Shown: piece by piece, positions 1 to 15,401 of the stretch | Position numbering within the stretch: position 1 is the first letter of the stretch | Layout: the number at the start of each line of letters is the position of its first letter | Virus record (IMG/VR): IMGVR_UViG_2547132277_000010 | Length of the DNA stretch: 15,401 nucleotides | Origin: a virus | Taxonomy: Duplodnaviria > Heunggongvirae > Uroviricota > Caudoviricetes | Reading direction: 5' to 3' (one strand) | Made by a program: the position numbers and the translations under genes | Notes under the pieces: generated by a model | Database searches by the model: none | What the model saw: only the letters and a program-made list of their open reading frames with translations | What the model was told of the DNA's origin: nothing

Positions 1-192
1 TCAGGAGCATTTCTGATTAACGCCACCGTTAAGAATCCACCCTTCAACAGCTTCACGAAGGTATGATTTGGGGTGGGTTCTGACTGGCTTCGGAAATCCG
101 TGTCGTTTGGTATAGTTCCAGATTGTCTGACGTGATGAAACACCGAGCTTGTTCATCACTTCTTTCTCAGGAATCAGGCTGGTATCGGTCAT
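1..192 (-). CDS. AlpA/Xis-like small HTH protein (excisionase / prophage regulatory protein family), 63 aa
   Basis: Complete ORF with TGA at bases 1-3. Small basic protein with the WNYTKRHGFPKP-type motif typical of AlpA/Vis/Xis-like proteins. Sits at the int-proximal end of the leftward operon; an integrase would lie beyond the left edge. Recognition from memory only. Confidence 0.7.
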   Translation of the reverse strand: MTDTSLIPEKEVMNKLGVSSRQTIWNYTKRHGFPKPVRTHPKSYLREAVEGWILNGGVNQKCS

Positions 193-269
193 CTTAATTC
201 TCCAGGCAAAAAGAAACCGCCATATAGCGGCTATATCAGATATGTACAGGCCTCATCGAGTGTGAGGCG

Positions 270-614
270 TTAGTCCTTGCGTAGCTCGCTGATTCTTCTG
301 TAAGTCTCTGGTGCTTTGTTTCCGTGTATCTTCATTTCAGACTTCAACAGAGCAACGAGGGAATCCCATTCGTTGAGGATGCCTTTGAATGCCGGAACGC
401 GCTTTGCAACCTTGTCGAATGAATCTCTGATTTCTGGAGTCTGCTCAACAAGTGCAACGCATCGTCTGAAATCGGCTGCGTCATGTGGAGCACCGAAGCT
501 ATGACCATAGATATTCTTTTTCAGTCCACATGCGATTGAGGCAAGAGTTGCGCTACTGATGCCAACATCGCCAGTCGATTGCCATTTCAAAACCTTCATA
601 GCCAAATCTGACAT
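270..614 (-). CDS. hypothetical prophage protein, 114 aa
   Basis: ATG at 614..612 preceded by GGAGA with about 6 nt spacing. No family recognised. Lies in the position of lambda ea/accessory genes between the recombination genes and xis. Confidence 0.6.
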   Translation of the reverse strand: MSDLAMKVLKWQSTGDVGISSATLASIACGLKKNIYGHSFGAPHDAADFRRCVALVEQTPEIRDSFDKVAKRVPAFKGILNEWDSLVALLKSEMKIHGNKAPETYRRISELRKD

Positions 615-619
615 TTCTT

Positions 620-652
620 GTCTCCATAAAACAAAACTCGCCGTAGCGAGTT
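620..652 (-). terminator. hairpin (7 bp stem AACTCGC/GCGAGTT, loop CGTA, 635-652) followed on the minus strand by a U-rich tract; candidate intrinsic terminator or attenuator
   Basis: Inverted repeat read directly from the sequence; the reverse complement of 620-634 is TTTGTTTTATGGAGA. Located between the 92 aa membrane ORF and the 114 aa ORF. Confidence 0.4.
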
Positions 653-772
653 CAGATAAAAGAAAACCCCGCGAGTGCGAGGATTGTTATTGTCTTTTCT
701 TCGTGCATTTGTCGCACTTTCGGCACCATCCAGATAGGCACATCCGTCCGCAATTAACACATATAGGCCACA

Positions 773-1051
773 TCATTTTTCCTCTTTTGGTTTATGAATC
801 TGAATGGTCATGCCGCTTTGAGTGGTGACTACAATGACAGAACCAGGCTGAAGACTGTTAAGATTGAATGCTTCGTAAAACGAATCCAAGGCCAGCGCTT
901 TTTTATTCTTTCGGTTCCACCAACGCCATCCCTTGCTACAGGCTACACTGACAATCCACTGCCCACTCCTGTAAGCCATATAAAACCAGATGAGCAAAAC
1001 CTGAAGGAATGCTATCCAGTCAATAATCGTATATTTCGCGAAGGAGTACAT
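773..1051 (-). CDS. small membrane protein, 92 aa (one N-terminal hydrophobic helix)
   Basis: ATG at 1051..1049 shares one base with the TGA of the upstream DUF551 ORF (TGATG) and is preceded by GGAGGTGA; the track's start at 1054 is a GTG one codon upstream. Hydrophobic stretch IIDWIAFLQVLLIWFYMAY. Confidence 0.55.
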   Translation of the reverse strand: MYSFAKYTIIDWIAFLQVLLIWFYMAYRSGQWIVSVACSKGWRWWNRKNKKALALDSFYEAFNLNSLQPGSVIVVTTQSGMTIQIHKPKEEK

Positions 1052-1347
1052 CACTTCACCTCCTGCTGTGGTGCTGCTGGCATTTCACGCCAGTGCGTAA
1101 CTGAGTGCGGATCCGGATATTCGGTGCCATCATCCCAGCGATTGCCATTCCACATTGCAGACCACATCTCACCGTCTTCATACATGACCATTACCGGAAT
1201 TAACTTATCCGGCATTCGCTCACTACAGCTTATCCAACTATCCGGAGTTACCGGATAGTTGCCGGGTTCTTTAATGTGCAAGCGAGGCTCACCATCTTTT
1301 GGTTCAGGCCACTGGCGCTTCATGTTGATCTTCAATTTATCTTCCAT
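1051..1347 (-). CDS. DUF551-like phage protein; start uncertain (ATG at 1347 or 1323; the track's ATG at 1506 lies inside the upstream annealase gene)
   Basis: C-terminal region WISCSERMPD...VMYEDGEMW...NGNRWDDG resembles the DUF551 domain common in enterobacterial prophages. The upstream gene ends at 1367, so an internal Met start is most likely. Confidence 0.5.
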   Translation of the reverse strand: MEDKLKINMKRQWPEPKDGEPRLHIKEPGNYPVTPDSWISCSERMPDKLIPVMVMYEDGEMWSAMWNGNRWDDGTEYPDPHSVTHWREMPAAPQQEVK

Positions 1348-1366
1348 AGCAGCGGTAATTTCAGCA

Positions 1367-1930
1367 TCACTGATACCAGCACGGCGCTGTGCATCCCACA
1401 ACCGATGGAGATTTCTGGTTGGTATTTTCTGGTGATGGTTTGTTAACTGATGCTGGGATTGCCCATCCCGGCAGCGATGGAGGGAGCCAGTAAAATCCTG
1501 TTCCATCCTTCAGTTTTGCCCTGTGCCACCCCTGCTTTTTATCGAGAGATGTTTGTGCGAAACCTTCCTCAAGGTTATACAGATACCGACCGATTCCCCA
1601 CTGAACGGCAGCGCGCTTCATTGCACCGGAACGACCACCTTTGACGGCTTCTACCTGCGTGTTTTCAGCAGCATCCCATTTGGTTACCCATTCGGAATCA
1701 ATCTTTATCGATATGCCGCATTCAACGCCGCCGTTGTTGGGAATATCGCGGTATTCATTGCGCCATCCTGCTTTGCCGCAAACATCGTCCAGGCGTTTCA
1801 TGATTGCCCGGTTCGTGACATAAGCCAGCACCATAGCCCACACTTTGCCATCGCGTGTTTTACCGCTTTGCTGTATTCGCCATTCGATATCTTCAGGGCT
1901 GAATGGCTCATCGAATTTATTCAAATCCAT
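1367..1930 (-). CDS. Rad52/Rad22-family single-strand annealing protein (Sak-like recombinase), 187 aa
   Basis: ATG at 1930 preceded by GAGGTG. The translation has the Rad52/Sak-type N-terminal annealing-domain character (from memory). It occupies the bet position of a lambdoid pL operon. Confidence 0.8.
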   Translation of the reverse strand: MDLNKFDEPFSPEDIEWRIQQSGKTRDGKVWAMVLAYVTNRAIMKRLDDVCGKAGWRNEYRDIPNNGGVECGISIKIDSEWVTKWDAAENTQVEAVKGGRSGAMKRAAVQWGIGRYLYNLEEGFAQTSLDKKQGWHRAKLKDGTGFYWLPPSLPGWAIPASVNKPSPENTNQKSPSVVGCTAPCWYQ

Positions 1931-1938
1931 AATTCACC

Positions 1939-2109
1939 TCAGAATGGACATGGCCCAAGGAAATAACGCTGATTTAATACTTCGACTCGGGACAAATTAA
2001 GGCATACCCGCATTCCTTCGCGGTCACCATTATGGCGATACCAGAGAGCTTTCTGCGTGTACATGCGTCTCTGTAACTTGCTCTCCTTCACTGTGGTTGC
2101 AAGTGACAT
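1939..2109 (-). CDS. hypothetical small protein, 56 aa (MSLATTVKESKLQRRMYTQKALWYRHNGDREGMRVCLNLSRVEVLNQRYFLGPCPF)
   Basis: Translated by hand (below the track's size cutoff). ATG at 2109 preceded by AGGAGA with 5 nt spacing; its TGA lies inside the annealase RBS. Overlaps the 52 aa ORF by 80 nt in another frame. Confidence 0.4.
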   Translation of the reverse strand: MSLATTVKESKLQRRMYTQKALWYRHNGDREGMRVCLNLSRVEVLNQRYFLGPCPF

Positions 2110-2188
2110 GAATATCTCCTTCGTTACCGATTAAATCTTTCATCTGACGAATGAATTCTTCGTCTGACCAGTTATCTGTAAAACTCAT
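2030..2188 (-). CDS. hypothetical small acidic protein, 52 aa (MSFTDNWSDEEFIRQMKDLIGNEGDIHVTCNHSEGEQVTETHVHAESSLVSP)
   Basis: Translated by hand. Its ATG overlaps the TGA of the Kil-like ORF (ATGA), suggesting translational coupling. Sits in the lambda gam position. Confidence 0.4.
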   Translation of the reverse strand: MSFTDNWSDEEFIRQMKDLIGNEGDIHVTCNHSEGEQVTETHVHAESSLVSP

Positions 2189-2337
2189 TTCCTGCGATAC
2201 CACGGAAGGTTGATAGCTGATTTTATCGCTTTATTTGCTTCAAGCCACATTTTTGAATCACCAATAAATCTGGCTATTACTGCTTTGTTTTGTGCTGCAC
2301 GAAGCATCTGGTGATTGATGGCTATTTCATTGCGCAT
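2185..2337 (-). CDS. kil: Kil-like small protein, 50 aa (MRNEIAINHQMLRAAQNKAVIARFIGDSKMWLEANKAIKSAINLPWYRRK)
   Basis: Translated by hand. GGAGG lies 5 nt upstream of the ATG at 2337. It is the gene immediately after the cIII-like gene, as in lambda (cIII then kil), and has an FIGD-containing motif that I recall from lambda Kil. Recollection, not verified. Confidence 0.45.
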   Translation of the reverse strand: MRNEIAINHQMLRAAQNKAVIARFIGDSKMWLEANKAIKSAINLPWYRRK

Positions 2338-2456
2338 AACGCCTCCAGTTGTTTCTTTGCTGCTCTGATTAATTGTTTAACTCGGCGTGATAATTCAGAT
2401 TCGTGCGGGTAGAAAGCGGACATGACGCCGCTACCCGCGAGCTGAAAGTGCATCAT
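2322..2456 (-). CDS. cIII: cIII-like protein (FtsH/HflB inhibitor family), 44 aa (MMHFQLAGSGVMSAFYPHESELSRRVKQLIRAAKKQLEALCAMK)
   Basis: Translated by hand. AAGGAG lies 6 nt upstream of the ATG at 2456. The pattern LAG-x7-P-x-ES-x-L-x-R(I/V)-x-x-LIR parallels lambda CIII (AIAGWPVAGCPSESLLERITRKLRDGWKRL, from memory). Overlaps the kil-like ORF by 16 nt. Confidence 0.6.
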   Translation of the reverse strand: MMHFQLAGSGVMSAFYPHESELSRRVKQLIRAAKKQLEALCAMK

Positions 2457-2523
2457 GGGTAACTCCTTATATTTGATTGCATAACGAAAAACGCCTCGAG
2501 TGAAGCGTTATTGGTATGCATAT

Positions 2524-2547
2524 AAAAAGGCCCTCACATTGGAGGGC
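2524..2547 (-). terminator. GC-rich hairpin (GCCCTC / loop / GAGGGC) followed on the minus strand by UUUUU; tL-like terminator or attenuator between the N-proximal genes and cIII
   Basis: Stem 2530-2535 pairs with 2542-2547; the plus-strand AAAAA at 2524-2528 is a U-run on the minus strand. A weaker hairpin AACGC/GCGTT at 2490-2509 lies next to it. Confidence 0.35.
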
Positions 2548-2609
2548 AAAGAAGATTTCCAATAATCAGAACAAGTCGGCTCCTGTTTAGTTACGAGCGA
2601 CATTGCTCC

Positions 2610-2637
2610 GTGTATTCACTCGTTGGAATGAATACAC
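2610..2637 (-). other. perfect 9 bp inverted repeat GTGTATTCA / TGAATACAC with a 10 nt loop; candidate RNA processing or regulatory hairpin in the cIII leader
   Basis: Read directly from the sequence; no flanking U-run on either strand, so not a canonical intrinsic terminator. Confidence 0.3.
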
Positions 2638-2651
2638 AGTGCTTATTCGTA

Positions 2652-2966
2652 TTAATAAAACACCCAATTTTCTGTTTCTTGGTTGTGTCCAAAGTTATAT
2701 TCAATATCTGGTGTTGATGTATCAATATTCTTCATCCCATCAACAAGAGTTGATACAACAGCCAAATCTTGTTTGATTCTCATCAAATGGTATTTCTTCC
2801 GGCGCAATAAACTTTCAATGGCAAGTTTCTTCGTCGGGAATGCAAAAGATCTTTCTGCATTTTTTGCTACTTTCTTAATTGCATATCTATTTCTCCTTTG
2901 TTTCCATTCCTGTAACCACTGATTTGGTGCTGGTTTAAAATTAACAATCCAATGCGCAGGAACCAA
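2652..2966 (-). CDS. hypothetical basic protein, 104 aa; doubtful start (TTG); may be the downstream half of a frameshifted gene together with 2867..3187
   Basis: The track ORF begins at TTG 2966 with no in-frame ATG until M62. The reading frame is open back to a stop at 2999..2997 and overlaps the 3' end of the 106 aa ORF. Confidence 0.3.
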   Translation of the reverse strand: MVPAHWIVNFKPAPNQWLQEWKQRRNRYAIKKVAKNAERSFAFPTKKLAIESLLRRKKYHLMRIKQDLAVVSTLVDGMKNIDTSTPDIEYNFGHNQETENWVFY

Positions 2967-3187
2967 CCATGCATAATGCTCTGTCTGATGAAAAGCTTAT
3001 ATTGAAGTGCGAATATTTTGATTCCATCTTCTTCAACTGTCGCTTGGAATCTCCAGAAAACAGGCATTCCATCATGTTCAGTTTCTGATTTAGGAAAAGG
3101 TACGCTCCATGATTTTGTCATATCTAACCTCAAATAAGTGGTTTGCTGCCAAAACAATGAACCATCCGGAAATTCCAGATAGTTCAT
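2867..3187 (-). CDS. hypothetical protein, 106 aa
   Basis: ATG at 3187 overlaps the TGA of the upstream 74 aa ORF (ATGA). Its last ~33 codons overlap the 104 aa ORF and look less protein-like. Confidence 0.5.
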   Translation of the reverse strand: MNYLEFPDGSLFWQQTTYLRLDMTKSWSVPFPKSETEHDGMPVFWRFQATVEEDGIKIFALQYKLFIRQSIMHGWFLRIGLLILNQHQISGYRNGNKGEIDMQLRK

Positions 3188-3408
3188 AATTCACTCTTCA
3201 ATACTTCCAACTTACTAATCGCCGAAAGATATCCGCGCTGATAGGGCATCATCATTCCTTCGAGCTTGCCACTTCTTAACTCCTCCCTGAGCAATTGTAT
3301 TGCTTGATCAATAACCTCTGCCTTAGCGTCCTTTATGGCTTGCTTGCGGGGCTTTGCTTTCTGCTTTGGCAGATTTCTCAAGCATGATGGAATGTATGTC
3401 TGATTCAT
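3184..3408 (-). CDS. hypothetical small protein, 74 aa, immediately downstream of N
   Basis: ATG at 3408 (the track starts one codon earlier at GTG 3411). AGGTAAG lies upstream. No family recognised. Confidence 0.55.
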   Translation of the reverse strand: MNQTYIPSCLRNLPKQKAKPRKQAIKDAKAEVIDQAIQLLREELRSGKLEGMMMPYQRGYLSAISKLEVLKSEL

Positions 3409-3411
3409 CAC

Positions 3412-3795
3412 TTACCTGGCTGTCAGTTGTTTTGATTTCCGGTAGCCTGCTGCGTAAAGAGCTACATTTGGAAGACATACACCAGTTTCTGGTTGCTTAT
3501 GTCCAAACTCATTCGCGTACACAATGGCCGCTCGCTCCAGATTGCGTCTGTATTCTTTCTGTTGCCAGATCACGTCCTGTGCCATGAACTTAATTGGCTT
3601 AGCGTCTTCTATGCGCTCAGGCGTTTCGTGAGTACCTTTAGCCTGAATCTGCGCTCTGCTTAGAGTAGGGCGGTGTAATACTTCTGAACTTATTGCTTCT
3701 TCGCGGGCCAGCACGCCGTTAGCTAATGCCTTTGCCTTTAAACGCTCACGACGACGAGAACGTGAATTGCCTTTGAACTGAGTTCTGCGTGTCAT
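3412..3795 (-). CDS. N: N-type transcription antitermination protein (P22 gp24-like), 127 aa
   Basis: AGGAGG lies 5 nt upstream of the ATG at 3795. N-terminal arginine-rich motif (NSRSRRRERLKAKALA) and C-terminal LPNVALYAAGYRKSKQLTAR, matching the P22 gp24 C-terminus LPGVALYAAGHRKSKQITAR as I recall it. Confidence 0.85.
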   Translation of the reverse strand: MTRRTQFKGNSRSRRRERLKAKALANGVLAREEAISSEVLHRPTLSRAQIQAKGTHETPERIEDAKPIKFMAQDVIWQQKEYRRNLERAAIVYANEFGHKQPETGVCLPNVALYAAGYRKSKQLTAR

Positions 3796-3960
3796 ATAGA
3801 CCTCCTGATGAACTTTGGTGGTGTGGTAGGTGGGAGACCCATTTCGACCTGTTTCGGCCTACTTCAATTCGGCAATAGTCCCGCAGGCCTCGCCGCTTTA
3901 CGTGCGACATATTCCTGTCCATGAACCCTTCACCACACCCCAAAGTTCACTTTGGTTATT

Positions 3961-3975
3961 GCGCTTTGTCAGCGC
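3961..3975 (-). promoter_or_regulatory. nutL boxB hairpin (minus-strand RNA GCGCUGACAAAGCGC)
   Basis: Plus strand gcgctttgtcagcgc. On the leftward transcript this is a 4 bp GC stem with loop UGACAAA, identical to the P22 boxB as I recall it. Lies between the candidate pL and N. Confidence 0.6.
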
Positions 3976-4044
3976 CGTAGATTCTTGCTTGAATCGTTGT
4001 ATATTCACCGCCCTGGTGAGTAGTGCGTCCTGCTGATGGCGATA

Positions 4045-4083
4045 ATAATGAACCAATAGTTCGATATTATCAAGAACTATTGG
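4045..4083 (-). promoter_or_regulatory. candidate pL promoter (-35 TTGATA at 4073..4068, 17 bp spacer, -10 CATTAT at 4050..4045) overlapped by a 10 bp inverted repeat operator CCAATAGTTC-N11-GAACTATTGG
   Basis: Hexamers and inverted repeat (4053-4062 / 4074-4083) read from the sequence. The core AGTTC-N11-GAACT recurs in the cI/cro intergenic region as CAGTTC-N11-GTACTG. Confidence 0.4.
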
Positions 4084-4256
4084 TACGAATTTTTGTGATT
4101 TATTAACTCTGCGAAGTATGATTTTGATATATAAGGAAATTTATTTTTGTAAATGTGGCTGATGAAGGTTATGCGGCAGGGATCAGAACTGCATGGTTTA
4201 GCGAATTACATCAATAAATACAATTGGTTATGTGTTTTTTTTGGGGCGAGAGGCAA

Positions 4257-4286
4257 AGAAAACCCGGCGCTGAGGCCGGGTTTTTC
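4257..4286 (-). terminator. bidirectional intrinsic terminator (AAAA-AACCCGGC-GCTGAG-GCCGGGTT-TTTTT) ending the cI / accessory-gene operon
   Basis: 8 bp GC-rich stem with runs on both sides, placed directly after the stop of the 258 aa ORF. Confidence 0.65.
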
Positions 4287-5062
4287 TAGGCTACCAGAGA
4301 CTCAATCCAAGAGTCTCTGGTATGGAATGGCAACACTCGTGCGGTATCATTAAATAGTAGTGATAGTTGCTGTAGCTCAGGTGTTAACCCATCGCTGTCA
4401 ACTATTACAAATCTATTGTTTATGTCAGGAACGACCTGACTTAAGTCAACAATCTTCCCAACTGTTGAGTGGGCAGTATTCCATCCCTTACTGCTGGCAA
4501 GGCTTACCGTAAACCCGCGTTTTGGTGGTATTAGTCGAGACTCATTCCTTAGCGTTAACGGAACAGTAATGTTATGCCCACTAATACCTTTCACTTTTTC
4601 CTTTAAGGCTAGTCGCTTCCCAAGCCCTGCTGATTTTAAGTAACTGATTACACATTTTTCGAACTTATCGTCTTTGACCTCAGCATACCAATCAGCAGTT
4701 TGGGCGGATGCAAGAATCCCACCACGAATAACATTTGCAGTTACCTGTCCAACGGACGACTCATCTGCCCACGCAGATATCTCTCCAGAGTCATTTAATG
4801 AAATTCCTTGCGAAGCGAGTGATGACCTGATCAGATCAATTTTCTTTTTAGTCAGGTGGATGCCGCGTGATTCAATATTCATCAATGTATCGCAGTAGTC
4901 TGTAACCCTATACTGACCACTCATCTCTTGAACGAATACACTTATCTGCTCACAATCATCGTAGTATGTGAATGGACTAATAACGCGCAGCAACGTGTCG
5001 CTCATTGGGTGGCATTCAAACCCGAGCTTAGATATGACTGTTGAACACGTTACATTTCCCAT
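4286..5062 (-). CDS. hypothetical protein, 258 aa; distal gene of a two-gene accessory cassette in the rexAB-equivalent position
   Basis: ATG at 5062 lies 10 nt upstream of the stop of the 180 aa ORF (13 nt overlap); AGGT is upstream. No family recognised and no obvious transmembrane segments. The locus is visibly more AT-rich than flanking phage DNA. Confidence 0.75.
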   Translation of the reverse strand: MGNVTCSTVISKLGFECHPMSDTLLRVISPFTYYDDCEQISVFVQEMSGQYRVTDYCDTLMNIESRGIHLTKKKIDLIRSSLASQGISLNDSGEISAWADESSVGQVTANVIRGGILASAQTADWYAEVKDDKFEKCVISYLKSAGLGKRLALKEKVKGISGHNITVPLTLRNESRLIPPKRGFTVSLASSKGWNTAHSTVGKIVDLSQVVPDINNRFVIVDSDGLTPELQQLSLLFNDTARVLPFHTRDSWIESLVA

Positions 5063-5592
5063 GATAACTGACCTGATTTATCTTGATTAGGTAAAGGTGG
5101 GCTGCCTTCATATATGATATTAAGCGCCTCGCAAAAATAATTCCAGTAGCCAAAAAAATCATCTGGCTTGATGTTCGTTTCAAGCTTAAGTGCAATTTCT
5201 TCCCCAGCTGATTCGAAGTACATGTGATAGTGAGGACCTCGAGCCACCTCAACAAAATCTGGATGGTTCACTATAGATTTATTACGGTGTGGCTTGTTAT
5301 CCGCAGGGTACGGATCAAGCGCGTAAATGCGCCTGTCATGAAGAAACATCACAAATGAAATCTTCACTATATCCACCCCTTCAACGATAGGAGGACGCCA
5401 GTGAAGCATAAATCTTATGCCTGTGATTGGGTTGCCAATTTCATCAAAAGCTTTGAGATCCAATTTAAACCAGATTGGGGTTCGTCCCTCACTTCCGGTC
5501 CATGTAACTCCGCTAAAAGTTACTTTTTTCAAGCGAGTAATAGCTTGGTCAACCTCTTTCTGGGTAGGCTTAAAGTCGCCTTTTTTAGCCAC
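5050..5592 (-). CDS. hypothetical protein, 180 aa; proximal gene of the accessory cassette downstream of cI
   Basis: Longest ORF begins at GTG 5592 with no nearby in-frame ATG; GGTGA lies about 9 nt upstream. Same strand as cI, 97 bp downstream of its stop. No family recognised. Confidence 0.7.
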   Translation of the reverse strand: MAKKGDFKPTQKEVDQAITRLKKVTFSGVTWTGSEGRTPIWFKLDLKAFDEIGNPITGIRFMLHWRPPIVEGVDIVKISFVMFLHDRRIYALDPYPADNKPHRNKSIVNHPDFVEVARGPHYHMYFESAGEEIALKLETNIKPDDFFGYWNYFCEALNIIYEGSPPLPNQDKSGQLSWEM

Positions 5593-5689
5593 TGATTCGT
5601 ATCACCATGAAAGTTATTGTTAATACCTGTGCTTCTTGTCACCCAAACGTCTCTTCAGGCCACTGGCTATCAGCTATGTGACGATGAAG

Positions 5690-6397
5690 TCACGAACTTT
5701 TCAGCCACTCCCTTGCCTCGATGTCATCCAGATGGCGAGATTGCTTCAGAATACCAGCCACATACTCCACCTTTGCTACTTGATGATAAGGCAACGTTAT
5801 TGGCCTATGGTCCTGGTTGATGCTTGTAAACTGGTATTCTCCGTCTCTGTCATAGCCAAGAACTTTGATCATGTTGTGTCCTTCAACGGTTCTGACAAAC
5901 ACCTCATCACCCGGGAATACTTTGGTGTTAGGCTCAATGAGTACATATTCTCCTGATTTTATTCTAGGCCACATGCTGTCTCCTTTCACACGAAGACCAA
6001 AGGCATCTGGATCATCGCTATAAATCTTGAGCCACCCATCGCGCTCTTCGGTCATCTCGATGGCACCATCAACACCAAGAATTGCCTCACCAACCACGCG
6101 CACTAACCCTTTTTTTAATTTGCCAACAAATGAAAGAGTATCTTCATCATTCGCTCCATTTAACGAAGTGCCGTGCTGAAGCCAAACAACATCAACGTTT
6201 AGAAATTTCGCAAGCGCATTCATTTTTTCCTGACGCGGTAAAGACTCAGCATTAAACCACTTGCTAACGCCTTTGGACGAAAGAGAAAGGGCACGGGCTA
6301 TAGCCATTCCCCTACCATGTTCATCAAGACCAGCTTCTTTACAGGCTTGCGCTAGCCGCTGGGCGAATTCTTTGCGCACTTTTTCATTCTGAACCAT
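5690..6397 (-). CDS. cI: CI-type prophage repressor (N-terminal HTH, C-terminal LexA-like S24 peptidase domain), 235 aa
   Basis: HTH region MAIARALSLSSKGVSKWFNAES and C-terminal GDSMWP...VLIEP motifs typical of autocleaving repressors. Divergent from the cro-like gene. No Shine-Dalgarno before the ATG, consistent with a leaderless pRM transcript as in lambda. Confidence 0.9.
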   Translation of the reverse strand: MVQNEKVRKEFAQRLAQACKEAGLDEHGRGMAIARALSLSSKGVSKWFNAESLPRQEKMNALAKFLNVDVVWLQHGTSLNGANDEDTLSFVGKLKKGLVRVVGEAILGVDGAIEMTEERDGWLKIYSDDPDAFGLRVKGDSMWPRIKSGEYVLIEPNTKVFPGDEVFVRTVEGHNMIKVLGYDRDGEYQFTSINQDHRPITLPYHQVAKVEYVAGILKQSRHLDDIEAREWLKSS

Positions 6398-6404
6398 GAG
6401 TACG

Positions 6405-6457
6405 ATACTAAAGCACTTGCAAAAACTTTCAGTTCAATCATAATGTGTACTGAAAGT
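6405..6457. promoter_or_regulatory. OR/pR/pRM switch region: candidate pR (-35 TTGCAA 6417-6422, 16 bp spacer, -10 CATAAT 6439-6444) with operator-like inverted repeats
   Basis: Inverted repeat ACTTTCAGT (6425-6433) / ACTGAAAGT (6449-6457) and the AGTTC-N11-GnACT arrangement shared with the pL region. A weak pRM -10 (TAGTAT) would place the start at the cI ATG. Confidence 0.5.
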
Positions 6458-6475
6458 ACGAAAAAGGATATTCCT

Positions 6476-6703
6476 ATGCAAAATCTTGATGAGCCGATTA
6501 AAGGTGTCGGCATCCCTGAAGTTGCGAAGGCTTGTGGAGTTAGCGAAAGGGCTGTCTATAAGTGGCTCAAAAACGGCTTCCTCCCTAAGACTGAGTTTTT
6601 TGGGAAAACGAAATACGCATCAAAAATCGAAGAGATTTCTGGTGGCAAATATCAAGCAAGCGAAATGCTTGAAATAAGCAAAAAGAACCTTCTGGCTGCA
6701 TAA
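6476..6703 (+). CDS. cro: Cro-like HTH regulator, 75 aa (start at the internal ATG 6476, not the track's 6443)
   Basis: AAGGA lies 8 nt upstream of ATG 6476. HTH VAKACGVSERAVYKWLKNG. First rightward gene, divergent from cI. Confidence 0.75.
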   Translation: MQNLDEPIKGVGIPEVAKACGVSERAVYKWLKNGFLPKTEFFGKTKYASKIEEISGGKYQASEMLEISKKNLLAA

Positions 6704-6710
6704 GTAACAC

Positions 6711-6756
6711 CGCTATTTTCACAATGGACATTCGTCCTACGTCGCTGACAAAGCGA
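6711..6756 (+). promoter_or_regulatory. nutR: boxA-like CGCTATTTT (6711-6719) and boxB hairpin UCGCUGACAAAGCGA (6742-6756)
   Basis: The boxB loop UGACAAA is identical to the nutL boxB loop. Located directly after the cro stop, as in lambdoid phages. Confidence 0.55.
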
Positions 6757-7183
6757 GCCCCAAGATATCTCCTCTCTGGTTATCTGCATCATCGTCTGCC
6801 TGTCATGGGCTGTTAATCATTACCGGGATAACGCCATCGCCTACAAAGCCCAGCGCGACAAAGCCACATCCATCATCGCTGACATGCAGAAGCGTCAACG
6901 TGATGTAGCAGAACTTGACGCCAGATACACAAAGGAGCTTGCTGATGCTAACGCGACTATCGAAAGTCTCCGCGCTGATGTTTCTGCTGGTCGTAAGCGC
7001 CTGCAAGTCGCCGCCACCTGTGCAAAGTCAACGACCGGAGCCAGCAGCATGGGCGATGGAGAAAGCCCAGGACTTACAGCAGATGCTGAACTCAATTATT
7101 ACCGTCTCAGAAGTGGAATCGACAGGATAACCGCGCAGGTTAACTACCTGCAGGAGTACATCAGGACTCAGTGCCTGAAATAA
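6749..7183 (+). pseudogene. Rz: Rz (i-spanin) homolog truncated at the 5' end; an internal ATG at 6884 could give a 99 aa product lacking the membrane anchor
   Basis: Translation [22 protein letters not shown]...RQRDV...YTKELADA...AGRKRL...QC closely parallels lambda Rz (from memory). The frame opens only after a TGA at 6746-6748; the first ~9 codons and any ATG/GTG/TTG start are absent. Confidence 0.75.
6945..7130 (+). CDS. Rz1: Rz1 (o-spanin) outer-membrane lipoprotein embedded in the +1 frame of Rz, 61 aa
   Basis: AGGAG lies 8 nt upstream of ATG 6945. Signal-peptide-like N-terminus with lipobox LVVSAC followed by a proline-rich mature part ([12 protein letters not shown]), the hallmark Rz1 architecture. 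Confidence 0.75.
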
Positions 7184-7215
7184 TTTTTTTGCAAATCACA
7201 AAGTCCATTTAATGA

Positions 7216-7238
7216 GCCTCGCGATGCGGGGCTTTTTT
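7216..7238 (+). terminator. intrinsic terminator after Rz/Rz1 (GCCTCGC-GAT-GCGGGGC followed by TTTTTT)
   Basis: Hairpin with one G-U pair followed by a six-T run, about 30 nt after the Rz stop. Confidence 0.55.
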
Positions 7239-7385
7239 ATGTCCGCAGTAAACACGCTTCACACGCGCGACTTATGAACACAGAACCTTTCAGGATGACC
7301 CTTGAGGATGCCGGTTTGGTGATCGGTGCCTTTCTGTGGGCCGGAATCCTGTGTGACAAGGTTCATCACTAAAAGGTGATCACTG

Positions 7386-7916
7386 ATGAAGTACCCAACA
7401 GTTATTGTCAATGGTGTGTCCGTTCGTGTTGATGAGGATGGACGCTACAACTTAAACGATCTCCATGCAGCAGCAGTTGCAAATGGAGAGGCTACAGAGC
7501 AACAGCGCCCAAGCCAGTTTTTGCGTAGCGCGCAGATAAAACGCTTCATAAAAGCACTGGAGGCCAAAGTGCAAAAAAGCACTTTGGAACAAATTCAACC
7601 ACTTAAAATAATCAAAGGTGGTGCAGAACCAGGTGTGTGGGGTGTTGAACTTCTGGCAATCAGATATGCAGCATGGATTAAGCCGGAATTTGAAATCGAA
7701 GTTTATGAAGTTTTCAAAACGGTTGTCCGTCTCGGCGTTGGCGCAATGTCCCGTCTGAATAGAATCGATCACATCATCAATACTGAAACCAAAGCGATAA
7801 GCCAGTGCGCAAGCCAAATGGCTAAGTGGGGCGTTGGTGGGCGAAAAAGATTGCTTCATGTTGCACGTGAGAGAGCGGCAAATGAAGTGCAAATGTATTT
7901 GCCCGGAATGGTGTGA
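7386..7916 (+). CDS. KilA-N domain protein, 176 aa
   Basis: AAGGTG upstream of the ATG. N-terminal region (RYNLNDLH...FLR...KGG...GVWGV.LLA..YAAWIKPEFEIEV) fits the KilA-N consensus as I recall it. Confidence 0.7.
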   Translation: MKYPTVIVNGVSVRVDEDGRYNLNDLHAAAVANGEATEQQRPSQFLRSAQIKRFIKALEAKVQKSTLEQIQPLKIIKGGAEPGVWGVELLAIRYAAWIKPEFEIEVYEVFKTVVRLGVGAMSRLNRIDHIINTETKAISQCASQMAKWGVGGRKRLLHVARERAANEVQMYLPGMV

Positions 7917-8103
7917 TTTCGCAGGTTAATCCAGTTTTTGCATTACGGCAGTACCGCGAAACAACCCAAGCCAGTAAGTGGGGAAATAACACTGGCAGCC
8001 ACTGAAAGATGAACCTCCTGCCTGATGGCAAAAAAGATTCTTTGTGGTGGCGGACTGATGGAAAGACATCTTAATCAAGCAACCACTCCACAGGGTCATA
8101 ATT

Positions 8104-8499
8104 ATGAACGACCAGCAAATCGAAAAAGAAATCGTTGAGAAAGGCAAAACGGCACCGCGTGTAACACCCGAGAAAATTGAAGGCCTCATTTGCAGTGAGC
8201 ATTTTTTCACTGCTGCGCAGGGTGACCACCAGGCTAAAGAAGATGACCTTATTTATAATCCGGAGCCTTATGTCGAAGCCACCCCTGATGCTCTGCACCT
8301 TCTCACTTTCTGCGTATTGGTACTGAAGAATGGCTTCACCGTTACCGGAGAGAGTGCCTGTGCAAGCCAGGAAAACTTTGATGCAGAAATTGGTCGGAAA
8401 ATTGCGCGTGAAAATGCGGTTAACAAAATTTGGATGCTGGAAGGTTACTTGCTGAAGCAGAACCCGACTATTCCAGTTACTCAATTCCTTGTGGTGTAG
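8104..8499 (+). CDS. phage gp49-like (Phage_gp49_66 family?) protein, 131 aa
   Basis: Compact ORF directly upstream of the portal gene. Family assignment is from memory and uncertain. Confidence 0.45.
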   Translation: MNDQQIEKEIVEKGKTAPRVTPEKIEGLICSEHFFTAAQGDHQAKEDDLIYNPEPYVEATPDALHLLTFCVLVLKNGFTVTGESACASQENFDAEIGRKIARENAVNKIWMLEGYLLKQNPTIPVTQFLVV

Positions 8500-8505
8500 G
8501 TTGAT

Positions 8506-10749
8506 ATGGCAGAAAAAAAGATGACTGACTGGCATCGCAAGGTGCTGTGCAACTTTGATAATGCCTGGTCAGCAACGCAGGATATGCGTGAGCAGATTAT
8601 TGAAGCTCAACGTTTCGTCCGGGTGTCCGGCGCACAGTGGGAAGGCAGCACAAACGCTGGTTACTCATTTGATGAAGGCAGGTTTGAGCATTACCCGCGC
8701 TTTGAGCTGAATAAGATTGCCCGTGAATGTGATCGCATCATTGGCGAGTATCGACAGAATCGCATCAGCGTTAAATTCAGGCCGAAGGATGACAAGGCAT
8801 CGGAAGCGTTAGCCGAAAAGATGAACGGCAAATTCCGCGCTGACTATCAGGAAACATCCGGTGGCGAAGCGTGTGATAACGCATTTGATGATGCTGTAAC
8901 GGGCGGATTCTGTTGTTTCCGCATGTGTGCCGATTACGAAGATGAAATGGACCCAAGTAACGAGCAGCGACGCATCAGCCTTCTTCCTGTTTACGACCCG
9001 GCCACATGCGTCTTCTTCGATCAGGACAGCAAGCAATATGACCGCTCTGATGCTATGTGGGCTATGGAAATGTTCTCCATGACGCCTAAAGCGTTCGAGG
9101 CTGAATACCCTGATTCCATCGCGGCAAGCCTTTCTCGTGATGACACTGGCACTCAATATGACTGGTCAACTCCTGATGCTATCTATGTTGGTCGCTACTA
9201 CGAAGTTCGCATAGAGAAGGTGAAGCTCACAGCATGGCGTAACCCTGTTAGCGGAGAAACGGCAATCTATGATGAAGATCAAATCAAAGATATTGTCGAC
9301 GAGCTGACCGATGGTGCATTCGAACTGATTGGCGAGCGAACGGTGAAGAAGCGCCGCGTTTATTGCGGTCTTCTGTCTGGCGCTGAATGGCTGGAAGAAC
9401 CGAAGCGTATTCCGGGCGAACATATTCCTCTCATCCCGGTATATGGGCGTCGATCATTTGTTGATAATCAGGAGCGAATCGAAGGTCACGCAGCAAAAGC
9501 GATGGATGCACAGCGTCTTGAGAACCTGATGGTTTCCATGATTGCAGATAACGCTACTCAAGCTGGCGGTGATGGCATTCCTGTAGTTGATGTTGACATG
9601 ATTCCTGGTCCTCTCGCCACTCATTGGGCGGAGCGCAACAAAAAGCGCCCGGCGTTCCTGCCGATGGTCAGTCTGAAAAACAAAAACGGAGATATTACTG
9701 CGCAGGCTCAGGTCAGCAGTTATACGCCTCCGACACAAATGCCTCCAGCTCTTGCCGGACTATTGCAGTACACCGGAACGGCTATTCAGCAAATTACAGG
9801 TGCGTCGCAGCTTGAGAACATGCCGAGCAACGTCGCTACCGATACCGTTGATAGCATCTTTAACCGGATGGACACGCAGTCCTATATCTACATGGACAAC
9901 ATGGCTAAATCCATGCGCCGTGCTGGCGTCGTGTGGCTTTCTATGGCTCGTGAAGTCTATGGCAGTGATGCGCCGATGCGTATCGTTAATGAGGACGGCA
10001 GCGATGACGTGGCGCTGATGACTGGTGAAGTGGTTGACCGTCAGACAGGGCAGGTTATCGCGCTTAATGACCTTTCGCAGGGTAACTATGAAGTGACTGT
10101 CGATGTTGGCCAGTCGTTCGCTACTCGCCGTGATGCAACGGTTAAGTCGTTACTTTCCATGCTGGCACTTATCTGGCCACAACGGGCGTTCATCCACTGG
10201 CGCATTCAACTGGCAAAAAGTCTGACCGAGTATAATCGGGTCTATCAATCTGCATTCTCACCGAACTTACTCGAACGCCCGCGTCTGGAAAGCCATCTAC
10301 AAAAACTCCTGACCGATGCCGTGAAAATGCGTGGGCTGATTGCGCCCGCCAGCAAAGAAACCCGTATTCCAAAATCGATATATGAAGGTATCCAGACCAT
10401 TAATCGCAATCTGGTTTGTATGCTGGAGTTGCAAATCAATGCATACTGGGCCACGCGCCCCAGCCATTTCGTGTTATTGAACGCGCAAAAACTTCGTGAT
10501 ACCCAGCATATGATGCAGCAAATACTGCTGAGCCTTGTTCATGCGCTGTACGAAGGTAATCCGCAGCCGGTTTTTGCCAATACGGAAAAATTGAACGATG
10601 CTGTGGAAGAGCTGCGTCAGTTGCTGAATAACCACCATGACCTGAAGGTTGTGGAAACACCAATCTATGGTTATGTGTGGCTGAACATGGAAACGGCACA
10701 TCAGCTTGAGTTGCTATCGAATCTGATTTGCCGGGCCTTGCGCAAATAA
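8506..10749 (+). CDS. P22 gp1-type portal protein, apparently chimeric: portal-like to about residue 555, then ~190 residues of unrelated sequence
   Basis: N-terminal FDNAWSATQDMREQ..., central RRVY...GEHIPLIPVYG and ...VDVGQSFATRRDATVKSLLSML parallel P22 portal segments (from memory). The C-terminal tail (from about 10170) lacks the Q/E/A-rich portal barrel and looks like a different soluble domain. Confidence 0.75.
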   Translation: MAEKKMTDWHRKVLCNFDNAWSATQDMREQIIEAQRFVRVSGAQWEGSTNAGYSFDEGRFEHYPRFELNKIARECDRIIGEYRQNRISVKFRPKDDKASEALAEKMNGKFRADYQETSGGEACDNAFDDAVTGGFCCFRMCADYEDEMDPSNEQRRISLLPVYDPATCVFFDQDSKQYDRSDAMWAMEMFSMTPKAFEAEYPDSIAASLSRDDTGTQYDWSTPDAIYVGRYYEVRIEKVKLTAWRNPVSGETAIYDEDQIKDIVDELTDGAFELIGERTVKKRRVYCGLLSGAEWLEEPKRIPGEHIPLIPVYGRRSFVDNQERIEGHAAKAMDAQRLENLMVSMIADNATQAGGDGIPVVDVDMIPGPLATHWAERNKKRPAFLPMVSLKNKNGDITAQAQVSSYTPPTQMPPALAGLLQYTGTAIQQITGASQLENMPSNVATDTVDSIFNRMDTQSYIYMDNMAKSMRRAGVVWLSMAREVYGSDAPMRIVNEDGSDDVALMTGEVVDRQTGQVIALNDLSQGNYEVTVDVGQSFATRRDATVKSLLSMLALIWPQRAFIHWRIQLAKSLTEYNRVYQSAFSPNLLERPRLESHLQKLLTDAVKMRGLIAPASKETRIPKSIYEGIQTINRNLVCMLELQINAYWATRPSHFVLLNAQKLRDTQHMMQQILLSLVHALYEGNPQPVFANTEKLNDAVEELRQLLNNHHDLKVVETPIYGYVWLNMETAHQLELLSNLICRALRK

Positions 10750-10920
10750 TTCCTAAACTTCAGAATCATCTTGCTGCTGCTTCGATTCAGCAAGGATAAA
10801 GGGTATGATAGTGAAAAGGGATAAAAGCATTGTCATCTGCGGCAGCTATGAGTAATGTTGGCCCTAACGAATAGCGGTTGCTTAAACGAATCCGACTCTC
10901 ACATTATCAGGGGTATAAAA

Positions 10921-11250
10921 ATGGAAACTACCAAGCCTTCATTCCAGGACGTACTGGAATTTGTTCGTCTGTTCCGTCGTAAGAACAAACTGCAACGTGA
11001 AATTCAGGACGTTGAGAAAAAGATCCGTGACAACCAGAAGCGCGTCCTGTTGCTGGACAACCTGAGCGATTACATCAAGCCAGGGATGAGCGTTGAAGCA
11101 ATCCAGGGCATCATCGCCAGCATGAAAGGTGACTATGAAGATCGCGTTGACGATTACATCATCAAAAATGCCGAGCTCTCCAAAGAACGCCGCGATATCT
11201 CCAAAAAGCTGAAAGCTATGGGCGAAATGAAAAACGGCGAAGCGAAGTAA
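10921..11250 (+). CDS. yeeX: YeeX-like DUF496 protein, 109 aa (start at the internal ATG 10921)
   Basis: The translation [28 protein letters not shown]... matches E. coli YeeX as I recall it; the length is 109 aa from this start. Confidence 0.7.
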
Positions 11251-11263
11251 TTCCCGTTTTATT

Positions 11264-11292
11264 CAATGAGGGTTGCCCGGCAACCCTCATTG
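11264..11292 (+). other. perfect 13 bp stem-loop (CAATGAGGGTTGC / CCG / GCAACCCTCATTG) 14 nt after the yeeX stop
   Basis: Read directly from the sequence. No clean U-run follows, so it may be a structured 3' end or a small repeat element rather than a canonical terminator. Confidence 0.4.
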
Positions 11293-11350
11293 CTCATTGA
11301 TTCTTATCTGTGTATCACCGTCATCATTTTCATCTGAGAACCAATCGAAA

Positions 11351-11707
11351 TTAACAACAGCCTTCTTCTGTATGCAGCAAGGCAAAAAGTTCTGTAACTC
11401 CATTGTTATTAACTGCACTGGTTACTAACACGTTGTGCGCTCCAGCTTCCCGTAACCAACTTTTCACCAAAGATATTTGTTCCATGCCGGCTAAATCTGC
11501 TTTGGTTACTACTCCAATGACAGGGTGATTCATGGCCCGGTAGGGCGTTTTTACCTCTAATTCCTGCTTCAGCGCTGAGATTCCTGCTTGTTGCCGGAAA
11601 AGCAGGCACCTGCCGTCTGAACGGTATCGATCCGGAAGCGTATCTGCGCCATATTCTGAGCATACTGCCGGAATGGCCCTCCAACCGTGTTGACGAACTC
11701 CTGCCAT
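11351..11707 (-). pseudogene. fragment of a YeeP/YkfA/YfjP-type GTPase (C-terminal portion only)
   Basis: Contains VIGVVTKADLA...HNVLVTSAVNNNGVTELFALL, like the G4/G5 end of this GTPase family. The N-terminal part is junk and a second overlapping frame (11409..11726) is also open, indicating a degraded gene. Confidence 0.35.
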
Positions 11708-12147
11708 GGAACGTAGTTCTCACCAATAAATAAGCGTCAATACGGTGCTCCGTTGACGCTTACTTTAATCCGTTTTCTGAGCTTAGATTTTTCTGTTCCT
11801 ACCCAGACCGTGGATTTGGAATTCATTTTTTGTCAGGTCAATGCTAATCGTTAAAACGGCCATAACGCACCTCCACTGGAAGGTTTATCAGTAATATCCT
11901 ACCGTTGCTTCATGGTCGGGGCGTCCATTCCATTATTATCGGTTTTCCTTTCTGTTTATAAATGAAAACGCCAGCTGTATTCAGGCTGGCGTCAGGGGAA
12001 ATGAAGCCTGTTGAGTGAGATTCACCGGTTCTGGTGCAGAAGCTGCAGATGGCGCAGGGTAAGGACATCTTCTCTTGCCTGCTTAATACAGGACAACAGT
12101 GCTGTTTCTGTGGTTAATGGCACTATACCCTGCATCACTGCATTGTC

Positions 12148-12342
12148 TTACAGCAACTGGTGAGGGCTGGCATAAGTTGCCGGTGTTTCGGTAGAGTCAC
12201 GGTCATCCACCACGCGGAGTGAATAACCTTTTTCAGCGGCCTTATTAATCAGTTCAGTGATATTAACACCATCAATGTCAACGACAATGTGCCCCATATC
12301 CAGCGCCTGTACGTTAACGCTGTCGGCTTCCAGTGTCATCAT
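12148..12342 (-). CDS. yeeW: YeeW-like small protein, 64 aa
   Basis: Its ATG overlaps the TGA of the restored cbtA reading frame (ATGA). Position and size match the gene that follows cbtA in CP4-44-type islands. Confidence 0.55.
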   Translation of the reverse strand: MMTLEADSVNVQALDMGHIVVDIDGVNITELINKAAEKGYSLRVVDDRDSTETPATYASPHQLL

Positions 12343-12712
12343 TTCGCCTCCGGATACTTACCCAGGGTAATGTTATTTACCGTTCTGTAATTGTCGCGGG
12401 TCATCAGGCCGGTCGCCCTGCGAGCCCGGAGGATATCGATGCTGTTTATTAACTGAGAGCGGGTACAGGCGCTGAATCCCGGCTGGTCGGTAGCACCAGC
12501 GCGTATTTTTCCACGAGAAAGTTCACCGCATCACACAGTGAAATGCCTGCCTCAATATGCTGCTCAATCACACGTTCATCGGCAAAAGGTGTGTCATTCA
12601 GTGTGAGGCCATAGTGCTGGTCCAGCAGTCGGGACAGCAGTATCTGCCAGATTTCAACAGGAGACGGGCGAGAACTGGTCGCCTGCCCGGGTAATACAGG
12701 TAATGTTTTCAT
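12339..12712 (-). pseudogene. cbtA: CbtA (YeeV)-family type IV toxin gene disrupted by a 1-base frameshift near 12493
   Basis: The track ORF gives 87 aa ending ...[19 protein letters not shown]. The next frame continues [46 protein letters not shown], matching the YeeV C-terminus as I recall it. One base appears to be missing after GTGC. Confidence 0.7.
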
Positions 12713-12800
12713 ACTGAAGATTTTCCTGATATGCAGATATAAAAATGGAAAAGTGGCGTGGTGAAAACACCAGGCCGTAGCAGAAGGCTATTCTGGAGAG

Positions 12801-13169
12801 TTAATTTTTCATTTCGGGCGTCGGATAAACAGCCAGATAAACGTAACCACAACTGCTGAGGGTATCGGCTTTGCAGGTCAGCCCTTTTGCATACAGCGTG
12901 ACGGTATGCTGATGGCGGGGATTCAGTTCACCGCTGGTGAGCATGAGTTCCAGTTGTTTCATCAGCAGCGGAAAGGCCTGGTCCAGGTGGTACGCATCTG
13001 CATCGCTGAACAGGCCTCTGATACCGGCGCGGTCGGCAAGGTAATGCAACCGGTTACCCTCCTGCACCAGACGTGCCCCGAAACAGGGCGTCACGGTGCA
13101 GGGCAGCCCCCACCAGGGGCGGTCGTGATTGTCGTCGGGAAGTGTTGTCCCGGGGAGTGTGTCTGACAC
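12801..13169 (-). CDS. cbeA: CbeA (YeeU)-family type IV antitoxin, 122 aa
   Basis: MSDTLPGTTLPDDNHDRPWWGLPCTVTPCFGARLVQEGNRLHYLADRAGI... matches YeeU/YfjZ-family antitoxins from memory. Starts at GTG 13169 with AAGGA upstream. Confidence 0.85.
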   Translation of the reverse strand: MSDTLPGTTLPDDNHDRPWWGLPCTVTPCFGARLVQEGNRLHYLADRAGIRGLFSDADAYHLDQAFPLLMKQLELMLTSGELNPRHQHTVTLYAKGLTCKADTLSSCGYVYLAVYPTPEMKN

Positions 13170-13242
13170 GATAAAATCCTTACAGAAAATCGGCTAAGAA
13201 TGGTCCGGTAGTGGCGATAATTCTGCTCATCAGAATTCCCAC

Positions 13243-13464
13243 TCAGTTCAGGGTGACGCTCATCAGCCGGACATACGGACCAAAACTGTCCTTACGACGT
13301 TCAGCAAACACGGCCAGCACACCGGGAATATCCTGCACTTCACGACCGGTATACGCTTCAGCACTGCCATGCCAGCGGTATTTACCGGTACAGAACGGAA
13401 AAAGACGGGATGTCGGATGTTGTTGGTGAATACGCATGGCTTCACCACGGGTGATAATTTTCAT
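13243..13464 (-). CDS. DUF987 protein (YeeT/YpjJ/YkfH family), 73 aa
   Basis: MKIITRGEAMRIHQQHPTSRLFPFCTGKYRWHG... is typical of this family. GAGGT lies upstream of the ATG. Confidence 0.8.
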   Translation of the reverse strand: MKIITRGEAMRIHQQHPTSRLFPFCTGKYRWHGSAEAYTGREVQDIPGVLAVFAERRKDSFGPYVRLMSVTLN

Positions 13465-13526
13465 AATGGGATACCTCTGAAGACAGAAGATAAAAGTGAA
13501 AACAGGTGTGATGTGGTTGTGAAGGG

Positions 13527-14003
13527 TTAAAGCAGACCATGTTCGGCAAAGGAGAAAACCTGGTTGCCACCGACTATCAGATGGTCCGGCACCCGGATAT
13601 CCACCAGGCCCAGTGCCTGTACCAGACGTTCCGTGATAAGGCGGTCTGCCTTACTGGGTGTGACTTCACCGGAGGGGTGATTGTGTGCCAGCACCACGGC
13701 AGCGGCATTGTGGTACAGGGCGCGTTTAATCACTTCCCGGGGATGGACTTCCGTGCGGTTGATGGTGCCGGTAAAGAGGGTTTCACCGGCAATCAGTTGA
13801 TTCTGGTTATTCAGATACAGCACCCGGAATTCTTCACGCTCCAGTCCCGCCATGTTCAGAATCAGCCATTCCCGTGCTGCACGGGTGGAGGTGAAGGCCA
13901 CGCCGGGTTCATGAAGATGGCGGTCCAGGGTTTTCAGGGCCCGTTGAATGAGGCTGCGCTCGCCGGGCGTCATCTCTCCGGGCAGAAAGGAAAGTTGTTG
14001 CAT
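13527..14003 (-). CDS. RadC-like JAB/MPN domain protein (YeeS/YfjY family), 158 aa from ATG 14003
   Basis: Contains the HNHPSG motif and surrounding RadC-like sequence. GGAGAG lies 7 nt upstream of ATG 14003; the track's ATG at 14018 has no RBS. Confidence 0.85.
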   Translation of the reverse strand: MQQLSFLPGEMTPGERSLIQRALKTLDRHLHEPGVAFTSTRAAREWLILNMAGLEREEFRVLYLNNQNQLIAGETLFTGTINRTEVHPREVIKRALYHNAAAVVLAHNHPSGEVTPSKADRLITERLVQALGLVDIRVPDHLIVGGNQVFSFAEHGLL

Positions 14004-14018
14004 TGTGCTTCTCTCCAT

Positions 14019-14498
14019 TCAGTCGATGATGCGCATAATGGCGCTGCATTCCGGATGCTGCAGGGCGTAATCCCGCAACCGGTAATAATGGACCGTCATG
14101 GCATAATTCTCCGTACGACAGGCATGATGACTGTACGTCATCAGACAGGCGGCAATACCGGCGGCTTCCGGGCTCATTTCTGCGCGGTTACCGTTCATGG
14201 CATTGAACAGTACCCATGTTTCGTCATCATCGTCATCCGGTTCGGGTGCCATAAATGCCCCGCCGTTGTTCAGGGTGTACAGATTCCAGATACCACCGCA
14301 GTAGTCTTCGCACAGACGGTCCATCCAGCCGAAGACACGGGGCTCCAGGGTCACCCACTGTGGAATGAGGCCAAAATGCTGCGGCCAGAAGCTGATGCGC
14401 TGTTCATCAGGGACGAGGCTGGCAACCAACTGAGGCGGATTATTCTCTGGTGTTGTAGCTGAATAAATTGTGGGGGTATTCTGAGAAACGGTTTTCAT
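14019..14498 (-). CDS. antirestriction protein (YfjX/YafX-type), 159 aa
   Basis: AAGGAG lies 7 nt upstream of the ATG. Acidic stretch PEPDDDDDETW and the C-terminal region are typical of this family in CP4-type islands. Confidence 0.8.
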   Translation of the reverse strand: MKTVSQNTPTIYSATTPENNPPQLVASLVPDEQRISFWPQHFGLIPQWVTLEPRVFGWMDRLCEDYCGGIWNLYTLNNGGAFMAPEPDDDDDETWVLFNAMNGNRAEMSPEAAGIAACLMTYSHHACRTENYAMTVHYYRLRDYALQHPECSAIMRIID

Positions 14499-14579
14499 GA
14501 GATAACTCCTTAAATAACAAATAAATGTGTGTTTTTCAGGAACGAAAGCTGAATGATTCCCTCACTCAGGGAAACGGCA

Positions 14580-15401
14580 TCAGCGCAGGCTCTCCAGCAT
14601 CGTTTCTGCCATCACCCACAATGCGCGATTGAGCTTAATGTCGGTATCAATGCTGTGAATGGCACGGGTATGGATACGTTTTCCTTTTGCACTGCGACCG
14701 GAAATCCCGCCTTTCAGCATATTCTCTTGGATGGTCTGATATGCGCTCCACAGGTCCTTACCGTAATCCTCCCGGCGTCGCGGCGTCAGAATGTCGGCGG
14801 TGGTGACGGGCTGATGTTCGTCACCATAACGGTAAGTCAGTGCCGCCTGTGCCAGCGCCTGGCGTGCCGGTGGCGGCAGGACCAGCGACTGCATGGCATC
14901 ACGCTTCTCCTCTATCCGGTCAAACACGCCCACCACCTCGTAAGCCCCTTCGATAACTTTCTCCACTACATTTCCCCGGTGTGGAACACGCACTTCCCCC
15001 AGAGACTGGCCACAGACGCACCCGTTCTGGCAGACGAACCTGAAGTAACCCGGCAGCATCTGGTAGCTGGAGGTACCGTCATGAGAGTTGAGCAGAATAA
15101 TTTCAGGGACATGTTCTCCGTTTATCTCTCCGGCCCGCCGCAGACGCAGCATGTGTTTTGTGTATCCCCGGCGGCCCGGGTCGCGCACACGGGTCTGGCA
15201 GGCGAAGAACGGCTGAAAGCCTTCCCGCTGCAGATTTTCCAGGACGGTAATGGTGGGAATGTACGCATACCGTTCACTGCGGGAGGTGTGCCGGTCTTCC
15301 CCAAAAATACTGGGTACATGGCGTATCAGTTCTTCATGTGTCAGCGGACGGTCACGGCGTATCTGGTTTGCAGCATAACCAAAACGACTTGCTAATCGCA
15401 T
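14580..15401 (-). CDS. DUF932 protein (YfjQ/YafZ family), 273 aa; its ATG is the last three bases of the window
   Basis: Length and sequence character match the DUF932 proteins that precede the antirestriction/RadC/TA module in CP4-type islands. Confidence 0.8.
   Translation of the reverse strand: MRLASRFGYAANQIRRDRPLTHEELIRHVPSIFGEDRHTSRSERYAYIPTITVLENLQREGFQPFFACQTRVRDPGRRGYTKHMLRLRRAGEINGEHVPEIILLNSHDGTSSYQMLPGYFRFVCQNGCVCGQSLGEVRVPHRGNVVEKVIEGAYEVVGVFDRIEEKRDAMQSLVLPPPARQALAQAALTYRYGDEHQPVTTADILTPRRREDYGKDLWSAYQTIQENMLKGGISGRSAKGKRIHTRAIHSIDTDIKLNRALWVMAETMLESLR

What the first reader, a model, noticed from the sequence alone, without database searches (positions are those of the whole stretch)
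1939..2188. Two overlapping small ORFs in the gam slot between kil and the annealase
Neither ORF (52 aa acidic; 56 aa basic and Cys-containing) was in the track because both are under 60 aa, yet each has coupling signals: ATGA overlap with kil for one, AGGAGA RBS for the other. They overlap by 80 nt in different frames. In lambda this slot holds gam, a RecBCD inhibitor. Small acidic proteins here could be nuclease inhibitors (DNA mimics) supporting the Rad52-like annealase, which has no exonuclease partner in this window.
Basis: inference. Interest (0 to 1): 0.45.

Follow-up and report, generated by a model that had tools for sequence, protein, structure and literature searches.

The report
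Two small genes beside phage annealase
The two overlapping mini-genes are real and were already annotated in phages such as Sf6, HK97 and HK620; they sit at the edge of the phage recombination module, their function is unknown, and nothing found here supports the proposed Gam-like nuclease inhibitor.

Summary
On the minus strand, ORF-A (2188..2030, 52 aa, acidic) starts in an ATGA overlap with kil. ORF-B (2109..1939, 56 aa, basic) has an AAGGAG site 6 nt upstream. They overlap by 80 nt, and B ends 8 nt before the Rad52-like annealase gene.

Both are known annotated ORFs: Sf6 gp30/gp29, HK97 gp42.1/gp42, PHROGs 2123/1723.

Across diverged relatives, B is under purifying selection along its whole length (dN/dS 0.10 outside the overlap, 0.24 inside). 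A is constrained only in its first 26 codons (0.32). Its overlapping tail follows B's frame (2.14).

Each occurs without the other. B is a homolog of HK620 HkaM (hhalign 98.5%). Its model is a confident two-helix hairpin, and every B sequence ends in Pro-Phe. In all 195 loci examined it lies 7-16 nt upstream of an annealase gene of any of three Pfam families (Rad52-like, ERF, Sak4-type AAA_24).

A resembles P22 Arf in position, size, charge and one short motif, but homology is not shown.

The Gam/DNA-mimic reading is unsupported. Relatives carry Abc2 as the anti-RecBCD function. This prophage's recombination module is truncated.

This is a known kind of gene with unknown function; interest is modest.

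The parts
2322..2456 (-). cIII gene (44 aa), upstream in the PL operon
   Evidence: Pfam cIII PF08134, E 2e-30
2185..2337 (-). kil gene (50 aa). Its TGA stop overlaps the ORF-A ATG (ATGA).
   Evidence: Pfam Lambda_Kil, E 5e-20; PHROG 2055; sequence read
2030..2188 (-). ORF-A: 52-aa acidic small protein (Sf6 gp30 / HK97 gp42.1 family, PHROG 2123), Arf-like by position
   Evidence: PHROG 2123, E 1e-41. Annotated in Sf6, mEp235 and HK75. 98% identical to Sf6 gp30.
2110..2188 (-). The constrained part of ORF-A: codons 1-26 (MSFTDNWSDEEFIRQMKDLIGNEGDI), an acidic module with a predicted helix at residues 9-20
   Evidence: Frame-A periodicity: 8/26, 9/25 and 19/25 variable sites at codon positions 1, 2 and 3. 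dN/dS is 0.32 in frame A against about 1.2 in the other frames. AF2 places a helix at 9-20. The module also occurs fused to other tails without ORF-B (P0079/P0081, L193).
2030..2109 (-). 80-nt overlap: ORF-A codons 27-52 plus its stop, read +1 as ORF-B codons 1-27. It evolves under ORF-B's frame.
   Evidence: Variable sites peak at B's third codon position (21/24) and are fewest at A's third position (9/25). dN/dS is 0.24 for B and 2.14 for A. A's frame stays open in 39-71% of synonymous reshuffles of B.
2116..2121 (-). Shine-Dalgarno AAGGAG for ORF-B, 6 nt before its ATG, encoded within ORF-A codons N-E-G-D
   Evidence: Sequence. The GAAGGAG core is kept in diverged lineages, where A reads ..SEGG...
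1939..2109 (-). ORF-B: 56-aa basic two-helix hairpin ending ..NQRYFLGPCPF. HkaM family (HK620 HkaM, Sf6 gp29, HK97 gp42, PHROG 1723).
   Evidence: PHROG 1723, E 9e-36. hhalign to HkaM 98.5%, E 2e-15. dN/dS 0.10 outside the overlap and 0.24 inside. AF2 pLDDT 90.5 with helices 7-26 and 30-51. 100% identical to Sf6 gp29.
1935..1940 (-). GAGGTG Shine-Dalgarno of the annealase gene, spanning ORF-B's stop codon, with an 8-nt intergenic gap
   Evidence: Sequence. TGA-GGTG or TAA-AAGGTG is found in nearly all relatives.
1367..1930 (-). Rad52-like single-strand annealing protein gene, C-terminally truncated (187 aa against 235 aa in relatives)
   Evidence: Pfam Rad52_Rad22, E 3e-26. Full-length homologs. 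The truncation junction is absent from 5,426 complete E. coli genomes.

Best explanation
The interval holds two genuine small protein genes at the promoter-proximal edge of a lambdoid recombination (Rec) module. They are translated in a coupled chain: kil, then A, then B, then the annealase.

ORF-B belongs to the HkaM family. It is a ~56-62 aa basic helical hairpin with a flexible tail that always ends in Pro-Phe. Its gene always sits immediately upstream of the phage single-strand annealing protein (SAP) gene, whatever the SAP type.

ORF-A is an Arf-like acidic peptide. Its functional part is the first ~26 residues, which form a short helix. The rest of its length arises because its reading frame runs on into ORF-B.

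Shown here:
- both are coding
- the family assignments
- the modular independence of A and B
- the strict adjacency of B to SAP genes
- the indifference of B to SAP type

Inferred: both act as accessory factors for SAP-dependent recombination during phage growth. B most likely acts through something common to all SAP systems, such as SSB-coated ssDNA or a host end-processing factor, rather than through one SAP fold. The homolog HkaM was dispensable for oligonucleotide recombineering, so B is not part of the core annealing reaction.
For: Coding status:
- dN/dS for B is 0.10 outside the overlap and 0.24 inside. For A's first 26 codons it is 0.32, against about 1.2 in the control frames.
- Codon-position periodicity agrees with these values (66 unique sequences, 7 lineage representatives).

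Independence of the two genes:
- B occurs without A in L174, L175, L094-096, L099, L194, L195, L199 and HK620.
- A's N-terminal module occurs without B, upstream of a RecT module (L193).

Family assignment of B:
- HK620 HkaM aligns to the B profile over its full length at 98.5% probability, E 2e-15.
- Relatives at 38-48% identity keep S10, A21, E43, F50, P55 and F56.
- All 26 distinct B sequences end in PF, and the Pro codon varies synonymously.

Linkage to annealase genes:
- In all 195 loci with enough downstream sequence, a SAP gene starts 7-16 nt after B's stop. Many of these loci are the same contigs fetched twice; the de-duplicated table has about 110.
- The downstream genes are Rad52_Rad22, ERF (two sequence types) and AAA_24/Sak4 (two sequence types).
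- One B subtype pairs with all five SAP sequence types. The window's subtype pairs with ERF (39 loci) and Rad52-like (41 loci).

Structure:
- B is modelled as a hairpin at pLDDT 90.5.
- A has one helix and a disordered tail.

Literature:
- P22 Arf and Abc1 aid recombination but their mechanisms are unknown (PMC12315714).
- hkaM was first annotated as 'arf' by position.
- The sak4-ssb pair alone reproduced the recombineering level of the whole HK620 module (PMC5928155).
Against: - There is no functional test of either protein. The link to recombination rests on gene position alone.
- HkaM added nothing to Sak4+SSB oligonucleotide recombineering.
- Homology between A and P22 Arf is not established. 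ORF-A has no PF17585 hit, and hhalign gives probability 1.2%.
- Only one divergent A-family member reaches PHROG Arf, at E 8e-4.
- B's fold matches nothing informative in PDB or BFVD; all E-values exceed 0.3.
- This prophage's Rec module is truncated, so the two genes may be non-functional passengers here.
Confidence: 0.6

Rival explanations
1. Nuclease inhibitor or DNA mimic. The acidic ORF-A, or both proteins, would block RecBCD or restriction enzymes to protect the recombination substrates, doing the job Gam does in lambda.
For: - ORF-A carries about -9 net charge and sits between kil and the annealase.
- A structural paper speculates that P22 Arf may be a DNA mimic because it is small and acidic (PMC9836394).
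- This window has no abc2 or gam gene.
Against: - Neither ORF matches Gam or any Pfam, NCBIfam or PADLOC family.
- Full-length relatives with the same A and B already encode Abc2.
- Only about 26 residues of A are constrained.
- A's tail shows dN/dS 2.14 in its own frame and is predicted disordered.
- The tail's acidity exceeds expectation only marginally in some lineages (P about 0.05) and not in others (up to 0.88).
- B is basic.
Confidence: 0.1
2. The position is only operon packing. A and B would be host-takeover or anti-defence small proteins of the early-left operon. Their adjacency to annealase genes would reflect a recombination hotspot or module boundary, not a shared function.
For: - Mosaic breakpoints fall exactly at B's stop codon. 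Identical B proteins are followed by either ERF or Rad52-like genes.
- HkaM had no effect in the recombineering assay.
- A's N-terminal module also follows cIII or kil in a RecT-type module where a different 103-aa gene comes next.
Against: - Every one of the 195 loci with enough downstream sequence keeps B 7-16 nt upstream of a SAP gene. This includes relatives at 33-48% identity in Erwinia and Kluyvera phages and in HK620.
- The gene upstream of B varies freely.
- That asymmetry is what functional or translational linkage to the SAP gene would produce.
Confidence: 0.2
3. Only ORF-B encodes a functional protein. ORF-A would be a translated coupling spacer that carries ribosomes from kil or cIII onto B's start, and its peptide would have no function of its own.
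For: - A's start overlaps the kil stop as ATGA.
- B's Shine-Dalgarno site lies inside A's codons.
- A's tail shows no selection in its own frame, and its openness is not significant.
Against: - A's first 26 codons show amino-acid-level constraint (dN/dS 0.32).
- The motif (W/M)(S/T)(D/E)(D/E)xF is kept at 37-65% identity.
- The module recurs with unrelated tails in loci that lack B.
Confidence: 0.08
4. A single 82-aa A-B fusion protein made by programmed +1 frameshifting within the overlap.
For: Protein databases hold 81-82 aa products that join A's N-terminus to B's C-terminus (P0001, P0005, P0021, P0023, P0024, P0027, P0031, P0070).
Against: - The A-to-B switch point is different in each such protein.
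- Nearly all are singletons from raw assemblies, which is the pattern expected from indels.
- B has its own strong ribosome-binding site and occurs alone.
- No conserved slippery site or RNA structure is present (fold z-score -0.07; no Rfam hit).
Confidence: 0.02

Closest known systems
HK620 HkaM (NP_112046), with Sf6 gp29, HK97 gp42 and PHROG 1723
   Same: - ORF-B is 100% identical to Sf6 gp29.
- It aligns with HkaM over the full length (33% identity, hhalign 98.5%).
- Size, basic charge, terminal Pro-Phe and position immediately upstream of the annealase gene are all the same.
   Different: - HkaM precedes a Sak4 (RecA-like) annealase and follows kil directly, with no ORF-A.
- Here B precedes a Rad52-like annealase and is overlapped by ORF-A.
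- HkaM's tail reads FLSVPSELPF rather than FLGPCPF.
- The PHROG label 'recombinase' rests on no experiment that I could find.
P22 Arf (accessory recombination function, Pfam PF17585, PHROG 2445)
   Same: - ORF-A has the same slot between kil and the annealase gene.
- It has a similar size (47 against 52 aa) and strong acidity.
- It shares the N-terminal motif (F/W)SDEEFI.
- One A-family member hits the PHROG Arf profile at E 8e-4 over residues 4-27.
   Different: - ORF-A does not match PF17585.
- The profile-profile comparison is insignificant (probability 1.2%).
- Arf directly abuts erf, whereas here ORF-B lies between A and the annealase.
- Arf's conserved C-terminal half (QQINLAAERQN..WDEFAGYYS) has no counterpart in ORF-A.
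Lambda Gam (the gene in this slot in lambda)
   Same: Only the map position between kil and the annealase gene (established lambda gene order).
   Different: - No sequence similarity and no Pfam hit.
- Gam is about 138 aa and dimeric, according to the literature summarised in PMC12315714.
- Relatives of this module use Abc2 as their anti-RecBCD function.
Sf6 gp30 / HK97 gp42.1 (PHROG 2123), and the short variants in PHROG 17766
   Same: - ORF-A is 98% identical to Sf6 gp30.
- PHROG 2123 matches at E 1e-41.
- The same N-terminal 21 residues occur in the 31-35 aa variants.
   Different: The short variants end in an unrelated acidic tail (..EQEKDDDSD..) and lie in a RecT-type module without ORF-B.

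Membership tests
HkaM family / PHROG 1723 (ORF-B) | Full-length sequence homology to HK620 HkaM and to the PHROG 1723 profile | tested here: met
   PHROG 1723, E 9.4e-36. hhalign of profile A5 against HkaM gives 98.5% probability, E 2e-15 over 59 columns. BLASTP E 9e-10.
HkaM family / PHROG 1723 (ORF-B) | Conserved C-terminal motif ..N-x-(R/K)-x-F-L-G-x-x-P-F-COOH and invariant S10, A21, E43 | tested here: met
   Alignments A4 and A5. All 26 distinct B proteins end in PF. The Pro codon varies synonymously.
HkaM family / PHROG 1723 (ORF-B) | Gene lies immediately upstream of a single-strand annealing protein gene | tested here: met
   The gap is 8 nt in the window and 7-16 nt in all 195 loci with enough downstream sequence. 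The SAP families were confirmed by Pfam.
HkaM family / PHROG 1723 (ORF-B) | Biochemical activity | not testable with these tools
   No activity is known. HkaM was dispensable for Sak4 oligonucleotide recombineering (PMC5928155).
P22 Arf (Pfam PF17585) (ORF-A) | Match to the Phage_Arf profile | tested here: not met
   No Pfam hit at E <= 0.1. hhalign of A3 against A2 gives probability 1.2%, E 0.044.
P22 Arf (Pfam PF17585) (ORF-A) | Small acidic protein encoded between kil and the annealase gene | tested here: met
   52 aa with about -9 net charge, at 2030-2188. The P22 map shows arf between kil and erf.
P22 Arf (Pfam PF17585) (ORF-A) | Stimulates annealase-dependent recombination in vivo | not testable with these tools
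   Requires phage genetics. For P22 Arf itself, see PMC12315714.
Lambda Gam / RecBCD inhibitors (either ORF) | Sequence or fold similarity to Gam, GamL, Abc2 or MuGam | tested here: not met
   No Pfam, NCBIfam or PADLOC hits. B's model matched nothing in PDB or BFVD at E < 0.3.
Lambda Gam / RecBCD inhibitors (either ORF) | Inhibition of RecBCD nuclease | not testable with these tools
   Requires a biochemical or plating assay.
DNA-mimic proteins (ORF-A) | A folded or extended surface of conserved acidic residues that imitates the DNA backbone | tested here: inconclusive
   The AF2 model has mean pLDDT 61.5, one helix at 9-20 and a disordered remainder. The tail is not conserved in A's frame. 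The tail's charge is only marginally unusual.
PHROG 2123 (Sf6 gp30 / HK97 gp42.1) (ORF-A) | Full-length profile match | tested here: met
   E 1e-41 over residues 1-52. 98% identical to Sf6 gp30.

The most novel reading that the evidence does not exclude
The HkaM-family protein (ORF-B) may act as a mimic of the SSB tail tip. Bacterial and phage SSBs recruit partners through a C-terminal ..IPF or ..PPF tip, and the HK620 SSB tip (NDYPPF) is needed to stimulate Sak4 (PMC5928155). B's flexible tail always ends in Pro-Phe-COOH. It could dock into the same pockets on annealases or on host enzymes that bind SSB, such as ExoI, RecJ, RecQ, RecO or PriA. That would steer SSB-coated ssDNA towards the phage annealase. 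It would also explain why one small protein accompanies three unrelated annealase families and does not co-vary with them.
Probability: 0.12. Interest if true: 0.65.

Novelty: already known. Interest (0 to 1): 0.3.

Why it matters
Both ORFs are already deposited as hypothetical genes in several phage genomes, so the feature itself is not new. RefSeq E. coli annotation often omits them: many hits list only kil and the Rad52-like gene over this region, even though the region occurs in 1,157 of 5,426 complete genomes.

The analysis adds three points.
- There is now evolutionary evidence that both are translated.
- ORF-B joins the orphan HkaM family.
- That family is strictly adjacent to annealase genes of every type, and indifferent to which type.

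I found no description of this pattern in the papers I could read. It marks HkaM-like proteins as candidate general accessory factors of phage recombination systems, which are widely used for recombineering. It also gives a worked case of an overlapping gene pair in which only one frame carries the constraint.

Tried and rejected
- **RNA element instead of ORFs.** No Rfam family reached its gathering score anywhere in the window. The 276-nt transcript folds no better than shuffles (z -0.07).
- **Fold identification of B.** Foldseek against PDB and BFVD returned only generic helical hairpins, all at E > 0.3. A sequence-profile search of PDB returned one designed repeat protein at E 0.008.
- **A as a P22 Arf homolog.** A direct profile-profile test was insignificant.
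- **Selection to keep A's tail open.** Synonymous reshuffles of B leave frame A open for at least 26 codons in 39-71% of trials.
- **Selection for an acidic tail.** Results were inconsistent between lineages (P from 0.05 to 0.88).
- **B fused to larger proteins.** A HMMER search of 1.84 billion representative proteins found only 24 hits. The credible ones were all 42-71 aa. The longer hits were repeat-rich proteins matching short stretches.
- **Search problems.** The first IMG/VR scan returned 80 loci all identical in B, so divergent queries were needed. One alignment was too divergent to scan with.
- **Literature.** Searches for gp42.1 and for HkaM found nothing beyond Hutinet et al. 2018.

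Full report
**Observation**

All genes in this part of the window are on the minus strand.

- ORF-A runs from ATG 2188 to TAA 2030. It is 52 aa with 11 acidic and 2 basic residues.
- ORF-B runs from ATG 2109 to TGA 1939. It is 56 aa with 10 basic and 4 acidic residues and two Cys.
- They share 80 nt (2030-2109), and B is in the +1 frame relative to A.
- The stop codon of kil (Pfam Lambda_Kil, E 5e-20) overlaps A's start as ATGA.
- AAGGAG lies 6 nt before B's ATG, inside A's codons N-E-G-D.
- B's stop is followed by 8 nt and then the ATG of a Rad52_Rad22-family annealase (E 3e-26). The annealase's GAGGTG ribosome-binding site spans B's stop codon.

**Context**

Pfam places these genes in the early-left operon of a lambdoid prophage. 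The order is:

- cI-like repressor (5690-6397)
- two genes in the rexAB position
- N (3412-3795)
- cIII (2322-2456)
- kil
- A
- B
- annealase (1367-1930)
- a DUF550/DUF551 gene
- DUF4752
- an AlpA-like excisionase at the window edge

**Already annotated**

- The 351-nt region occurs in 1,157 of 5,426 complete E. coli genomes. RefSeq often lists only kil and the annealase there.
- In phage records both ORFs are annotated: Sf6 gp30/gp29, mEp235 gp34/gp33, and HK97 gp42.1/gp42. HK75 annotates only the A homolog.
- ORF-B is 100% identical to Sf6 gp29, and ORF-A is 98% identical to Sf6 gp30.
- Both match PHROG families: 2123 at E 1e-41 and 1723 at E 9e-36. Both families are labelled 'recombinase', and I found no experimental basis for that label.
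- Neither ORF matches Pfam, NCBIfam or PADLOC.

**Are both frames really coding?**

I collected 199 related loci from IMG/VR, GTDB genomes and GenBank phages. From these I extracted 66 distinct A+B sequences without indels, falling into seven lineages below 95% nucleotide identity.

| Segment | Where variable sites concentrate | dN/dS |
|---|---|---|
| A-only | A's third codon position (19/25, against 8/26 and 9/25) | 0.32 in frame A; about 1.2 in the other two frames |
| B-only | B's third codon position (26/30; 5/29 at position 2) | 0.10 in frame B |
| Overlap | B's third position (21/24); fewest at A's third position (9/25) | 0.24 in frame B; 2.14 in frame A |

For comparison, frame A gives 2.91 in the B-only segment, where A is not translated.

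- B is therefore a constrained protein along its whole length.
- A is constrained only in its first 26 codons.
- Given B's protein sequence, synonymous reshuffling leaves frame A open for at least 26 codons in 39-71% of trials. The persistence of A's tail is not evidence of selection.
- The tail's net acidity is marginally high in two lineages (P about 0.05) and unremarkable in the others (up to 0.88).

**Independence of the two genes**

- B occurs with no A homolog in many lineages. The upstream neighbour is then kil, a 254-291 aa protein, a DUF551-like gene or something else.
- A's N-terminal 17-21 residues occur fused to an unrelated short acidic tail (31-35 aa proteins P0078, P0079, P0081). 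That variant is coupled to a cIII-like gene and followed by a 103-aa ORF and RecT, with no B present.
- The homology break just upstream of A's ATG in such loci supports ATG 2188 as the start, rather than GTG 2203.

**What ORF-B is**

- A HMMER search of 1.84 billion representative proteins found a small family of 56-60 aa proteins down to 38% identity.
- The shared pattern is ..ES..R...A..(Y/W)R..G.R......L..A..E..N...FLG..PF.
- S10, A21, E43, F50, P55 and F56 are invariant.
- HK620 HkaM aligns to the family profile over its full length (hhalign 98.5%, E 2e-15; 33% identity to the window protein).
- AlphaFold2 gives a confident hairpin (pLDDT 90.5, helices 7-26 and 30-51) with a less ordered five-residue tail.
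- Fold searches returned only generic hairpins.

**Linkage of B to annealase genes**

- In all 195 loci with enough downstream sequence, a SAP gene starts 7-16 nt after B's stop. Many loci are the same contigs fetched twice; the de-duplicated table has about 110.
- Pfam assigns the downstream genes to Rad52_Rad22, ERF (two sequence types) and AAA_24/Sak4 (two sequence types).
- The window's B subtype is followed by ERF in 39 de-duplicated loci and by the Rad52-like gene in 41.
- One other B subtype is followed by all five SAP sequence types.
- Mosaic breakpoints fall at B's stop codon.
- All 26 distinct B proteins end in Pro-Phe, and the Pro codon varies synonymously, so the constraint is on the protein.

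**What ORF-A is**

- In P22 the same slot holds arf, a 47-aa acidic gene.
- ORF-A shares the motif (F/W)SDEEFI with Arf.
- One divergent A-family member reaches the PHROG Arf profile at E 8e-4.
- ORF-A itself does not hit Pfam PF17585, and the profile-profile comparison is insignificant (probability 1.2%).
- AlphaFold2 predicts one helix (residues 9-20) and a disordered remainder (mean pLDDT 61.5).
- I therefore call A 'Arf-like' by position, size, charge and motif, and do not call it a member of the Arf family.

**Literature**

- Arf's small size and acidity 'hint that it might be a DNA mimic' (PMC9836394). That is speculation, not data.
- hkaM was first annotated as 'arf' by position, then declared an orphan of unknown function.
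- The whole HK620 module (sak4, ssb, abc2, hkaM) gave 210-fold recombineering, and sak4+ssb alone reproduced it. HkaM is therefore dispensable for oligonucleotide annealing at the fork.
- The C-terminal NDYPPF of that SSB was required for the stimulation (PMC5928155).

**Interpretation**

- The best-supported reading is that A and B are conserved, translationally coupled small accessory genes at the promoter-proximal edge of the Rec module.
- B does not co-vary with SAP type. It therefore probably acts through something common to all these systems rather than through one annealase fold.
- This functional step is inferred, not shown.
- The Gam/nuclease-inhibitor reading lacks support. Full-length relatives already carry abc2 downstream of the annealase and SSB. 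B is basic, and only a 26-residue stretch of A is constrained.
- The annealase here has no exonuclease partner partly because modules of this type use host RecBCD redirected by Abc2 (PMC5928155).
- It is also because this prophage's module is truncated. The annealase has lost about 48 C-terminal residues at a junction near 1399-1402, and no SSB or abc2 gene follows. No complete E. coli genome contains that junction.

**Verdict**

The ORFs are already-known hypothetical genes. The useful additions are the per-frame selection analysis, the assignment of ORF-B to the HkaM family, and that family's strict adjacency to annealase genes regardless of type. The most novel reading still open is that the invariant Pro-Phe terminus imitates the SSB tail tip. 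It is untested, and I give it about 12%.

Noticed in passing
window 1367-1506 (junction near 1399-1402): The Rad52-like annealase is 187 aa here, against 235 aa in mEp235, Sf6 and HK75. Homology to the full-length gene ends near 1399-1402. The 3' end of the annealase gene overlaps a DUF550/DUF551 gene (1051-1506) by 140 nt. None of 5,426 complete E. coli genomes contains this junction. No SSB, exonuclease or abc2 gene follows, so the Rec module looks deleted or decayed, or the junction could be an assembly join.
   Followed up: partly
window 4286-5592, minus strand: Two overlapping genes lie between the cI-like repressor and N, which is the rexAB slot. One is a 258-aa DUF1828 protein (4286-5062) and the other a 180-aa protein with a weak DUF6978 hit (5050-5592). 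They weakly match both components of the PADLOC candidate defence system PDC-M24 (B at E 5e-7, A at E 4e-4).
   Followed up: partly
protein database entries P0001, P0005, P0021, P0023, P0024, P0027, P0031, P0070 (correspond to window 1939-2188): These 81-82 aa 'fusion' proteins join ORF-A's N-terminus to ORF-B's C-terminus, and the frame switch falls at a different place in each. Most are singletons from raw assemblies, so they are probably indel errors. P0021 is recorded on 36 contigs and so is probably a real frameshift allele in one lineage.
   Followed up: partly
window 2652-3187, minus strand: Two overlapping ORFs (104 and 106 aa) lie between N and cIII. Neither has a Pfam or PADLOC match. 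This looks like an uncharacterised insert in the early-left operon.
   Followed up: no
L001 818-1324 (mEp235 SSB): In the annotated SSB of mEp235, the canonical DFDDDIPF tail is followed by 17 further residues (APVTLPFPRHAIHAI) before the stop. The SSB tip would therefore be internal if the annotation is right.
   Followed up: no
proteins P0133 and P0139: Two larger proteins (176 and 282 aa) contain tandem repeats of ..RSEALNQ(R/Q)Y.LG.., which resembles ORF-B's C-terminal motif. This is probably a chance similarity of a short repeat.
   Followed up: no

Follow-up and report, generated by a model that had tools for sequence, protein, structure and literature searches.

The window analysed here is a stretch of 15,401 nucleotides, virus record IMGVR_UViG_2547132277_000010. 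The genes of interest lie on its minus strand, downstream of the N gene, by which the early leftward (pL) operon is recognised; in a pairwise alignment this gene is 98.4% identical in nucleotides to N of phage HK97. The features of the region are:

3795..3412, minus strand: N antitermination gene (127 aa), matching Pfam PF25694 (N_peptide, E 9.8e-16)
3408..3184, minus strand: 74-aa ORF (75 aa with GTG 3411 as start)
3157..3187, minus strand: 14-bp hairpin followed by UUGUUUUGG, a terminator-like match in the 62-nt spacer after the 74-aa gene
3187..2867, minus strand: 106-aa ORF, whose ATG overlaps the stop of the 74-aa ORF as ATGA
2966..2652, minus strand: 104-aa ORF with a TTG start (TTG 2966 is the first available start in its frame)
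2490..2547, minus strand: two terminator-like hairpins (z = -3.24) 3' of the split gene described below, with cIII next

The ORF list and a direct check of the sequence agree with an earlier, sequence-only reading of this DNA on the positions and sizes of the three ORFs, the ATGA overlap, the TTG start and the overlap between the 106-aa and 104-aa ORFs, which is exactly 100 nt (2966..2867). As had been stated, the 104-aa frame stays open as far back as 2996, and it is bounded by a TAA at 2999..2997. The region was also rightly called AT-rich, with a GC content of 0.36-0.40 over 2550-3300 compared with ~0.50 in N. The first hairpin of the pair at 2490..2547 is the counterpart of a putative terminator annotated after HK97 gene 45.

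The 74-aa ORF, which starts 4 nt past the N stop, is a real and separate gene. It was called as a separate CDS by PGAP in three E. coli genomes, and in two of these, VR50 and 09A19CPO009, a 74-aa CDS (WP_001077327.1) and a 156-aa CDS were annotated 62 nt apart. The window protein is identical to or near WP_001077327.1 and matches phrog_5305 (E 4.8e-38, no assigned function), and no match to it was found in Pfam, NCBIfam or PADLOC. A 74-75-aa ORF is kept in Enterobacter, Citrobacter and Leclercia at 58-99% identity, while the Shigella entry has 89 aa. The gene and the hairpin that follows it are carried by a discrete cassette of 260 nt (window 3413..3154), which stands in place of 28 nt of HK97 and is present in a minority of the relatives. 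The hairpin (3187..3157) has a predicted stability of -20.8 kcal/mol (z = -4.47), and none of 200 shuffled sequences was equally stable. In the variant found at locus L105 there are two changes, and inspection by eye indicates that pairing is kept in both via G-U. This hairpin has the look of a terminator or of the cassette's 3' end, and ATG 3187, the start of the 106-aa ORF, lies within its stem.

The remaining two ORFs have a common origin. Megablast of positions 2500-3900 against phage records returned two-piece matches of ~98% identity to HK97 and to many Stx phages, and a pairwise alignment of window 3153..2500 with HK97 gene 45 and its flanks gave 97.6% nucleotide identity with exactly one gap, of 1 nt. 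HK97 gene 45 translates as a single ORF of 156 aa (MTKSW...NWVFY). Residues 1-41 of its product match the 106-aa ORF from an internal MTKSW on and residues 43-156 match the open 104-aa frame. HK97 gp45 (AAF31125.1) is the same protein as 933W L0079, Stx2 phage 86 orf57 and WP_000167585.1, and it belongs to phrog_1636 (E 5e-112), a PHROG with no assigned function. The two fragments of the window match this profile at positions 1-54 (E 6e-25) and 53-156 (E 3e-71). A protein search with the joined translation, which the sequence-only reading had proposed to use, found the same family, with E 8e-102 and 99% identity to family sequence P0001, and identity to P0001-P0003 is 97-99%. Since both ORFs are pieces of one conserved gene, the arrangement is not due to chance. 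The parts of this split gene are:

2652..3121, minus strand: pseudogene of the HK97 gp45 / 933W L0079 / phrog_1636 family, 470 nt compared with 471 in intact copies
3131..3128, minus strand: ribosome-binding site GAGG, six bases before ATG 3121
3127..3125, minus strand: codon TTA, which is TGA in nearly all relatives (G-to-T at 3126)
between 2998 and 2997, minus strand: deletion of 1 nt (one T) at codons 42-43, placed by the alignment with HK97
2867..3121, minus strand: expected translated remnant of 84 aa, with 41 native residues (MTKSW...ALQY) and 43 out-of-frame residues, then TAG
2652..2996, minus strand: orphaned 3' part, 114 codons in the conserved frame (AFHQTEHYAW...NWVFY), aligning with family residues 43-156

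At the site of the deletion the coding strand of the window reads CAATATA^AGC, and HK97 and the intact genes read CAATATATAGC; the deletion allele is CAATATAAGC. The sequence-only reading had suggested, as one possibility, a protein of ~178 aa split by a frameshift near an A-run at 2990-3000. The split and its site were correctly seen, while the protein is one of 156 aa and the missing base lies inside a TATATA run and not in the A/T run next to it, at a site that is not a homopolymer. In this E. coli lineage the TATATA run at codons 42-43 (2997/2998) has lost a single T. With this T gone, translation from ATG 3121 would shift frame, giving 41 native residues and 43 codons out of frame before a stop at 2867, and the remaining 114 conserved codons would be left without an efficient start. 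Reading of the sequence before TTG 2966 showed no ribosome-binding site. The frameshift falls just before an invariant block of the family (F44, T47, Y50, P55, A56, W58), so that the out-of-frame tail displaces the most conserved part of the N-terminal domain.

The intact form of the gene is what is found in the relatives. A 61-nt probe centred on the deletion site was compared with phage records and with complete E. coli genome records, and the base is intact in 79 of 79 phage records and in all 592 complete E. coli genome records. The probe matches listed all span 62 nt and no record reaches at least 99% identity, so none of them carries the deletion. In IMG/VR, scanned for exact patterns, one contig has the deletion allele and at least 120 have the intact one, and a scan of species-representative genomes did not find the deletion allele. 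Among the loci that were fetched, the intact 471-nt ORF is present in 114/114 fully covered homologous genes. A large protein collection holds full-length homologs of 156-163 aa with 55-98% identity and 40 invariant columns, from Escherichia, Pectobacterium, Cronobacter, Brenneria, Rosenbergiella and Symbiopectobacterium. Thus the comparison of homologous regions suggested by the sequence-only reading gives a single longer ORF in both prophages and phages; the other outcome it had named, two separate conserved proteins with their own starts, is not what the homologs hold. Members of the family have an uninterrupted ORF of 156-163 codons, and in the window the 470-nt gene is broken at codon 42. 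The position that is typical of the family, between N and cIII with a terminator hairpin after the gene, is kept. The window and HK97 share the 97.6% identity over gene and flanks, the slot between N and the pre-cIII terminator, and the ribosome-binding site and start. They differ in that the window has one base fewer (2997/2998), an E11K change, a TGA-to-TTA change upstream and the extra 260-nt cassette with the 74-aa gene. The E11K change is non-conservative and affects a position that is E or D in 22 of 22 aligned family members, and it is private to the window clone among 120 loci with the gene.

One possible explanation is that the base was missed in sequencing or assembly and that the organism itself has an unbroken gene. 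An indel of one base within a low-complexity TA run would fit such an error, and so would the absence of the deletion from all complete RefSeq E. coli genomes and all GenBank phage records. Against this, the same deletion occurs together with the TGA-to-TTA and E11K changes in independent assemblies, and the site is, as mentioned, no homopolymer. Two further loci, L126 and L127 (GCA_049980685.1 and GCA_041455445.1), share 9,187 bases (9.2 kb) with the window at 100% identity. The sole IMG/VR contig with the deletion, L005, equals window positions 1..10749 except for 2 SNPs that lie elsewhere, at 3342 and 9950. The exact 106-aa product was found on 57 contigs and under several NCBI accessions, with a cluster of only 8 member sequences. 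We consider an artefact to be very improbable; the deletion is a real and clonally inherited mutation.

The sequence-only reading had the 106-aa ORF coupled to the 74-aa ORF by ATGA. The true start of the gene is ATG 3121, which follows the GAGG. In every relative except L044 this ATG is directly preceded by TTATTTGAGGTGAGAT or a close variant of it, which places a stop in the same frame two codons upstream of the start, and the stop is also kept in relatives with the same 74-aa cassette (L101, L002 and L105). The form GAGGTTAGAT is found only in the window clone and in L044, which has a different upstream module. The lineage-specific TGA-to-TTA change at 3126 removed this in-frame stop and is the sole source of the 22 extra codons and of the ATGA coupling: without the stop, the frame extends back across the spacer hairpin as far as an ATG that overlaps the stop of the 74-aa gene. 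The 106-aa ORF (to 3187) is thus the 84-aa remnant with a spurious extension of 22 codons. The coupling and the span of 178 codons are both accidents, and the view that the coupling belongs to the gene was not upheld, given the stop before ATG 3121 in nearly all relatives. The locus shows that translational coupling and a recoding site can both be mimicked by a pair of unrelated point changes.

The second part of this mimicry concerns recoding. A programmed -1 frameshift, which the sequence-only reading had listed among its options, would move ribosomes out of the frame of the 106-aa ORF and into that of the 104-aa ORF, giving a full-length fusion protein. The geometry is suitable, as a -1 shift leads from the first frame to the second and the 130-nt stretch that is open in both contains a canonical X_XXY_YYZ heptamer in phase:

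2939..2933, minus strand: heptamer T_TTA_AAC, in phase for a -1 shift

With two overlapping frames and an in-phase heptamer the window resembles dnaX and the phage tail-assembly chaperone pair G/GT, but it differs from them in that the arrangement is not conserved, that there is no stimulatory structure and that the fusion would be without the invariant residues. The two-frame arrangement is private to one clone: it is seen in 0 of 79 phage records and 0 of 592 E. coli records, with one contig as against at least 120 in IMG/VR, and every relative examined has a single frame. We judge the heptamer to be coincidental because it is made up of the N-F-K-P codons of the intact gene and is out of phase there. 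No stimulatory structure was predicted in the 83 nt after the heptamer (-4.2 kcal/mol, z = +0.66), where 150 of 200 shuffled sequences were at least as stable, and U_UUA_AAC without a stimulator shifts poorly in E. coli. The fusion itself would swap about 20 residues, including F44, T47, Y50, P55, A56 and W58, for out-of-frame sequence. Programmed frameshifting at this site is thus extremely unlikely, and the suggestion did not withstand comparison with the relatives, none of which shows the two-frame arrangement.

It had also been proposed that these are two genuinely overlapping genes, and one may think of them, or of a newly functional pair, as serving exclusion or anti-restriction. Both ORFs are predicted by gene finders and are entered in databases, with a PHROG of its own (phrog_37429) for the 106-aa product, and in lambda ral and sieB occupy the place between N and cIII. 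The cluster of the 106-aa product, however, has 8 members as against ~1,480 in the three closest intact clusters, and the last 43 residues of this product are an out-of-frame reading. In the places examined, every other occurrence of the exact 104-aa ORF goes with a gene whose 5' part is cut. As this ORF is present on 663 contigs, a widespread split allele had been suspected and was rejected: in the places examined the causes were others, namely contig ends (L132-L137), a rearrangement (L130), an IS insertion with a 5-bp duplication (L129) and an independent 4-nt deletion (L131). No similarity was found to lambda Ral, SieB, Ea10 or orf28, and there was no defence-model match. We regard a pair of true overlapping genes as hardly credible, and the proposal is not supported by the tail of the 106-aa product, which is read out of frame and only in this clone. 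The deletion and the lost stop codon together account for the 106-aa "protein", an artefact that has entered PHROGs and NCBI under entries of its own.

The comparison with lambda and P22 deserves a separate comment, as the locus had been equated with the ral/sieB/gene 17 region. The position supports this, and the window is like the lambda ral / orf28 / sieB / ea10 slot in its early leftward position, its AT-richness and its small interchangeable accessory genes; in E. coli O111:H8 TW05614, PGAP annotates a Ral-family gene between the 74-aa and the 156-aa genes. A link in sequence was not found, with no match to Ral or SieB and none to the lambda N-cIII region. In that region the 74-aa and 156-aa proteins have no similarity, with the best tblastn match at E 1.3 over 14 residues, and there was no tblastn match to the lambda ral region or to lambda sieB. 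No Ral family appeared among the Pfam and NCBIfam results at E <= 1, which held sub-threshold chance matches only, on the premise that these libraries hold a Ral model; likewise no SieB family appeared among the Pfam results, on the premise that the library holds a SieB model. In a tblastn search of the 156-aa protein against 50,697 phage records there was no Salmonella among the ten named groups, while three groups were nameless. The connection to exclusion or anti-restriction is one of position only.

The setting of the gene is that of a prophage in decay. In L126 and L127, which are longer than the window, an integrase adjoins sbcB. A cro-like gene (6443..6703) directly abuts an Rz gene without a native start, as the Pfam match to Rz begins at profile position 26 and its frame is open only from 6749. 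After Rz come KilA-N, a gp49_66-family gene and a P22-type portal gene, which ends at 10749, 105 nt before yeeX. Beyond yeeX lie the CP4-44-like genes cbtA/cbeA, a radC-like gene and an antirestriction gene. Genes O, P, Q, S and R and terminase genes are absent from the window. Truncated and decaying, this E. coli prophage is reduced to a remnant between sbcB and yeeX from which the genes for replication, late regulation, the start of lysis and terminase are already gone, and within such a defective remnant the loss of an accessory gene is expected. In a single-base indel, a dispensable gene, the loss of essential modules and clonality the window is like the frameshift pseudogenes of E. coli cryptic prophages, and there is no material difference from them. 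It is very probable that the 106-aa and 104-aa ORFs are the halves of one gene of the HK97 gp45 / 933W L0079 family, a recent pseudogene formed by a 1-nt deletion in a prophage remnant. In its intact form the gene belongs to the accessory genes of the N-antiterminated early leftward operon. The C-terminal 104 codons of the window copy are identical to those of many intact copies, which shows that the lesion is recent and is also compatible with continued constraint. Probably no functional protein is made and the loss would be neutral, though the 84-aa fragment or the TTG-initiated 104-aa fragment may have a residual function. For annotation, one frameshifted pseudogene (2652..3121) and a separate 74-aa gene should replace the three coupled ORFs. 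The split gene is an ordinary pseudogene of an already catalogued phage gene.

The intact 156-aa early protein is that of HK97 and the Stx phages; the HK97 gp45 / 933W L0079 family is present in Shiga-toxin phages. No named function came out of searches of the 74-, 106-, 104- and intact 156-aa proteins against Pfam, NCBIfam, PADLOC and PHROGs; the only real matches were to PHROGs with no assigned function, and the matches to PADLOC defence models were at chance level (E 0.009 and 0.016). A profile search of the PDB with the intact family gave nothing below E 0.26, and a literature search on HK97 gp45, L0079 and WP_000167585 found nothing relevant. The gene is annotated as hypothetical in every phage record matched by tblastn, and three distant relatives lie among early and recombination genes, a context that gives no functional clue. 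By an exhaustive profile search the family was placed in a wider superfamily of phage early proteins of ~135-165 aa, with 87 representatives at 50% identity and the motifs ...E-DG..., ...ET.C... and K..K..SRFAF.TK.EA...L..RK..Q..HL.R; the intact protein has a conserved tail, NFGHN-ETE-W-F. A first AlphaFold model, built with 22 close homologs, was poor (pLDDT 60.5) and was set aside. With 12 distant relatives added, the model reached pLDDT 91.5 and pTM 0.78, and it predicts the following elements:

residues 19-55: acidic three-stranded beta-meander
residues 58-74: short helices
residues 83-86: strand
residues 98-130: basic 33-residue helix

The predicted fold has no match among solved structures, and its structural relatives are uncharacterised phage proteins only. 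Our best guess is that the intact protein may be a non-essential early protein that acts on the host and consists of an acidic beta-sheet domain and a long basic helix.

The window copy is not the only broken one. Based on truncated database proteins, at least ten independent disruptive alleles of the gene are on record. The other lesions include different deletions of 1 nt (at codons 43, 44, 45 and 51), of 2 nt (at TTTTAAA) and of 4 nt, an A6-to-A5 change around codon 87, two junctions with IS or foreign sequence and an internal duplication. We read this repeated disruption as ordinary decay, because so many E. coli genomes have been sequenced. Another hypothesis, which we find rather unlikely, is that the protein is harmful to the lysogen when its expression is leaky, like Kil, and has repeatedly been selected against. 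Under the very deep sampling of E. coli the disrupted alleles do not separate counter-selection from neutral decay. In one 44-kb phage record, OZ035745.1, the match comes in 2 pieces spanning 467 nt; this phage appears to carry one of the disrupted alleles, which hints that the gene is dispensable.

The 156-codon gene of the HK97 gp45 / 933W L0079 family has been broken independently many times across public E. coli data. The disrupted alleles considered here were drawn from relative loci (L129, L130, L131) and from database proteins that are truncated products of the gene (P0026, P0028, P0030, P0035-P0041, P0073 and P0075). Among the lesions, several distinct 1-nt deletions cluster at codons 42-51, and two longer deletions remove 4 nt (at TGGTTGGTT) and 2 nt. 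There is also an A6-to-A5 change, together with an internal duplication; junctions with IS or foreign sequence interrupt the gene as well.

The spacer between the 74-aa and 156-aa genes is a recombination joint for cassette swapping, as shown by relatives that carry an inserted Ral-family antirestriction gene there (for example, at 1867-2067 of the E. coli O111:H8 TW05614 locus, L004). The 74-aa cassette itself ends in a structured element:

3157..3187, (-) strand: 14-bp hairpin followed by a U-rich tract

This hairpin is very stable (-20.8 kcal/mol, z = -4.5) and is placed between N and the next gene in an N-antiterminated operon. The version in the relative locus L105 carries two substitutions, with pairing kept at both through G-U pairs. 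The hairpin may act as a terminator or as an RNA-processing site.

Upstream of N, a gene pair separates it from cI:

4286..5062, (-) strand: first gene of the pair
5050..5592, (-) strand: second gene of the pair
5690..6397: cI

The pair encodes a DUF1828 protein of 258 aa and a protein of 180 aa, and it lies in the slot that is filled by rexAB in lambda. Based on weak PADLOC matches to the candidate defence system PDC-M24 (M24B, E 5e-7; M24A, E 4e-4), the two proteins may constitute a prophage-encoded defence pair. The start codon of N is inconsistently annotated: the ORF is 127 aa long both in the window (3412..3795, (-) strand) and in HK97, yet for the N gene in this position PGAP gives, in some E. 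coli genomes, only a 90-aa "N peptide" of 273 nt (1234-1506 in the relative locus L003).

Judged over 6443..10749, the prophage is a remnant, and within the window it has no genes for replication, Q, holin, endolysin or terminase. The order of this stretch and of the one beyond it is as follows:

within 6443..10749: cro-like gene, then directly Rz without the native start, with an open frame only from 6749
after Rz: KilA-N gene, gp49_66-family gene and P22-type portal gene (complete, 8506..10749)
start of 10855..14498, immediately past the portal stop: yeeX (DUF496)
after yeeX: PduV/EutP-like fragment and cbtA/cbeA toxin-antitoxin pair
after cbtA/cbeA: radC-like JAB gene and antirestriction-family gene

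The gene set in 10855..14498 is a CP4-44-like island. The integrase end of the prophage, seen in two further assemblies that reach beyond the window (L126 and L127), adjoins sbcB, yeeD and yeeE.

What the first reader, a model, noticed from the sequence alone, without database searches (positions are those of the whole stretch)
3961..3975. P22-type boxB hairpins at nutL and nutR matching a P22-like N protein
The leftward transcript carries GCGCUGACAAAGCGC between the candidate pL and N. The rightward transcript carries UCGCUGACAAAGCGA (6742-6756), preceded by a boxA-like CGCTATTTT (6711-6719), right after cro. Both share the loop UGACAAA. The N protein has an arginine-rich N-terminus and a P22 gp24-like C-terminus. 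The antitermination system therefore looks intact even though most of its downstream target genes are gone.
Basis: partly seen in the sequence, partly recalled or inferred. Interest (0 to 1): 0.45.

Follow-up and report, generated by a model that had tools for sequence, protein, structure and literature searches.

The report
Known 933W-type N antitermination sites
The two hairpins are the real nutL and nutR RNA sites of an intact N antiterminator, but they match the well-studied Shiga-toxin phages 933W and H-19B, so this is an ordinary, known module inside a decayed prophage.

Summary
GCGCUGACAAAGCGC lies at 3961-3975 (-) and UCGCUGACAAAGCGA at 6742-6756 (+). Each folds as a 5-bp stem with a GACAA pentaloop. 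Their shared 11-mer occurs twice, against 0.01 expected by chance.

The N protein (3412-3795, 127 aa, Pfam N_peptide) is 99.2% identical to phage 933W N and 100% identical to N of several Stx1a phages. Window 6711-6756 matches the annotated 933W nutR at 46 of 46 bases. It also matches the H-19B nutR oligos used in published footprinting. Window 3961-4027 corresponds to the annotated 933W nutL. cI, the right operator region and cro are 98% identical to 933W.

The nutL boxB is identical to P22 nutL boxB. However, P22 gp24 resembles this N only in the arginine-rich motif and the last 30 residues, and the nut layout is the H-19B kind, not the P22 kind. The boxA-like motif is weak.

All 80 close relatives with enough flank carry the same boxB. 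More distant relatives keep the stem through compensatory changes.

The leftward targets survive: two terminators, then cIII, kil and an erf-like gene. On the right, a deletion 14 nt after boxB removes cII through R. This is already known biology and of low interest.

The parts
4045..4073 (-). Candidate pL promoter (-35 TTGATA, 17-nt spacer, -10 CATTAT), overlapping an operator-like inverted repeat (AACCAATAGTTC / GAACTATTGGT).
   Evidence: Promoter scan. The region is 98% identical to the 933W pL-to-N leader. This is a consensus match plus homology; transcription was not measured.
3961..4027 (-). nutL. It contains a poor boxA-like CGCACUACU (4019-4027), spacer hairpin 1 CACC-AGGGC-GGUG (4005-4019), spacer hairpin 2 GAUUC-AAGCAA-GAAUC (3980-3995), UACG, and boxB GCGCU-GACAA-AGCGC (3961-3975).
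   Evidence: Aligns base for base with the nutL feature annotated in 933W. Predicted fold -17.7 kcal/mol, z = -2.84. boxB equals P22 nutL boxB. The same boxB is present in all 79 close relatives that have upstream sequence.
3412..3795 (-). N antiterminator gene, 127 aa. Arginine-rich motif at residues 9-18 (GNSRSRRRER). C-terminal motif LPNVALYAAGYRKSKQLTAR.
   Evidence: Pfam PF25694 N_peptide, 58.5 bits against a cutoff of 27.9. 99.2% identical to 933W N and 100% to several Stx1a phage N proteins. Residues R3, S11, R15, R18 and L108 match the published H-19B N mutant positions.
2490..2547 (-). Two tandem intrinsic terminators on the leftward transcript: t1 at 2530-2547 and t2 at 2490-2509. 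Each is followed by a T-run, and both lie upstream of cIII.
   Evidence: Terminator scan. Both exact sequences are also present in 933W and in many relatives. In 933W they flank ea10/ssb; here they are 38 nt apart.
2185..2456 (-). Surviving leftward targets: cIII (2322-2456) and kil (2185-2337). An Erf-like annealing protein gene follows at 1367-1930.
   Evidence: PHROG hits for cIII, Kil and Erf-like ssDNA annealing protein. Pfam Lambda_CIII, Lambda_Kil and Rad52_Rad22 in identical public contigs.
5690..6397 (-). cI repressor, 235 aa, with HTH and S24 peptidase domains. It would keep pL and pR, and therefore N, off in the lysogen.
   Evidence: Pfam. 98% nucleotide identity to 933W cI, the right operator region and cro.
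6417..6703 (+). Candidate pR (6417-6444) and cro (6476-6703).
   Evidence: Promoter scan. HTH hits. Alignment to 933W pR and cro.
6711..6756 (+). nutR. It contains boxA-like CGCUAUUUU (6711-6719), spacer hairpin GGAC-AUUC-GUCC (6726-6737), UACG, and boxB UCGCU-GACAA-AGCGA (6742-6756).
   Evidence: 46 of 46 bases identical to the nutR feature annotated in 933W. The sense strands of H-19B oligos RS662, RS663 and RS664 (boxA, spacer, boxB) match 6699-6761 with one mismatch, which lies after boxB. Fold.
6766..6771 (.). Deletion junction. 933W-type homology ends at 6770 and Rz homology begins at 6766, leaving up to 5 nt of shared bases. tR1, cII, O, P, nin, Q, S and R are missing.
   Evidence: The same junction is present in IMG/VR contig L009 (99.99% identity over 9.8 kb) and in NCBI assemblies.
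6767..7183 (+). Truncated Rz, lacking roughly its first 7 codons, with the embedded Rz1 ORF. It is now the first sequence downstream of nutR.
   Evidence: ORF list and sequence. Annotated as 'lysis protein' in E. coli hits. Pfam Phage_lysis and Rz1 in identical contigs.
7214..7234 (+). Intrinsic terminator after Rz (GAGCCUCGCGAUGCGGGGCUU followed by UUUUUAU). It is the only terminator-like site left between nutR and the KilA-N gene at 7386-7916.
   Evidence: Terminator scan: 9-bp stem with 6 GC pairs.

Best explanation
This is the early-gene antitermination module of a 933W/H-19B-type lambdoid prophage, surviving intact inside an ~11-kb prophage remnant.

Proposed mechanism:
1. When cI repression is lifted, pL and pR fire.
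2. The leftward RNA carries nutL and then encodes N. The rightward RNA carries nutR just after cro.
3. The N-terminal arginine-rich motif of N binds the GACAA-pentaloop boxB hairpin in each nascent RNA.
4. Together with host NusA and NusG, N stays attached to RNA polymerase through its conserved C-terminus and makes the polymerase resistant to terminators.
5. On the left, this lets transcription pass the two tandem intrinsic terminators at 2490-2547 into cIII, kil and the erf-like gene.
6. On the right, a deletion 14 nt after boxB removed tR1 and everything from cII to R. N-modified polymerase would therefore run only into a truncated Rz/Rz1, the terminator at 7214-7234 and the KilA-N gene.

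Shown here: the sequences, the predicted folds, identity with the annotated and experimentally used sites, and conservation and covariation in relatives.

Inferred: that the module is expressed and active in this strain.
For: - Existence of boxB: two exact copies, on the correct strands, against 0.01 expected. Both fold as stable 5-bp/5-nt hairpins.
- N protein: Pfam N_peptide; 99.2% identical to 933W N and 100% to Stx1a phage N proteins.
- Match to 933W: the nutL and nutR coordinates coincide with the 933W record's own nutL and nutR features. The leader is 98% identical and nutR is 46/46. cI, the right operator region and cro are 98% identical to 933W.
- Match to H-19B: the window's N has the ARM 12-RSRRRER-18, the positions of the published nut-binding-defective mutants (R3H, S11F, R15C/P, R18P) and L108. 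The published antisense oligos to H-19B nutR boxA, spacer and boxB match the window. In that work N with NusA/NusG protected the spacer and boxB and suppressed termination.
- Match to P22: the P22 nutL boxB is identical. The P22 N-peptide/boxB complex is solved as PDB 1A4T.
- Conservation: 79 of 80 IMG/VR loci with N at 98% identity or more carry the exact nutL boxB. The exception lacks upstream sequence. About 75 carry the exact nutR boxB, although the nutL-nutR distance varies from 1.3 to 3.5 kb because the immunity regions differ.
- Covariation: across 10 distinct boxB sequences of the wider family, 96% of cells pair, 3 of 5 pairs show double changes, and the covariation score is 0.609 against 0.131 in shuffles (0 of 500 shuffles reach it). 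Sliding the partners destroys pairing.
- Terminators: both left-arm terminators are present and conserved in 933W.
Against: - No experiment has been done on this strain. Promoter activity, N synthesis and read-through are inferred from identity with studied phages.
- The boxA-like motif is not above chance. It is polymorphic in relatives. It was unprotected in H-19B footprints. nutL has no good boxA at all.
- The rightward arm has lost tR1 and its natural targets. The sequence from 14 nt after boxB differs from the H-19B nutR/tR1 region used in the experiments. nutR may therefore have no consequence here.
- The gene just downstream of N's neighbour is frameshifted, which shows that decay is under way.
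Confidence: 0.93

Rival explanations
1. The module is sequence-intact but biologically inert. It is a relic that has not yet decayed: N is never usefully expressed, or nutR-modified polymerase has nothing relevant to transcribe. On this view 'intact antitermination system' is only a statement about sequence.
For: The right operon is deleted from 14 nt after boxB. A neighbouring leftward gene is frameshifted. The portal gene is truncated. cI is intact and would repress pL and pR.
Against: N, nutL, nutR, pL, pR, cI and cro are all 98-100% identical to functional phages and carry no disabling change. The leftward terminators and cIII/kil remain in place. The same remnant occurs in many assemblies.
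Confidence: 0.15
2. It is a true P22 module. N would be an orthologue of P22 gp24, working with P22-style nut sites in which a consensus boxA lies close to boxB and NusB/S10 are required.
For: The nutL boxB is identical to P22 nutL boxB. The ARM core G-N-x-[KR]-x-R-R-x-E-R and the C-terminal 30 residues are shared.
Against: BLAST aligns only the last 30 residues, and N is 127 aa against 100 aa for gp24. P22 has CGCUCUUUA 9 nt upstream of boxB in both nut sites. Here the boxA-like motif is 22 nt (nutR) or 43 nt (nutL) upstream, with hairpins in between. The P22 nutR boxB is a different sequence. The nearest relatives at 99-100% identity are 933W, H-19B and Stx phages.
Confidence: 0.03
3. The two hairpins are chance palindromes or ordinary terminator stems and have nothing to do with N.
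For: Short GC-rich inverted repeats are common. Rfam has no family that reports them.
Against: Two exact 11-mer copies against 0.01 expected. Neither hairpin is followed by a T-run. Both coincide with annotated nut sites and with published H-19B oligos. The stem shows compensatory changes across relatives.
Confidence: 0.01

Closest known systems
N / nutL / nutR of Shiga-toxin phages 933W (NC_000924) and H-19B
   Same: N is 99.2% identical. nutR is identical at 46 of 46 bases to the 933W annotation and matches the H-19B boxA, spacer and boxB oligos. The pL-nutL-N leader is 98% identical. cI, the right operator region and cro are 98% identical. The same two leftward terminators are present. The nut layout is the same: a weak boxA, then a hairpin-containing spacer, then UACG, then a GACAA boxB.
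   Different: There are a few substitutions in the loop of the second nutL spacer hairpin (AAGCAA against GAAUAU) and in the boxA-like motif of nutL (CGCACUACU against CGCAUUACU). Everything beyond 14 nt after the nutR boxB is replaced by a truncated Rz. ea10/ssb is absent from between the two terminators. A DUF1828/DUF6978 gene pair replaces stk between cI and pL.
Salmonella phage P22 gp24 (N) with nutL and nutR; NMR complex PDB 1A4T
   Same: The nutL boxB GCGCUGACAAAGCGC is identical at 15 of 15 bases. The ARM core is shared: GNAKTRRHER in P22 and GNSRSRRRER here. The C-terminal LPxVALYAAGxRKSKQxTAR is also shared, at 21 of 30 residues. The positions relative to pL and cro are the same.
   Different: gp24 is 100 aa, and its central part is unrelated by BLAST. 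P22 has the consensus boxA CGCUCUUUA 9 nt before boxB and no spacer hairpin. The P22 nutR boxB is CCGCCGACAACGCGG, with a C/C mismatch at the closing position.
Phage lambda N / nut
   Same: The logic is the same: an ARM protein binds a boxB pentaloop hairpin in both early transcripts, pL-nutL-N lies on the left and cro-nutR on the right, and polymerase reads through downstream terminators. The conserved 5' leader AUCAGCAGGACGCAC is shared (plus my own knowledge of the lambda sequence).
   Different: The lambda loops are GAAAA and GAAGA, and the lambda ARM is MDAQTRRRERRAEKQAQW (from memory). Lambda needs boxA, NusB and S10. From memory, Neely & Friedman 2000 reported that H-19B N has a reduced host-factor requirement. 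Only the title of that paper was seen here.
N relatives of epsilon34, VT2-Sakai and Enterobacter/Kluyvera prophages
   Same: Same Pfam family and same C-terminus. Same leader, spacer hairpins and 'UACG + boxB' layout.
   Different: The ARM is FNGSASGRRRERRAALQ or FKGTAASRRRARRANLQ. boxB carries a 4-nt GAAA loop instead of GACAA.

Membership tests
Lambdoid N / nut antitermination, 933W/H-19B subtype | A small N protein with an N-terminal arginine-rich RNA-binding motif. | tested here: met
   Pfam PF25694 N_peptide, 58.5 bits against a cutoff of 27.9. The ARM RSRRRER at residues 12-18 equals that of H-19B N.
Lambdoid N / nut antitermination, 933W/H-19B subtype | The conserved C-terminal region, said in the literature to bind RNA polymerase. 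| tested here: met
   LPNVALYAAGYRKSKQLTAR is invariant or nearly so across 9 family members. L108, the site of the published suppressor L108F, is present.
Lambdoid N / nut antitermination, 933W/H-19B subtype | A boxB hairpin in each early transcript: between pL and N, and just after cro. | tested here: met
   The coordinates coincide with the nutL and nutR features annotated in 933W.
Lambdoid N / nut antitermination, 933W/H-19B subtype | The boxB stem is maintained in relatives, and the loop matches the ARM type. | tested here: met
   96% of cells pair, 3 of 5 pairs carry compensatory changes, and 0 of 500 shuffles reach the covariation score. GACAA loops go with G-[NT]-[SA]-[RK]-x-RR ARMs, and GAAA loops go with GSAxGRRRERR or GTAASRRRARR ARMs. 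The sample is small: 10 distinct hairpins.
Lambdoid N / nut antitermination, 933W/H-19B subtype | A boxA element upstream of boxB. | tested here: inconclusive
   nutR has CGCUAUUUU, matching the consensus CGCUCUUUA at 7 of 9 positions. That is no better than chance in this window, and the motif is polymorphic in relatives. nutL has only CGCACUACU. boxA was not protected by N/NusA/NusG in H-19B footprints.
Lambdoid N / nut antitermination, 933W/H-19B subtype | Terminators downstream of the nut sites that N must override. | tested here: met
   Left arm: two intrinsic terminators at 2490-2547 precede cIII and kil, and both are conserved in 933W. Right arm: tR1 is deleted and only the terminator at 7214-7234 remains.
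Lambdoid N / nut antitermination, 933W/H-19B subtype | Demonstrated N-dependent read-through. | not testable with these tools
   This has been shown in the literature for H-19B N and H-19B nutR, which match the window's sequences. It has not been shown for this strain.
P22 gp24 / nut, strict sense | boxB sequence GCGCUGACAAAGCGC. | tested here: met
   The window nutL is identical to P22 nutL at 15 of 15 bases. The window nutR differs only in the outer pair.
P22 gp24 / nut, strict sense | Consensus boxA CGCUCUUUA about 9 nt upstream of boxB. | tested here: not met
   P22 sequences. In the window the boxA-like motif lies 22 nt (nutR) or 43 nt (nutL) upstream of boxB, with hairpins in between.
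P22 gp24 / nut, strict sense | Full-length similarity to gp24. | tested here: not met
   BLASTP aligns only residues 99-127. MAFFT identity is 40%, with a 31-residue gap in total.

The most novel reading that the evidence does not exclude
The ~11-kb remnant is found with the same junctions in many public assemblies. Its intact cI-N-nut circuit may be kept by selection as an SOS-inducible, N-antiterminated switch for the few surviving genes, rather than being a relic that has simply not decayed yet. Those genes are cIII, kil and the erf-like gene on the left. On the right they are Rz1 and the KilA-N regulator, which the deletion placed directly behind nutR.
Probability: 0.1. Interest if true: 0.3.

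Novelty: already known. Interest (0 to 1): 0.1.

Why it matters
It matters little beyond annotation. The result shows that the nut sites and N of this prophage remnant are the already characterised 933W/H-19B module, so the region can be annotated with confidence.

The practical consequence concerns induction. If the remnant's cI is inactivated, N-dependent read-through could still express kil and cIII, and could carry rightward transcripts across the deletion into the lysis and structural remnants. That may be relevant to the SOS phenotypes of strains carrying it.

Tried and rejected
- Rfam scan of the whole window at gathering thresholds: no family matched, so Rfam has no model that reports these hairpins.
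- Sequence search of N against PDB chains: only a chance hit at E = 1.5. The solved N peptides were not retrieved by this search.
- Exact 41-nt junction pattern against the GTDB species representatives: no hit. No complete E. coli RefSeq genome spans the nutR/Rz junction. The junction was found instead in IMG/VR contig L009 and in NCBI draft assemblies.
- The first MAFFT alignment of the boxB hairpins put the tetraloop gap at the 3' end. It was discarded and redone with an N placeholder in the loop to keep the stems in register.
- boxA as an independent statistical signal: rejected, with 40 matches against 38.5 expected.
- The Neely & Friedman 2000 paper is not held in the library. Its specific claims on NusB, S10 and boxA independence are therefore cited from memory only.
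- The alignment-based search of viral contigs returned only near-identical N genes. Diversity had to come from the GTDB scan and from individual phage records.

Full report
**Observation.** The reverse complement of window 3961-3975 is GCGCTGACAAAGCGC. The shared 11-mer GCTGACAAAGC occurs exactly twice, once on each strand. Shuffles give an expectation of 0.01, and 0 of 200 shuffles reach two hits. With one mismatch allowed there are still only these two hits. As RNA, each folds into a 5-bp stem with a GACAA pentaloop, at -7.1 and -5.6 kcal/mol and z = -3.2 and -3.8. The two sites differ only in the outermost pair, G-C against U-A, which is a compensatory change. The only correction is that the loop is GACAA closed by U-A, not a 7-nt UGACAAA loop.

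**What it is.** The ORF at 3412-3795 on the minus strand (127 aa) hits Pfam PF25694 'Transcriptional antitermination N peptide' at 58.5 bits against a cutoff of 27.9. By tblastn it is 100% identical to the N of several Stx1a/Stx2a-converting phages. It is 99.2% identical to N of phages 933W, Min27, 24B and mEp234.

The RefSeq record of 933W annotates nutL and nutR. Alignment shows that the window's pL-to-N leader is 98% identical to 933W, and that 933W nutL corresponds to window 3961-4027. 933W nutR corresponds to window 6711-6756 at 46 of 46 identical bases. cI, the right operator region and cro are also 98% identical to 933W. The whole immunity and early-regulation block is therefore of the 933W type.

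[quoted passage not shown] It isolated nut-binding mutants R3H, S11F, R15C/P and R18P. A second study reports the suppressor L108F in the RNA-polymerase-binding C-terminal domain (PMC4499122). The window's N has exactly those residues at those positions.

The supplement of PMC3526286 lists oligonucleotides antisense to H-19B nutR boxA, spacer and boxB. Their sense strands match window 6699-6722 and 6720-6741 perfectly. They match 6738-6761 with one mismatch, which lies after boxB. The fourth oligo, 'immediately after boxB', does not match. In that work, N with NusA/NusG protected the spacer and boxB but not boxA. The nutR RNA was described as having two hairpins, which is what the fold shows. 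The window therefore carries the same N and nutR that have been studied biochemically.

**Comparison with P22.** P22 nutL reads ...CGCTCTTTAACTTCGATGAT-GCGCTGACAAAGCGC. Its boxB is identical to the window's nutL boxB at 15 of 15 bases. This is the RNA of the solved P22 N-peptide/boxB complex, PDB 1A4T, whose G6, A7 and C8 numbering fits this sequence.

P22 nutR is different: CCGCCGACAACGCGG. P22 gp24 (100 aa) aligns to the window's N by BLASTP only over the last 30 residues, at 21 of 30 identical. In a family alignment the ARM cores also line up: P22 F-A-G-N-A-K-T-R-R-H-E-R against the window's F-K-G-N-S-R-S-R-R-R-E-R.

P22 has a consensus boxA (CGCUCUUUA) 9 nt upstream of boxB in both sites. 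In the window, nutR has a boxA-like CGCUAUUUU 22 nt upstream, separated from boxB by a GGAC-AUUC-GUCC hairpin and UACG. nutL has only CGCACUACU, followed by two hairpins (CACC-AGGGC-GGUG and GAUUC-AAGCAA-GAAUC) and UACG. 'P22-type boxB' is therefore correct. 'P22-like N' is correct for the RNA-binding and C-terminal ends only. The nut architecture is the H-19B/933W one.

The boxA-like 9-mer is not above chance on its own, with 40 hits against 38.5 expected. It is also polymorphic among near-identical relatives: CGCTATTTT, CGCTCTTTT and CACTCTTTT.

**Conservation.** Of 80 IMG/VR loci encoding N at 98% identity or more, 79 carry the exact nutL boxB. The exception has only 84 nt upstream. About 75 carry the exact nutR boxB. 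The nutL-nutR distance ranges from about 1.3 to 3.5 kb, because different immunity regions and accessory genes lie between them. A natural variant of the nutR spacer hairpin, GGGC...GUCC, changes A-U to G-U and keeps pairing.

More distant relatives came from one-per-species genomes and individual phage records. They show that the hairpin persists while its sequence changes:
- SPN9CC: nutL GCUCC-GUCAA-CGAGC and nutR UCGCU-GACAA-GGCGA.
- epsilon34 and Enterobacter/Kluyvera prophages: CGGCU-GAAA-AGCCG or AGGCU-GAAA-AGCCU.
- VT2-Sakai: UGGCU-GAAA-AGCCA.
- A lambda-like ARM (locus L100): GCGCU-GAAAA-AGCGC.

On an alignment of the 10 distinct hairpins, 96% of cells pair and 3 of 5 pairs show double (compensatory) changes. 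The covariation score is 0.609 against 0.131 in shuffles, with 0 of 500 shuffles reaching it, and sliding the partners abolishes pairing. The loop type tracks the ARM type. GACAA goes with G-[NT]-[SA]-[RK]-x-RR, and GAAA goes with GSA[SA]GRRRERR or GTAASRRRARR. Both are answered in favour of the finding.

**Surroundings and what N can still act on.** On the left, the order is pL (about 4045-4073), nutL, N, and a 75-aa ORF. Next comes a phrog_1636 gene split by a frameshift into 2867-3187 and 2652-2966. Two tandem intrinsic terminators follow at 2530-2547 and 2490-2509. Beyond them lie cIII (2322-2456), kil (2185-2337) and an Erf-like gene (1367-1930). Both terminator sequences are also present in 933W. 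There they flank ea10/ssb and precede cIII, whereas here they are 38 nt apart. The classical leftward task of N, reading through terminators into cIII and kil, is therefore preserved.

On the right, 933W-type homology ends at 6770, which is 14 nt after boxB. Homology to lambdoid Rz begins at 6766. tR1, cII, O, P, nin, Q, S and R are gone, and Rz lacks roughly its first 7 codons. The next features are an intrinsic terminator at 7214-7234, a KilA-N gene, a gp49-like gene and a P22-type portal gene truncated at about residue 559. After that come chromosomal yeeX and CP4-44-like genes.

The same remnant, with the same junctions, occurs in IMG/VR contig L009 at 99.99% identity over 9.8 kb. It also occurs in NCBI assemblies, where it lies between sbcB plus an integrase gene and yeeX. 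It is absent from the complete E. coli RefSeq set and from the GTDB representatives.

**Mechanism, and what is shown versus inferred.** The sequences, folds, identities and covariation above are shown. Established knowledge of the family, and the H-19B papers read here, establish three points. N binds boxB through its ARM. It acts with NusA/NusG. It suppresses Rho-dependent and intrinsic terminators.

For this strain the following is inferred. On loss of cI repression, pL and pR fire and N is made. N binds both boxB RNAs and lets polymerase pass t1/t2 into cIII and kil. On the right, any N-modified polymerase would run into Rz'/Rz1 and possibly past the 7214-7234 terminator.

From memory, Neely & Friedman (Mol Microbiol 2000) reported that H-19B N needs NusA but not NusB/S10, that boxA is dispensable, and that the spacer dyad symmetries matter only through alternative structures. 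The paper is not held in the library, and only its title was seen here.

**Novelty and score.** This is an already known system, annotated in the 933W reference genome and dissected experimentally in H-19B. It is found here in a decayed prophage. Interest is low, at 0.1.

The most novel reading not excluded is that the intact cI-N-nut circuit is maintained by selection in this lineage-wide remnant, as an inducible switch for the surviving genes. I put that at about 0.1 probability, with modest interest even if true.

Noticed in passing
window 4286-5592 (-): Two overlapping genes, DUF1828 (258 aa) and a DUF6978-like protein (180 aa), lie between cI and pL. This is the slot where 933W carries stk and lambda carries rexAB. 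They give weak hits to the PADLOC candidate defence system PDC-M24, component B at 5e-7 and component A at 4e-4. They may be a prophage-encoded anti-phage pair co-transcribed with cI.
   Followed up: partly
window 6766-6771: A deletion junction lies 14 nt after the nutR boxB. 933W-type sequence ends at 6770 and Rz sequence starts at 6766, leaving up to 5 nt of overlap. cII through R are lost, and the early right transcript is fused to a truncated Rz. The same junction occurs in IMG/VR contig L009 and in NCBI assemblies GCA_041455445.1, GCA_049978745.1 and GCA_002459295.1. It is not in any complete RefSeq E. coli genome.
   Followed up: yes
L103 (epsilon34) 2039-2052 and ~4330; L104 (VT2-Sakai); L084-L088: Some relatives of this N have an ARM of the form FNGSASGRRRERRAALQ or FKGTAASRRRARRANLQ. 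In both nutL and nutR their boxB hairpins carry a true 4-nt GAAA loop instead of the GACAA or GAAAA pentaloops of P22 and lambda. The residue aligned with P22 K17 (R12 here) is S or A in these proteins. I did not find this discussed in the papers searched.
   Followed up: partly
window 2652-3187 (-): A phrog_1636 gene (156-aa family, function unknown) is split into two overlapping ORFs, 2867-3187 and 2652-2966. They match profile positions 1-54 and 53-156, so this is a frameshifted pseudogene in the N operon.
   Followed up: partly
window 2490-2547 (-) versus L001 (933W) 6018 and 6456: The two leftward intrinsic terminators are 38 nt apart here. In 933W they are 438 nt apart and flank the ea10/ssb gene, so that gene appears to have been lost from between them.
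   Followed up: partly
window 6711-6719 and relatives: The boxA-like motif of nutR is polymorphic among phages whose N is at least 98% identical. It reads CGCTATTTT, CGCTCTTTT or CACTCTTTT, while boxB and the spacer hairpin stay fixed.
   Followed up: partly
window 3925-3960 (-): Directly after the nutL boxB the leader has a further hairpin, CCAAAG-UGAA-CUUUGG. It is followed by GGGGUGUGGUG, which recalls (from memory) the lambda boxC sequence GGUGUGUG. Both are conserved in the epsilon34, SPN9CC and Enterobacter leaders. Their function is unknown.
   Followed up: no
window 8506-10749 (+) and 10855-15401: The P22-type portal ORF matches the portal profile only up to about residue 559 of 747, so its tail is foreign sequence. 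Downstream lie yeeX (DUF496), a EutP-like fragment, and a CP4-44-like block with a truncated CbtA toxin (87 aa) next to an intact CbeA antitoxin. RadC, antirestriction and DUF932 genes follow.
   Followed up: partly

Follow-up and report, generated by a model that had tools for sequence, protein, structure and literature searches.

What do lysogens express from the slot behind the repressor gene when the rex genes of phage lambda are replaced there, and could the replacement serve the same end? Few other places in a prophage are expressed in every lysogen, and the occupants of this slot in lambda, rexA and rexB, founded the research on phage exclusion. Exclusion genes also occupy the same slot elsewhere, namely nun in HK022, stk in 933W, and bstA in BTP1. 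In the window, by which we mean the whole 15,401-nt stretch of viral DNA that was analysed, the slot is occupied by a cassette of ~1.4 kb with two genes, here called A and B. Their layout, origin, relatives, and possible function are considered in turn below.

Layout of the cassette and the surrounding immunity region

The features of the region are collected in Table 1. The first-pass annotation had described two overlapping minus-strand reading frames that lie directly downstream of cI on the same strand and end at a terminator just upstream of pL and nutL, and this layout was confirmed. The RefSeq annotation of E. coli TW10598 has the same coordinates, with A as WP_001074607.1 ('hypothetical') and B as WP_000528776.1 ('DUF1828 domain-containing'). 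The two reading frames are not due to chance, because their homologues are found with E-values as low as 1e-167 and strong purifying selection acts on both genes, for which dN/dS is ~0.05 (A) and ~0.01 (B). The overlap between the stop codon of A and the start codon of B would couple the translation of the two genes. At the start of gene A, the sequence GTGGCTAA(A/G)AA(A/G) is present in 11 of the 11 representative loci aligned.

Table 1. Features of the cassette and of the immunity region, in positions of the window
Feature	Position	Strand	Details
N antiterminator ORF, intact	3412..3795	minus	127 aa; Pfam N_peptide, E 1e-15; first in the leftward early operon; delimits the slot
boxB-like hairpin, putative nutL	3961..3975	minus	GCGCTGACAAAGCGC
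pL-like hexamers	4073-4045	minus	TTGATA-17-CATTAT; within an 11-nt perfect inverted repeat, 4052-4062 / 4074-4084
Terminator-like hairpin	4254..4285	minus	CCCGGC-CTCAGC-GCCGGG (stem-loop 4263-4280), then TTTTCTTT, a T-run
Gene B	4286..5062	minus	258 aa, ATG start
Overlap of A stop and B start	5050..5062	minus	13 nt, ATGGGAAATGTAA
Gene A	5050..5592	minus	180 aa, GTG start
Shine-Dalgarno-like GGTGAT and conserved GTG start of A	5590..5606	minus	From aligned representative loci
Relic of a lambda-type cI 3' end	5639..5665	minus	27 nt, in the cI-A spacer; encodes ..QWPEETFG*
cI-type repressor gene	5690..6397	minus	235 aa; HTH_3 and Peptidase_S24; 97 nt upstream of A
cro-like HTH gene	6443..6703	plus	Divergent from cI; completes the immunity region

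The lysogenic operon with the cassette presumably begins with the cI-type gene. The spacer between cI and A, which is longer in the window than the 46 nt found at lambda-type loci, was searched for a promoter that would serve the cassette alone, and just weak consensus matches were obtained, no more than in shuffled sequence. At the other end, the terminator-like hairpin directly follows the stop codon of B and has a folding energy of -21.5 kcal/mol (z = -2.95); in related loci, either this hairpin is kept or another G+C-rich hairpin stands in its place. A simple terminator scan did not call the hairpin at 4254-4285, probably because its stem can be lengthened by the runs of A and T on either side.

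Beyond the hairpin, positions 4045 to 4084 form a putative OL/pL, followed by a boxB-like hairpin that we take to be of the P22 type. A stringent search for operator repeats common to OL and OR (15-mers with up to 3 mismatches) found none, and a looser search found one 18-mer that is common to both with 3 mismatches, the copy in the cI-cro spacer being at 6390-6407. As operators, this shared 18-mer and the inverted repeat are suggestive only. The earlier view that the prophage has lost its replication, lysis, and packaging genes and kept an intact repressor operon was borne out in that the prophage is heavily deleted, with no replication genes annotated and a truncated portal gene, and its repressor gene is intact. 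The AT-richness that had been ascribed to the cassette proved to be marginal, since its GC content of 43.1% lies close to that of cI (45.9%), cro (41.4%), the left prophage arm (44.6%), and the whole window (47.8%), and GC3 is much alike from gene to gene.

Replacement of rexA-rexB and spread of the pair

The assignment of the cassette to the rexAB position turned out to be literally correct. In E. coli O104:H4, an identical A-B pair adjoins a near-lambda cI, and this locus matches lambda at 97% over 37227-38255 (cI through cro) and at 89.5% over 35550-35831 (from OL/pL as far as the final 7 nt of rexB). Because lambda homology is retained on both flanks, the swap can be defined precisely, and A-B in O104:H4 stands in for exactly lambda 35832-37226, which comprises rexB, rexA, and the spacer. 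The window also keeps homologues of both lambda flanks. Its terminator-like hairpin falls within sequence that is homologous to lambda 35754-35831, immediately 3' of rexB, and the relic of a lambda-type cI, for which the BLAST match to lambda covers 5639-5669, lies downstream of the stop codon of the window's own, unrelated cI. The likeness to the O104:H4 module stops at 5669 as well, and on these alignments the relic shows where the cassette module has its recombination boundary on the upstream side. The cassette in the window is 99-100% identical to that of O104:H4, so that its survival in a decayed prophage says little about selection in that host.

A-B and lambda rexA-rexB have in common the slot and its flanking sequences (upstream the 3' end of cI, downstream the hairpin region and OL/pL), the location of two genes on the cI strand, a presumed expression in the lysogen, and an expected role in exclusion. 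The proteins themselves are different. BLASTP comparison of A and B with RexA gave E-values of at least 0.6, that of A with RexB gave 6.4, and neither A nor B matched the Rex families in Pfam or PHROG. RexB is a polytopic membrane protein, whereas no membrane segment is predicted in A or B, for which the highest 19-residue Kyte-Doolittle values are 1.22 and 0.79, respectively. The cassette combines a nuclease-fold protein with a protein of unrecognised fold, and the membrane-depolarisation model of Rex action cannot be the mechanism of A-B.

Searches started from B and from A yielded 98 loci, from Enterobacterales and one Pseudomonas phage, and in all 98 of them the two genes are adjacent and overlapping, with A upstream. 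The cassette follows a repressor gene in nearly all loci, A and B are always inherited together, and every locus examined is a prophage or phage immunity region. Isolated lambdoid phages such as PhiR63_2 show the order cI-A-B-N-sieB, and the Pseudomonas phage, which is D3-like, has CI, one extra gene, an A-like gene, and a B-like gene. The upstream repressor genes on the same strand fall into about 22 clusters. Nineteen of these encode HTH and Peptidase_S24 domains, and three are short (123-137 aa) and devoid of S24, one of them with a weak HTH_3 match. A lambda-type cI is upstream in 33 of 90 loci, and some of the other cassette-bearing repressors are only 16-24% identical to lambda cI. The cassette moves as one piece and brings its ribosome-binding region and terminator along. 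The occurrence of the same pair behind so many repressor clusters, together with the lambda cI relic in the window, upholds the earlier view of the cassette as a moron, that is, modular cargo.

Judging from profile and cluster searches, the family of A is narrow: when the A profile was run against one genome of each species, 6 loci only were obtained, all in Enterobacterales, and A matches just 52 clusters (50% identity) among 1.84 billion representative proteins. In complete E. coli genomes, this clade is found in 1.1% and a sister clade in 4.4%, so that ~5% have either. Carriers of the pair or of the sister clade include O104:H4 (the 2011 outbreak strain), CFT073, and Nissle 1917. The 'phage repressor (pr)' gene of Nissle 1917 that protects K-12 (Bury et al. 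2018) was considered as a possible match to the cassette and rejected, as its primers map to cII of the same prophage.

Proteins A and B and their relatives among predicted defence systems

The first-pass annotation recognised neither protein, which holds for the fold of A and does not hold for B. Its observation that Walker A, HNH, and transmembrane signatures are absent agrees with the profile searches, in which neither A nor B matched any Walker A or HNH family; NCBIfam likewise has no family for either protein. A is a soluble, mostly beta protein for which no structural match was obtained. Its invariant or near-invariant residues are K22, W31, R88, D93, H102-x-N104, H121-x-H123, F153, and P168, which include an invariant D..HxN..HxH cluster, and its C-terminal tail, which contains GQ, is disordered in the model. 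Conserved segments are present at both ends of A, MAKK..P.Q.EVD at the N-terminus and SGQLSWEM at the C-terminus. Membership of the HIT (histidine triad) superfamily was rejected because the HxHxHxx motif on a HIT fold is absent. In Pfam, A scores 23.6 bits against DUF6978 over its C-terminal half only and does not reach the gathering cut-off of 29.6, and 6 of 28 members of the wider A family match DUF6978 at E <= 0.01.

B consists of two recognisable parts. The N-terminal part matches Pfam DUF1828 at residues 30-112 (E 2.5e-10, 40.9 bits versus a cut-off of 22), and its fold resembles that of a type III secretion chaperone. The C-terminal part (~130-258) is DUF1829-like and, in the AlphaFold model of B (pLDDT 82), has the alpha-beta-beta-beta-alpha-beta core of the PD-(D/E)xK fold. 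HHpred assigned DUF1829 (clan PDDEXK) with 98.8% to a 51%-identical sister of B (DefensePredictor Table S5, PMC13092281). The conserved residues of this part are E135, S161-G-H163, K181, T185, K203, D206, R217, D222, and Q232. A canonical catalytic D..(D/E)xK motif is not evident among them: H163 occupies the position expected for Asp, strand 3 bears T185-x-S187 with no ExK, and K203 and D206 are on the helix after strand 3. The nuclease-fold domain of B may therefore be non-catalytic, or its active site may be relocated, as in the NgoMIV/Cfr10I group. Can2/Card1 and NucC join a sensor to a PD-(D/E)xK effector; B differs from them in that it lacks a CARF or other nucleotide-sensing domain, its N-terminal domain has the chaperone-like fold instead, and no canonical catalytic motif is evident, and no signal-making enzyme is recognised in the cassette.

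Two separate lists of predicted defence genes lead to relatives of the pair. In PADLOC, the sole matches of A and B are PDC-M24A and PDC-M24B, respectively. Both are weak and partial, with E 3.8e-4 over residues 98-160 of A (63 residues) and E 5.4e-7 over residues 5-169 of B, and 4 of the 28 members of the wider A family match PDC-M24A (best E 7e-7). On these profile matches, A is a distant relative of both DUF6978 and PDC-M24A, and the resemblance of A-B to PDC-M24 should be taken as distant kinship, not membership. PDC-M24 is a candidate obtained by 'guilt by embedding', from cassettes that lie inside BREX, DISARM, or type I restriction-modification systems (Payne et al. 2024, bioRxiv 10.1101/2024.01.29.577857). 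It shares with A-B the order of two genes, A then B, on one strand, the DUF1828 domain of the B-type proteins, and the status of a candidate, whereas its surroundings in those systems differ from the prophage immunity regions in which A-B resides.

The second list is that of DefensePredictor, in which the sister pair WP_001062368.1 and WP_000968518.1 is called a "predicted novel defense gene" with log-odds of 4.9-6.3 (DeWeirdt et al., Science 2026, PMC13092281, Tables S5, S10). The sister pair is found in CFT073, Nissle 1917, and ECOR strains, and the cluster representative for A is WP_001074607.1, the window's own A (PMC13092281). Its proteins are ~40% (A) and ~51% (B) identical to those of the window and its slot is the same, cI-A-B-N, although the genes overlap by 4 nt rather than 13 nt; the assignment is a computational prediction only. 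Both A-B and the sister clade are absent from the DefensePredictor tables of screened and validated systems (PMC13092281). A literature search covering DUF1828, DUF6978, PDC-M24, both WP accessions, PHROG numbers, and phage names found no characterisation, and no experimental trial of A-B or the sister clade was found in the literature searched.

Possible functions of the cassette

We consider A-B to be most probably, at about 60%, a two-protein anti-phage module that is expressed in the lysogen and acts in superinfection exclusion or abortive infection. In the repressor operon of temperate phages it would be carried in place of rexAB. A defence role is well motivated by the comparisons above and unproven. 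From the layout, A-B would be co-transcribed with cI from the maintenance promoter up to the conserved hairpin, as is the case for cI-rexA-rexB of lambda. Translational coupling would then supply A and B in a fixed ratio, and they could act as a complex. The nuclease-fold domain of B may be the DNA-directed effector or a DNA-binding part, its chaperone-like domain may bind a phage protein or the unstructured, conserved end of A, and the His cluster of A may bind a metal ion and add a second activity, either catalytic or sensing. The complex would be triggered when another phage, heteroimmune or lytic, infects the cell, and that phage would be blocked. This particular division of labour between the two proteins is put forward tentatively.

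Among the alternatives, the one that survives best is that the cassette stabilises the prophage as a toxin-antitoxin or addiction module, with B as a nuclease-like toxin and A as its neutraliser, or the reverse, and with defence as a by-product. Two small, overlapping genes that are strictly co-inherited would suit such a module, as would the nuclease fold of B and the persistence of the cassette in a decayed prophage, and a DUF1829-containing protein, DS-6B, has been proposed as an antitoxin-like partner of a HipA-like kinase. However, profile searches detected neither a DNA-binding antitoxin domain nor a known toxin family in A or B, no autoregulated promoter is evident in the spacer of 46-97 nt, and the fixed position in the repressor operon, instead of scattered sites, is atypical of stand-alone pairs. 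We regard this explanation as unlikely. A toxin-antitoxin module would also be compatible with a role in abortive infection.

It is rather improbable that the cassette is an accessory of the lysis-lysogeny switch, which would modulate repressor stability or prophage induction instead of acting on other phages. The location inside the repressor operon and the predominance of the self-cleaving S24 type (19 of the 22 clusters) are what such an accessory would lead one to expect, and there are precedents in the literature, namely Hex of phage 434, which is made from the PRM transcript, and a proposed regulatory role of RexA. On the other hand, the cassette also stands behind repressors highly divergent from lambda cI and behind the three short ones without S24, and repressors so varied make a repressor-specific partner unlikely. 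Nor would one expect a switch accessory to have a nuclease-fold domain and an HxH protein, and the distant PDC-M24 relatives are in restriction and BREX loci without a repressor. A function in DNA repair, recombination, or some other host benefit (lysogenic conversion) unrelated to phage is very unlikely: the PD-(D/E)xK fold also occurs in nucleases of repair and recombination such as Bax1, NucS, and XisH-like proteins and the carriers include pathogens and commensals alike, but no association with repair loci was observed, at every locus examined the family is confined to the immunity region of a temperate phage, and its rare, patchy occurrence in E. coli is typical of accessory defence cargo.

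If A-B is the anti-phage module proposed here, a further and more speculative possibility is that it is a mechanistically new one, in which A, with a fold not seen before and a metal-binding or catalytic D-HxN-HxH centre, would work with B, a sensor of chaperone fold joined to a non-canonical PD-(D/E)xK domain, and which temperate phages of E. coli, other Enterobacterales, and Pseudomonas would carry instead of rexAB to exclude their rivals. If true, this would mean new sensing or effector chemistry. The present comparison newly joins three threads, the PDC-M24 candidate of PADLOC, the DefensePredictor predictions, and the rexAB locus. Moreover, the clean allelic replacement of rexAB makes the cassette a well-defined and easily cloned candidate with a natural expression context, and with no recognisable fold in A and an atypical nuclease-fold site in B, a positive phenotype would probably yield a new mechanism. 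For the bacteria that carry it or its sister clade, A-B could bear on the resistance of O104:H4, CFT073, and Nissle 1917 to lambdoid and Stx phages.

The cassette and its prophage setting

The window is 100% identical to the chromosome of E. coli TW10598 (ETEC) and contains a decayed lambdoid prophage adjoining sbcB, followed by a CP4-44-like island. The first-pass annotation described two overlapping minus-strand ORFs, here named A and B, and their coordinates are the same in RefSeq on TW10598, in which A is a 'hypothetical protein' (WP_001074607.1) and B is a 'DUF1828 domain-containing protein' (WP_000528776.1). The other elements that it had proposed, an intact repressor upstream on the same strand, a strong terminator after the cassette, and a pL/nutL region downstream, are also present, the terminator as a G+C-rich hairpin with a T-run and the pL/nutL region as pL-like hexamers and a boxB-like hairpin followed by an intact N ORF. 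RefSeq marks N as a mere 69-bp 'antitermination protein' fragment (3412-3480), and E. coli O104:H4 is equally under-annotated. An 18-mer at 6390-6407, adjoining the cI start, is related to the inverted repeat downstream of B with 3 mismatches, and the two could possibly serve as operator sites for the repressor. The supposed AT-richness of the cassette relative to its flanking genes was not borne out, since its G+C content, 43.1%, lies between those of cro (41.4%) and the left prophage arm (44.6%), with cI at 45.9%. The dN/dS ratios are about 0.05 for A and about 0.01 for B; chance or decaying ORFs are excluded as an account of the two genes.

Features of the cassette, its flanks, and related loci (positions in the window unless another sequence is named)
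Feature	Position	Strand	Remarks
N antiterminator ORF, intact	3412-3795	-	127 aa; Pfam N_peptide, E 1e-15
boxB-like hairpin	3961-3975	-	downstream of B terminator hairpin
pL-like hexamers	4052-4084 (inverted repeat)		within an 11-nt perfect inverted repeat; ACCAATAGTTC ... GAACTATTGGT
G+C-rich hairpin and T-run	4254-4285	-	directly after B stop codon; -21.5 kcal/mol, z = -2.95
B	4286-5062	-	258 aa; 13-nt overlap with A
A	5050-5592	-	180 aa; GTG is first in-frame start codon, GGTGAT before start
Lambda-type cI 3' relic	5639-5665	-	encodes ..QWPEETFG*; lies past the stop codon of the resident cI, which is unrelated
cI-type repressor, intact	5690-6397	-	HTH_3 and Peptidase_S24; upstream of A
Sister cassette (L100)	E. 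coli CFT073, NZ_CP058222.1 2975907-2977213		same sequence in Nissle 1917
A-like ORF, unannotated (L098, Pseudomonas phage)	3848-4432 (PP083311.1 about 14449-15033)		HMM E 9e-9

Decay is visible elsewhere in the window. A 747-aa chimeric ORF (8506-10749, plus strand) consists of a phage portal protein in its N-terminal two thirds and, C-terminally, of the final part of a FUSC-family host gene, which we take, from K-12 gene order, to be yeeA-like. RefSeq records the chimera as two adjacent pseudogenes with a junction near 10126-10131, which marks the deletion by which the remainder of the prophage was lost together with some host genes. At 1051-1930 (minus strand), a Rad52/Rad22-type recombinase gene without its C-terminus abuts a dATP/dGTP pyrophosphohydrolase fragment without its N-terminus, and this junction is another internal deletion, in the early-left region. 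The CP4-44-like island (11900-15401) carries DUF932, an antirestriction protein, yeeS, yeeT, an intact antitoxin gene, cbeA, and a toxin gene, cbtA, broken by a frameshift.

Replacement of rexAB and the recombination scar

The placement of the cassette in the rexAB position proved correct and could be sharpened by E. coli O104:H4 2011C-3493, in which the identical pair (99.3-100% DNA identity) neighbours a repressor gene that is nearly the same as lambda cI. Alignment of this locus with lambda gives two homology blocks, one that starts at the stop codon of cI and takes in cro (lambda 37227-38255, 97%) and the other from OL/pL as far as the final 7 nt of rexB (lambda 35550-35831, 89.5%), and A-B exactly replaces lambda 35832-37226, comprising rexB, rexA, and the rexA-cI spacer. 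Both lambda-like flanks are kept in the window. Window 4211-4287 is homologous to lambda 35754-35831, and the terminator hairpin therefore lies within a stretch homologous to that just downstream of lambda rexB. Window 5639-5669 matches a lambda-type cI at its 3' end. The relic within it is a recombination scar at the joint of the cassette module and shows that the cassette entered the window prophage by recombination out of a lambda-immunity context.

Pairing, neighbours, and distribution

Co-occurrence of the two genes next to repressors, a check suggested in the first-pass annotation, was examined in 98 loci. Ninety came from three sources: a B-profile search in viral contigs, contigs looked up because they encode a B homologue, and the first two genome loci. 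Each of the 90 has an A homologue directly upstream of B, with an overlap of 13 nt in the close clade or, in a sister clade (A about 40% and B about 51% identical), 4 nt. The pair is also present in all eight added loci, six from an A-started search, one lambdoid phage, and one Pseudomonas phage. Only one pair is disrupted (L054, IMGVR_UViG_2548876529_000017), with frameshifts in both genes, and loss of just one partner was found in none of the 98 loci.

The same-strand genes upstream of A fall into 23 sequence clusters, 22 of which are repressors: 19 have HTH and Peptidase_S24 domains, and three are short (123-137 aa) and lack S24. Their identity to lambda cI goes down to 16-24%. The sole non-repressor neighbour is a DUF3024 protein (383-724 of locus L057, which has 382 bases before this gene). 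A hairpin 3' of B is kept, and some loci have a different G+C-rich hairpin at the same place. The sister pair is found in the order cI-A-B-N-sieB in viable phages, namely ev207, ev017, PhiR63_2, PhiR57_1, and an Stx1a phage. In the Pseudomonas D3-like phage vB_PaD_phPA-G, CI is followed by one extra gene, coding for 216 aa, and then by the A-like ORF, whose overlap with the start of the annotated B-like gene is 4 nt. The window's clade is present in 61 of 5,426 complete E. coli genomes and the sister clade in another 239-241, which include the type strain, CFT073, and Nissle 1917.

The two proteins and their possible function

B joins an N-terminal DUF1828 domain to a DUF1829-like domain of PD-(D/E)xK fold. 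Inspection of conserved residues in this nuclease-fold domain made no canonical catalytic residues evident; an invariant His (SGH163) occupies the expected strand-2 Asp site, T185-x-S187 lies on strand 3, and E135, K181, K203, D206, R217, D222, and Q232 are further conserved polar residues. The domain may have a relocated active site or be non-catalytic. The A family is small, with just 52 matching clusters at 50% identity among 1.84 billion representative proteins, and A shows only distant kinship to DUF6978 and PDC-M24A. The family's invariant or near-invariant residues (K22, W31, R88, D93, H102-x-N104, H121-x-H123, F153, and P168) look like a putative metal or catalytic site, and a GQ-containing tail after P168 is disordered in the structure model. 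A borderline profile match to FHIT (E 0.11), with the histidine triad on H121-x-H123, finds no support in the fold evidence. No membrane segment is predicted in A or B, as the first-pass annotation had noted by eye. The pair occupies the same slot as lambda rexAB, but sequence comparison found no resemblance of either protein to RexA or RexB.

In PADLOC, A and B match just PDC-M24A and PDC-M24B, weakly; PDC-M24 is a two-gene candidate that was picked out by 'guilt by embedding' within loci for BREX, DISARM, or type I restriction-modification (10.1101/2024.01.29.577857). In DefensePredictor, the sister pair, as found in CFT073 and ECOR strains, carries the label 'predicted novel defense gene' at log-odds of 4.9-6.3, and the cluster representative for A is WP_001074607.1, encoded in the window; the pair is absent from its tables of screened or validated units (Science 2026, PMC13092281). 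A literature search found no functional account of DUF1828, DUF6978, or the A and B accessions. The pair had so far been flagged by computation, and one of its proteins, A, has an unrecognised fold.

The best-supported reading, and a plausible one, is that A-B is a lysogen-expressed anti-phage module alternative to rexAB. In its favour, A-B replaces rexAB exactly, as an allele, and associates as a module with many repressors; the two genes are strictly paired and are under purifying selection; one protein has a nuclease-fold domain; and two independent computational methods flag the pair for defence. A and B would be expressed together with cI and form a complex, which would sense infection and act on DNA. 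That the pair is a toxin-antitoxin system for prophage addiction is a less likely alternative, compatible with the anti-phage reading. A host-benefit function unrelated to phage is possible. The partner repressors are diverse, and some have no S24 domain, which speaks against a role in modulating prophage induction.

The anti-phage reading could bear on Nissle 1917, in which the sister cassette resides in a lambdoid prophage shared with CFT073. Unidentified genes of Nissle 'prophage 3' were proposed to complete resistance to lambda and Stx phages (Bury et al. 2018). When the 'pr' primers of that study were mapped to the cassette-bearing prophage, the cloning primer PR_P2_fwd and the qPCR pair fell in cII, not in a repressor gene, and no site was found for PR_P1_rev. 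The sister cassette is a candidate for the missing resistance factor of Nissle 1917.

What the first reader, a model, noticed from the sequence alone, without database searches (positions are those of the whole stretch)
6398..6475. Immunity switch with leaderless cI and operators shared between the pR and pL regions
cI and cro diverge across a 78 bp region. A plausible pR (TTGCAA-16-CATAAT) overlaps an inverted repeat (ACTTTCAGT / ACTGAAAGT) and a CAGTTC-N11-GTACTG site. The same AGTTC-N11-GAACT core recurs as a perfect 10 bp inverted repeat (CCAATAGTTC-N11-GAACTATTGG, 4053-4083) overlapping the candidate pL, as expected for one repressor controlling both promoters. cI has no Shine-Dalgarno sequence, consistent with a leaderless pRM transcript. 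The operator sequence matches no lambda, 434 or P22 operator that I can recall, which suggests a distinct immunity specificity.
Basis: partly seen in the sequence, partly recalled or inferred. Interest (0 to 1): 0.45.

Follow-up and report, generated by a model that had tools for sequence, protein, structure and literature searches.

The report
Phage 933W immunity switch, already characterised

Summary
The region is not a new immunity type. Window 5641-6760 is 98.3% identical to phage 933W, and the cI and Cro proteins are 100% identical to those of 933W. The 933W repressor binds 15-bp symmetric sites (NGWAC-N5-GTWCN), shown by published footprinting, EMSA and in vitro selection. The window has the five known sites: OL1 4049-4063, OL2 4073-4087, OR3 6390-6404, OR2 6422-6436 and OR1 6446-6460. 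It misses OR3 completely. A leaderless cI transcript is plausible. cI has no Shine-Dalgarno sequence, and a TAnnAT -10 element sits 7 nt before the ATG in seven related loci. The 5' end was not mapped here, and no paper I could read maps it. The host prophage is defective: nutR is fused to an Rz fragment. Verdict: already known, low interest.

The parts
3412..3795 (-). N antiterminator gene, first gene of the pL operon
   Evidence: Pfam N_peptide, E 1e-15. Corresponds to 933W N at L001 540-923, offset 2872. It differs from 933W N at 8 nt, 7 of them synonymous.
3961..4027 (-). nutL, mapped from the 933W annotation
   Evidence: 933W nutL at L001 1089-1155 plus offset 2872. A 19-nt stretch, 95% complementary, pairs it with nutR (I2).
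4045..4073 (-). Candidate pL: TTGATA (4073-4068), 17-nt spacer, CATTAT (4050-4045)
   Evidence: Promoter scan. The hexamers are identical in 933W. The transcription start was not mapped here.
4049..4063 (.). OL1, TGAACCAATAGTTCG; overlaps the pL -10 and spacer
   Evidence: Exact match to the pattern. Identical to the site annotated OL1 in phi24B record EF517298.
4073..4087 (.). OL2, AGAACTATTGGTACG; abuts the pL -35
   Evidence: Exact match to the pattern. Annotated OL2 in EF517298. It has T at position 3' and C at position 6', as PMC3317979 describes for OL2.
4259..4280 (-). tM, terminator of the pRM (cI plus cargo) transcript
   Evidence: Same sequence as the 933W tM feature at L001 1390-1411.
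4286..5062 (-). Cargo gene downstream of cI, 258 aa, DUF1828
   Evidence: Pfam DUF1828, E 2.5e-10. phrog_1960. Weak PADLOC hit to PDC-M24B, E 5e-7. It occupies the position held by stk and its neighbours in 933W.
5050..5592 (-). Cargo gene downstream of cI, 180 aa
   Evidence: phrog_2017. Sub-threshold Pfam hit to DUF6978. Weak PADLOC hit to PDC-M24A, E 4e-4.
5690..6397 (-). cI repressor, 235 aa, with HTH and S24 peptidase domains
   Evidence: 100% protein identity to 933W cI. The 12 nt differences are all synonymous. Pfam HTH_3 and Peptidase_S24.
6390..6404 (.). OR3, TGAACCATGAGTACG; spans the cI start codon at 6395-6397
   Evidence: 933W GenBank feature oR3. The EF517298 OR3 feature contains it. 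Exact match to the pattern.
6405..6432 (-). pRM (pM) as annotated in 933W. The -10 candidate TAGTAT is at 6410-6405 and the -35 is weak.
   Evidence: 933W feature pM. The -10 keeps the form TAnnAT as five different hexamers in seven loci, always 7 nt before the A of the ATG.
6417..6444 (+). pR: TTGCAA, 16-nt spacer, CATAAT
   Evidence: 933W feature pR. Promoter scan. The hexamers are unchanged relative to 933W.
6422..6436 (.). OR2, AAAACTTTCAGTTCA; one degenerate half-site
   Evidence: 933W feature oR2. One mismatch to the pattern. PMC3317979 states that one half-site of OR2 lacks G at position 2.
6446..6460 (.). OR1, TGTACTGAAAGTACG; 933W has C at position 1
   Evidence: 933W feature oR1. Exact match to the pattern. 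A change at position 1 alters affinity less than 2-fold (PMC3317979).
6476..6703 (+). cro, 75 aa
   Evidence: 100% protein identity to 933W Cro. HTH families in Pfam. Shine-Dalgarno AAGGA at 6464-6468.
6711..6756 (+). nutR
   Evidence: 933W feature nutR at L001 4571-4616 plus offset 2140.
6766..6772 (.). Deletion joint: 933W homology ends and an Rz fragment begins
   Evidence: The alignment with 933W breaks at about 6772. Homology to Rz genes starts at 6766. Pfam Phage_lysis on 6884-7180.

Best explanation
The region is the immunity (lysis/lysogeny) switch of the phage 933W immunity group. Its sequence is intact, and it sits in a prophage that has lost its replication genes and most of its late genes. 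The cI repressor (HTH plus S24 autopeptidase) binds as a dimer to 15-bp rotationally symmetric operators whose conserved half-sites are G(A/T)AC at positions 2-5 and 2'-5'. At OR there are three sites. OR1 (6446-6460) lies just downstream of the pR -10, and OR2 (6422-6436) lies in the pR spacer and -35; both shut off pR and therefore cro. OR3 (6390-6404) lies across the cI start codon, directly next to the pRM -10, and limits the repressor's own synthesis. At OL there are only two sites, OL1 (4049-4063) and OL2 (4073-4087). They cover the -10/spacer and the upstream edge of pL and shut off N and the leftward operon. cI is transcribed from pRM together with two cargo genes, and the transcript ends at tM. 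The cI mRNA most likely starts at or within a base or two of the AUG, which would make it leaderless. What is shown here: the sequence identity, the site positions and their conservation. What is taken from published 933W work: repressor binding to these sites, non-cooperative binding, the absence of an OL3 and partial occupancy of OR3. What is inferred: the pRM, pR and pL start points, and activity of the switch in this host.
For: The DNA is 98.3% identical to 933W across cI-OR-cro-nutR. The cI and Cro proteins are 100% identical to those of 933W. All 13 nucleotide differences in cI and cro are synonymous third-position changes. The five operators coincide with the oR1-3 features of GenBank record AF125520 and with the OL1, OL2 and OR1-3 features of record EF517298. 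They also fit every detail given in PMC3317979: 15 bp long, positions 4-5 invariably AC, position 2 G except in one OR2 half-site, position 6 T in 7 half-sites and C in 3, and an A/T centre. The residues S41, K42 and K46 studied in that paper are present in the window protein. The exact pattern occurs 5 times against 0.53 expected. The 7 differences from 933W in the OR and OL control regions all avoid operator positions 2-14 and the promoter hexamers. Relatives with 71-96% DNA identity keep the half-sites and the 24-bp OR2-OR1 spacing while the operator centres vary. The absence of an OL3 and non-cooperative binding are stated in PMC5977221.
Against: Nothing in the sequence contradicts this explanation. 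There are three caveats. First, the primary papers that mapped the sites and promoters (PMC524892, PMC524894, PMC3133280) are not held, so the site coordinates rest on GenBank annotations and on the verbal description in PMC3317979. Second, if pRM starts at the ATG, the OR2 centre lies at about -32, not at -42 as in lambda, so lambda-style activation from OR2 cannot simply be assumed. Third, the prophage is defective, so the switch may be silent or unnecessary in this host.
Confidence: 0.93

Rival explanations
1. One reading: the operator is a long palindrome, AGTTC-N11-GAACT (21 bp or more), with one copy at pR and one at pL, each bound as a single unit.
For: The motif occurs at both promoters. 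At OL it extends to a perfect 11-bp inverted repeat (I20).
Against: The N11 spacing follows automatically when two 15-bp sites lie 24 bp apart: the right half-site ends at position 14 and the next left half-site starts at position 2. The model does not explain the outer half-sites, which are equally well conserved, and it does not explain OR3. Published binding studies used single 15-bp sites and found nanomolar affinity (PMC3317979). The extended inverted-repeat arms are not kept in E. coli 2013C-3033, and the 9-bp OR inverted repeat is not kept in E. coli MDK9L1, yet the half-sites are kept in both. On its own the motif is only marginally above chance.
Confidence: 0.03
2. The switch is an inert relic. 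The sequence is that of the 933W switch, but in this gutted prophage it is no longer expressed or selected and has no role.
For: The prophage lacks cII, O, P, Q, most lysis genes and the terminase. nutR is fused to an Rz fragment.
Against: cI and cro have no nonsynonymous changes among 13 differences from 933W, and no operator core or promoter hexamer is changed. However, that divergence may predate the deletion. Nothing in the sequence prevents pRM-driven cI expression.
Confidence: 0.15
3. The repeats are chance matches in an AT-rich intergenic region.
For: Promoter-like hexamer pairs are not enriched in the region (8 found against 5.8 expected). The N11 motif alone is marginal.
Against: There are 5 exact 15-bp pattern matches against 0.53 expected. 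The sites are conserved by position in seven loci. They are identical to experimentally studied sites.
Confidence: 0.01

Closest known systems
Phage 933W (Traversvirus tv933W) immunity region: cI, Cro, OR1-3 and OL1-2
   Same: The cI and Cro proteins are identical. OL1, OL2, OR2 and OR3 are identical, and OR1 differs only at the poorly conserved position 1. The pR and pL hexamers, nutL, nutR, tM and N are the same.
   Different: The genes between cI and tM differ: DUF1828 plus a 180-aa ORF here, where 933W has L0084, L0083, stk and L0081. Everything to the right of nutR is deleted. There are three substitutions in OR outside the operator cores (6438, 6445, 6446).
Phage lambda cI/cro switch (OR1-3, OL1-3, leaderless cI from pRM)
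   Same: Divergent cI and cro with overlapping pR and pRM. Three sites at OR. A cI with HTH and S24 domains. Cargo genes co-transcribed with cI (rexAB in lambda). N/nut antitermination. cI lacks a Shine-Dalgarno sequence, and a -10 element lies 6-7 nt before the ATG.
   Different: The operators are 15 bp long (17 bp in lambda) and unrelated in sequence. OL has only two sites. Binding is not cooperative (PMC5977221). OR3 lies over the cI start codon and OR2 lies at about -32 from the inferred start, whereas my reading of the lambda sequence from memory gives about -19 and -42.
P22-like Salmonella phages MG40/SI5 and MS2 LVA, and an E. coli MDK9L1 prophage, which carry related switches
   Same: The same operator pattern and the same spacings: OR3 to OR2 32-33 bp, OR2 to OR1 24 bp. 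The same position for the pRM -10.
   Different: DNA identity across the switch is 71-88%. The operator centres and some W positions differ. These relatives may or may not be homoimmune with 933W.

Membership tests
933W-type lambdoid immunity switch | A cI repressor with an N-terminal HTH domain and a C-terminal S24 autopeptidase domain, of 933W specificity | tested here: met
   Pfam HTH_3 and Peptidase_S24. The protein is 235/235 identical to 933W cI, including S41, K42 and K46.
933W-type lambdoid immunity switch | A divergently transcribed cro gene encoding a small HTH protein | tested here: met
   75/75 identical to 933W Cro. HTH families in Pfam.
933W-type lambdoid immunity switch | Three 15-bp symmetric operators at OR, with conserved positions 2-5 and 2'-5' | tested here: met
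   OR1, OR2 and OR3 at 6446-6460, 6422-6436 and 6390-6404. The description in PMC3317979 matches.
933W-type lambdoid immunity switch | Two operators at OL and no OL3 | tested here: met
   With up to 1 mismatch, only 4049-4063 and 4073-4087 match within the OL region. They are annotated OL1 and OL2 in EF517298. The absence of an OL3 is stated in PMC5977221.
933W-type lambdoid immunity switch | The repressor actually binds these sites, represses pR and pL, and autoregulates pRM | not testable with these tools
   Taken from published 933W work (PMC3317979, PMC5977221, PMC4848623). With an identical protein and identical sites the transfer is safe for binding, but expression in this host is unknown.
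933W-type lambdoid immunity switch | N/nut antitermination flanking the switch | tested here: met
   Pfam hit for N. nutL and nutR map from the 933W annotation and form a 19-nt, 95% complementary pair.
Leaderless cI mRNA (lambda pRM type) | No Shine-Dalgarno sequence before the start codon | tested here: met
   Best duplex with the anti-Shine-Dalgarno sequence is -0.2 kcal/mol, against a background median of -2.5.
Leaderless cI mRNA (lambda pRM type) | A -10 element placed so that transcription starts at the A of the AUG | tested here: met
   TAGTAT at 6410-6405, 7 nt before the A. The form TAnnAT is kept as five different hexamers at the same distance in seven loci. The element lies inside the annotated 933W pM.
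Leaderless cI mRNA (lambda pRM type) | A mapped 5' end at the AUG and translation of that transcript | not testable with these tools
   No held paper reports the 933W pRM start.
   It misses OR3 and the outer half-sites. It is a composite of adjacent operators. Its extended arms are not conserved in relatives.

The most novel reading that the evidence does not exclude
The intact 933W-immunity cassette may have been retained in a gutted prophage because it is useful to the host. It could make the cell immune to superinfecting 933W-immunity Shiga-toxin phages. It could also express, from pRM, a two-gene cargo (DUF1828 plus a 180-aa protein with weak PADLOC PDC-M24 hits) that acts as an anti-phage defence system in place of 933W stk.
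Probability: 0.3. Interest if true: 0.3.

Novelty: already known. Interest (0 to 1): 0.08.

Why it matters
The finding adds little beyond annotation. The switch is one of the best-characterised lambdoid switches outside lambda, 434 and P22, and it is present in about 8% of complete E. coli genomes. There are two modest points of practical interest. First, a defective prophage carrying an intact 933W repressor and its operators should make its host homoimmune to 933W-type Stx2 phages, which bears on the spread of Stx phages. Second, the case shows how closely spaced symmetric operators can be misread as one long palindrome.

Tried and rejected
I tried to read the primary mapping papers (Koudelka 2004, PMC524892; Tyler 2004, PMC524894; Bullwinkle and Koudelka 2011, PMC3133280; Plunkett 1999, PMC93574). 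None is held, so the promoter start sites could not be checked against experiment. A search for '933W' plus 'leaderless' found no statement about 933W cI.

I searched for the nutR-Rz junction in GTDB species representatives, using an exact 33-mer, and in complete E. coli genomes. It was not found in either, so the source genome remains unidentified. No complete E. coli genome holds more than 37% of the window in one place.

I rejected TTGCAA as a shared -35 for pRM, because the spacer to TAGTAT would be only 6 nt. I also rejected a pRM positioned so that OR2 lies at -42, because the start would then fall inside the cI coding sequence.

The operators annotated in AP004402 are placed differently (17-bp 'putative' sites, with a second set lying inside ORFs). 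I did not use them.

Full report
**Observation.** The window encodes a 235-aa ORF on the minus strand (5690-6397) and a 75-aa ORF on the plus strand (6476-6703), separated by 78 bp. The hexamers TTGCAA (6417-6422) and CATAAT (6439-6444), 16 nt apart, are there and were returned by the consensus scan. So is the inverted repeat ACTTTCAGT (6425-6433) / ACTGAAAGT (6450-6458). AGTTC-N11-GAACT occurs exactly at 4058-4078 and with one mismatch at 6431-6451. At OL it extends to a perfect 11-bp inverted repeat, 4052-4062 / 4074-4084. On its own the N11 motif is only marginally unexpected: 2 matches against 0.39 expected, with 11 of 200 shuffles reaching 2.

**Identity.** Window 5641-6760 is 98.3% identical to phage 933W and to about 150 other Stx-phage records. 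The switch itself (window 6300-6560) is found in 432 of 5426 complete E. coli genomes. The cI and Cro proteins are 100% identical to those of 933W. All 12 nucleotide differences in cI and the single difference in cro are synonymous third-position changes. Pfam gives HTH_3 plus Peptidase_S24 for cI and HTH families for Cro. The OL/pL/nutL/N side is likewise homologous to 933W up to the tM terminator.

**What the operators really are.** The 933W GenBank record annotates oR3, oR2, oR1, pM and pR. With an offset of 2140 they map to these window coordinates:

| Feature | Window coordinates | Sequence |
|---|---|---|
| oR3 | 6390-6404 | TGAACCATGAGTACG |
| pM (minus strand) | 6405-6432 | |
| pR | 6417-6444 | |
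| oR2 | 6422-6436 | AAAACTTTCAGTTCA |
| oR1 | 6446-6460 | TGTACTGAAAGTACG |

- **OL sites.** The phi24B immunity-region record independently annotates the same three OR sites. It also annotates OL1 (TGAACCAATAGTTCG) and OL2 (AGAACTATTGGTACG), which lie at window 4049-4063 and 4073-4087.
- **Published description.** Bullwinkle et al. 2012 (PMC3317979) describe the 933W site as 15 bp, rotationally symmetric about a central A/T pair and conserved at positions 2-5 and 2'-5'. Positions 4-5 are invariably A-C. Position 2 is G except in one OR2 half-site. Position 6 is T in 7 of 10 half-sites and C in the other 3. OL2 carries non-consensus bases at 3' and 6'.
- **Fit to the window.** The five window sites satisfy every one of these statements.
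- **Statistics.** The pattern NGWAC-N5-GTWCN matches exactly 5 times in the window against 0.53 expected (maximum 3 in 500 shuffles). Four of the matches are OL1, OL2, OR3 and OR1, and OR2 matches with one mismatch. The fifth exact match (13618-13632) lies in a RadC-like gene and is at chance level.

OR2 and OR1, and likewise OL1 and OL2, lie 24 bp apart start to start. The right half-site of the first operator (positions 11-14, GTWC) and the left half-site of the second (positions 2-5, GWAC) are then separated by exactly 11 nt. GTTC-N11-GAAC/GTAC is therefore a by-product of two adjacent operators. The 9-bp inverted repeat at OR exists because OR2 and OR1 share the central sequence CTTTCAG/CTGAAAG. 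The 11-bp inverted repeat at OL exists because OL2 is nearly the reverse complement of OL1.

Neither extended repeat is conserved. In E. coli 2013C-3033 the OL sites are TGAACTATTGGTTCG and AGAACCAGAAGTACG. In E. coli MDK9L1 the OR2 and OR1 sites are TGAACTATCAGTTCC and TGTACTTACGGTTCA. The half-sites, the 24-bp spacing and OR3 are kept in both.

**Conservation under divergence.** Between the window and 933W there are 3 differences in the 78-bp OR region: 6438, 6445, and 6446, which is position 1 of OR1. There are 4 differences around OL: 4037, 4039, 4065 and 4094. None touches positions 2-14 of any operator or any promoter hexamer. PMC3317979 reports that a position 1 change alters affinity less than 2-fold.

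**Promoters and the leaderless question.**
- **pR** matches the annotated 933W pR.
- **pL** is best read as TTGATA, a 17-nt spacer and CATTAT on the minus strand (4073 to 4045). OL1 covers the -10 and spacer, and OL2 sits at the upstream edge of the -35.
- **No Shine-Dalgarno sequence before cI.** The 22 nt upstream of cI pair with the anti-Shine-Dalgarno sequence at only -0.2 kcal/mol. The background median is -2.5, cro gives -5.4 and N gives -11.0.
- **pRM -10.** Directly next to OR3, the minus strand reads TAGTAT (6410-6405), 7 nt before the A of the ATG. In seven related loci this hexamer is TAGTAT, TATTAT, TACTAT, TATAAT or TATGAT, always at the same distance. That is the conservation pattern expected of a -10 element (TAnnAT).
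- **Standing of the claim.** This supports a transcript starting at or next to the AUG, as in lambda. Lambda cI is stated to be leaderless in PMC8630535 and PMC3342100. No held paper maps the 933W start, so the claim remains an inference.
- **Geometry.** With that start, OR3 spans about -7 to +8 and the OR2 centre lies at about -32. This differs from lambda, where my reading of the sequence from memory gives -19 and -42. The way OR2-bound repressor affects pRM should therefore not be assumed to copy lambda.

[quoted passage not shown] There is no OL3. Relative affinities at intact OR are 1: 13.6: 26.4 for OR1: OR2: OR3. Partial occupancy of OR3 in the lysogen keeps repressor levels low, at about 34 molecules per cell, which gives the 'hair-trigger' induction of Stx prophages (PMC5977221; PMC4848623).

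**Context.**
- **Right of nutR.** Homology to 933W stops at about 6766-6772 and an Rz fragment follows. After it come a KilA-N protein, a gp49/gp66-family protein and a P22-type portal. Then come host or CP4-44-like genes: DUF496/yeeX, CbtA/CbeA, RadC and an antirestriction gene.
- **Missing genes.** cII, O, P, Q, the holin and endolysin genes and the terminase are missing, so the prophage is defective.
- **Junction.** The junction is absent from every complete E. coli genome and from GTDB representatives.
- **Cargo.** Between cI and tM the window carries a DUF1828 gene and a 180-aa ORF in place of 933W stk and its neighbours. Both give weak hits to the PADLOC candidate system PDC-M24. The same cargo sits next to the same cI in many E. 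coli prophages.

**Verdict.** It is wrong about the operator unit and about novelty: this is the known 933W immunity specificity.

Noticed in passing
window 4286-5592 (minus strand): Two genes are co-oriented with cI between cI and the tM terminator. One is DUF1828 (258 aa, phrog_1960) and the other is a 180-aa ORF (phrog_2017, sub-threshold DUF6978). They give weak PADLOC hits to the candidate defence system PDC-M24 (B: E 5e-7; A: E 4e-4). They replace stk and its neighbours of 933W, and they recur next to the same cI in many E. coli prophages.
   Followed up: partly
window 6766-6772: This is a deletion joint: nutR is fused directly to the 3' part of an Rz spanin gene. cII, O, P, Q and the other lysis genes are absent. 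The junction was not found in any complete E. coli genome or in GTDB species representatives.
   Followed up: partly
window 6390-6436: If pRM starts at the cI ATG, the OR2 centre lies at about -32 and OR3 lies across +1. In lambda the corresponding positions are about -42 and -19. It is unclear how OR2-bound repressor could stimulate pRM at that distance.
   Followed up: no
window 4292-4322: A perfect 12-bp inverted repeat (TACCAGAGACTC, 7 nt, GAGTCTCTGGTA) lies inside the 3' end of the DUF1828 gene, at the point where homology to 933W ends.
   Followed up: no
L001 1829-1843 (933W stk gene); window 13618-13632: An additional exact match to the operator pattern (AGTACATCTAGTACG) lies inside 933W stk; that region is absent from the window. 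The window has one extra exact match (TGTACCAGACGTTCC) in a RadC-like gene, at chance level.
   Followed up: no
window 3962-3980 and 6737-6755: A 19-nt inverted repeat, 95% complementary, spans the immunity region. It corresponds to the annotated nutL and nutR sites of 933W.
   Followed up: yes
window 10855-15401: The right end of the window is not phage. It holds DUF496 (yeeX-like), a PduV/EutP-like fragment, the CbtA/CbeA toxin-antitoxin pair, RadC and an antirestriction protein, an arrangement like CP4-44. This region abuts a P22-type portal gene (8506-10749).
   Followed up: partly

Follow-up and report, generated by a model that had tools for sequence, protein, structure and literature searches.

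The window analysed here, the whole stretch of 15,401 nucleotides, contains a decayed P22-like (Lederbergvirus) prophage that adjoins sbcB in a lineage of E. coli. The sbcB locus is a known integration site of lambdoid and Stx prophages (PMC8309913). The int and xis genes of the element lie next to sbcB, and in three NCBI draft assemblies its other end is flanked by a truncated yeeA. Missing from it are the replication genes, Q, holin, endolysin, terS, terL, the 3' end of the portal gene, every head and tail gene, and attR. Being phage-derived, seated at an attachment site and devoid of functions required for excision, replication, packaging and lysis, the element is a cryptic (defective) prophage.

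The left arm is closest to Sepvirinae Stx phages (97-98%). It retains the immunity region and early genes, as the first-pass annotation of this DNA had proposed. The cI repressor gene (5690..6397, minus strand) is intact and encodes a 235-aa protein with HTH and S24 peptidase domains (Pfam HTH_3 and Peptidase_S24). This protein is 100% identical to cI of phage 933W, and the 12 nucleotide differences between the two genes are synonymous. The cro gene (6476..6703, plus strand; 75 aa) is also intact and its product is 100% identical to 933W Cro; taken together, the cI and cro genes differ from those of 933W at 13 nucleotides, all synonymous. The oR3-oR2-oR1 operators and the pRM/pR promoters were placed at 6390..6460 (plus strand; pR at 6417-6444) by transferring coordinates from the 933W annotation. 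The oR3 and oR2 sequences are exactly those of 933W, oR1 has one mismatch, and a promoter-like TTGCAA-16-CATAAT was found in the same region. The gene for the N antiterminator (3412..3795, minus strand; 127 aa; Pfam N_peptide, E=1e-15) has been kept and is colinear with the early-left regions of Stx phages. Since the cI/oR/cro switch is intact, the element is predicted to confer 933W-type superinfection immunity. Unlike the Shiga-toxin phage 933W, the window has no stx genes.

A two-gene cassette encoding a DUF1828 protein (258 aa) and a DUF6978-like protein (180 aa), both assigned by Pfam, has also been kept between cI and N (4286..5592, minus strand). In PADLOC the cassette matched PDC-M24B (E=5e-7) and PDC-M24A (E=4e-4) of the candidate system PDC-M24. 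On the same side of cI 933W has instead a kinase gene (stk) and two further genes, whereas in lambda this position is occupied by rexAB. The DUF1828/DUF6978-like pair sits beside repressors of several immunity types. Its sequence and position suggest a candidate defence module expressed in the lysogen, which may account for the retention of this part of the prophage.

The nutR::Rz junction

Downstream of cro lies a nutR site (6711..6756, plus strand) in which all 46 bases agree with the annotated 933W nutR. It comprises a boxA-like sequence, CGCTATTTT (6711-6719, plus strand), and two hairpins predicted by RNA folding on the same strand, one between the boxes (6726-6737) and one at boxB (UCGCU-GACAA-AGCGA with the loop GACAA; 6742-6756). 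A boxA and a boxB hairpin downstream of cro, with the gene for the cognate N factor in the same element, are the features of a lambdoid nutR. Beyond this site 933W reads on into cII, O and P, whereas the window switches to Rz 14 nt past nutR.

The Rz gene (i-spanin) that follows is truncated at its 5' end and has no start codon. Codons 8-145 are retained (6767..7183, plus strand), and their translation matches Pfam Phage_lysis (PF03245, E=4.7e-35) over positions 14-125 of the 126-position profile. Homology begins at 6766 with Rz nt 21, where codon 7 ends; nt 1-20 (codons 1-7, including the ATG) have been deleted, and the first whole codon kept is codon 8 rather than a codon near 9 as previously proposed. 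What remains differs from an intact 145-aa relative by three amino acids. A TGA lies in the Rz frame at 6746-6748, and no ATG, GTG or TTG occurs in this frame ahead of the ATG at 6884 (codon 47), which agrees with the earlier reading of the upstream frame. The ORF that opens at this first in-frame ATG (6884..7183, plus strand; ORF list) has 99 aa and no transmembrane anchor. The truncated gene thus has neither the start codon nor the complete N-terminal transmembrane anchor (type II, N-in) of a translatable i-spanin. It also lies outside a lysis cassette, with cro and nutR directly upstream and with holin, endolysin and Q absent from the window and from the 22-kb loci. In lambda, Rz depends on an N-terminal transmembrane anchor and mutation of Met1 makes it lysis-defective (PMC5295617), and the start-less Rz is for this reason almost certainly dead. 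The 138-aa NCBI model that begins at ATC 6767 is an ORF prolonged as far as the first post-junction codon and provides no evidence of translation.

In contrast to Rz, the embedded Rz1 gene is intact and has its own ribosome-binding site, as first noted. The gene for this 61-aa o-spanin lipoprotein (6945-7130, or 6933..7130 with the Shine-Dalgarno sequence; plus strand; Pfam Rz1, PF06085, E=2.2e-20) starts at ATG 6945, 7 nt after an AGGAG at 6933-6937. It lies in the +1 frame of Rz and encodes a signal peptide with a lipobox, VSAC, at Cys20. Compared with intact relatives only the signal peptide differs, the mature part being identical. The arrangement resembles the Rz/Rz1 spanin of lambda, in which Rz1 is likewise in the +1 frame of Rz, both proteins have Pfam matches and the lipobox Cys is residue 20 (PMC5295617). 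Unlike lambda Rz, the Rz of the window is without its start codon, its first seven codons and the surrounding lysis cassette.

To locate the junction between nutR and Rz, base-by-base three-way alignments were made that took in 933W, a Stx1c prophage, the phages E212 and CUS-3, and an intact E. coli prophage. They placed deletion junction 1 at a 5-bp microhomology, TATCT (6766..6770), which is common to the nutR-distal spacer and to Rz nt 21-25 and lies 9-14 nt past boxB; the microhomology had been expected earlier, at about 6757-6766. The 933W-type match stops at 6770 (98.2% over 1,130 bp, E=0; megablast against phages), and the match to the Rz and KilA-N genes of an intact E. coli P22-like prophage begins at 6766 (98.7% over 1,305 bp; megablast against 5,426 complete genomes). 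In the left parent, GCGAGCCCCAAGATATCT is followed by GACCAAC, a string found exactly in a Stx1c prophage. At the breakpoint this prophage and phage E212 both read CCCAAGATATCT followed by GACC. The right parent reads ATGAGTAGGTTAACCGCGATTATCT up to the breakpoint and CCGCTCTGG after it. The nutR site runs straight into Rz, nothing is inserted between them and the junction contains neither an IS nor an att site. Both parents are identifiable and share only these few bases, and this is the structure of a microhomology deletion. By calculation, a microhomology of at least 5 bp is expected in ~0.5% of random joins.

Nothing lies between nutR and Rz in the window, whereas intact relatives have 7.8-18 kb there (7,755 bp in E212, and 8.4 to 18 kb in other lambdoid architectures). 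The breakpoints, both parental sequences and the loss of genes at junction 1 are thereby established. The alignments confirm that nutR abuts a 5'-truncated Rz and that the genes normally found between them are gone. They also support the reading of the junction as an internal deletion, because both parental sequences were identified and occur in the expected order in intact phages.

Further deletions in the right arm

Past Rz, a terminator scan detected a hairpin followed by a T-run resembling an intrinsic terminator (7214..7243, plus strand). It is followed by a KilA-N domain gene (7386..7916, plus strand; Pfam KilA-N), a late-region accessory gene of P22-like phages that adjoins Rz in intact prophages and has been kept. 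The next gene (8104..8499, plus strand) belongs to the gp49/Sf6-gp66 family (Pfam Phage_gp49_66). Alignments to phages Huey and CUS-3 revealed that its last five codons have been swapped for the 3' tail of terL. Here a second deletion junction, using AA (8461-8462), joins this gene to the final 44 nt of terL, with loss of terS and terL.

The third junction lies in a gene (8506..10749, plus strand) in which the first 556 of ~732 codons of a P22-type portal are fused in frame to the 3' part of the host gene yeeA, as determined by BLAST to CUS-3 and to E. coli XH990. Pfam P22_portal covers residues 15-559 of the fusion protein. Junction 3 uses TATC (10170-10173) and joins portal codon 556 to yeeA nt 480; the yeeA parent reads TATCT at this point. 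Lost here along with attR were ~15 kb of morphogenesis genes, dacD, sbmC and the 5' portion of yeeA. Since attR is gone, the remnant cannot excise and is locked in the chromosome. The three deletions in the element thus used 5, 2 and 4 bp of short homology. The first-pass annotation had described a prophage that was defective merely in replication and lysis. The gene losses it named are real, but the decay goes further, with at least three deletions and with terS, terL and attR also gone.

Origin of the scar

Complete relatives of the element provide a likely picture of its parent. The integrases of E212 (Lederbergvirus) and EC.P3 are 99.7% identical to that of the element and the integrase of Sf101 is 98.8% identical, and the portal genes of all three are 97% identical to the portal part of the fusion (96-97% for E212). 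Since E212, EC.P3 and Sf101 share both its integrase and its portal, the two ends of the remnant point to one P22-like parent at sbcB. E212 and CUS-3 have the nutR-distal spacer, Rz/Rz1 (95%) and the portal (96-98%) in common with the window, although CUS-3 has no detected match to the window integrase. E212 is colinear with the remnant from attP/int through the nutR spacer, Rz and the segment at 7943-8070 (downstream of the KilA-N gene) to the portal. Unlike the remnant, E212, EC.P3, Sf101 and CUS-3 are complete phages of 38-40 kb, and their cI/cro immunity modules and several accessory genes differ from those of the window. E212, for example, has a different cI and a nutR that is only 90% identical. 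Outside these phages, another intact P22-like prophage carries left-arm modules that are 95-98% like those of the window, and the sbcB-dacD site of another E. coli holds the remnant of a P22-type tailspike together with int and xis like those of the window.

E212 holds both copies of TATCT as direct repeats, 7,755 bp apart and in the same order and orientation as in the window. The first lies just past nutR, where the sequence CCCAAGATATCT continues with GACC, and the second is at Rz nt 21-25, where GCGATTATCT continues with CCGCTCTGG. Between the repeats lie cII, O, P, ninB, dam, ninF, roi, rusA, ninH, Q, holin and lysin. A single deletion between these 5-bp repeats yields exactly the window sequence. 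An undeleted ancestor combining 933W-type immunity with this set of Rz, KilA-N, gp66 and portal genes was not found among complete E. coli genomes or GTDB representatives, and an exact lookup of the DUF1828 protein for such an ancestor returned only unrelated lambdoid prophages with the same cassette. The parent described here is thus a reconstruction from relatives.

Collectively, these results suggest, with a probability of about 0.88, that junction 1 is the scar of one microhomology-mediated illegitimate deletion within a single P22-like prophage. The parent would have been a mosaic P22-like prophage with 933W-type immunity, integrated beside sbcB. A crossover between the TATCT copy past the nutR boxB and the copy at Rz nt 21-25 would have removed ~7.8 kb, as judged from the spacing of the repeats in an E212-like parent. 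The structure of the junction points to replication slippage or microhomology end-joining as the likely route. The deleted segment would have held cII, the O/P replication genes and origin, the nin region, Q and the late promoter, holin, endolysin and Rz codons 1-7. To the left this would have left the cI/pRM-pR/cro switch, nutR, N and the leftward early genes. To the right it would have left the start-less Rz, the intact Rz1 and a few late-region genes, now directly downstream of pR-cro-nutR.

The closest analogue of this junction is the ydaW'-'rzpR/rzoR scar in the Rac prophage of E. coli K-12. Like the window, Rac has a 5'-truncated Rz with a residual ORF of 300 nt (99 codons), annotated in Rac as the pseudogene rzpR, keeps an intact embedded 61-aa Rz1 homologue (rzoR), and has lost the late regulator, holin and endolysin by internal deletion. 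The Rac breakpoint lies within the same TATCT of Rz (nt 21-25), with the crossover in TA, that is, in 2 bp compared with 5 bp in the window. The left partner in Rac is the DUF1627 gene ydaW of the replication region, the parent of which was identified in a strain with an intact DUF1627 gene, whereas the left partner in the window is the spacer past nutR. Rac also keeps ydaU and ydaV, whereas the window has lost its replication genes. Past the first 100 nt the two Rz alleles share only 76% identity, and the immunity type and integration site differ. Because the left partners are unrelated and the Rz alleles different, the truncations in Rac and in the window are independent events.

The shared endpoint raises the alternative that its position was set by sequence-directed breakage or joining at TATC(T), or by a fragile R/Rz boundary, and not by chance microhomology. 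The Rac crossover, with its unrelated left partner and different Rz allele, hints at such an influence, as do the TATC at junction 3 and the TATCT of the yeeA parent. To look for a hot spot, genome, metagenome and viral collections were surveyed with two Rz-anchored patterns, which returned ~240 copies of Rz. An intact ATG or GTG start was present in 229 of them. Besides the window lineage and Rac, the only truncations were caused by an insertion of IS2 at codon 3-4 and by a single junction near nt 14, so that no further independent junction at the Rz TATCT was found among the ~240 copies. Moreover, TATCT is common (23 occurrences per strand in the window), junction 2 uses AA, the coincidences were spotted post hoc and no known enzyme specificity was matched. 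A directed choice of endpoint is therefore unlikely, and we give slightly less credence still to the broader proposal that the TATCT at Rz nt 21-25 is a recurrent, sequence- or structure-directed endpoint of prophage-inactivating deletions, towards which it would also point that the Rz events in Rac and in the window both kept Rz1 and dropped holin and endolysin. Since the survey gave no further cases and TATCT is common in the window, we treat its recurrence as an after-the-fact coincidence. Most non-enteric matches in the survey were contamination with lambda control DNA. The att core of phage Stx2_16002 was also considered as a source of the TATCT endpoints and was rejected, as this phage integrates in a tRNA gene and its similarity to the element extends only from xis inward.

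A second alternative is that two prophages, one Stx-like (int to nutR) and one P22-like (Rz to portal), recombined, either as a tandem pair at sbcB or from other places in the chromosome. The two arms do have their best matches in different groups, the left in Sepvirinae Stx phages and the right in the Lederbergvirus phages CUS-3 and E212, and no single database genome has both arms at high identity. However, the integrase of the left arm is of the P22-like E212/EC.P3/Sf101 type (98.8-99.7%), P22-like prophages share left-arm modules with the window (95-98%), and the colinearity of E212 with the remnant spans both arms. Both arms are also correctly oriented between sbcB and yeeA, and lambdoid phages swap immunity modules freely. 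We therefore consider an origin from two prophages improbable.

It is more doubtful still that the truncated Rz is made from a non-canonical start (ATC 6767 or CTG 6776) and works as an i-spanin with Rz1. NCBI annotates a 138-aa 'lysis protein' from 6767, the 138 codons are open with only three substitutions, and most of the hydrophobic anchor (15 residues) is kept. The open frame can, however, be accounted for by the recency of the lineage, whose assemblies are 100% identical, and by the fact that Rz1 overlaps it. A non-canonical start was rejected because ATG, GTG and TTG are missing, there is no upstream Shine-Dalgarno sequence and the 3' arm of the boxB hairpin occupies the bases just ahead. 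In addition, the N-terminal basic residue is gone, loss of Met1 abolishes the function of lambda Rz (PMC5295617), and with holin and endolysin absent there is nothing for a spanin to complete.

The weakest alternative, a collapsed or chimeric contig from which genes really present are missing, has a negligible likelihood: although the sequence comes from draft assemblies and complete RefSeq genomes of E. coli do not have the junction, three separate deposits agree at 100% across 13.8-15.4 kb, proteins that depend on the junction are encoded on 58-65 contigs, among them contigs of 4.87 Mb, and the flanks share only 5 bp, with no repeat able to cause a collapse.

Carriers and predicted consequences of the deletion

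The window is 100% identical to the three independently deposited NCBI draft assemblies, and the nutR::Rz junction is the same in all three, which excludes the assembly artefact that had been named as a possible refutation. The fused portal protein was found on 58 contigs and the 138-aa NCBI model of the truncated Rz on 65, all labelled E. coli. Because the assemblies are identical and the junction proteins are this widespread, the nutR::Rz scar is real and has been passed down within a lineage. The junction was absent from the 5,426 complete E. coli genomes of RefSeq (megablast queries: the window as a whole, its left arm and the sequence around the junction), and a 35-mer spanning it had no match in GTDB species-representative genomes. 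The 99-aa Rz ORF is annotated at that length in a strain labelled E. coli TW10598, an enterotoxigenic challenge strain. A search of the literature on TW10598 prophages or rzpR yielded nothing relevant.

Lacking O/P, the origin, Q, pR', holin, endolysin, terminase and the virion genes, the element is predicted to be unable to replicate, to run late transcription, to lyse its host or to package DNA. Internal deletion of lethal functions is the expected route of prophage domestication, and the process seen here is prophage decay by short-homology deletion in which lethal functions are removed and immunity is kept. The scar is a well-resolved, fresh example of this known process and leaves its current understanding unchanged. 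It provides a base-level record of how a P22-like prophage was disarmed and locked in the chromosome by three short-homology deletions, a decay that left the repressor, the candidate defence cassette and early genes.

The deletion also places Rz1, the KilA-N gene, the portal-YeeA fusion and possibly the host gene tmaR downstream of an SOS-inducible, N-antiterminated promoter. From this arrangement, transcripts from pR that are modified by N at nutR after SOS derepression would be predicted to run into Rz1, kilA-N and beyond. Since the retained cI protein is identical to that of 933W, strains carrying the element, including TW10598, are predicted to be immune to 933W-type Stx phages, which is of modest epidemiological interest.

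Truncation of Rz

The breakpoint in Rz at the main junction (window 6766-6770) has a counterpart in the K-12 cryptic prophage Rac. At the Rac ydaW'::'rzpR junction (6201-6205 of the fetched locus L013; NC_000913.3, ~1423200), Rz is likewise broken within TATCT at nt 21-25 of the gene, whereas the left partners of the two junctions are unrelated and the Rz alleles differ. Among the ~240 Rz copies surveyed, no third independent case of a breakpoint at TATCT was found.

Rz has also been truncated by another route. In E. coli ECMA0423 and Shigella flexneri SFBU1023, the gene is cut at codon 3-4 by the abutting end of an element, …GGAAATATAGGGGCAAATCCA (loci L027, ~3025-3037, and L049, ~7540-7552), which we take to be an IS2 terminus. 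The remaining point from the survey concerns the matches to the Rz 5' pattern in the genome collection (L014-L056), 33 of 43 of which carried lambda-type R/Rz upstream sequence. Almost all of these 33 were in assemblies of unrelated organisms (e.g. Pseudomonas, Kitasatospora, Cohnella and Flavobacterium), together with several MAGs, and many of the contigs were ~3.5 kb or 48 kb in length. This pattern looks like contamination with sequencing-control DNA.

Public annotations treat the truncated Rz in two ways. The NCBI model (window 6767-7183), present on 65 contigs, is a 138-aa 'lysis protein' with the non-canonical start codon ATC at 6767, and the annotation of E. coli TW10598 has just a 99-aa ORF from 6884; neither is flagged as a pseudogene.

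Second and third deletion junctions

The second junction (window 8461-8462) lies within the ORF at 8104-8499 and has a 2-bp overlap, AA. This ORF consists of a gp49/Sf6-gp66-family gene without its terminal 5 codons, followed by the final 44 nt of terL. As a result of this junction, nearly all of terL is gone, together with terS, within which the pac site normally lies in P22-like phages. The third junction (window 10170-10173), joined through TATC, lies within the ORF at 8506-10749, in which 556 of the ~732 codons of a P22-type portal gene are fused in frame to the host gene yeeA at nt 480. All of the prophage beyond this point is missing, as are attR, dacD, sbmC and the 5' portion of yeeA. 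The 747-aa portal-YeeA fusion protein is labelled simply 'portal protein' on 58 public contigs.

Immunity region and adjoining cassette

The cI and Cro proteins (window 5690-6703) match their counterparts in Stx2 phage 933W at 100% identity. The cI and cro genes differ from those of 933W at 13 nucleotides, every change being synonymous, and there are no differences in oR2, oR3 or nutR. Given these identities in protein and site sequence, E. coli strains carrying this prophage remnant should be immune to 933W-type Stx phages.

Between cI and N, on the minus strand, is a two-gene cassette (window 4286-5592) encoding a DUF1828 protein (258 aa) and a DUF6978-like protein (180 aa). In PADLOC, it matches PDC-M24, a candidate defence system (B, E = 5e-7; A, E = 4e-4). 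The public collection lists 4,213 blocks with exactly this DUF1828 protein, and the pair adjoins a prophage repressor at all sites inspected, with repressors spanning several immunity types.

Left arm and neighbouring island

In the left arm, there is a 140-nt overlap between the ORF at 1051-1506, of DUF551 type, and that at 1367-1930, for a Rad52-like recombinase; this overlap may represent a further mosaic or deletion junction. In the CP4-44-like island next door, the cbtA toxin ORF (window 12449-12712) encodes just 87 aa, and the annotation of a related strain marks cbtA as frameshifted.

Follow-up and report, generated by a model that had tools for sequence, protein, structure and literature searches.

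The question raised by this locus is whether a reading frame that carries the name of a phage head protein is a gene in its own right. The frame (747 codons, ATG start, plus strand) lies at positions 8506-10749 of a 15,401-nt stretch of viral DNA, referred to below as the window, and the NCBI name of its product is "portal protein [Escherichia coli]". The initial annotation, made from the sequence alone, had proposed instead that the ORF is a chimera of prophage and host DNA. Our analysis bears this out. The ORF consists of codons 1-556 of a P22-like portal gene of the CUS-3/Sf6 type, joined in frame to codons 161-352 of E. coli yeeA, and both sides have near-identical full-length counterparts elsewhere, far beyond what chance would give. 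We conclude that the ORF is almost certainly a deletion scar in a grounded (defective) prophage at sbcB and not an independent gene. The features of the region are listed in Table 1.

Parents of the 747-codon reading frame

The portal part was compared with protein families, structures and intact relatives. The Pfam profile P22_portal (PF16510) matched residues 15-559 with a score of 483.2 bits (cut-off 26.1; E 1.5e-144); the match spans only positions 2-516 of the 594 in the profile, which places the protein in the family but not as a full-length member. The best structure match was the Sf6 portal 7sfs (E 8e-206), in which residues 6-556 of the 708-residue chain correspond to residues 7-558 of the query. 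In the case of the P22 portal gp1 (3lj5, E 4e-69), query residues 12-554 correspond to residues 10-540 of 725. The portal part had initially been described as tracking P22 gp1; its identity as a P22-like portal holds, but it is nearer to CUS-3 and Sf6 than to P22 itself, with 97% nucleotide identity to phage CUS-3. When set beside the portals of Sf6 (gp3, 7sfs), P22 (gp1, 3lj5/5jj3) and CUS-3, residues 1-556 of the fusion are those of a typical member, whereas the fusion is truncated at the equivalent of residue ~556 of 708 in Sf6 and ~540 of 725 in P22. The intact 732-aa prophage portal of strain ECE170 showed 96% amino acid identity over residues 1-558 and was divergent afterwards. Portal homology thus does not continue to the C-terminus but ends by residue 558 according to Pfam, the structures and ECE170 alike. 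The portal lacks its last ~176 codons and with them the C-terminal region that follows the wing/crown; in P22, whose portal structure is published, this region forms a long helical barrel.

The remainder of the ORF was found to be of host origin. Residues 556-747 show 100% amino acid identity to residues 161-352 of YeeA (WP_001200905.1), and the DNA from 10170 to 15401 is 99.94% identical to the AR_0085 chromosome (yeeA-tmaR-yoeF-yeeW-cbtA-cbeA, CP4-44). This identity, together with the synteny, establishes the proposed nature of the tail as the in-frame 3' end of yeeA, the normal neighbour of yeeX (tmaR). The start of tmaR, which had been placed about 170 bp downstream, lies at 10921, 172 bp past the stop of the fusion ORF. 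The native stop, the 172-bp spacer and tmaR are the same as those that accompany E. coli YeeA, a FUSC-family inner-membrane protein of 352 aa, but in contrast to intact yeeA the fusion locus is devoid of codons 1-160, of the hydrophobic segments and of the gene's own promoter and start.

Pfam reported no domain on the last ~190 residues, that is, on the C-terminal half of YeeA. Many 19-residue Kyte-Doolittle windows exceed 1.6 within residues 19-115 of YeeA, whereas the fusion contains none. The retained part is therefore predicted from hydropathy to be the soluble C-terminal half of YeeA, the hydrophobic (membrane) N-terminal half having been deleted. The tail had been expected to be a different soluble domain, and this agrees with the end of portal homology, the lack of a hydrophobic segment and the identity to YeeA.

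To locate the breakpoint, positions 7000-13000 were compared by megablast with 5,426 complete E. coli genomes. Up to 10173 the sequence is P22-like prophage DNA, and from 10170 it is yeeA-tmaR(yeeX)-yoeF-yeeW-cbtA-cbeA, for which many strains show 100% identity. The split was identical when the complete E. coli genomes were searched with a 551-bp query that had the junction at its centre. The initial annotation had put the breakpoint near 10170 and the portal-like portion at about 555 residues, and both values proved exact: portal homology ends at 10173 after codon 556, and yeeA homology begins at 10170. The composition changes at the same place, with a GC fraction of ~0.53 at 9600-10200 and ~0.46-0.48 at 10200-10800, a fall to about 0.47. 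The four shared bases, TATC, are flanked by patchy similarity of the two parents (TTACT..ATG.TG). Base 10170 is the third position of ORF codon 555 and also of yeeA codon 160; since both parents are in codon phase 3 at this base, the reading frame is preserved across the fusion up to the native stop of yeeA.

We also searched for the fused architecture in phages. Among 50,697 phage records, no full-length homologue of the protein was found in an intact phage, and tblastn with the 191-aa tail returned no intact phage and one match only. The match, OR845312.1, was rejected as a phage with a YeeA tail. It is an unverified 3.6-kb low-coverage contig that contains sbmC-yeeA-tmaR of another enterobacterium and no portal, i.e., bacterial DNA.

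A defective prophage at sbcB and its junctions

The element that carries the portal part is a ~10 kb defective prophage at the known sbcB attachment site. The source contigs extend 1.5 kb to the left of the window, where sbcB is followed directly by an intact tyrosine integrase gene and a small xis/AlpA-like gene. Homology with prophage-free sbcB stops 19 nt inside the gene, the att core maps to its first codons, and the native sbcB 5' end with the upstream sequence (attR) is absent from the source contig. The sbcB-int junction is common to 442 complete genomes, including many of O157:H7. Integration of Stx2c prophages at sbcB has been documented (PMC8309913).

The surviving genes begin on the left with int and xis. 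Next come the Rad52-type recombinase, kil, cIII and N of a lambdoid early-left arm, and two inserted genes separate N from the repressor. To the right of the insert lie the S24 repressor and cro-like genes, truncated Rz with Rz1, KilA-N, truncated gp49, and the portal-yeeA fusion. A candidate defence pair was recognised by PADLOC among the accessory genes of the remnant. Compared with ECE170 and E143, the element has its integrase adjoining the sbcB 5' end but has lost the replication, Q, lysis, terminase and virion genes as well as attR. The packaging and head-gene context of a portal is likewise missing. Gp49 lies upstream and tmaR downstream, with no terS and terL before the portal and no scaffold and coat genes after it, whereas the intact order terS-terL-portal-scaffold-coat is seen in the ECE170 prophage.

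In BLAST against the P22-like prophage of ECE170, window positions 6766-8462 correspond to L001 8767-10463, and positions 8461-10173 to L001 12821-14533. At junction 2, 2,357 bp are missing in comparison with ECE170, namely the 3' end of gp49, DUF2560, a hypothetical gene, terS, and terL except for ~43 bp. A small gp49-like ORF had been noted upstream of the portal in place of the terminase genes and taken to imply a second deletion; the PF13876 match and the loss of terS and nearly all of terL support both points. In place of its last codons, the gp49-family ORF ends in 12 codons read out of frame from the 3' remnant of terL; the gene in ECE170 measures 375 bp. With another terL allele (WCHEC050613), no longer microhomology was found at this junction, and only AA is shared exactly.

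An additional junction (junction 1), not foreseen in the initial annotation with its two deletions, joins the cro side to Rz, and its alignment shows a third deletion. The genes lost at this place are cII, the replication genes, the nin region, Q, holin, lysozyme and the start of Rz.

The layout before the third junction was formed can be seen in strain E143, which has the same integrase at the same site. Its order is sbcB, int, P22-like prophage, tailspike, attR, IS2, dacD, sbmC, yeeA and tmaR, and from 10170 on the window shares 99.97% identity with the E143 backbone. This undeleted arrangement agrees with the earlier proposal that the in-frame fusion arose by loss of the rest of the prophage. 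Using the relatives ECE170 and E143, and not the true parent prophage, we estimated that the portal-yeeA deletion covers ~16.4 kb of phage DNA and 2.7 kb of host DNA (4.0 kb with IS2), in total ~19-20.5 kb. Lost with it were the rest of the virion genes, attR, dacD and sbmC as well as the half of yeeA that encodes the membrane part. Junctions 1, 2 and 3 occur in 0 of the 5,426 complete RefSeq E. coli genomes, and no intermediate form that would order the deletions was found among them.

Table 1. Positions of the features around the fusion ORF in the 15,401-nt window.
Feature	Position	Strand	Evidence
Immunity region	5690-6703		Pfam, promoter scan, inverted repeat, gene calls
S24/LexA-type repressor, intact	5690-6397	minus	Pfam
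pR-like promoter	6417-6444		Promoter scan
Operator-like palindrome overlapping pR-like promoter	6425-6457		Inverted repeat
cro-like HTH gene	6476-6703	plus	Pfam, gene calls
Junction 1, 5-bp microhomology TATCT, cro-cII intergenic region to Rz codon ~7	6766-6770		Alignment with strain 20.1 cro-cII and ECE170 lysozyme/Rz; BLAST ends
Rz spanin gene without first ~7 codons, Rz1 embedded	6771-7183	plus	PF03245, profile 26-125 of 126 on ORF 6884-7183; Phage_lysis and Rz1 gene calls
Strong terminator-like hairpin	7214-7234		Promoter scan; lies between pR and fusion ORF
KilA-N domain gene, intact; same gene in ECE170	7386-7916	plus	PF04383, E 7e-18
Gp49-family gene	8104-8499	plus	PF13876, E 7e-34
Junction 2 (AA at 8461-8462), last ~43 bp of terL, 1-bp spacer before portal start	8461-8505	plus	BLAST, alignments
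Portal 5' three quarters, codons 1-556	8506-10173	plus	PF16510, Sf6/P22 structures, ECE170 portal, CUS-3 DNA
Junction 3, 4-bp microhomology TATC common to portal and yeeA parents	10170-10173		Three-way alignment of window, ECE170 portal and AR_0085 yeeA; BLAST ends
Host yeeA 3' part (FUSC family), codons 161-352 and native stop	10170-10749	plus	YeeA identity, AR_0085 DNA
tmaR (yeeX, DUF496), intact host gene	10921-11250	plus	PF04363, AR_0085 annotation

Proposed origin of the fusion and alternative explanations

The mechanism, read from the anatomy of the junctions, and the order of events are both inferred. A P22-like temperate phage with a CUS-3/Sf6-type morphogenesis module and a lambdoid early region would have integrated in the first codons of sbcB, and the prophage would then have decayed by three RecA-independent deletions at short microhomologies. 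The largest of them, of ~19-20 kb, would have run from portal codon 556 to yeeA codon 161, the ends being joined at the common TATC. On its way it would have passed the scaffold, coat, head-completion, ejection, immI and tailspike genes, and then attR with the native sbcB 5' end, dacD and sbmC. The frames would have matched by chance (1 in 3), so that translation could proceed from the portal ATG to the native yeeA stop over 747 codons. Microhomology of 2-5 bp, with no IS end, att sequence or long repeat, points to illegitimate deletion that was probably RecA-independent, by replication slippage or end joining, although the microhomology lengths (TATC, TATCT and AA) depend on reference alleles that do not come from the true parent.

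The losses have consequences for the element and for its product. With the replication genes, Q, holin, lysozyme and then the terminases deleted, the remnant is no longer able to replicate, lyse the cell or package DNA, and excision is no longer possible because attR is lost. The C-terminal part of the portal, its partner genes (terminase, scaffold and coat) and the membrane half of YeeA are all gone; the product is therefore predicted to be unable to fill either parental role. Since Q and the late promoter are also gone, any transcription of the fusion would come from pR, through cro, the truncated Rz, kilA and gp49. After the deletion at junction 1, the pR of the immunity region is the likely source of any transcription into the fusion ORF. 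The intact S24 repressor would repress such transcription unless the SOS response is induced, and the transcripts would have to pass the hairpin at 7214-7234. Judged from this arrangement, expression of the fusion is probably low and repressor-controlled, and the fusion is most likely a non-functional relic that is silent under the prophage repressor.

The origin of the ORF by deletion was weighed against other explanations. One is an assembly artefact, in which the contig misjoins prophage reads and the yeeA region. It would fit the finding that none of the complete RefSeq E. coli genomes (0 of 5,426) has the portal-yeeA junction. However, an exact-sequence look-up in NCBI, ENA and Logan returned 58 contigs (73 index blocks) that encode the 747-aa protein, some of them longer than 1 Mb and the longest of 4.87 Mb, and three assemblies, independent of one another, match the window at 100% identity over 13.8-15.4 kb (full length or to the contig end). 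The 4 bp of common sequence are too short to mislead an assembler, and the expected dacD and sbmC are missing between sbcB and tmaR in the source contigs. There is practically no likelihood of an artefact: the fusion is real and is a clonal feature of one E. coli lineage, with no misassembly. The probability that the ORF is a genuine modular portal, whose phage gained a YeeA-like domain as a functional portal C-terminus, is also negligible. The intact 747-codon frame and the database name would agree with such a portal, but the tail is 100% identical to a resident host gene, with the identity running 5.2 kb into the chromosome, and no intact phage in the records searched has the domain. Moreover, no phage genes follow the fusion, and the terminase, scaffold and coat genes are all missing.

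A mobile element or site-specific recombination, acting through IS-mediated adjacent deletion or through aberrant excision by the integrase, is very unlikely to have made the deletion in place of illegitimate recombination at microhomology. In the related backbones of AR_0085 and E143, IS2 is situated between attR and dacD, so that an IS was probably inside the deleted interval, and the integrase gene is intact. At junction 3, however, the portal runs straight into yeeA at the TATC crossover, with neither an IS end (including the IS2 terminal sequence) nor an att-like sequence. The att core is in the first sbcB codons and not in the portal or yeeA, and the other two deletions of the element have the same microhomology signature. 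A further explanation accepts the deletion but assumes that the fusion was kept for a use, either as an SOS-induced dominant-negative portal subunit that would poison portal-ring and procapsid assembly of superinfecting P22-like phages, or by making tmaR subject to read-through from the prophage pR. In favour of a use, the ORF has kept the start codon of the portal with the sequence before it, a pR-like promoter lies upstream together with an operator-like palindrome and an intact repressor, other accessory genes including the PADLOC pair are retained, and the lineage is known from dozens of isolates. Against this, an in-frame outcome is expected by chance in one case of three, the strong terminator-like hairpin stands between pR and the ORF, the material examined holds no precedent, and clonal descent explains the spread of the lineage equally well. 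All copies of the fusion are identical and thus give no signal of selection on the fused ORF. We give this explanation only a slim chance; if it were true, either as a portal decoy or through rewiring of tmaR to prophage control, the scar would owe its persistence to its usefulness.

Annotation, lineage marking and comparison with known prophages

The prophage decay behind the fusion ORF is ordinary biology and a fresh example of a known phenomenon. As a specific, previously unlabelled instance of a defective prophage, it is of use for correct annotation and as a marker of the lineage. Under the label "portal protein", the chimera adds 191 residues of a host membrane-protein tail to portal-family alignments, and it can cause prophage-finding tools to predict an intact head gene. 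One E. coli lineage is precisely marked by the three unique junctions; this lineage is also without dacD (PBP6b), sbmC (gyrase inhibitor) and yeeA. If sbcB occupancy is typed by PCR, its strains would presumably give a product for the left junction and none for the right one.

The remnant has the same integrase, xis and sbcB-int left junction (98-99% identity) as the sbcB prophages of O157:H7 (Stx2c) and E143 (P22-like). In comparison with these prophages it lacks the right two thirds, attR, dacD, sbmC and half of yeeA. Unlike the O157 Stx2c phages, it has no stx genes in the window, and its virion module is P22-like.

The cryptic prophages of E. coli K-12 include CP4-44, DLP12, Rac, e14 and Qin. 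Like them, the element described here was grounded by deletions of lysis, replication and virion genes while the integrase, immunity and accessory genes were kept, and like them it has one deletion end in the flanking host DNA. In contrast to them, one deletion here creates a long in-frame phage-host hybrid ORF that is automatically annotated as a phage protein. The locus is a clean, fully reconstructible case in which a small number of microhomology deletions, including one that extends into host DNA, grounded a prophage. Immediately to its right, the window contains a CP4-44-type island.

Two-gene insert and hairpin in the prophage remnant

The place between N and the repressor gene is occupied in lambda by rexAB and in P22 by sieB. 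In the prophage remnant, the equivalent place holds a two-gene insert (see the table below). A PADLOC scan matched this insert to the candidate defence system PDC-M24, with E-values of 6.5e-7 for M24B and 3.8e-4 for M24A. It is a candidate anti-phage module, carried by the prophage and kept in its remnant.

Features of the insert, the hairpin and the adjacent island
Feature	Position	Strand	Remarks
Two-gene insert	4286-5592	minus	between N and repressor
ORF, DUF1828	4286-5062	minus	258 aa; in two-gene insert
ORF, DUF6978-like	5050-5592	minus	180 aa; in two-gene insert
Strong terminator-like hairpin	7214-7234	plus	9-bp stem, 6 GC pairs, T-run
cbtA toxin ORF	12449-12712	minus	adjacent CP4-44-type island; only 87 codons

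The hairpin lies directly 3′ of Rz and 5′ of the KilA-N gene. It would limit read-through from the pR-like promoter into the portal-yeeA fusion ORF.

The GC minimum of the window (0.36-0.40) was located at 2600-3200. Small minus-strand ORFs are present inside this stretch; they have no Pfam match on record, and the two that were scanned with PADLOC (2652-2966 and 2867-3187) gave no match.

Deletion junctions

Alignments revealed that the gp49-family gene (8104-8499) is a small fusion as well, in which 12 out-of-frame codons of the terL 3′ remnant replace its own last codons. The same tetranucleotide was observed at two of the three deletion junctions, as TATCT at 6766-6770 and as TATC at 10170-10173. 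Its occurrence at both may be a coincidence.

Right flank and comparator sequences

Two degenerate mobile elements surround tmaR: to its left lies the sbcB prophage remnant, to its right a CP4-44-type island. The native core sequence between them consists only of tmaR (yeeX) and the yeeA fragment, about 1.1 kb (10750-11250 and flanks). In the island, the short cbtA has counterparts annotated as frameshifted in the E. coli comparators AR_0085 and E143; the antitoxin gene cbeA is intact.

The record OR845312.1 (3.6 kb, coverage 2.3), entitled "UNVERIFIED_ORG: Escherichia phage ECO95 1-6-1", is deposited in the phage collection. It was rejected as a phage, since the whole record is chromosomal DNA from another enterobacterium, covering sbmC-yeeA-tmaR. 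Its YeeA shares about 80% amino acid identity with that of E. coli.

The P22-like prophage at sbcB in E143 is defective as well. Its Q gene and a capsid-related gene, both truncated, are joined at 34310-34743 of the E143 locus by a deletion that took the genes for lysis, terminase, portal and scaffold. This deletion is an independent decay event in a related prophage that occupies the same sbcB site.

Follow-up and report, generated by a model that had tools for sequence, protein, structure and literature searches.

A broken toxin gene beside an intact antitoxin gene raises the question of whether the toxin has been lost, whether a shorter toxin is still at work, or whether the break is an error of sequencing or assembly. 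This question is posed by a cbeA–cbtA (yeeU–yeeV) pair in the 15,401-nt stretch of DNA analysed here, termed the window. The locus is the CbtA/CbeA module of a CP4-44-type integrated island in which the toxin gene is a pseudogene; it is real but ordinary. The reading preferred here, with a probability of roughly four in five, is that an old single-base deletion killed or crippled the toxin in this decaying island and left the antitoxin orphaned.

The module and its neighbouring genes all lie on the minus strand in the ORF listing of the window and are described here in the direction of reading. The island part present in the window begins at its upstream end with a DUF932 gene (14580..15401), an ORF whose name is taken from the PGAP annotation of homologous loci and not from a Pfam assignment. 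It is followed by an antirestriction protein gene of the KlcA/ArdB type (14019..14498; Pfam PF03230, E = 4e-37), by yeeS, which encodes a RadC-like JAB domain (longest ORF 13527..14018; PF04002, E = 8e-45), and by yeeT, a DUF987 gene that forms the upstream gene of the module (13243..13464; PF06174, E = 2e-39); annotations of homologous loci agree with these three assignments. On homologous DNA, PGAP calls a yeeS of 477 nt, which places its start downstream of that of the longest ORF in the window. The antitoxin gene cbeA (12801..13169) is separated by a spacer of 88 nt (12713..12800) from the cbtA sequence, which occupies 12339..12712 and has 374 nt instead of 375. Downstream are yeeW (12148..12342), with only the N-terminal domain of DUF5983 (Pfam PF25638, DUF5983_N), and the remnant of a DUF957 gene (12025..12114). 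Pfam scores are far above the curated cut-offs for each module protein except that of the DUF932 gene, and no NCBIfam model matched any of the window's module proteins. A scan of the cbeA–cbtA spacer for promoters and terminators gave nothing above chance, the counts being at the level of shuffled sequence. The gene order, with the antitoxin directly upstream of the toxin on the same strand, yeeS and yeeT upstream and the DUF5983 gene downstream, agrees with that of Escherichia coli K-12 and 13 other genomes.

The locus can be compared in detail with the CbtA/CbeA module of the CP4-44 island of K-12 MG1655 (YeeV/YeeU; b2005/b2004). The two share the neighbourhood of tmaR and yeeA, the order yeeS-yeeT-cbeA, the 88-nt spacer and a cbtA-yeeW pair joined by an ATGA overlap, and the segment from yeeT to yeeW is 99.5% identical in nucleotides. 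They differ in cbtA, and also upstream, where the window has the DUF932 and antirestriction genes and K-12 has flu and yeeR. Two other K-12 modules, YkfI/YafW of CP4-6 and YpjF/YfjZ of CP4-57, belong to the same Pfam families and have the same operon layout. Their toxins, however, are intact in K-12, and their antitoxins are shorter than CbeA, at about 105 aa, and do not have its N-terminal 18 residues.

Over the 375 columns of its alignment to the K-12 gene (b2005), the window cbtA differs at exactly two. The first difference is a nonsynonymous substitution, G34A, which results in A12T. The second is the loss of one G from codon 74 (CGT), so that CTG GTG CGT ACC in K-12 reads CTG GTG CTA CC in the window; the missing base is a C on the plus strand, between window bases 12492 and 12493. 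The first-pass annotation had placed a single-base deletion near 12493, and this position proves to be exact. When the G is put back into codon 74, an open reading frame of 124 aa is obtained that is identical to K-12 CbtA save for A12T. As the gene stands, the toxin ORF (12449..12712) stops after 87 aa, as had been read from the sequence alone, at a TAA at 12451..12449; the product comprises 73 native CbtA residues and a tail of 14 residues that is out of frame. The remaining 50 codons (75-124) are found in the -1 frame (12339..12491), where the first reading had also located them, and their TGA (12341..12339) overlaps the yeeW ATG (12342..12340) as ATGA. This 3′ remnant is 100% identical to K-12, without further lesion.

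The CbtA_toxin domain (PF06755) is thus broken at profile position 74, and its two parts are read in different frames. The 87-aa ORF covers profile positions 1-73 of 112 (E = 3e-37, 127 bits), and positions 75-112 are covered by the downstream frame (E = 3e-13, 50 bits); each match clears the cut-off of 25 bits. Together with the alignment to K-12, the Pfam matches bear out the identities first proposed for CbtA, CbeA and yeeW. An uninterrupted toxin ORF of ~124 aa, a defining feature of complete CbtA/CbeA modules, is missing here; the other testable features of such modules are all found.

The possibility that the deletion is a sequencing or assembly artefact, with the base present in the real genome (GTGCGTACC) and the toxin intact, had been raised at the outset. 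Single-base indels are the commonest assembly error, and a different CbtA frameshift, located in an A5 run, does sit in an assembly full of split genes. The deletion in the window, however, lies in the context GTGC|TACC, outside any homopolymer; the sole run of five or more in cbtA is the A5 at CDS positions 203-207. Furthermore, when 5,426 complete E. coli genomes were searched with a 71-nt query across the junction, about 1,497 records contained an exact match; the matching genomes come from many laboratories and platforms. The intact K-12 counterpart, a 72-mer, was matched exactly in 1,786 records of the same set. The exact 38-nt junction is also found, among GTDB species representatives, in only one genome, a Shigella flexneri chromosome with the same locus and 99.4% identity over 5.2 kb, and at least 1,000 contigs of a public protein collection encode exactly this 87-aa protein. 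Because the identical junction is present in so many independently sequenced complete genomes, sequencing error is excluded, and an artefact of either kind has next to no probability. The deletion is a real allele, carried by about one in four complete E. coli genomes.

The allele is also already known, in that RefSeq annotates it as frameshifted. All 13 RefSeq E. coli copies that were opened carry the PGAP label 'cbtA ... frameshifted', among them O157:H7, O104:H4 and O111:H8 strains, and this label is likewise given to DNA identical to the window gene. In the RefSeq allele of O157:H7 PV15-279, O104:H4 FWSEC0009, O111:H8 8B, 203740 and HUE1, the deletion, locus and neighbours are identical to those of the window and the differences consist of linked SNPs only; strain 203740 is 100% identical to the window over yeeT-yeeW. 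A longer query of 1,151 nt across the locus found many complete genomes with 100% identity. Carriers of the deletion include O157:H7, O104:H4, O111:H8 and O6:H16 ETEC strains, as well as isolates from pig, duck and chicken, from several continents. A literature search found nothing specific to the cbtA frameshift allele.

In every copy examined the deletion is identical and so is the chromosomal position, the island end adjoining tmaR/yeeA. Two SNPs, 12679 A/G in cbtA and 12229 A/C in yeeW, divide the 14 deletion-bearing copies into two haplotypes, and the G12679/C12229 haplotype is also that of intact K-12. The simplest history suggested by these sequences is one ancestral deletion with a single origin. 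One G would have been lost from cbtA codon 74 on a K-12-like haplotype; two substitutions, one of them the nonsynonymous A12T inside the pseudogene, would then have produced the window haplotype; and the allele, passed on by descent and by recombination, would have reached Shigella flexneri and roughly one in four E. coli. In a protein search, this out-of-frame tail was also found joined to other N-terminal haplotypes (P0020, P0024, P0049), which suggests recombination among paralogous islands. The 3′ remnant of cbtA displays no additional decay in the 14 copies, at a divergence that is too low there to be informative.

Recurrent independent inactivation was also considered, since the protein search returned other 87-aa forms, and it did not hold up. 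The A5-run deletion, a candidate for an independent frameshift, was set aside as its assembly has many split genes (L008). A deletion of the adjacent base (loss of C, giving 'ALVV') is found on one metagenome scaffold (L009) and in none of the 5,426 complete genomes.

Toxins of the CbtA family bind FtsZ and MreB and make cells lemon-shaped, and what has become of the toxin here is the major question. The ribosome would read through the 73 native codons, add the 14 unrelated residues and stop. The product would be without the C-terminal 51 residues (74-124), which are conserved and form two predicted helices. Within this segment, residues 86-103 (S.LI.SIDILRARR.TGL) are almost entirely invariant in 22 full-length homologues and are spanned by the Pfam CbtA model, and because this stretch is lost, loss of function is the default expectation. 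Judged from sequence, the truncated product is most likely a dead or strongly attenuated toxin, and the untouched upstream cbeA would have been left as an orphan antitoxin.

There are, on the other hand, grounds for keeping an attenuated but active toxin as a rival explanation: R15 and F65 are retained in the translated 87-aa product, the break comes at the end of a predicted helix, and the functions of CbtA are separable. In work by Heller et al., MreB binding was lost with R15C and FtsZ binding with F65S, and CbtA is non-toxic only as the R15C + F65S double mutant (PMC5624674). In a review of Tan et al. (2011), the FtsZ interaction is assigned to the CbtA N-terminus and the MreB interaction to the C-terminus, the two activities being separable (PMC3920263), so that the functions could be divided between the two ends of the protein. 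An AlphaFold2 model of a full-length homologue, of moderate confidence only (mean pLDDT 66), displays helices at residues 18-34, 46-55 and 59-74, separated by a low-confidence linker (72-87) from further helices at 91-101 and 106-116. By this model, the frameshift would fall exactly at the end of helix 3 and before the linker, with the three N-terminal helices kept. A search of the PDB for a solved CbtA structure yielded none, the best match having E = 0.12. C-terminal deletions of CbtA reportedly still gave cell elongation in the 2011 work of Tan and colleagues, which is, to our knowledge, the only paper with CbtA truncations. It is therefore conceivable that CbtA(1-73) with its 14-residue tail folds as an N-terminal helical unit and inhibits FtsZ, MreB or both, which would make the locus an attenuated live module that still needs cbeA. 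The antitoxin gene is intact in 12 of the 14 deletion-bearing copies, and the frequency of the allele is high (about 1,500 complete E. coli genomes, comparable with about 1,800 for the full-length toxin), as might be expected of such a module. Descent from one event, however, explains the frequency; most of the changes in cbeA on the deletion background alter the protein, a nonsense mutation and a frameshift among them; the C-terminal segment that is lost is the family's most invariant part after the core; and the out-of-frame tail and the missing helices may destabilise the protein. A working toxin is on balance unlikely. The more specific proposal that the 87-aa allele is a natural separation-of-function variant, an N-terminal CbtA fragment that targets the division machinery and is held in check by intact CbeA, is a speculative one with about as little in its favour, and is rated slightly lower. 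As to the related idea that the 87-aa form is a conserved natural short variant, the form is widespread, by common descent of one allele, and no evidence was found of selection maintaining it.

A full-length CbtA-like protein could in principle also be restored at a low level, by programmed -1 ribosomal frameshifting or by transcriptional slippage before the stop. No stop interrupts the -1 frame between CDS position 183 and the original stop, and an A_AAA tetramer is found inside this open stretch, within the A5 run at codon 69. No X_XXY_YYZ heptamer is present anywhere in the 264-nt 0-frame ORF, however, and A5 is too short for efficient transcriptional slippage. Within the species, moreover, the intact allele occurs about as often, as would be expected of a mutation but not of a site designed for recoding. 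Recoding is very improbable.

Returning to the loss of the toxin as the preferred reading, the first-pass annotation had described the locus as a decay pattern with the toxin switched off and the antitoxin kept. The lesion and the intact antitoxin ORF are observed; inactivation itself is a probable consequence, deduced from the sequence. The antitoxin ORF, first reported as intact, is confirmed to be so: cbeA (13169..12801, minus strand) starts with GTG and encodes 122 aa, without any lesion. The protein matches PF06154 over profile positions 1-100 of 101 (E = 4e-53, 178.5 bits), that is, the domain is complete, and it matches the YeeU structure, PDB 2H28, over residues 1-122 (E = 5e-84). It is identical to RefSeq WP_001285585.1, found in strain 203740 and others, and D108G is the sole difference from K-12 CbeA. 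According to Masuda et al. (2012), as cited in a later article (PMC5624674), the K-12 protein acts by a type IV mechanism, protecting FtsZ and MreB by bundling them without binding the toxin.

The persistence of an intact cbeA might reflect too little time for decay, or buffering of paralogous CbtA-family toxins. CbeA, YafW and YfjZ are interchangeable in neutralisation assays, each neutralising all three K-12 toxins, YkfI and YpjF included (PMC5371832). By analogy, an orphan CbeA could still buffer paralogous toxins of the family. Genomes with the deletion allele hold from one to six homologous loci each, and some of them (HUE1, CP53, CFSAN061772, ETEC6) hold this locus only. Because of such genomes, cross-protection is not the general reason for the retention of cbeA. 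The locus resembles the orphan-antitoxin or 'anti-addiction' idea, in that the toxin gene is broken and an antitoxin able to neutralise homologous toxins is kept (PMC5371832). It differs in that there is no sign of selective CbeA retention among the 14 deletion-bearing copies.

The changes in cbeA in these 14 copies consist of one synonymous, two missense (L62P, M76V), one nonsense (W20*) and one frameshift mutation. They are few and the sample is small, and they look unconstrained, which hints at a toxin that no longer needs an antidote. In O157:H7 PV15-279, CbeA with L62P (WP_001285587.1; equivalent to window position 12985) is found beside the frameshifted toxin, and a proline at position 62 might impair the antitoxin. 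PK-F-10122 has the W20* mutation (equivalent to window 13111) and EC596 has lost one nucleotide from a C4 run at codon 5 (equivalent to window 13155), both with the same cbtA deletion; the EC596 lesion may be an assembly error. For both strains the PGAP annotation starts at codon 22 and gives a 'YeeU family antitoxin' of 101 aa (WP_044863316.1). This shorter CbeA may still work, because its length is close to that of the natural paralogue YfjZ.

The end of the island downstream of cbtA is decayed as in K-12: yeeW, the DUF957 gene, a transposase fragment and a yoeF fragment are all remnants, and DUF4942 is absent. The yeeW product has 64 aa, compared with 150-162 aa in full-length DUF5983 homologues. 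In complete modules the DUF957 gene follows that of DUF5983; only its last 30 codons remain here, detected by tblastn with the L009 ORF at 80% identity, and PGAP labels the gene 'DUF957 ... incomplete'. Relative to the complete module of L009, an internal deletion took the DUF5983 C-terminal domain together with the DUF957 N-terminus, as it did in K-12. A 2026 paper has raised the possibility of a programmed frameshift, or of an extra domain, between DUF5983 and its neighbour (PMC13294457). The sequence GGAGG is present just upstream of the yeeW ATG. Translation of cbtA now stops 107 nt before that ATG, and any coupling of termination and reinitiation at the ATGA overlap would thereby have been lost.

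The yeeA gene beside the island has been damaged independently in several lineages. It is truncated by IS621 in an O104:H4 strain and frameshifted in an O111:H8 strain, and in S. flexneri it is interrupted at a point that corresponds to about window 10241..10243. In the window, yeeA is fused in frame to a phage portal gene, forming a 747-aa ORF (8506..10749, plus strand). Portal homology extends up to 10173 and homology to yeeA, comprising its last ~193 codons, begins at 10170; the junction at 10170..10173 is a 4-nt overlap, TATC, of the kind that illegitimate recombination would leave after a deletion. The portal-yeeA junction was found in none of the 5,426 complete E. coli genomes, and in any of these genomes a single place accounts for at most 37% of the window. 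The part of the window at 1..10169 is a mosaic, apparently degraded lambdoid prophage. Over its first ~6.8 kb it shares ~97% identity with the early region of Stx-converting phages and has a cI-like repressor (6397..5690) and exo/bet-type genes; these are followed by an Ant-like ORF (7386..7916), beyond which lies the truncated portal gene. No replication, lysis or terminase genes are found between the early region and the truncated portal gene within this prophage part.

The finding matters little beyond the right annotation, which is a cbtA pseudogene with an intact cbeA, as given in RefSeq. It does provide a clean and datable example of the textbook pattern of toxin-first decay in a chromosomal toxin–antitoxin module. 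It also calls for caution, as surveys of 'CbtA/CbeA systems' by domain matches score the allele as complete in approximately a quarter of E. coli, O157:H7 and O104:H4 included. If the truncated product were active, the allele would be a ready natural one for dissecting the two-target mechanism of CbtA.
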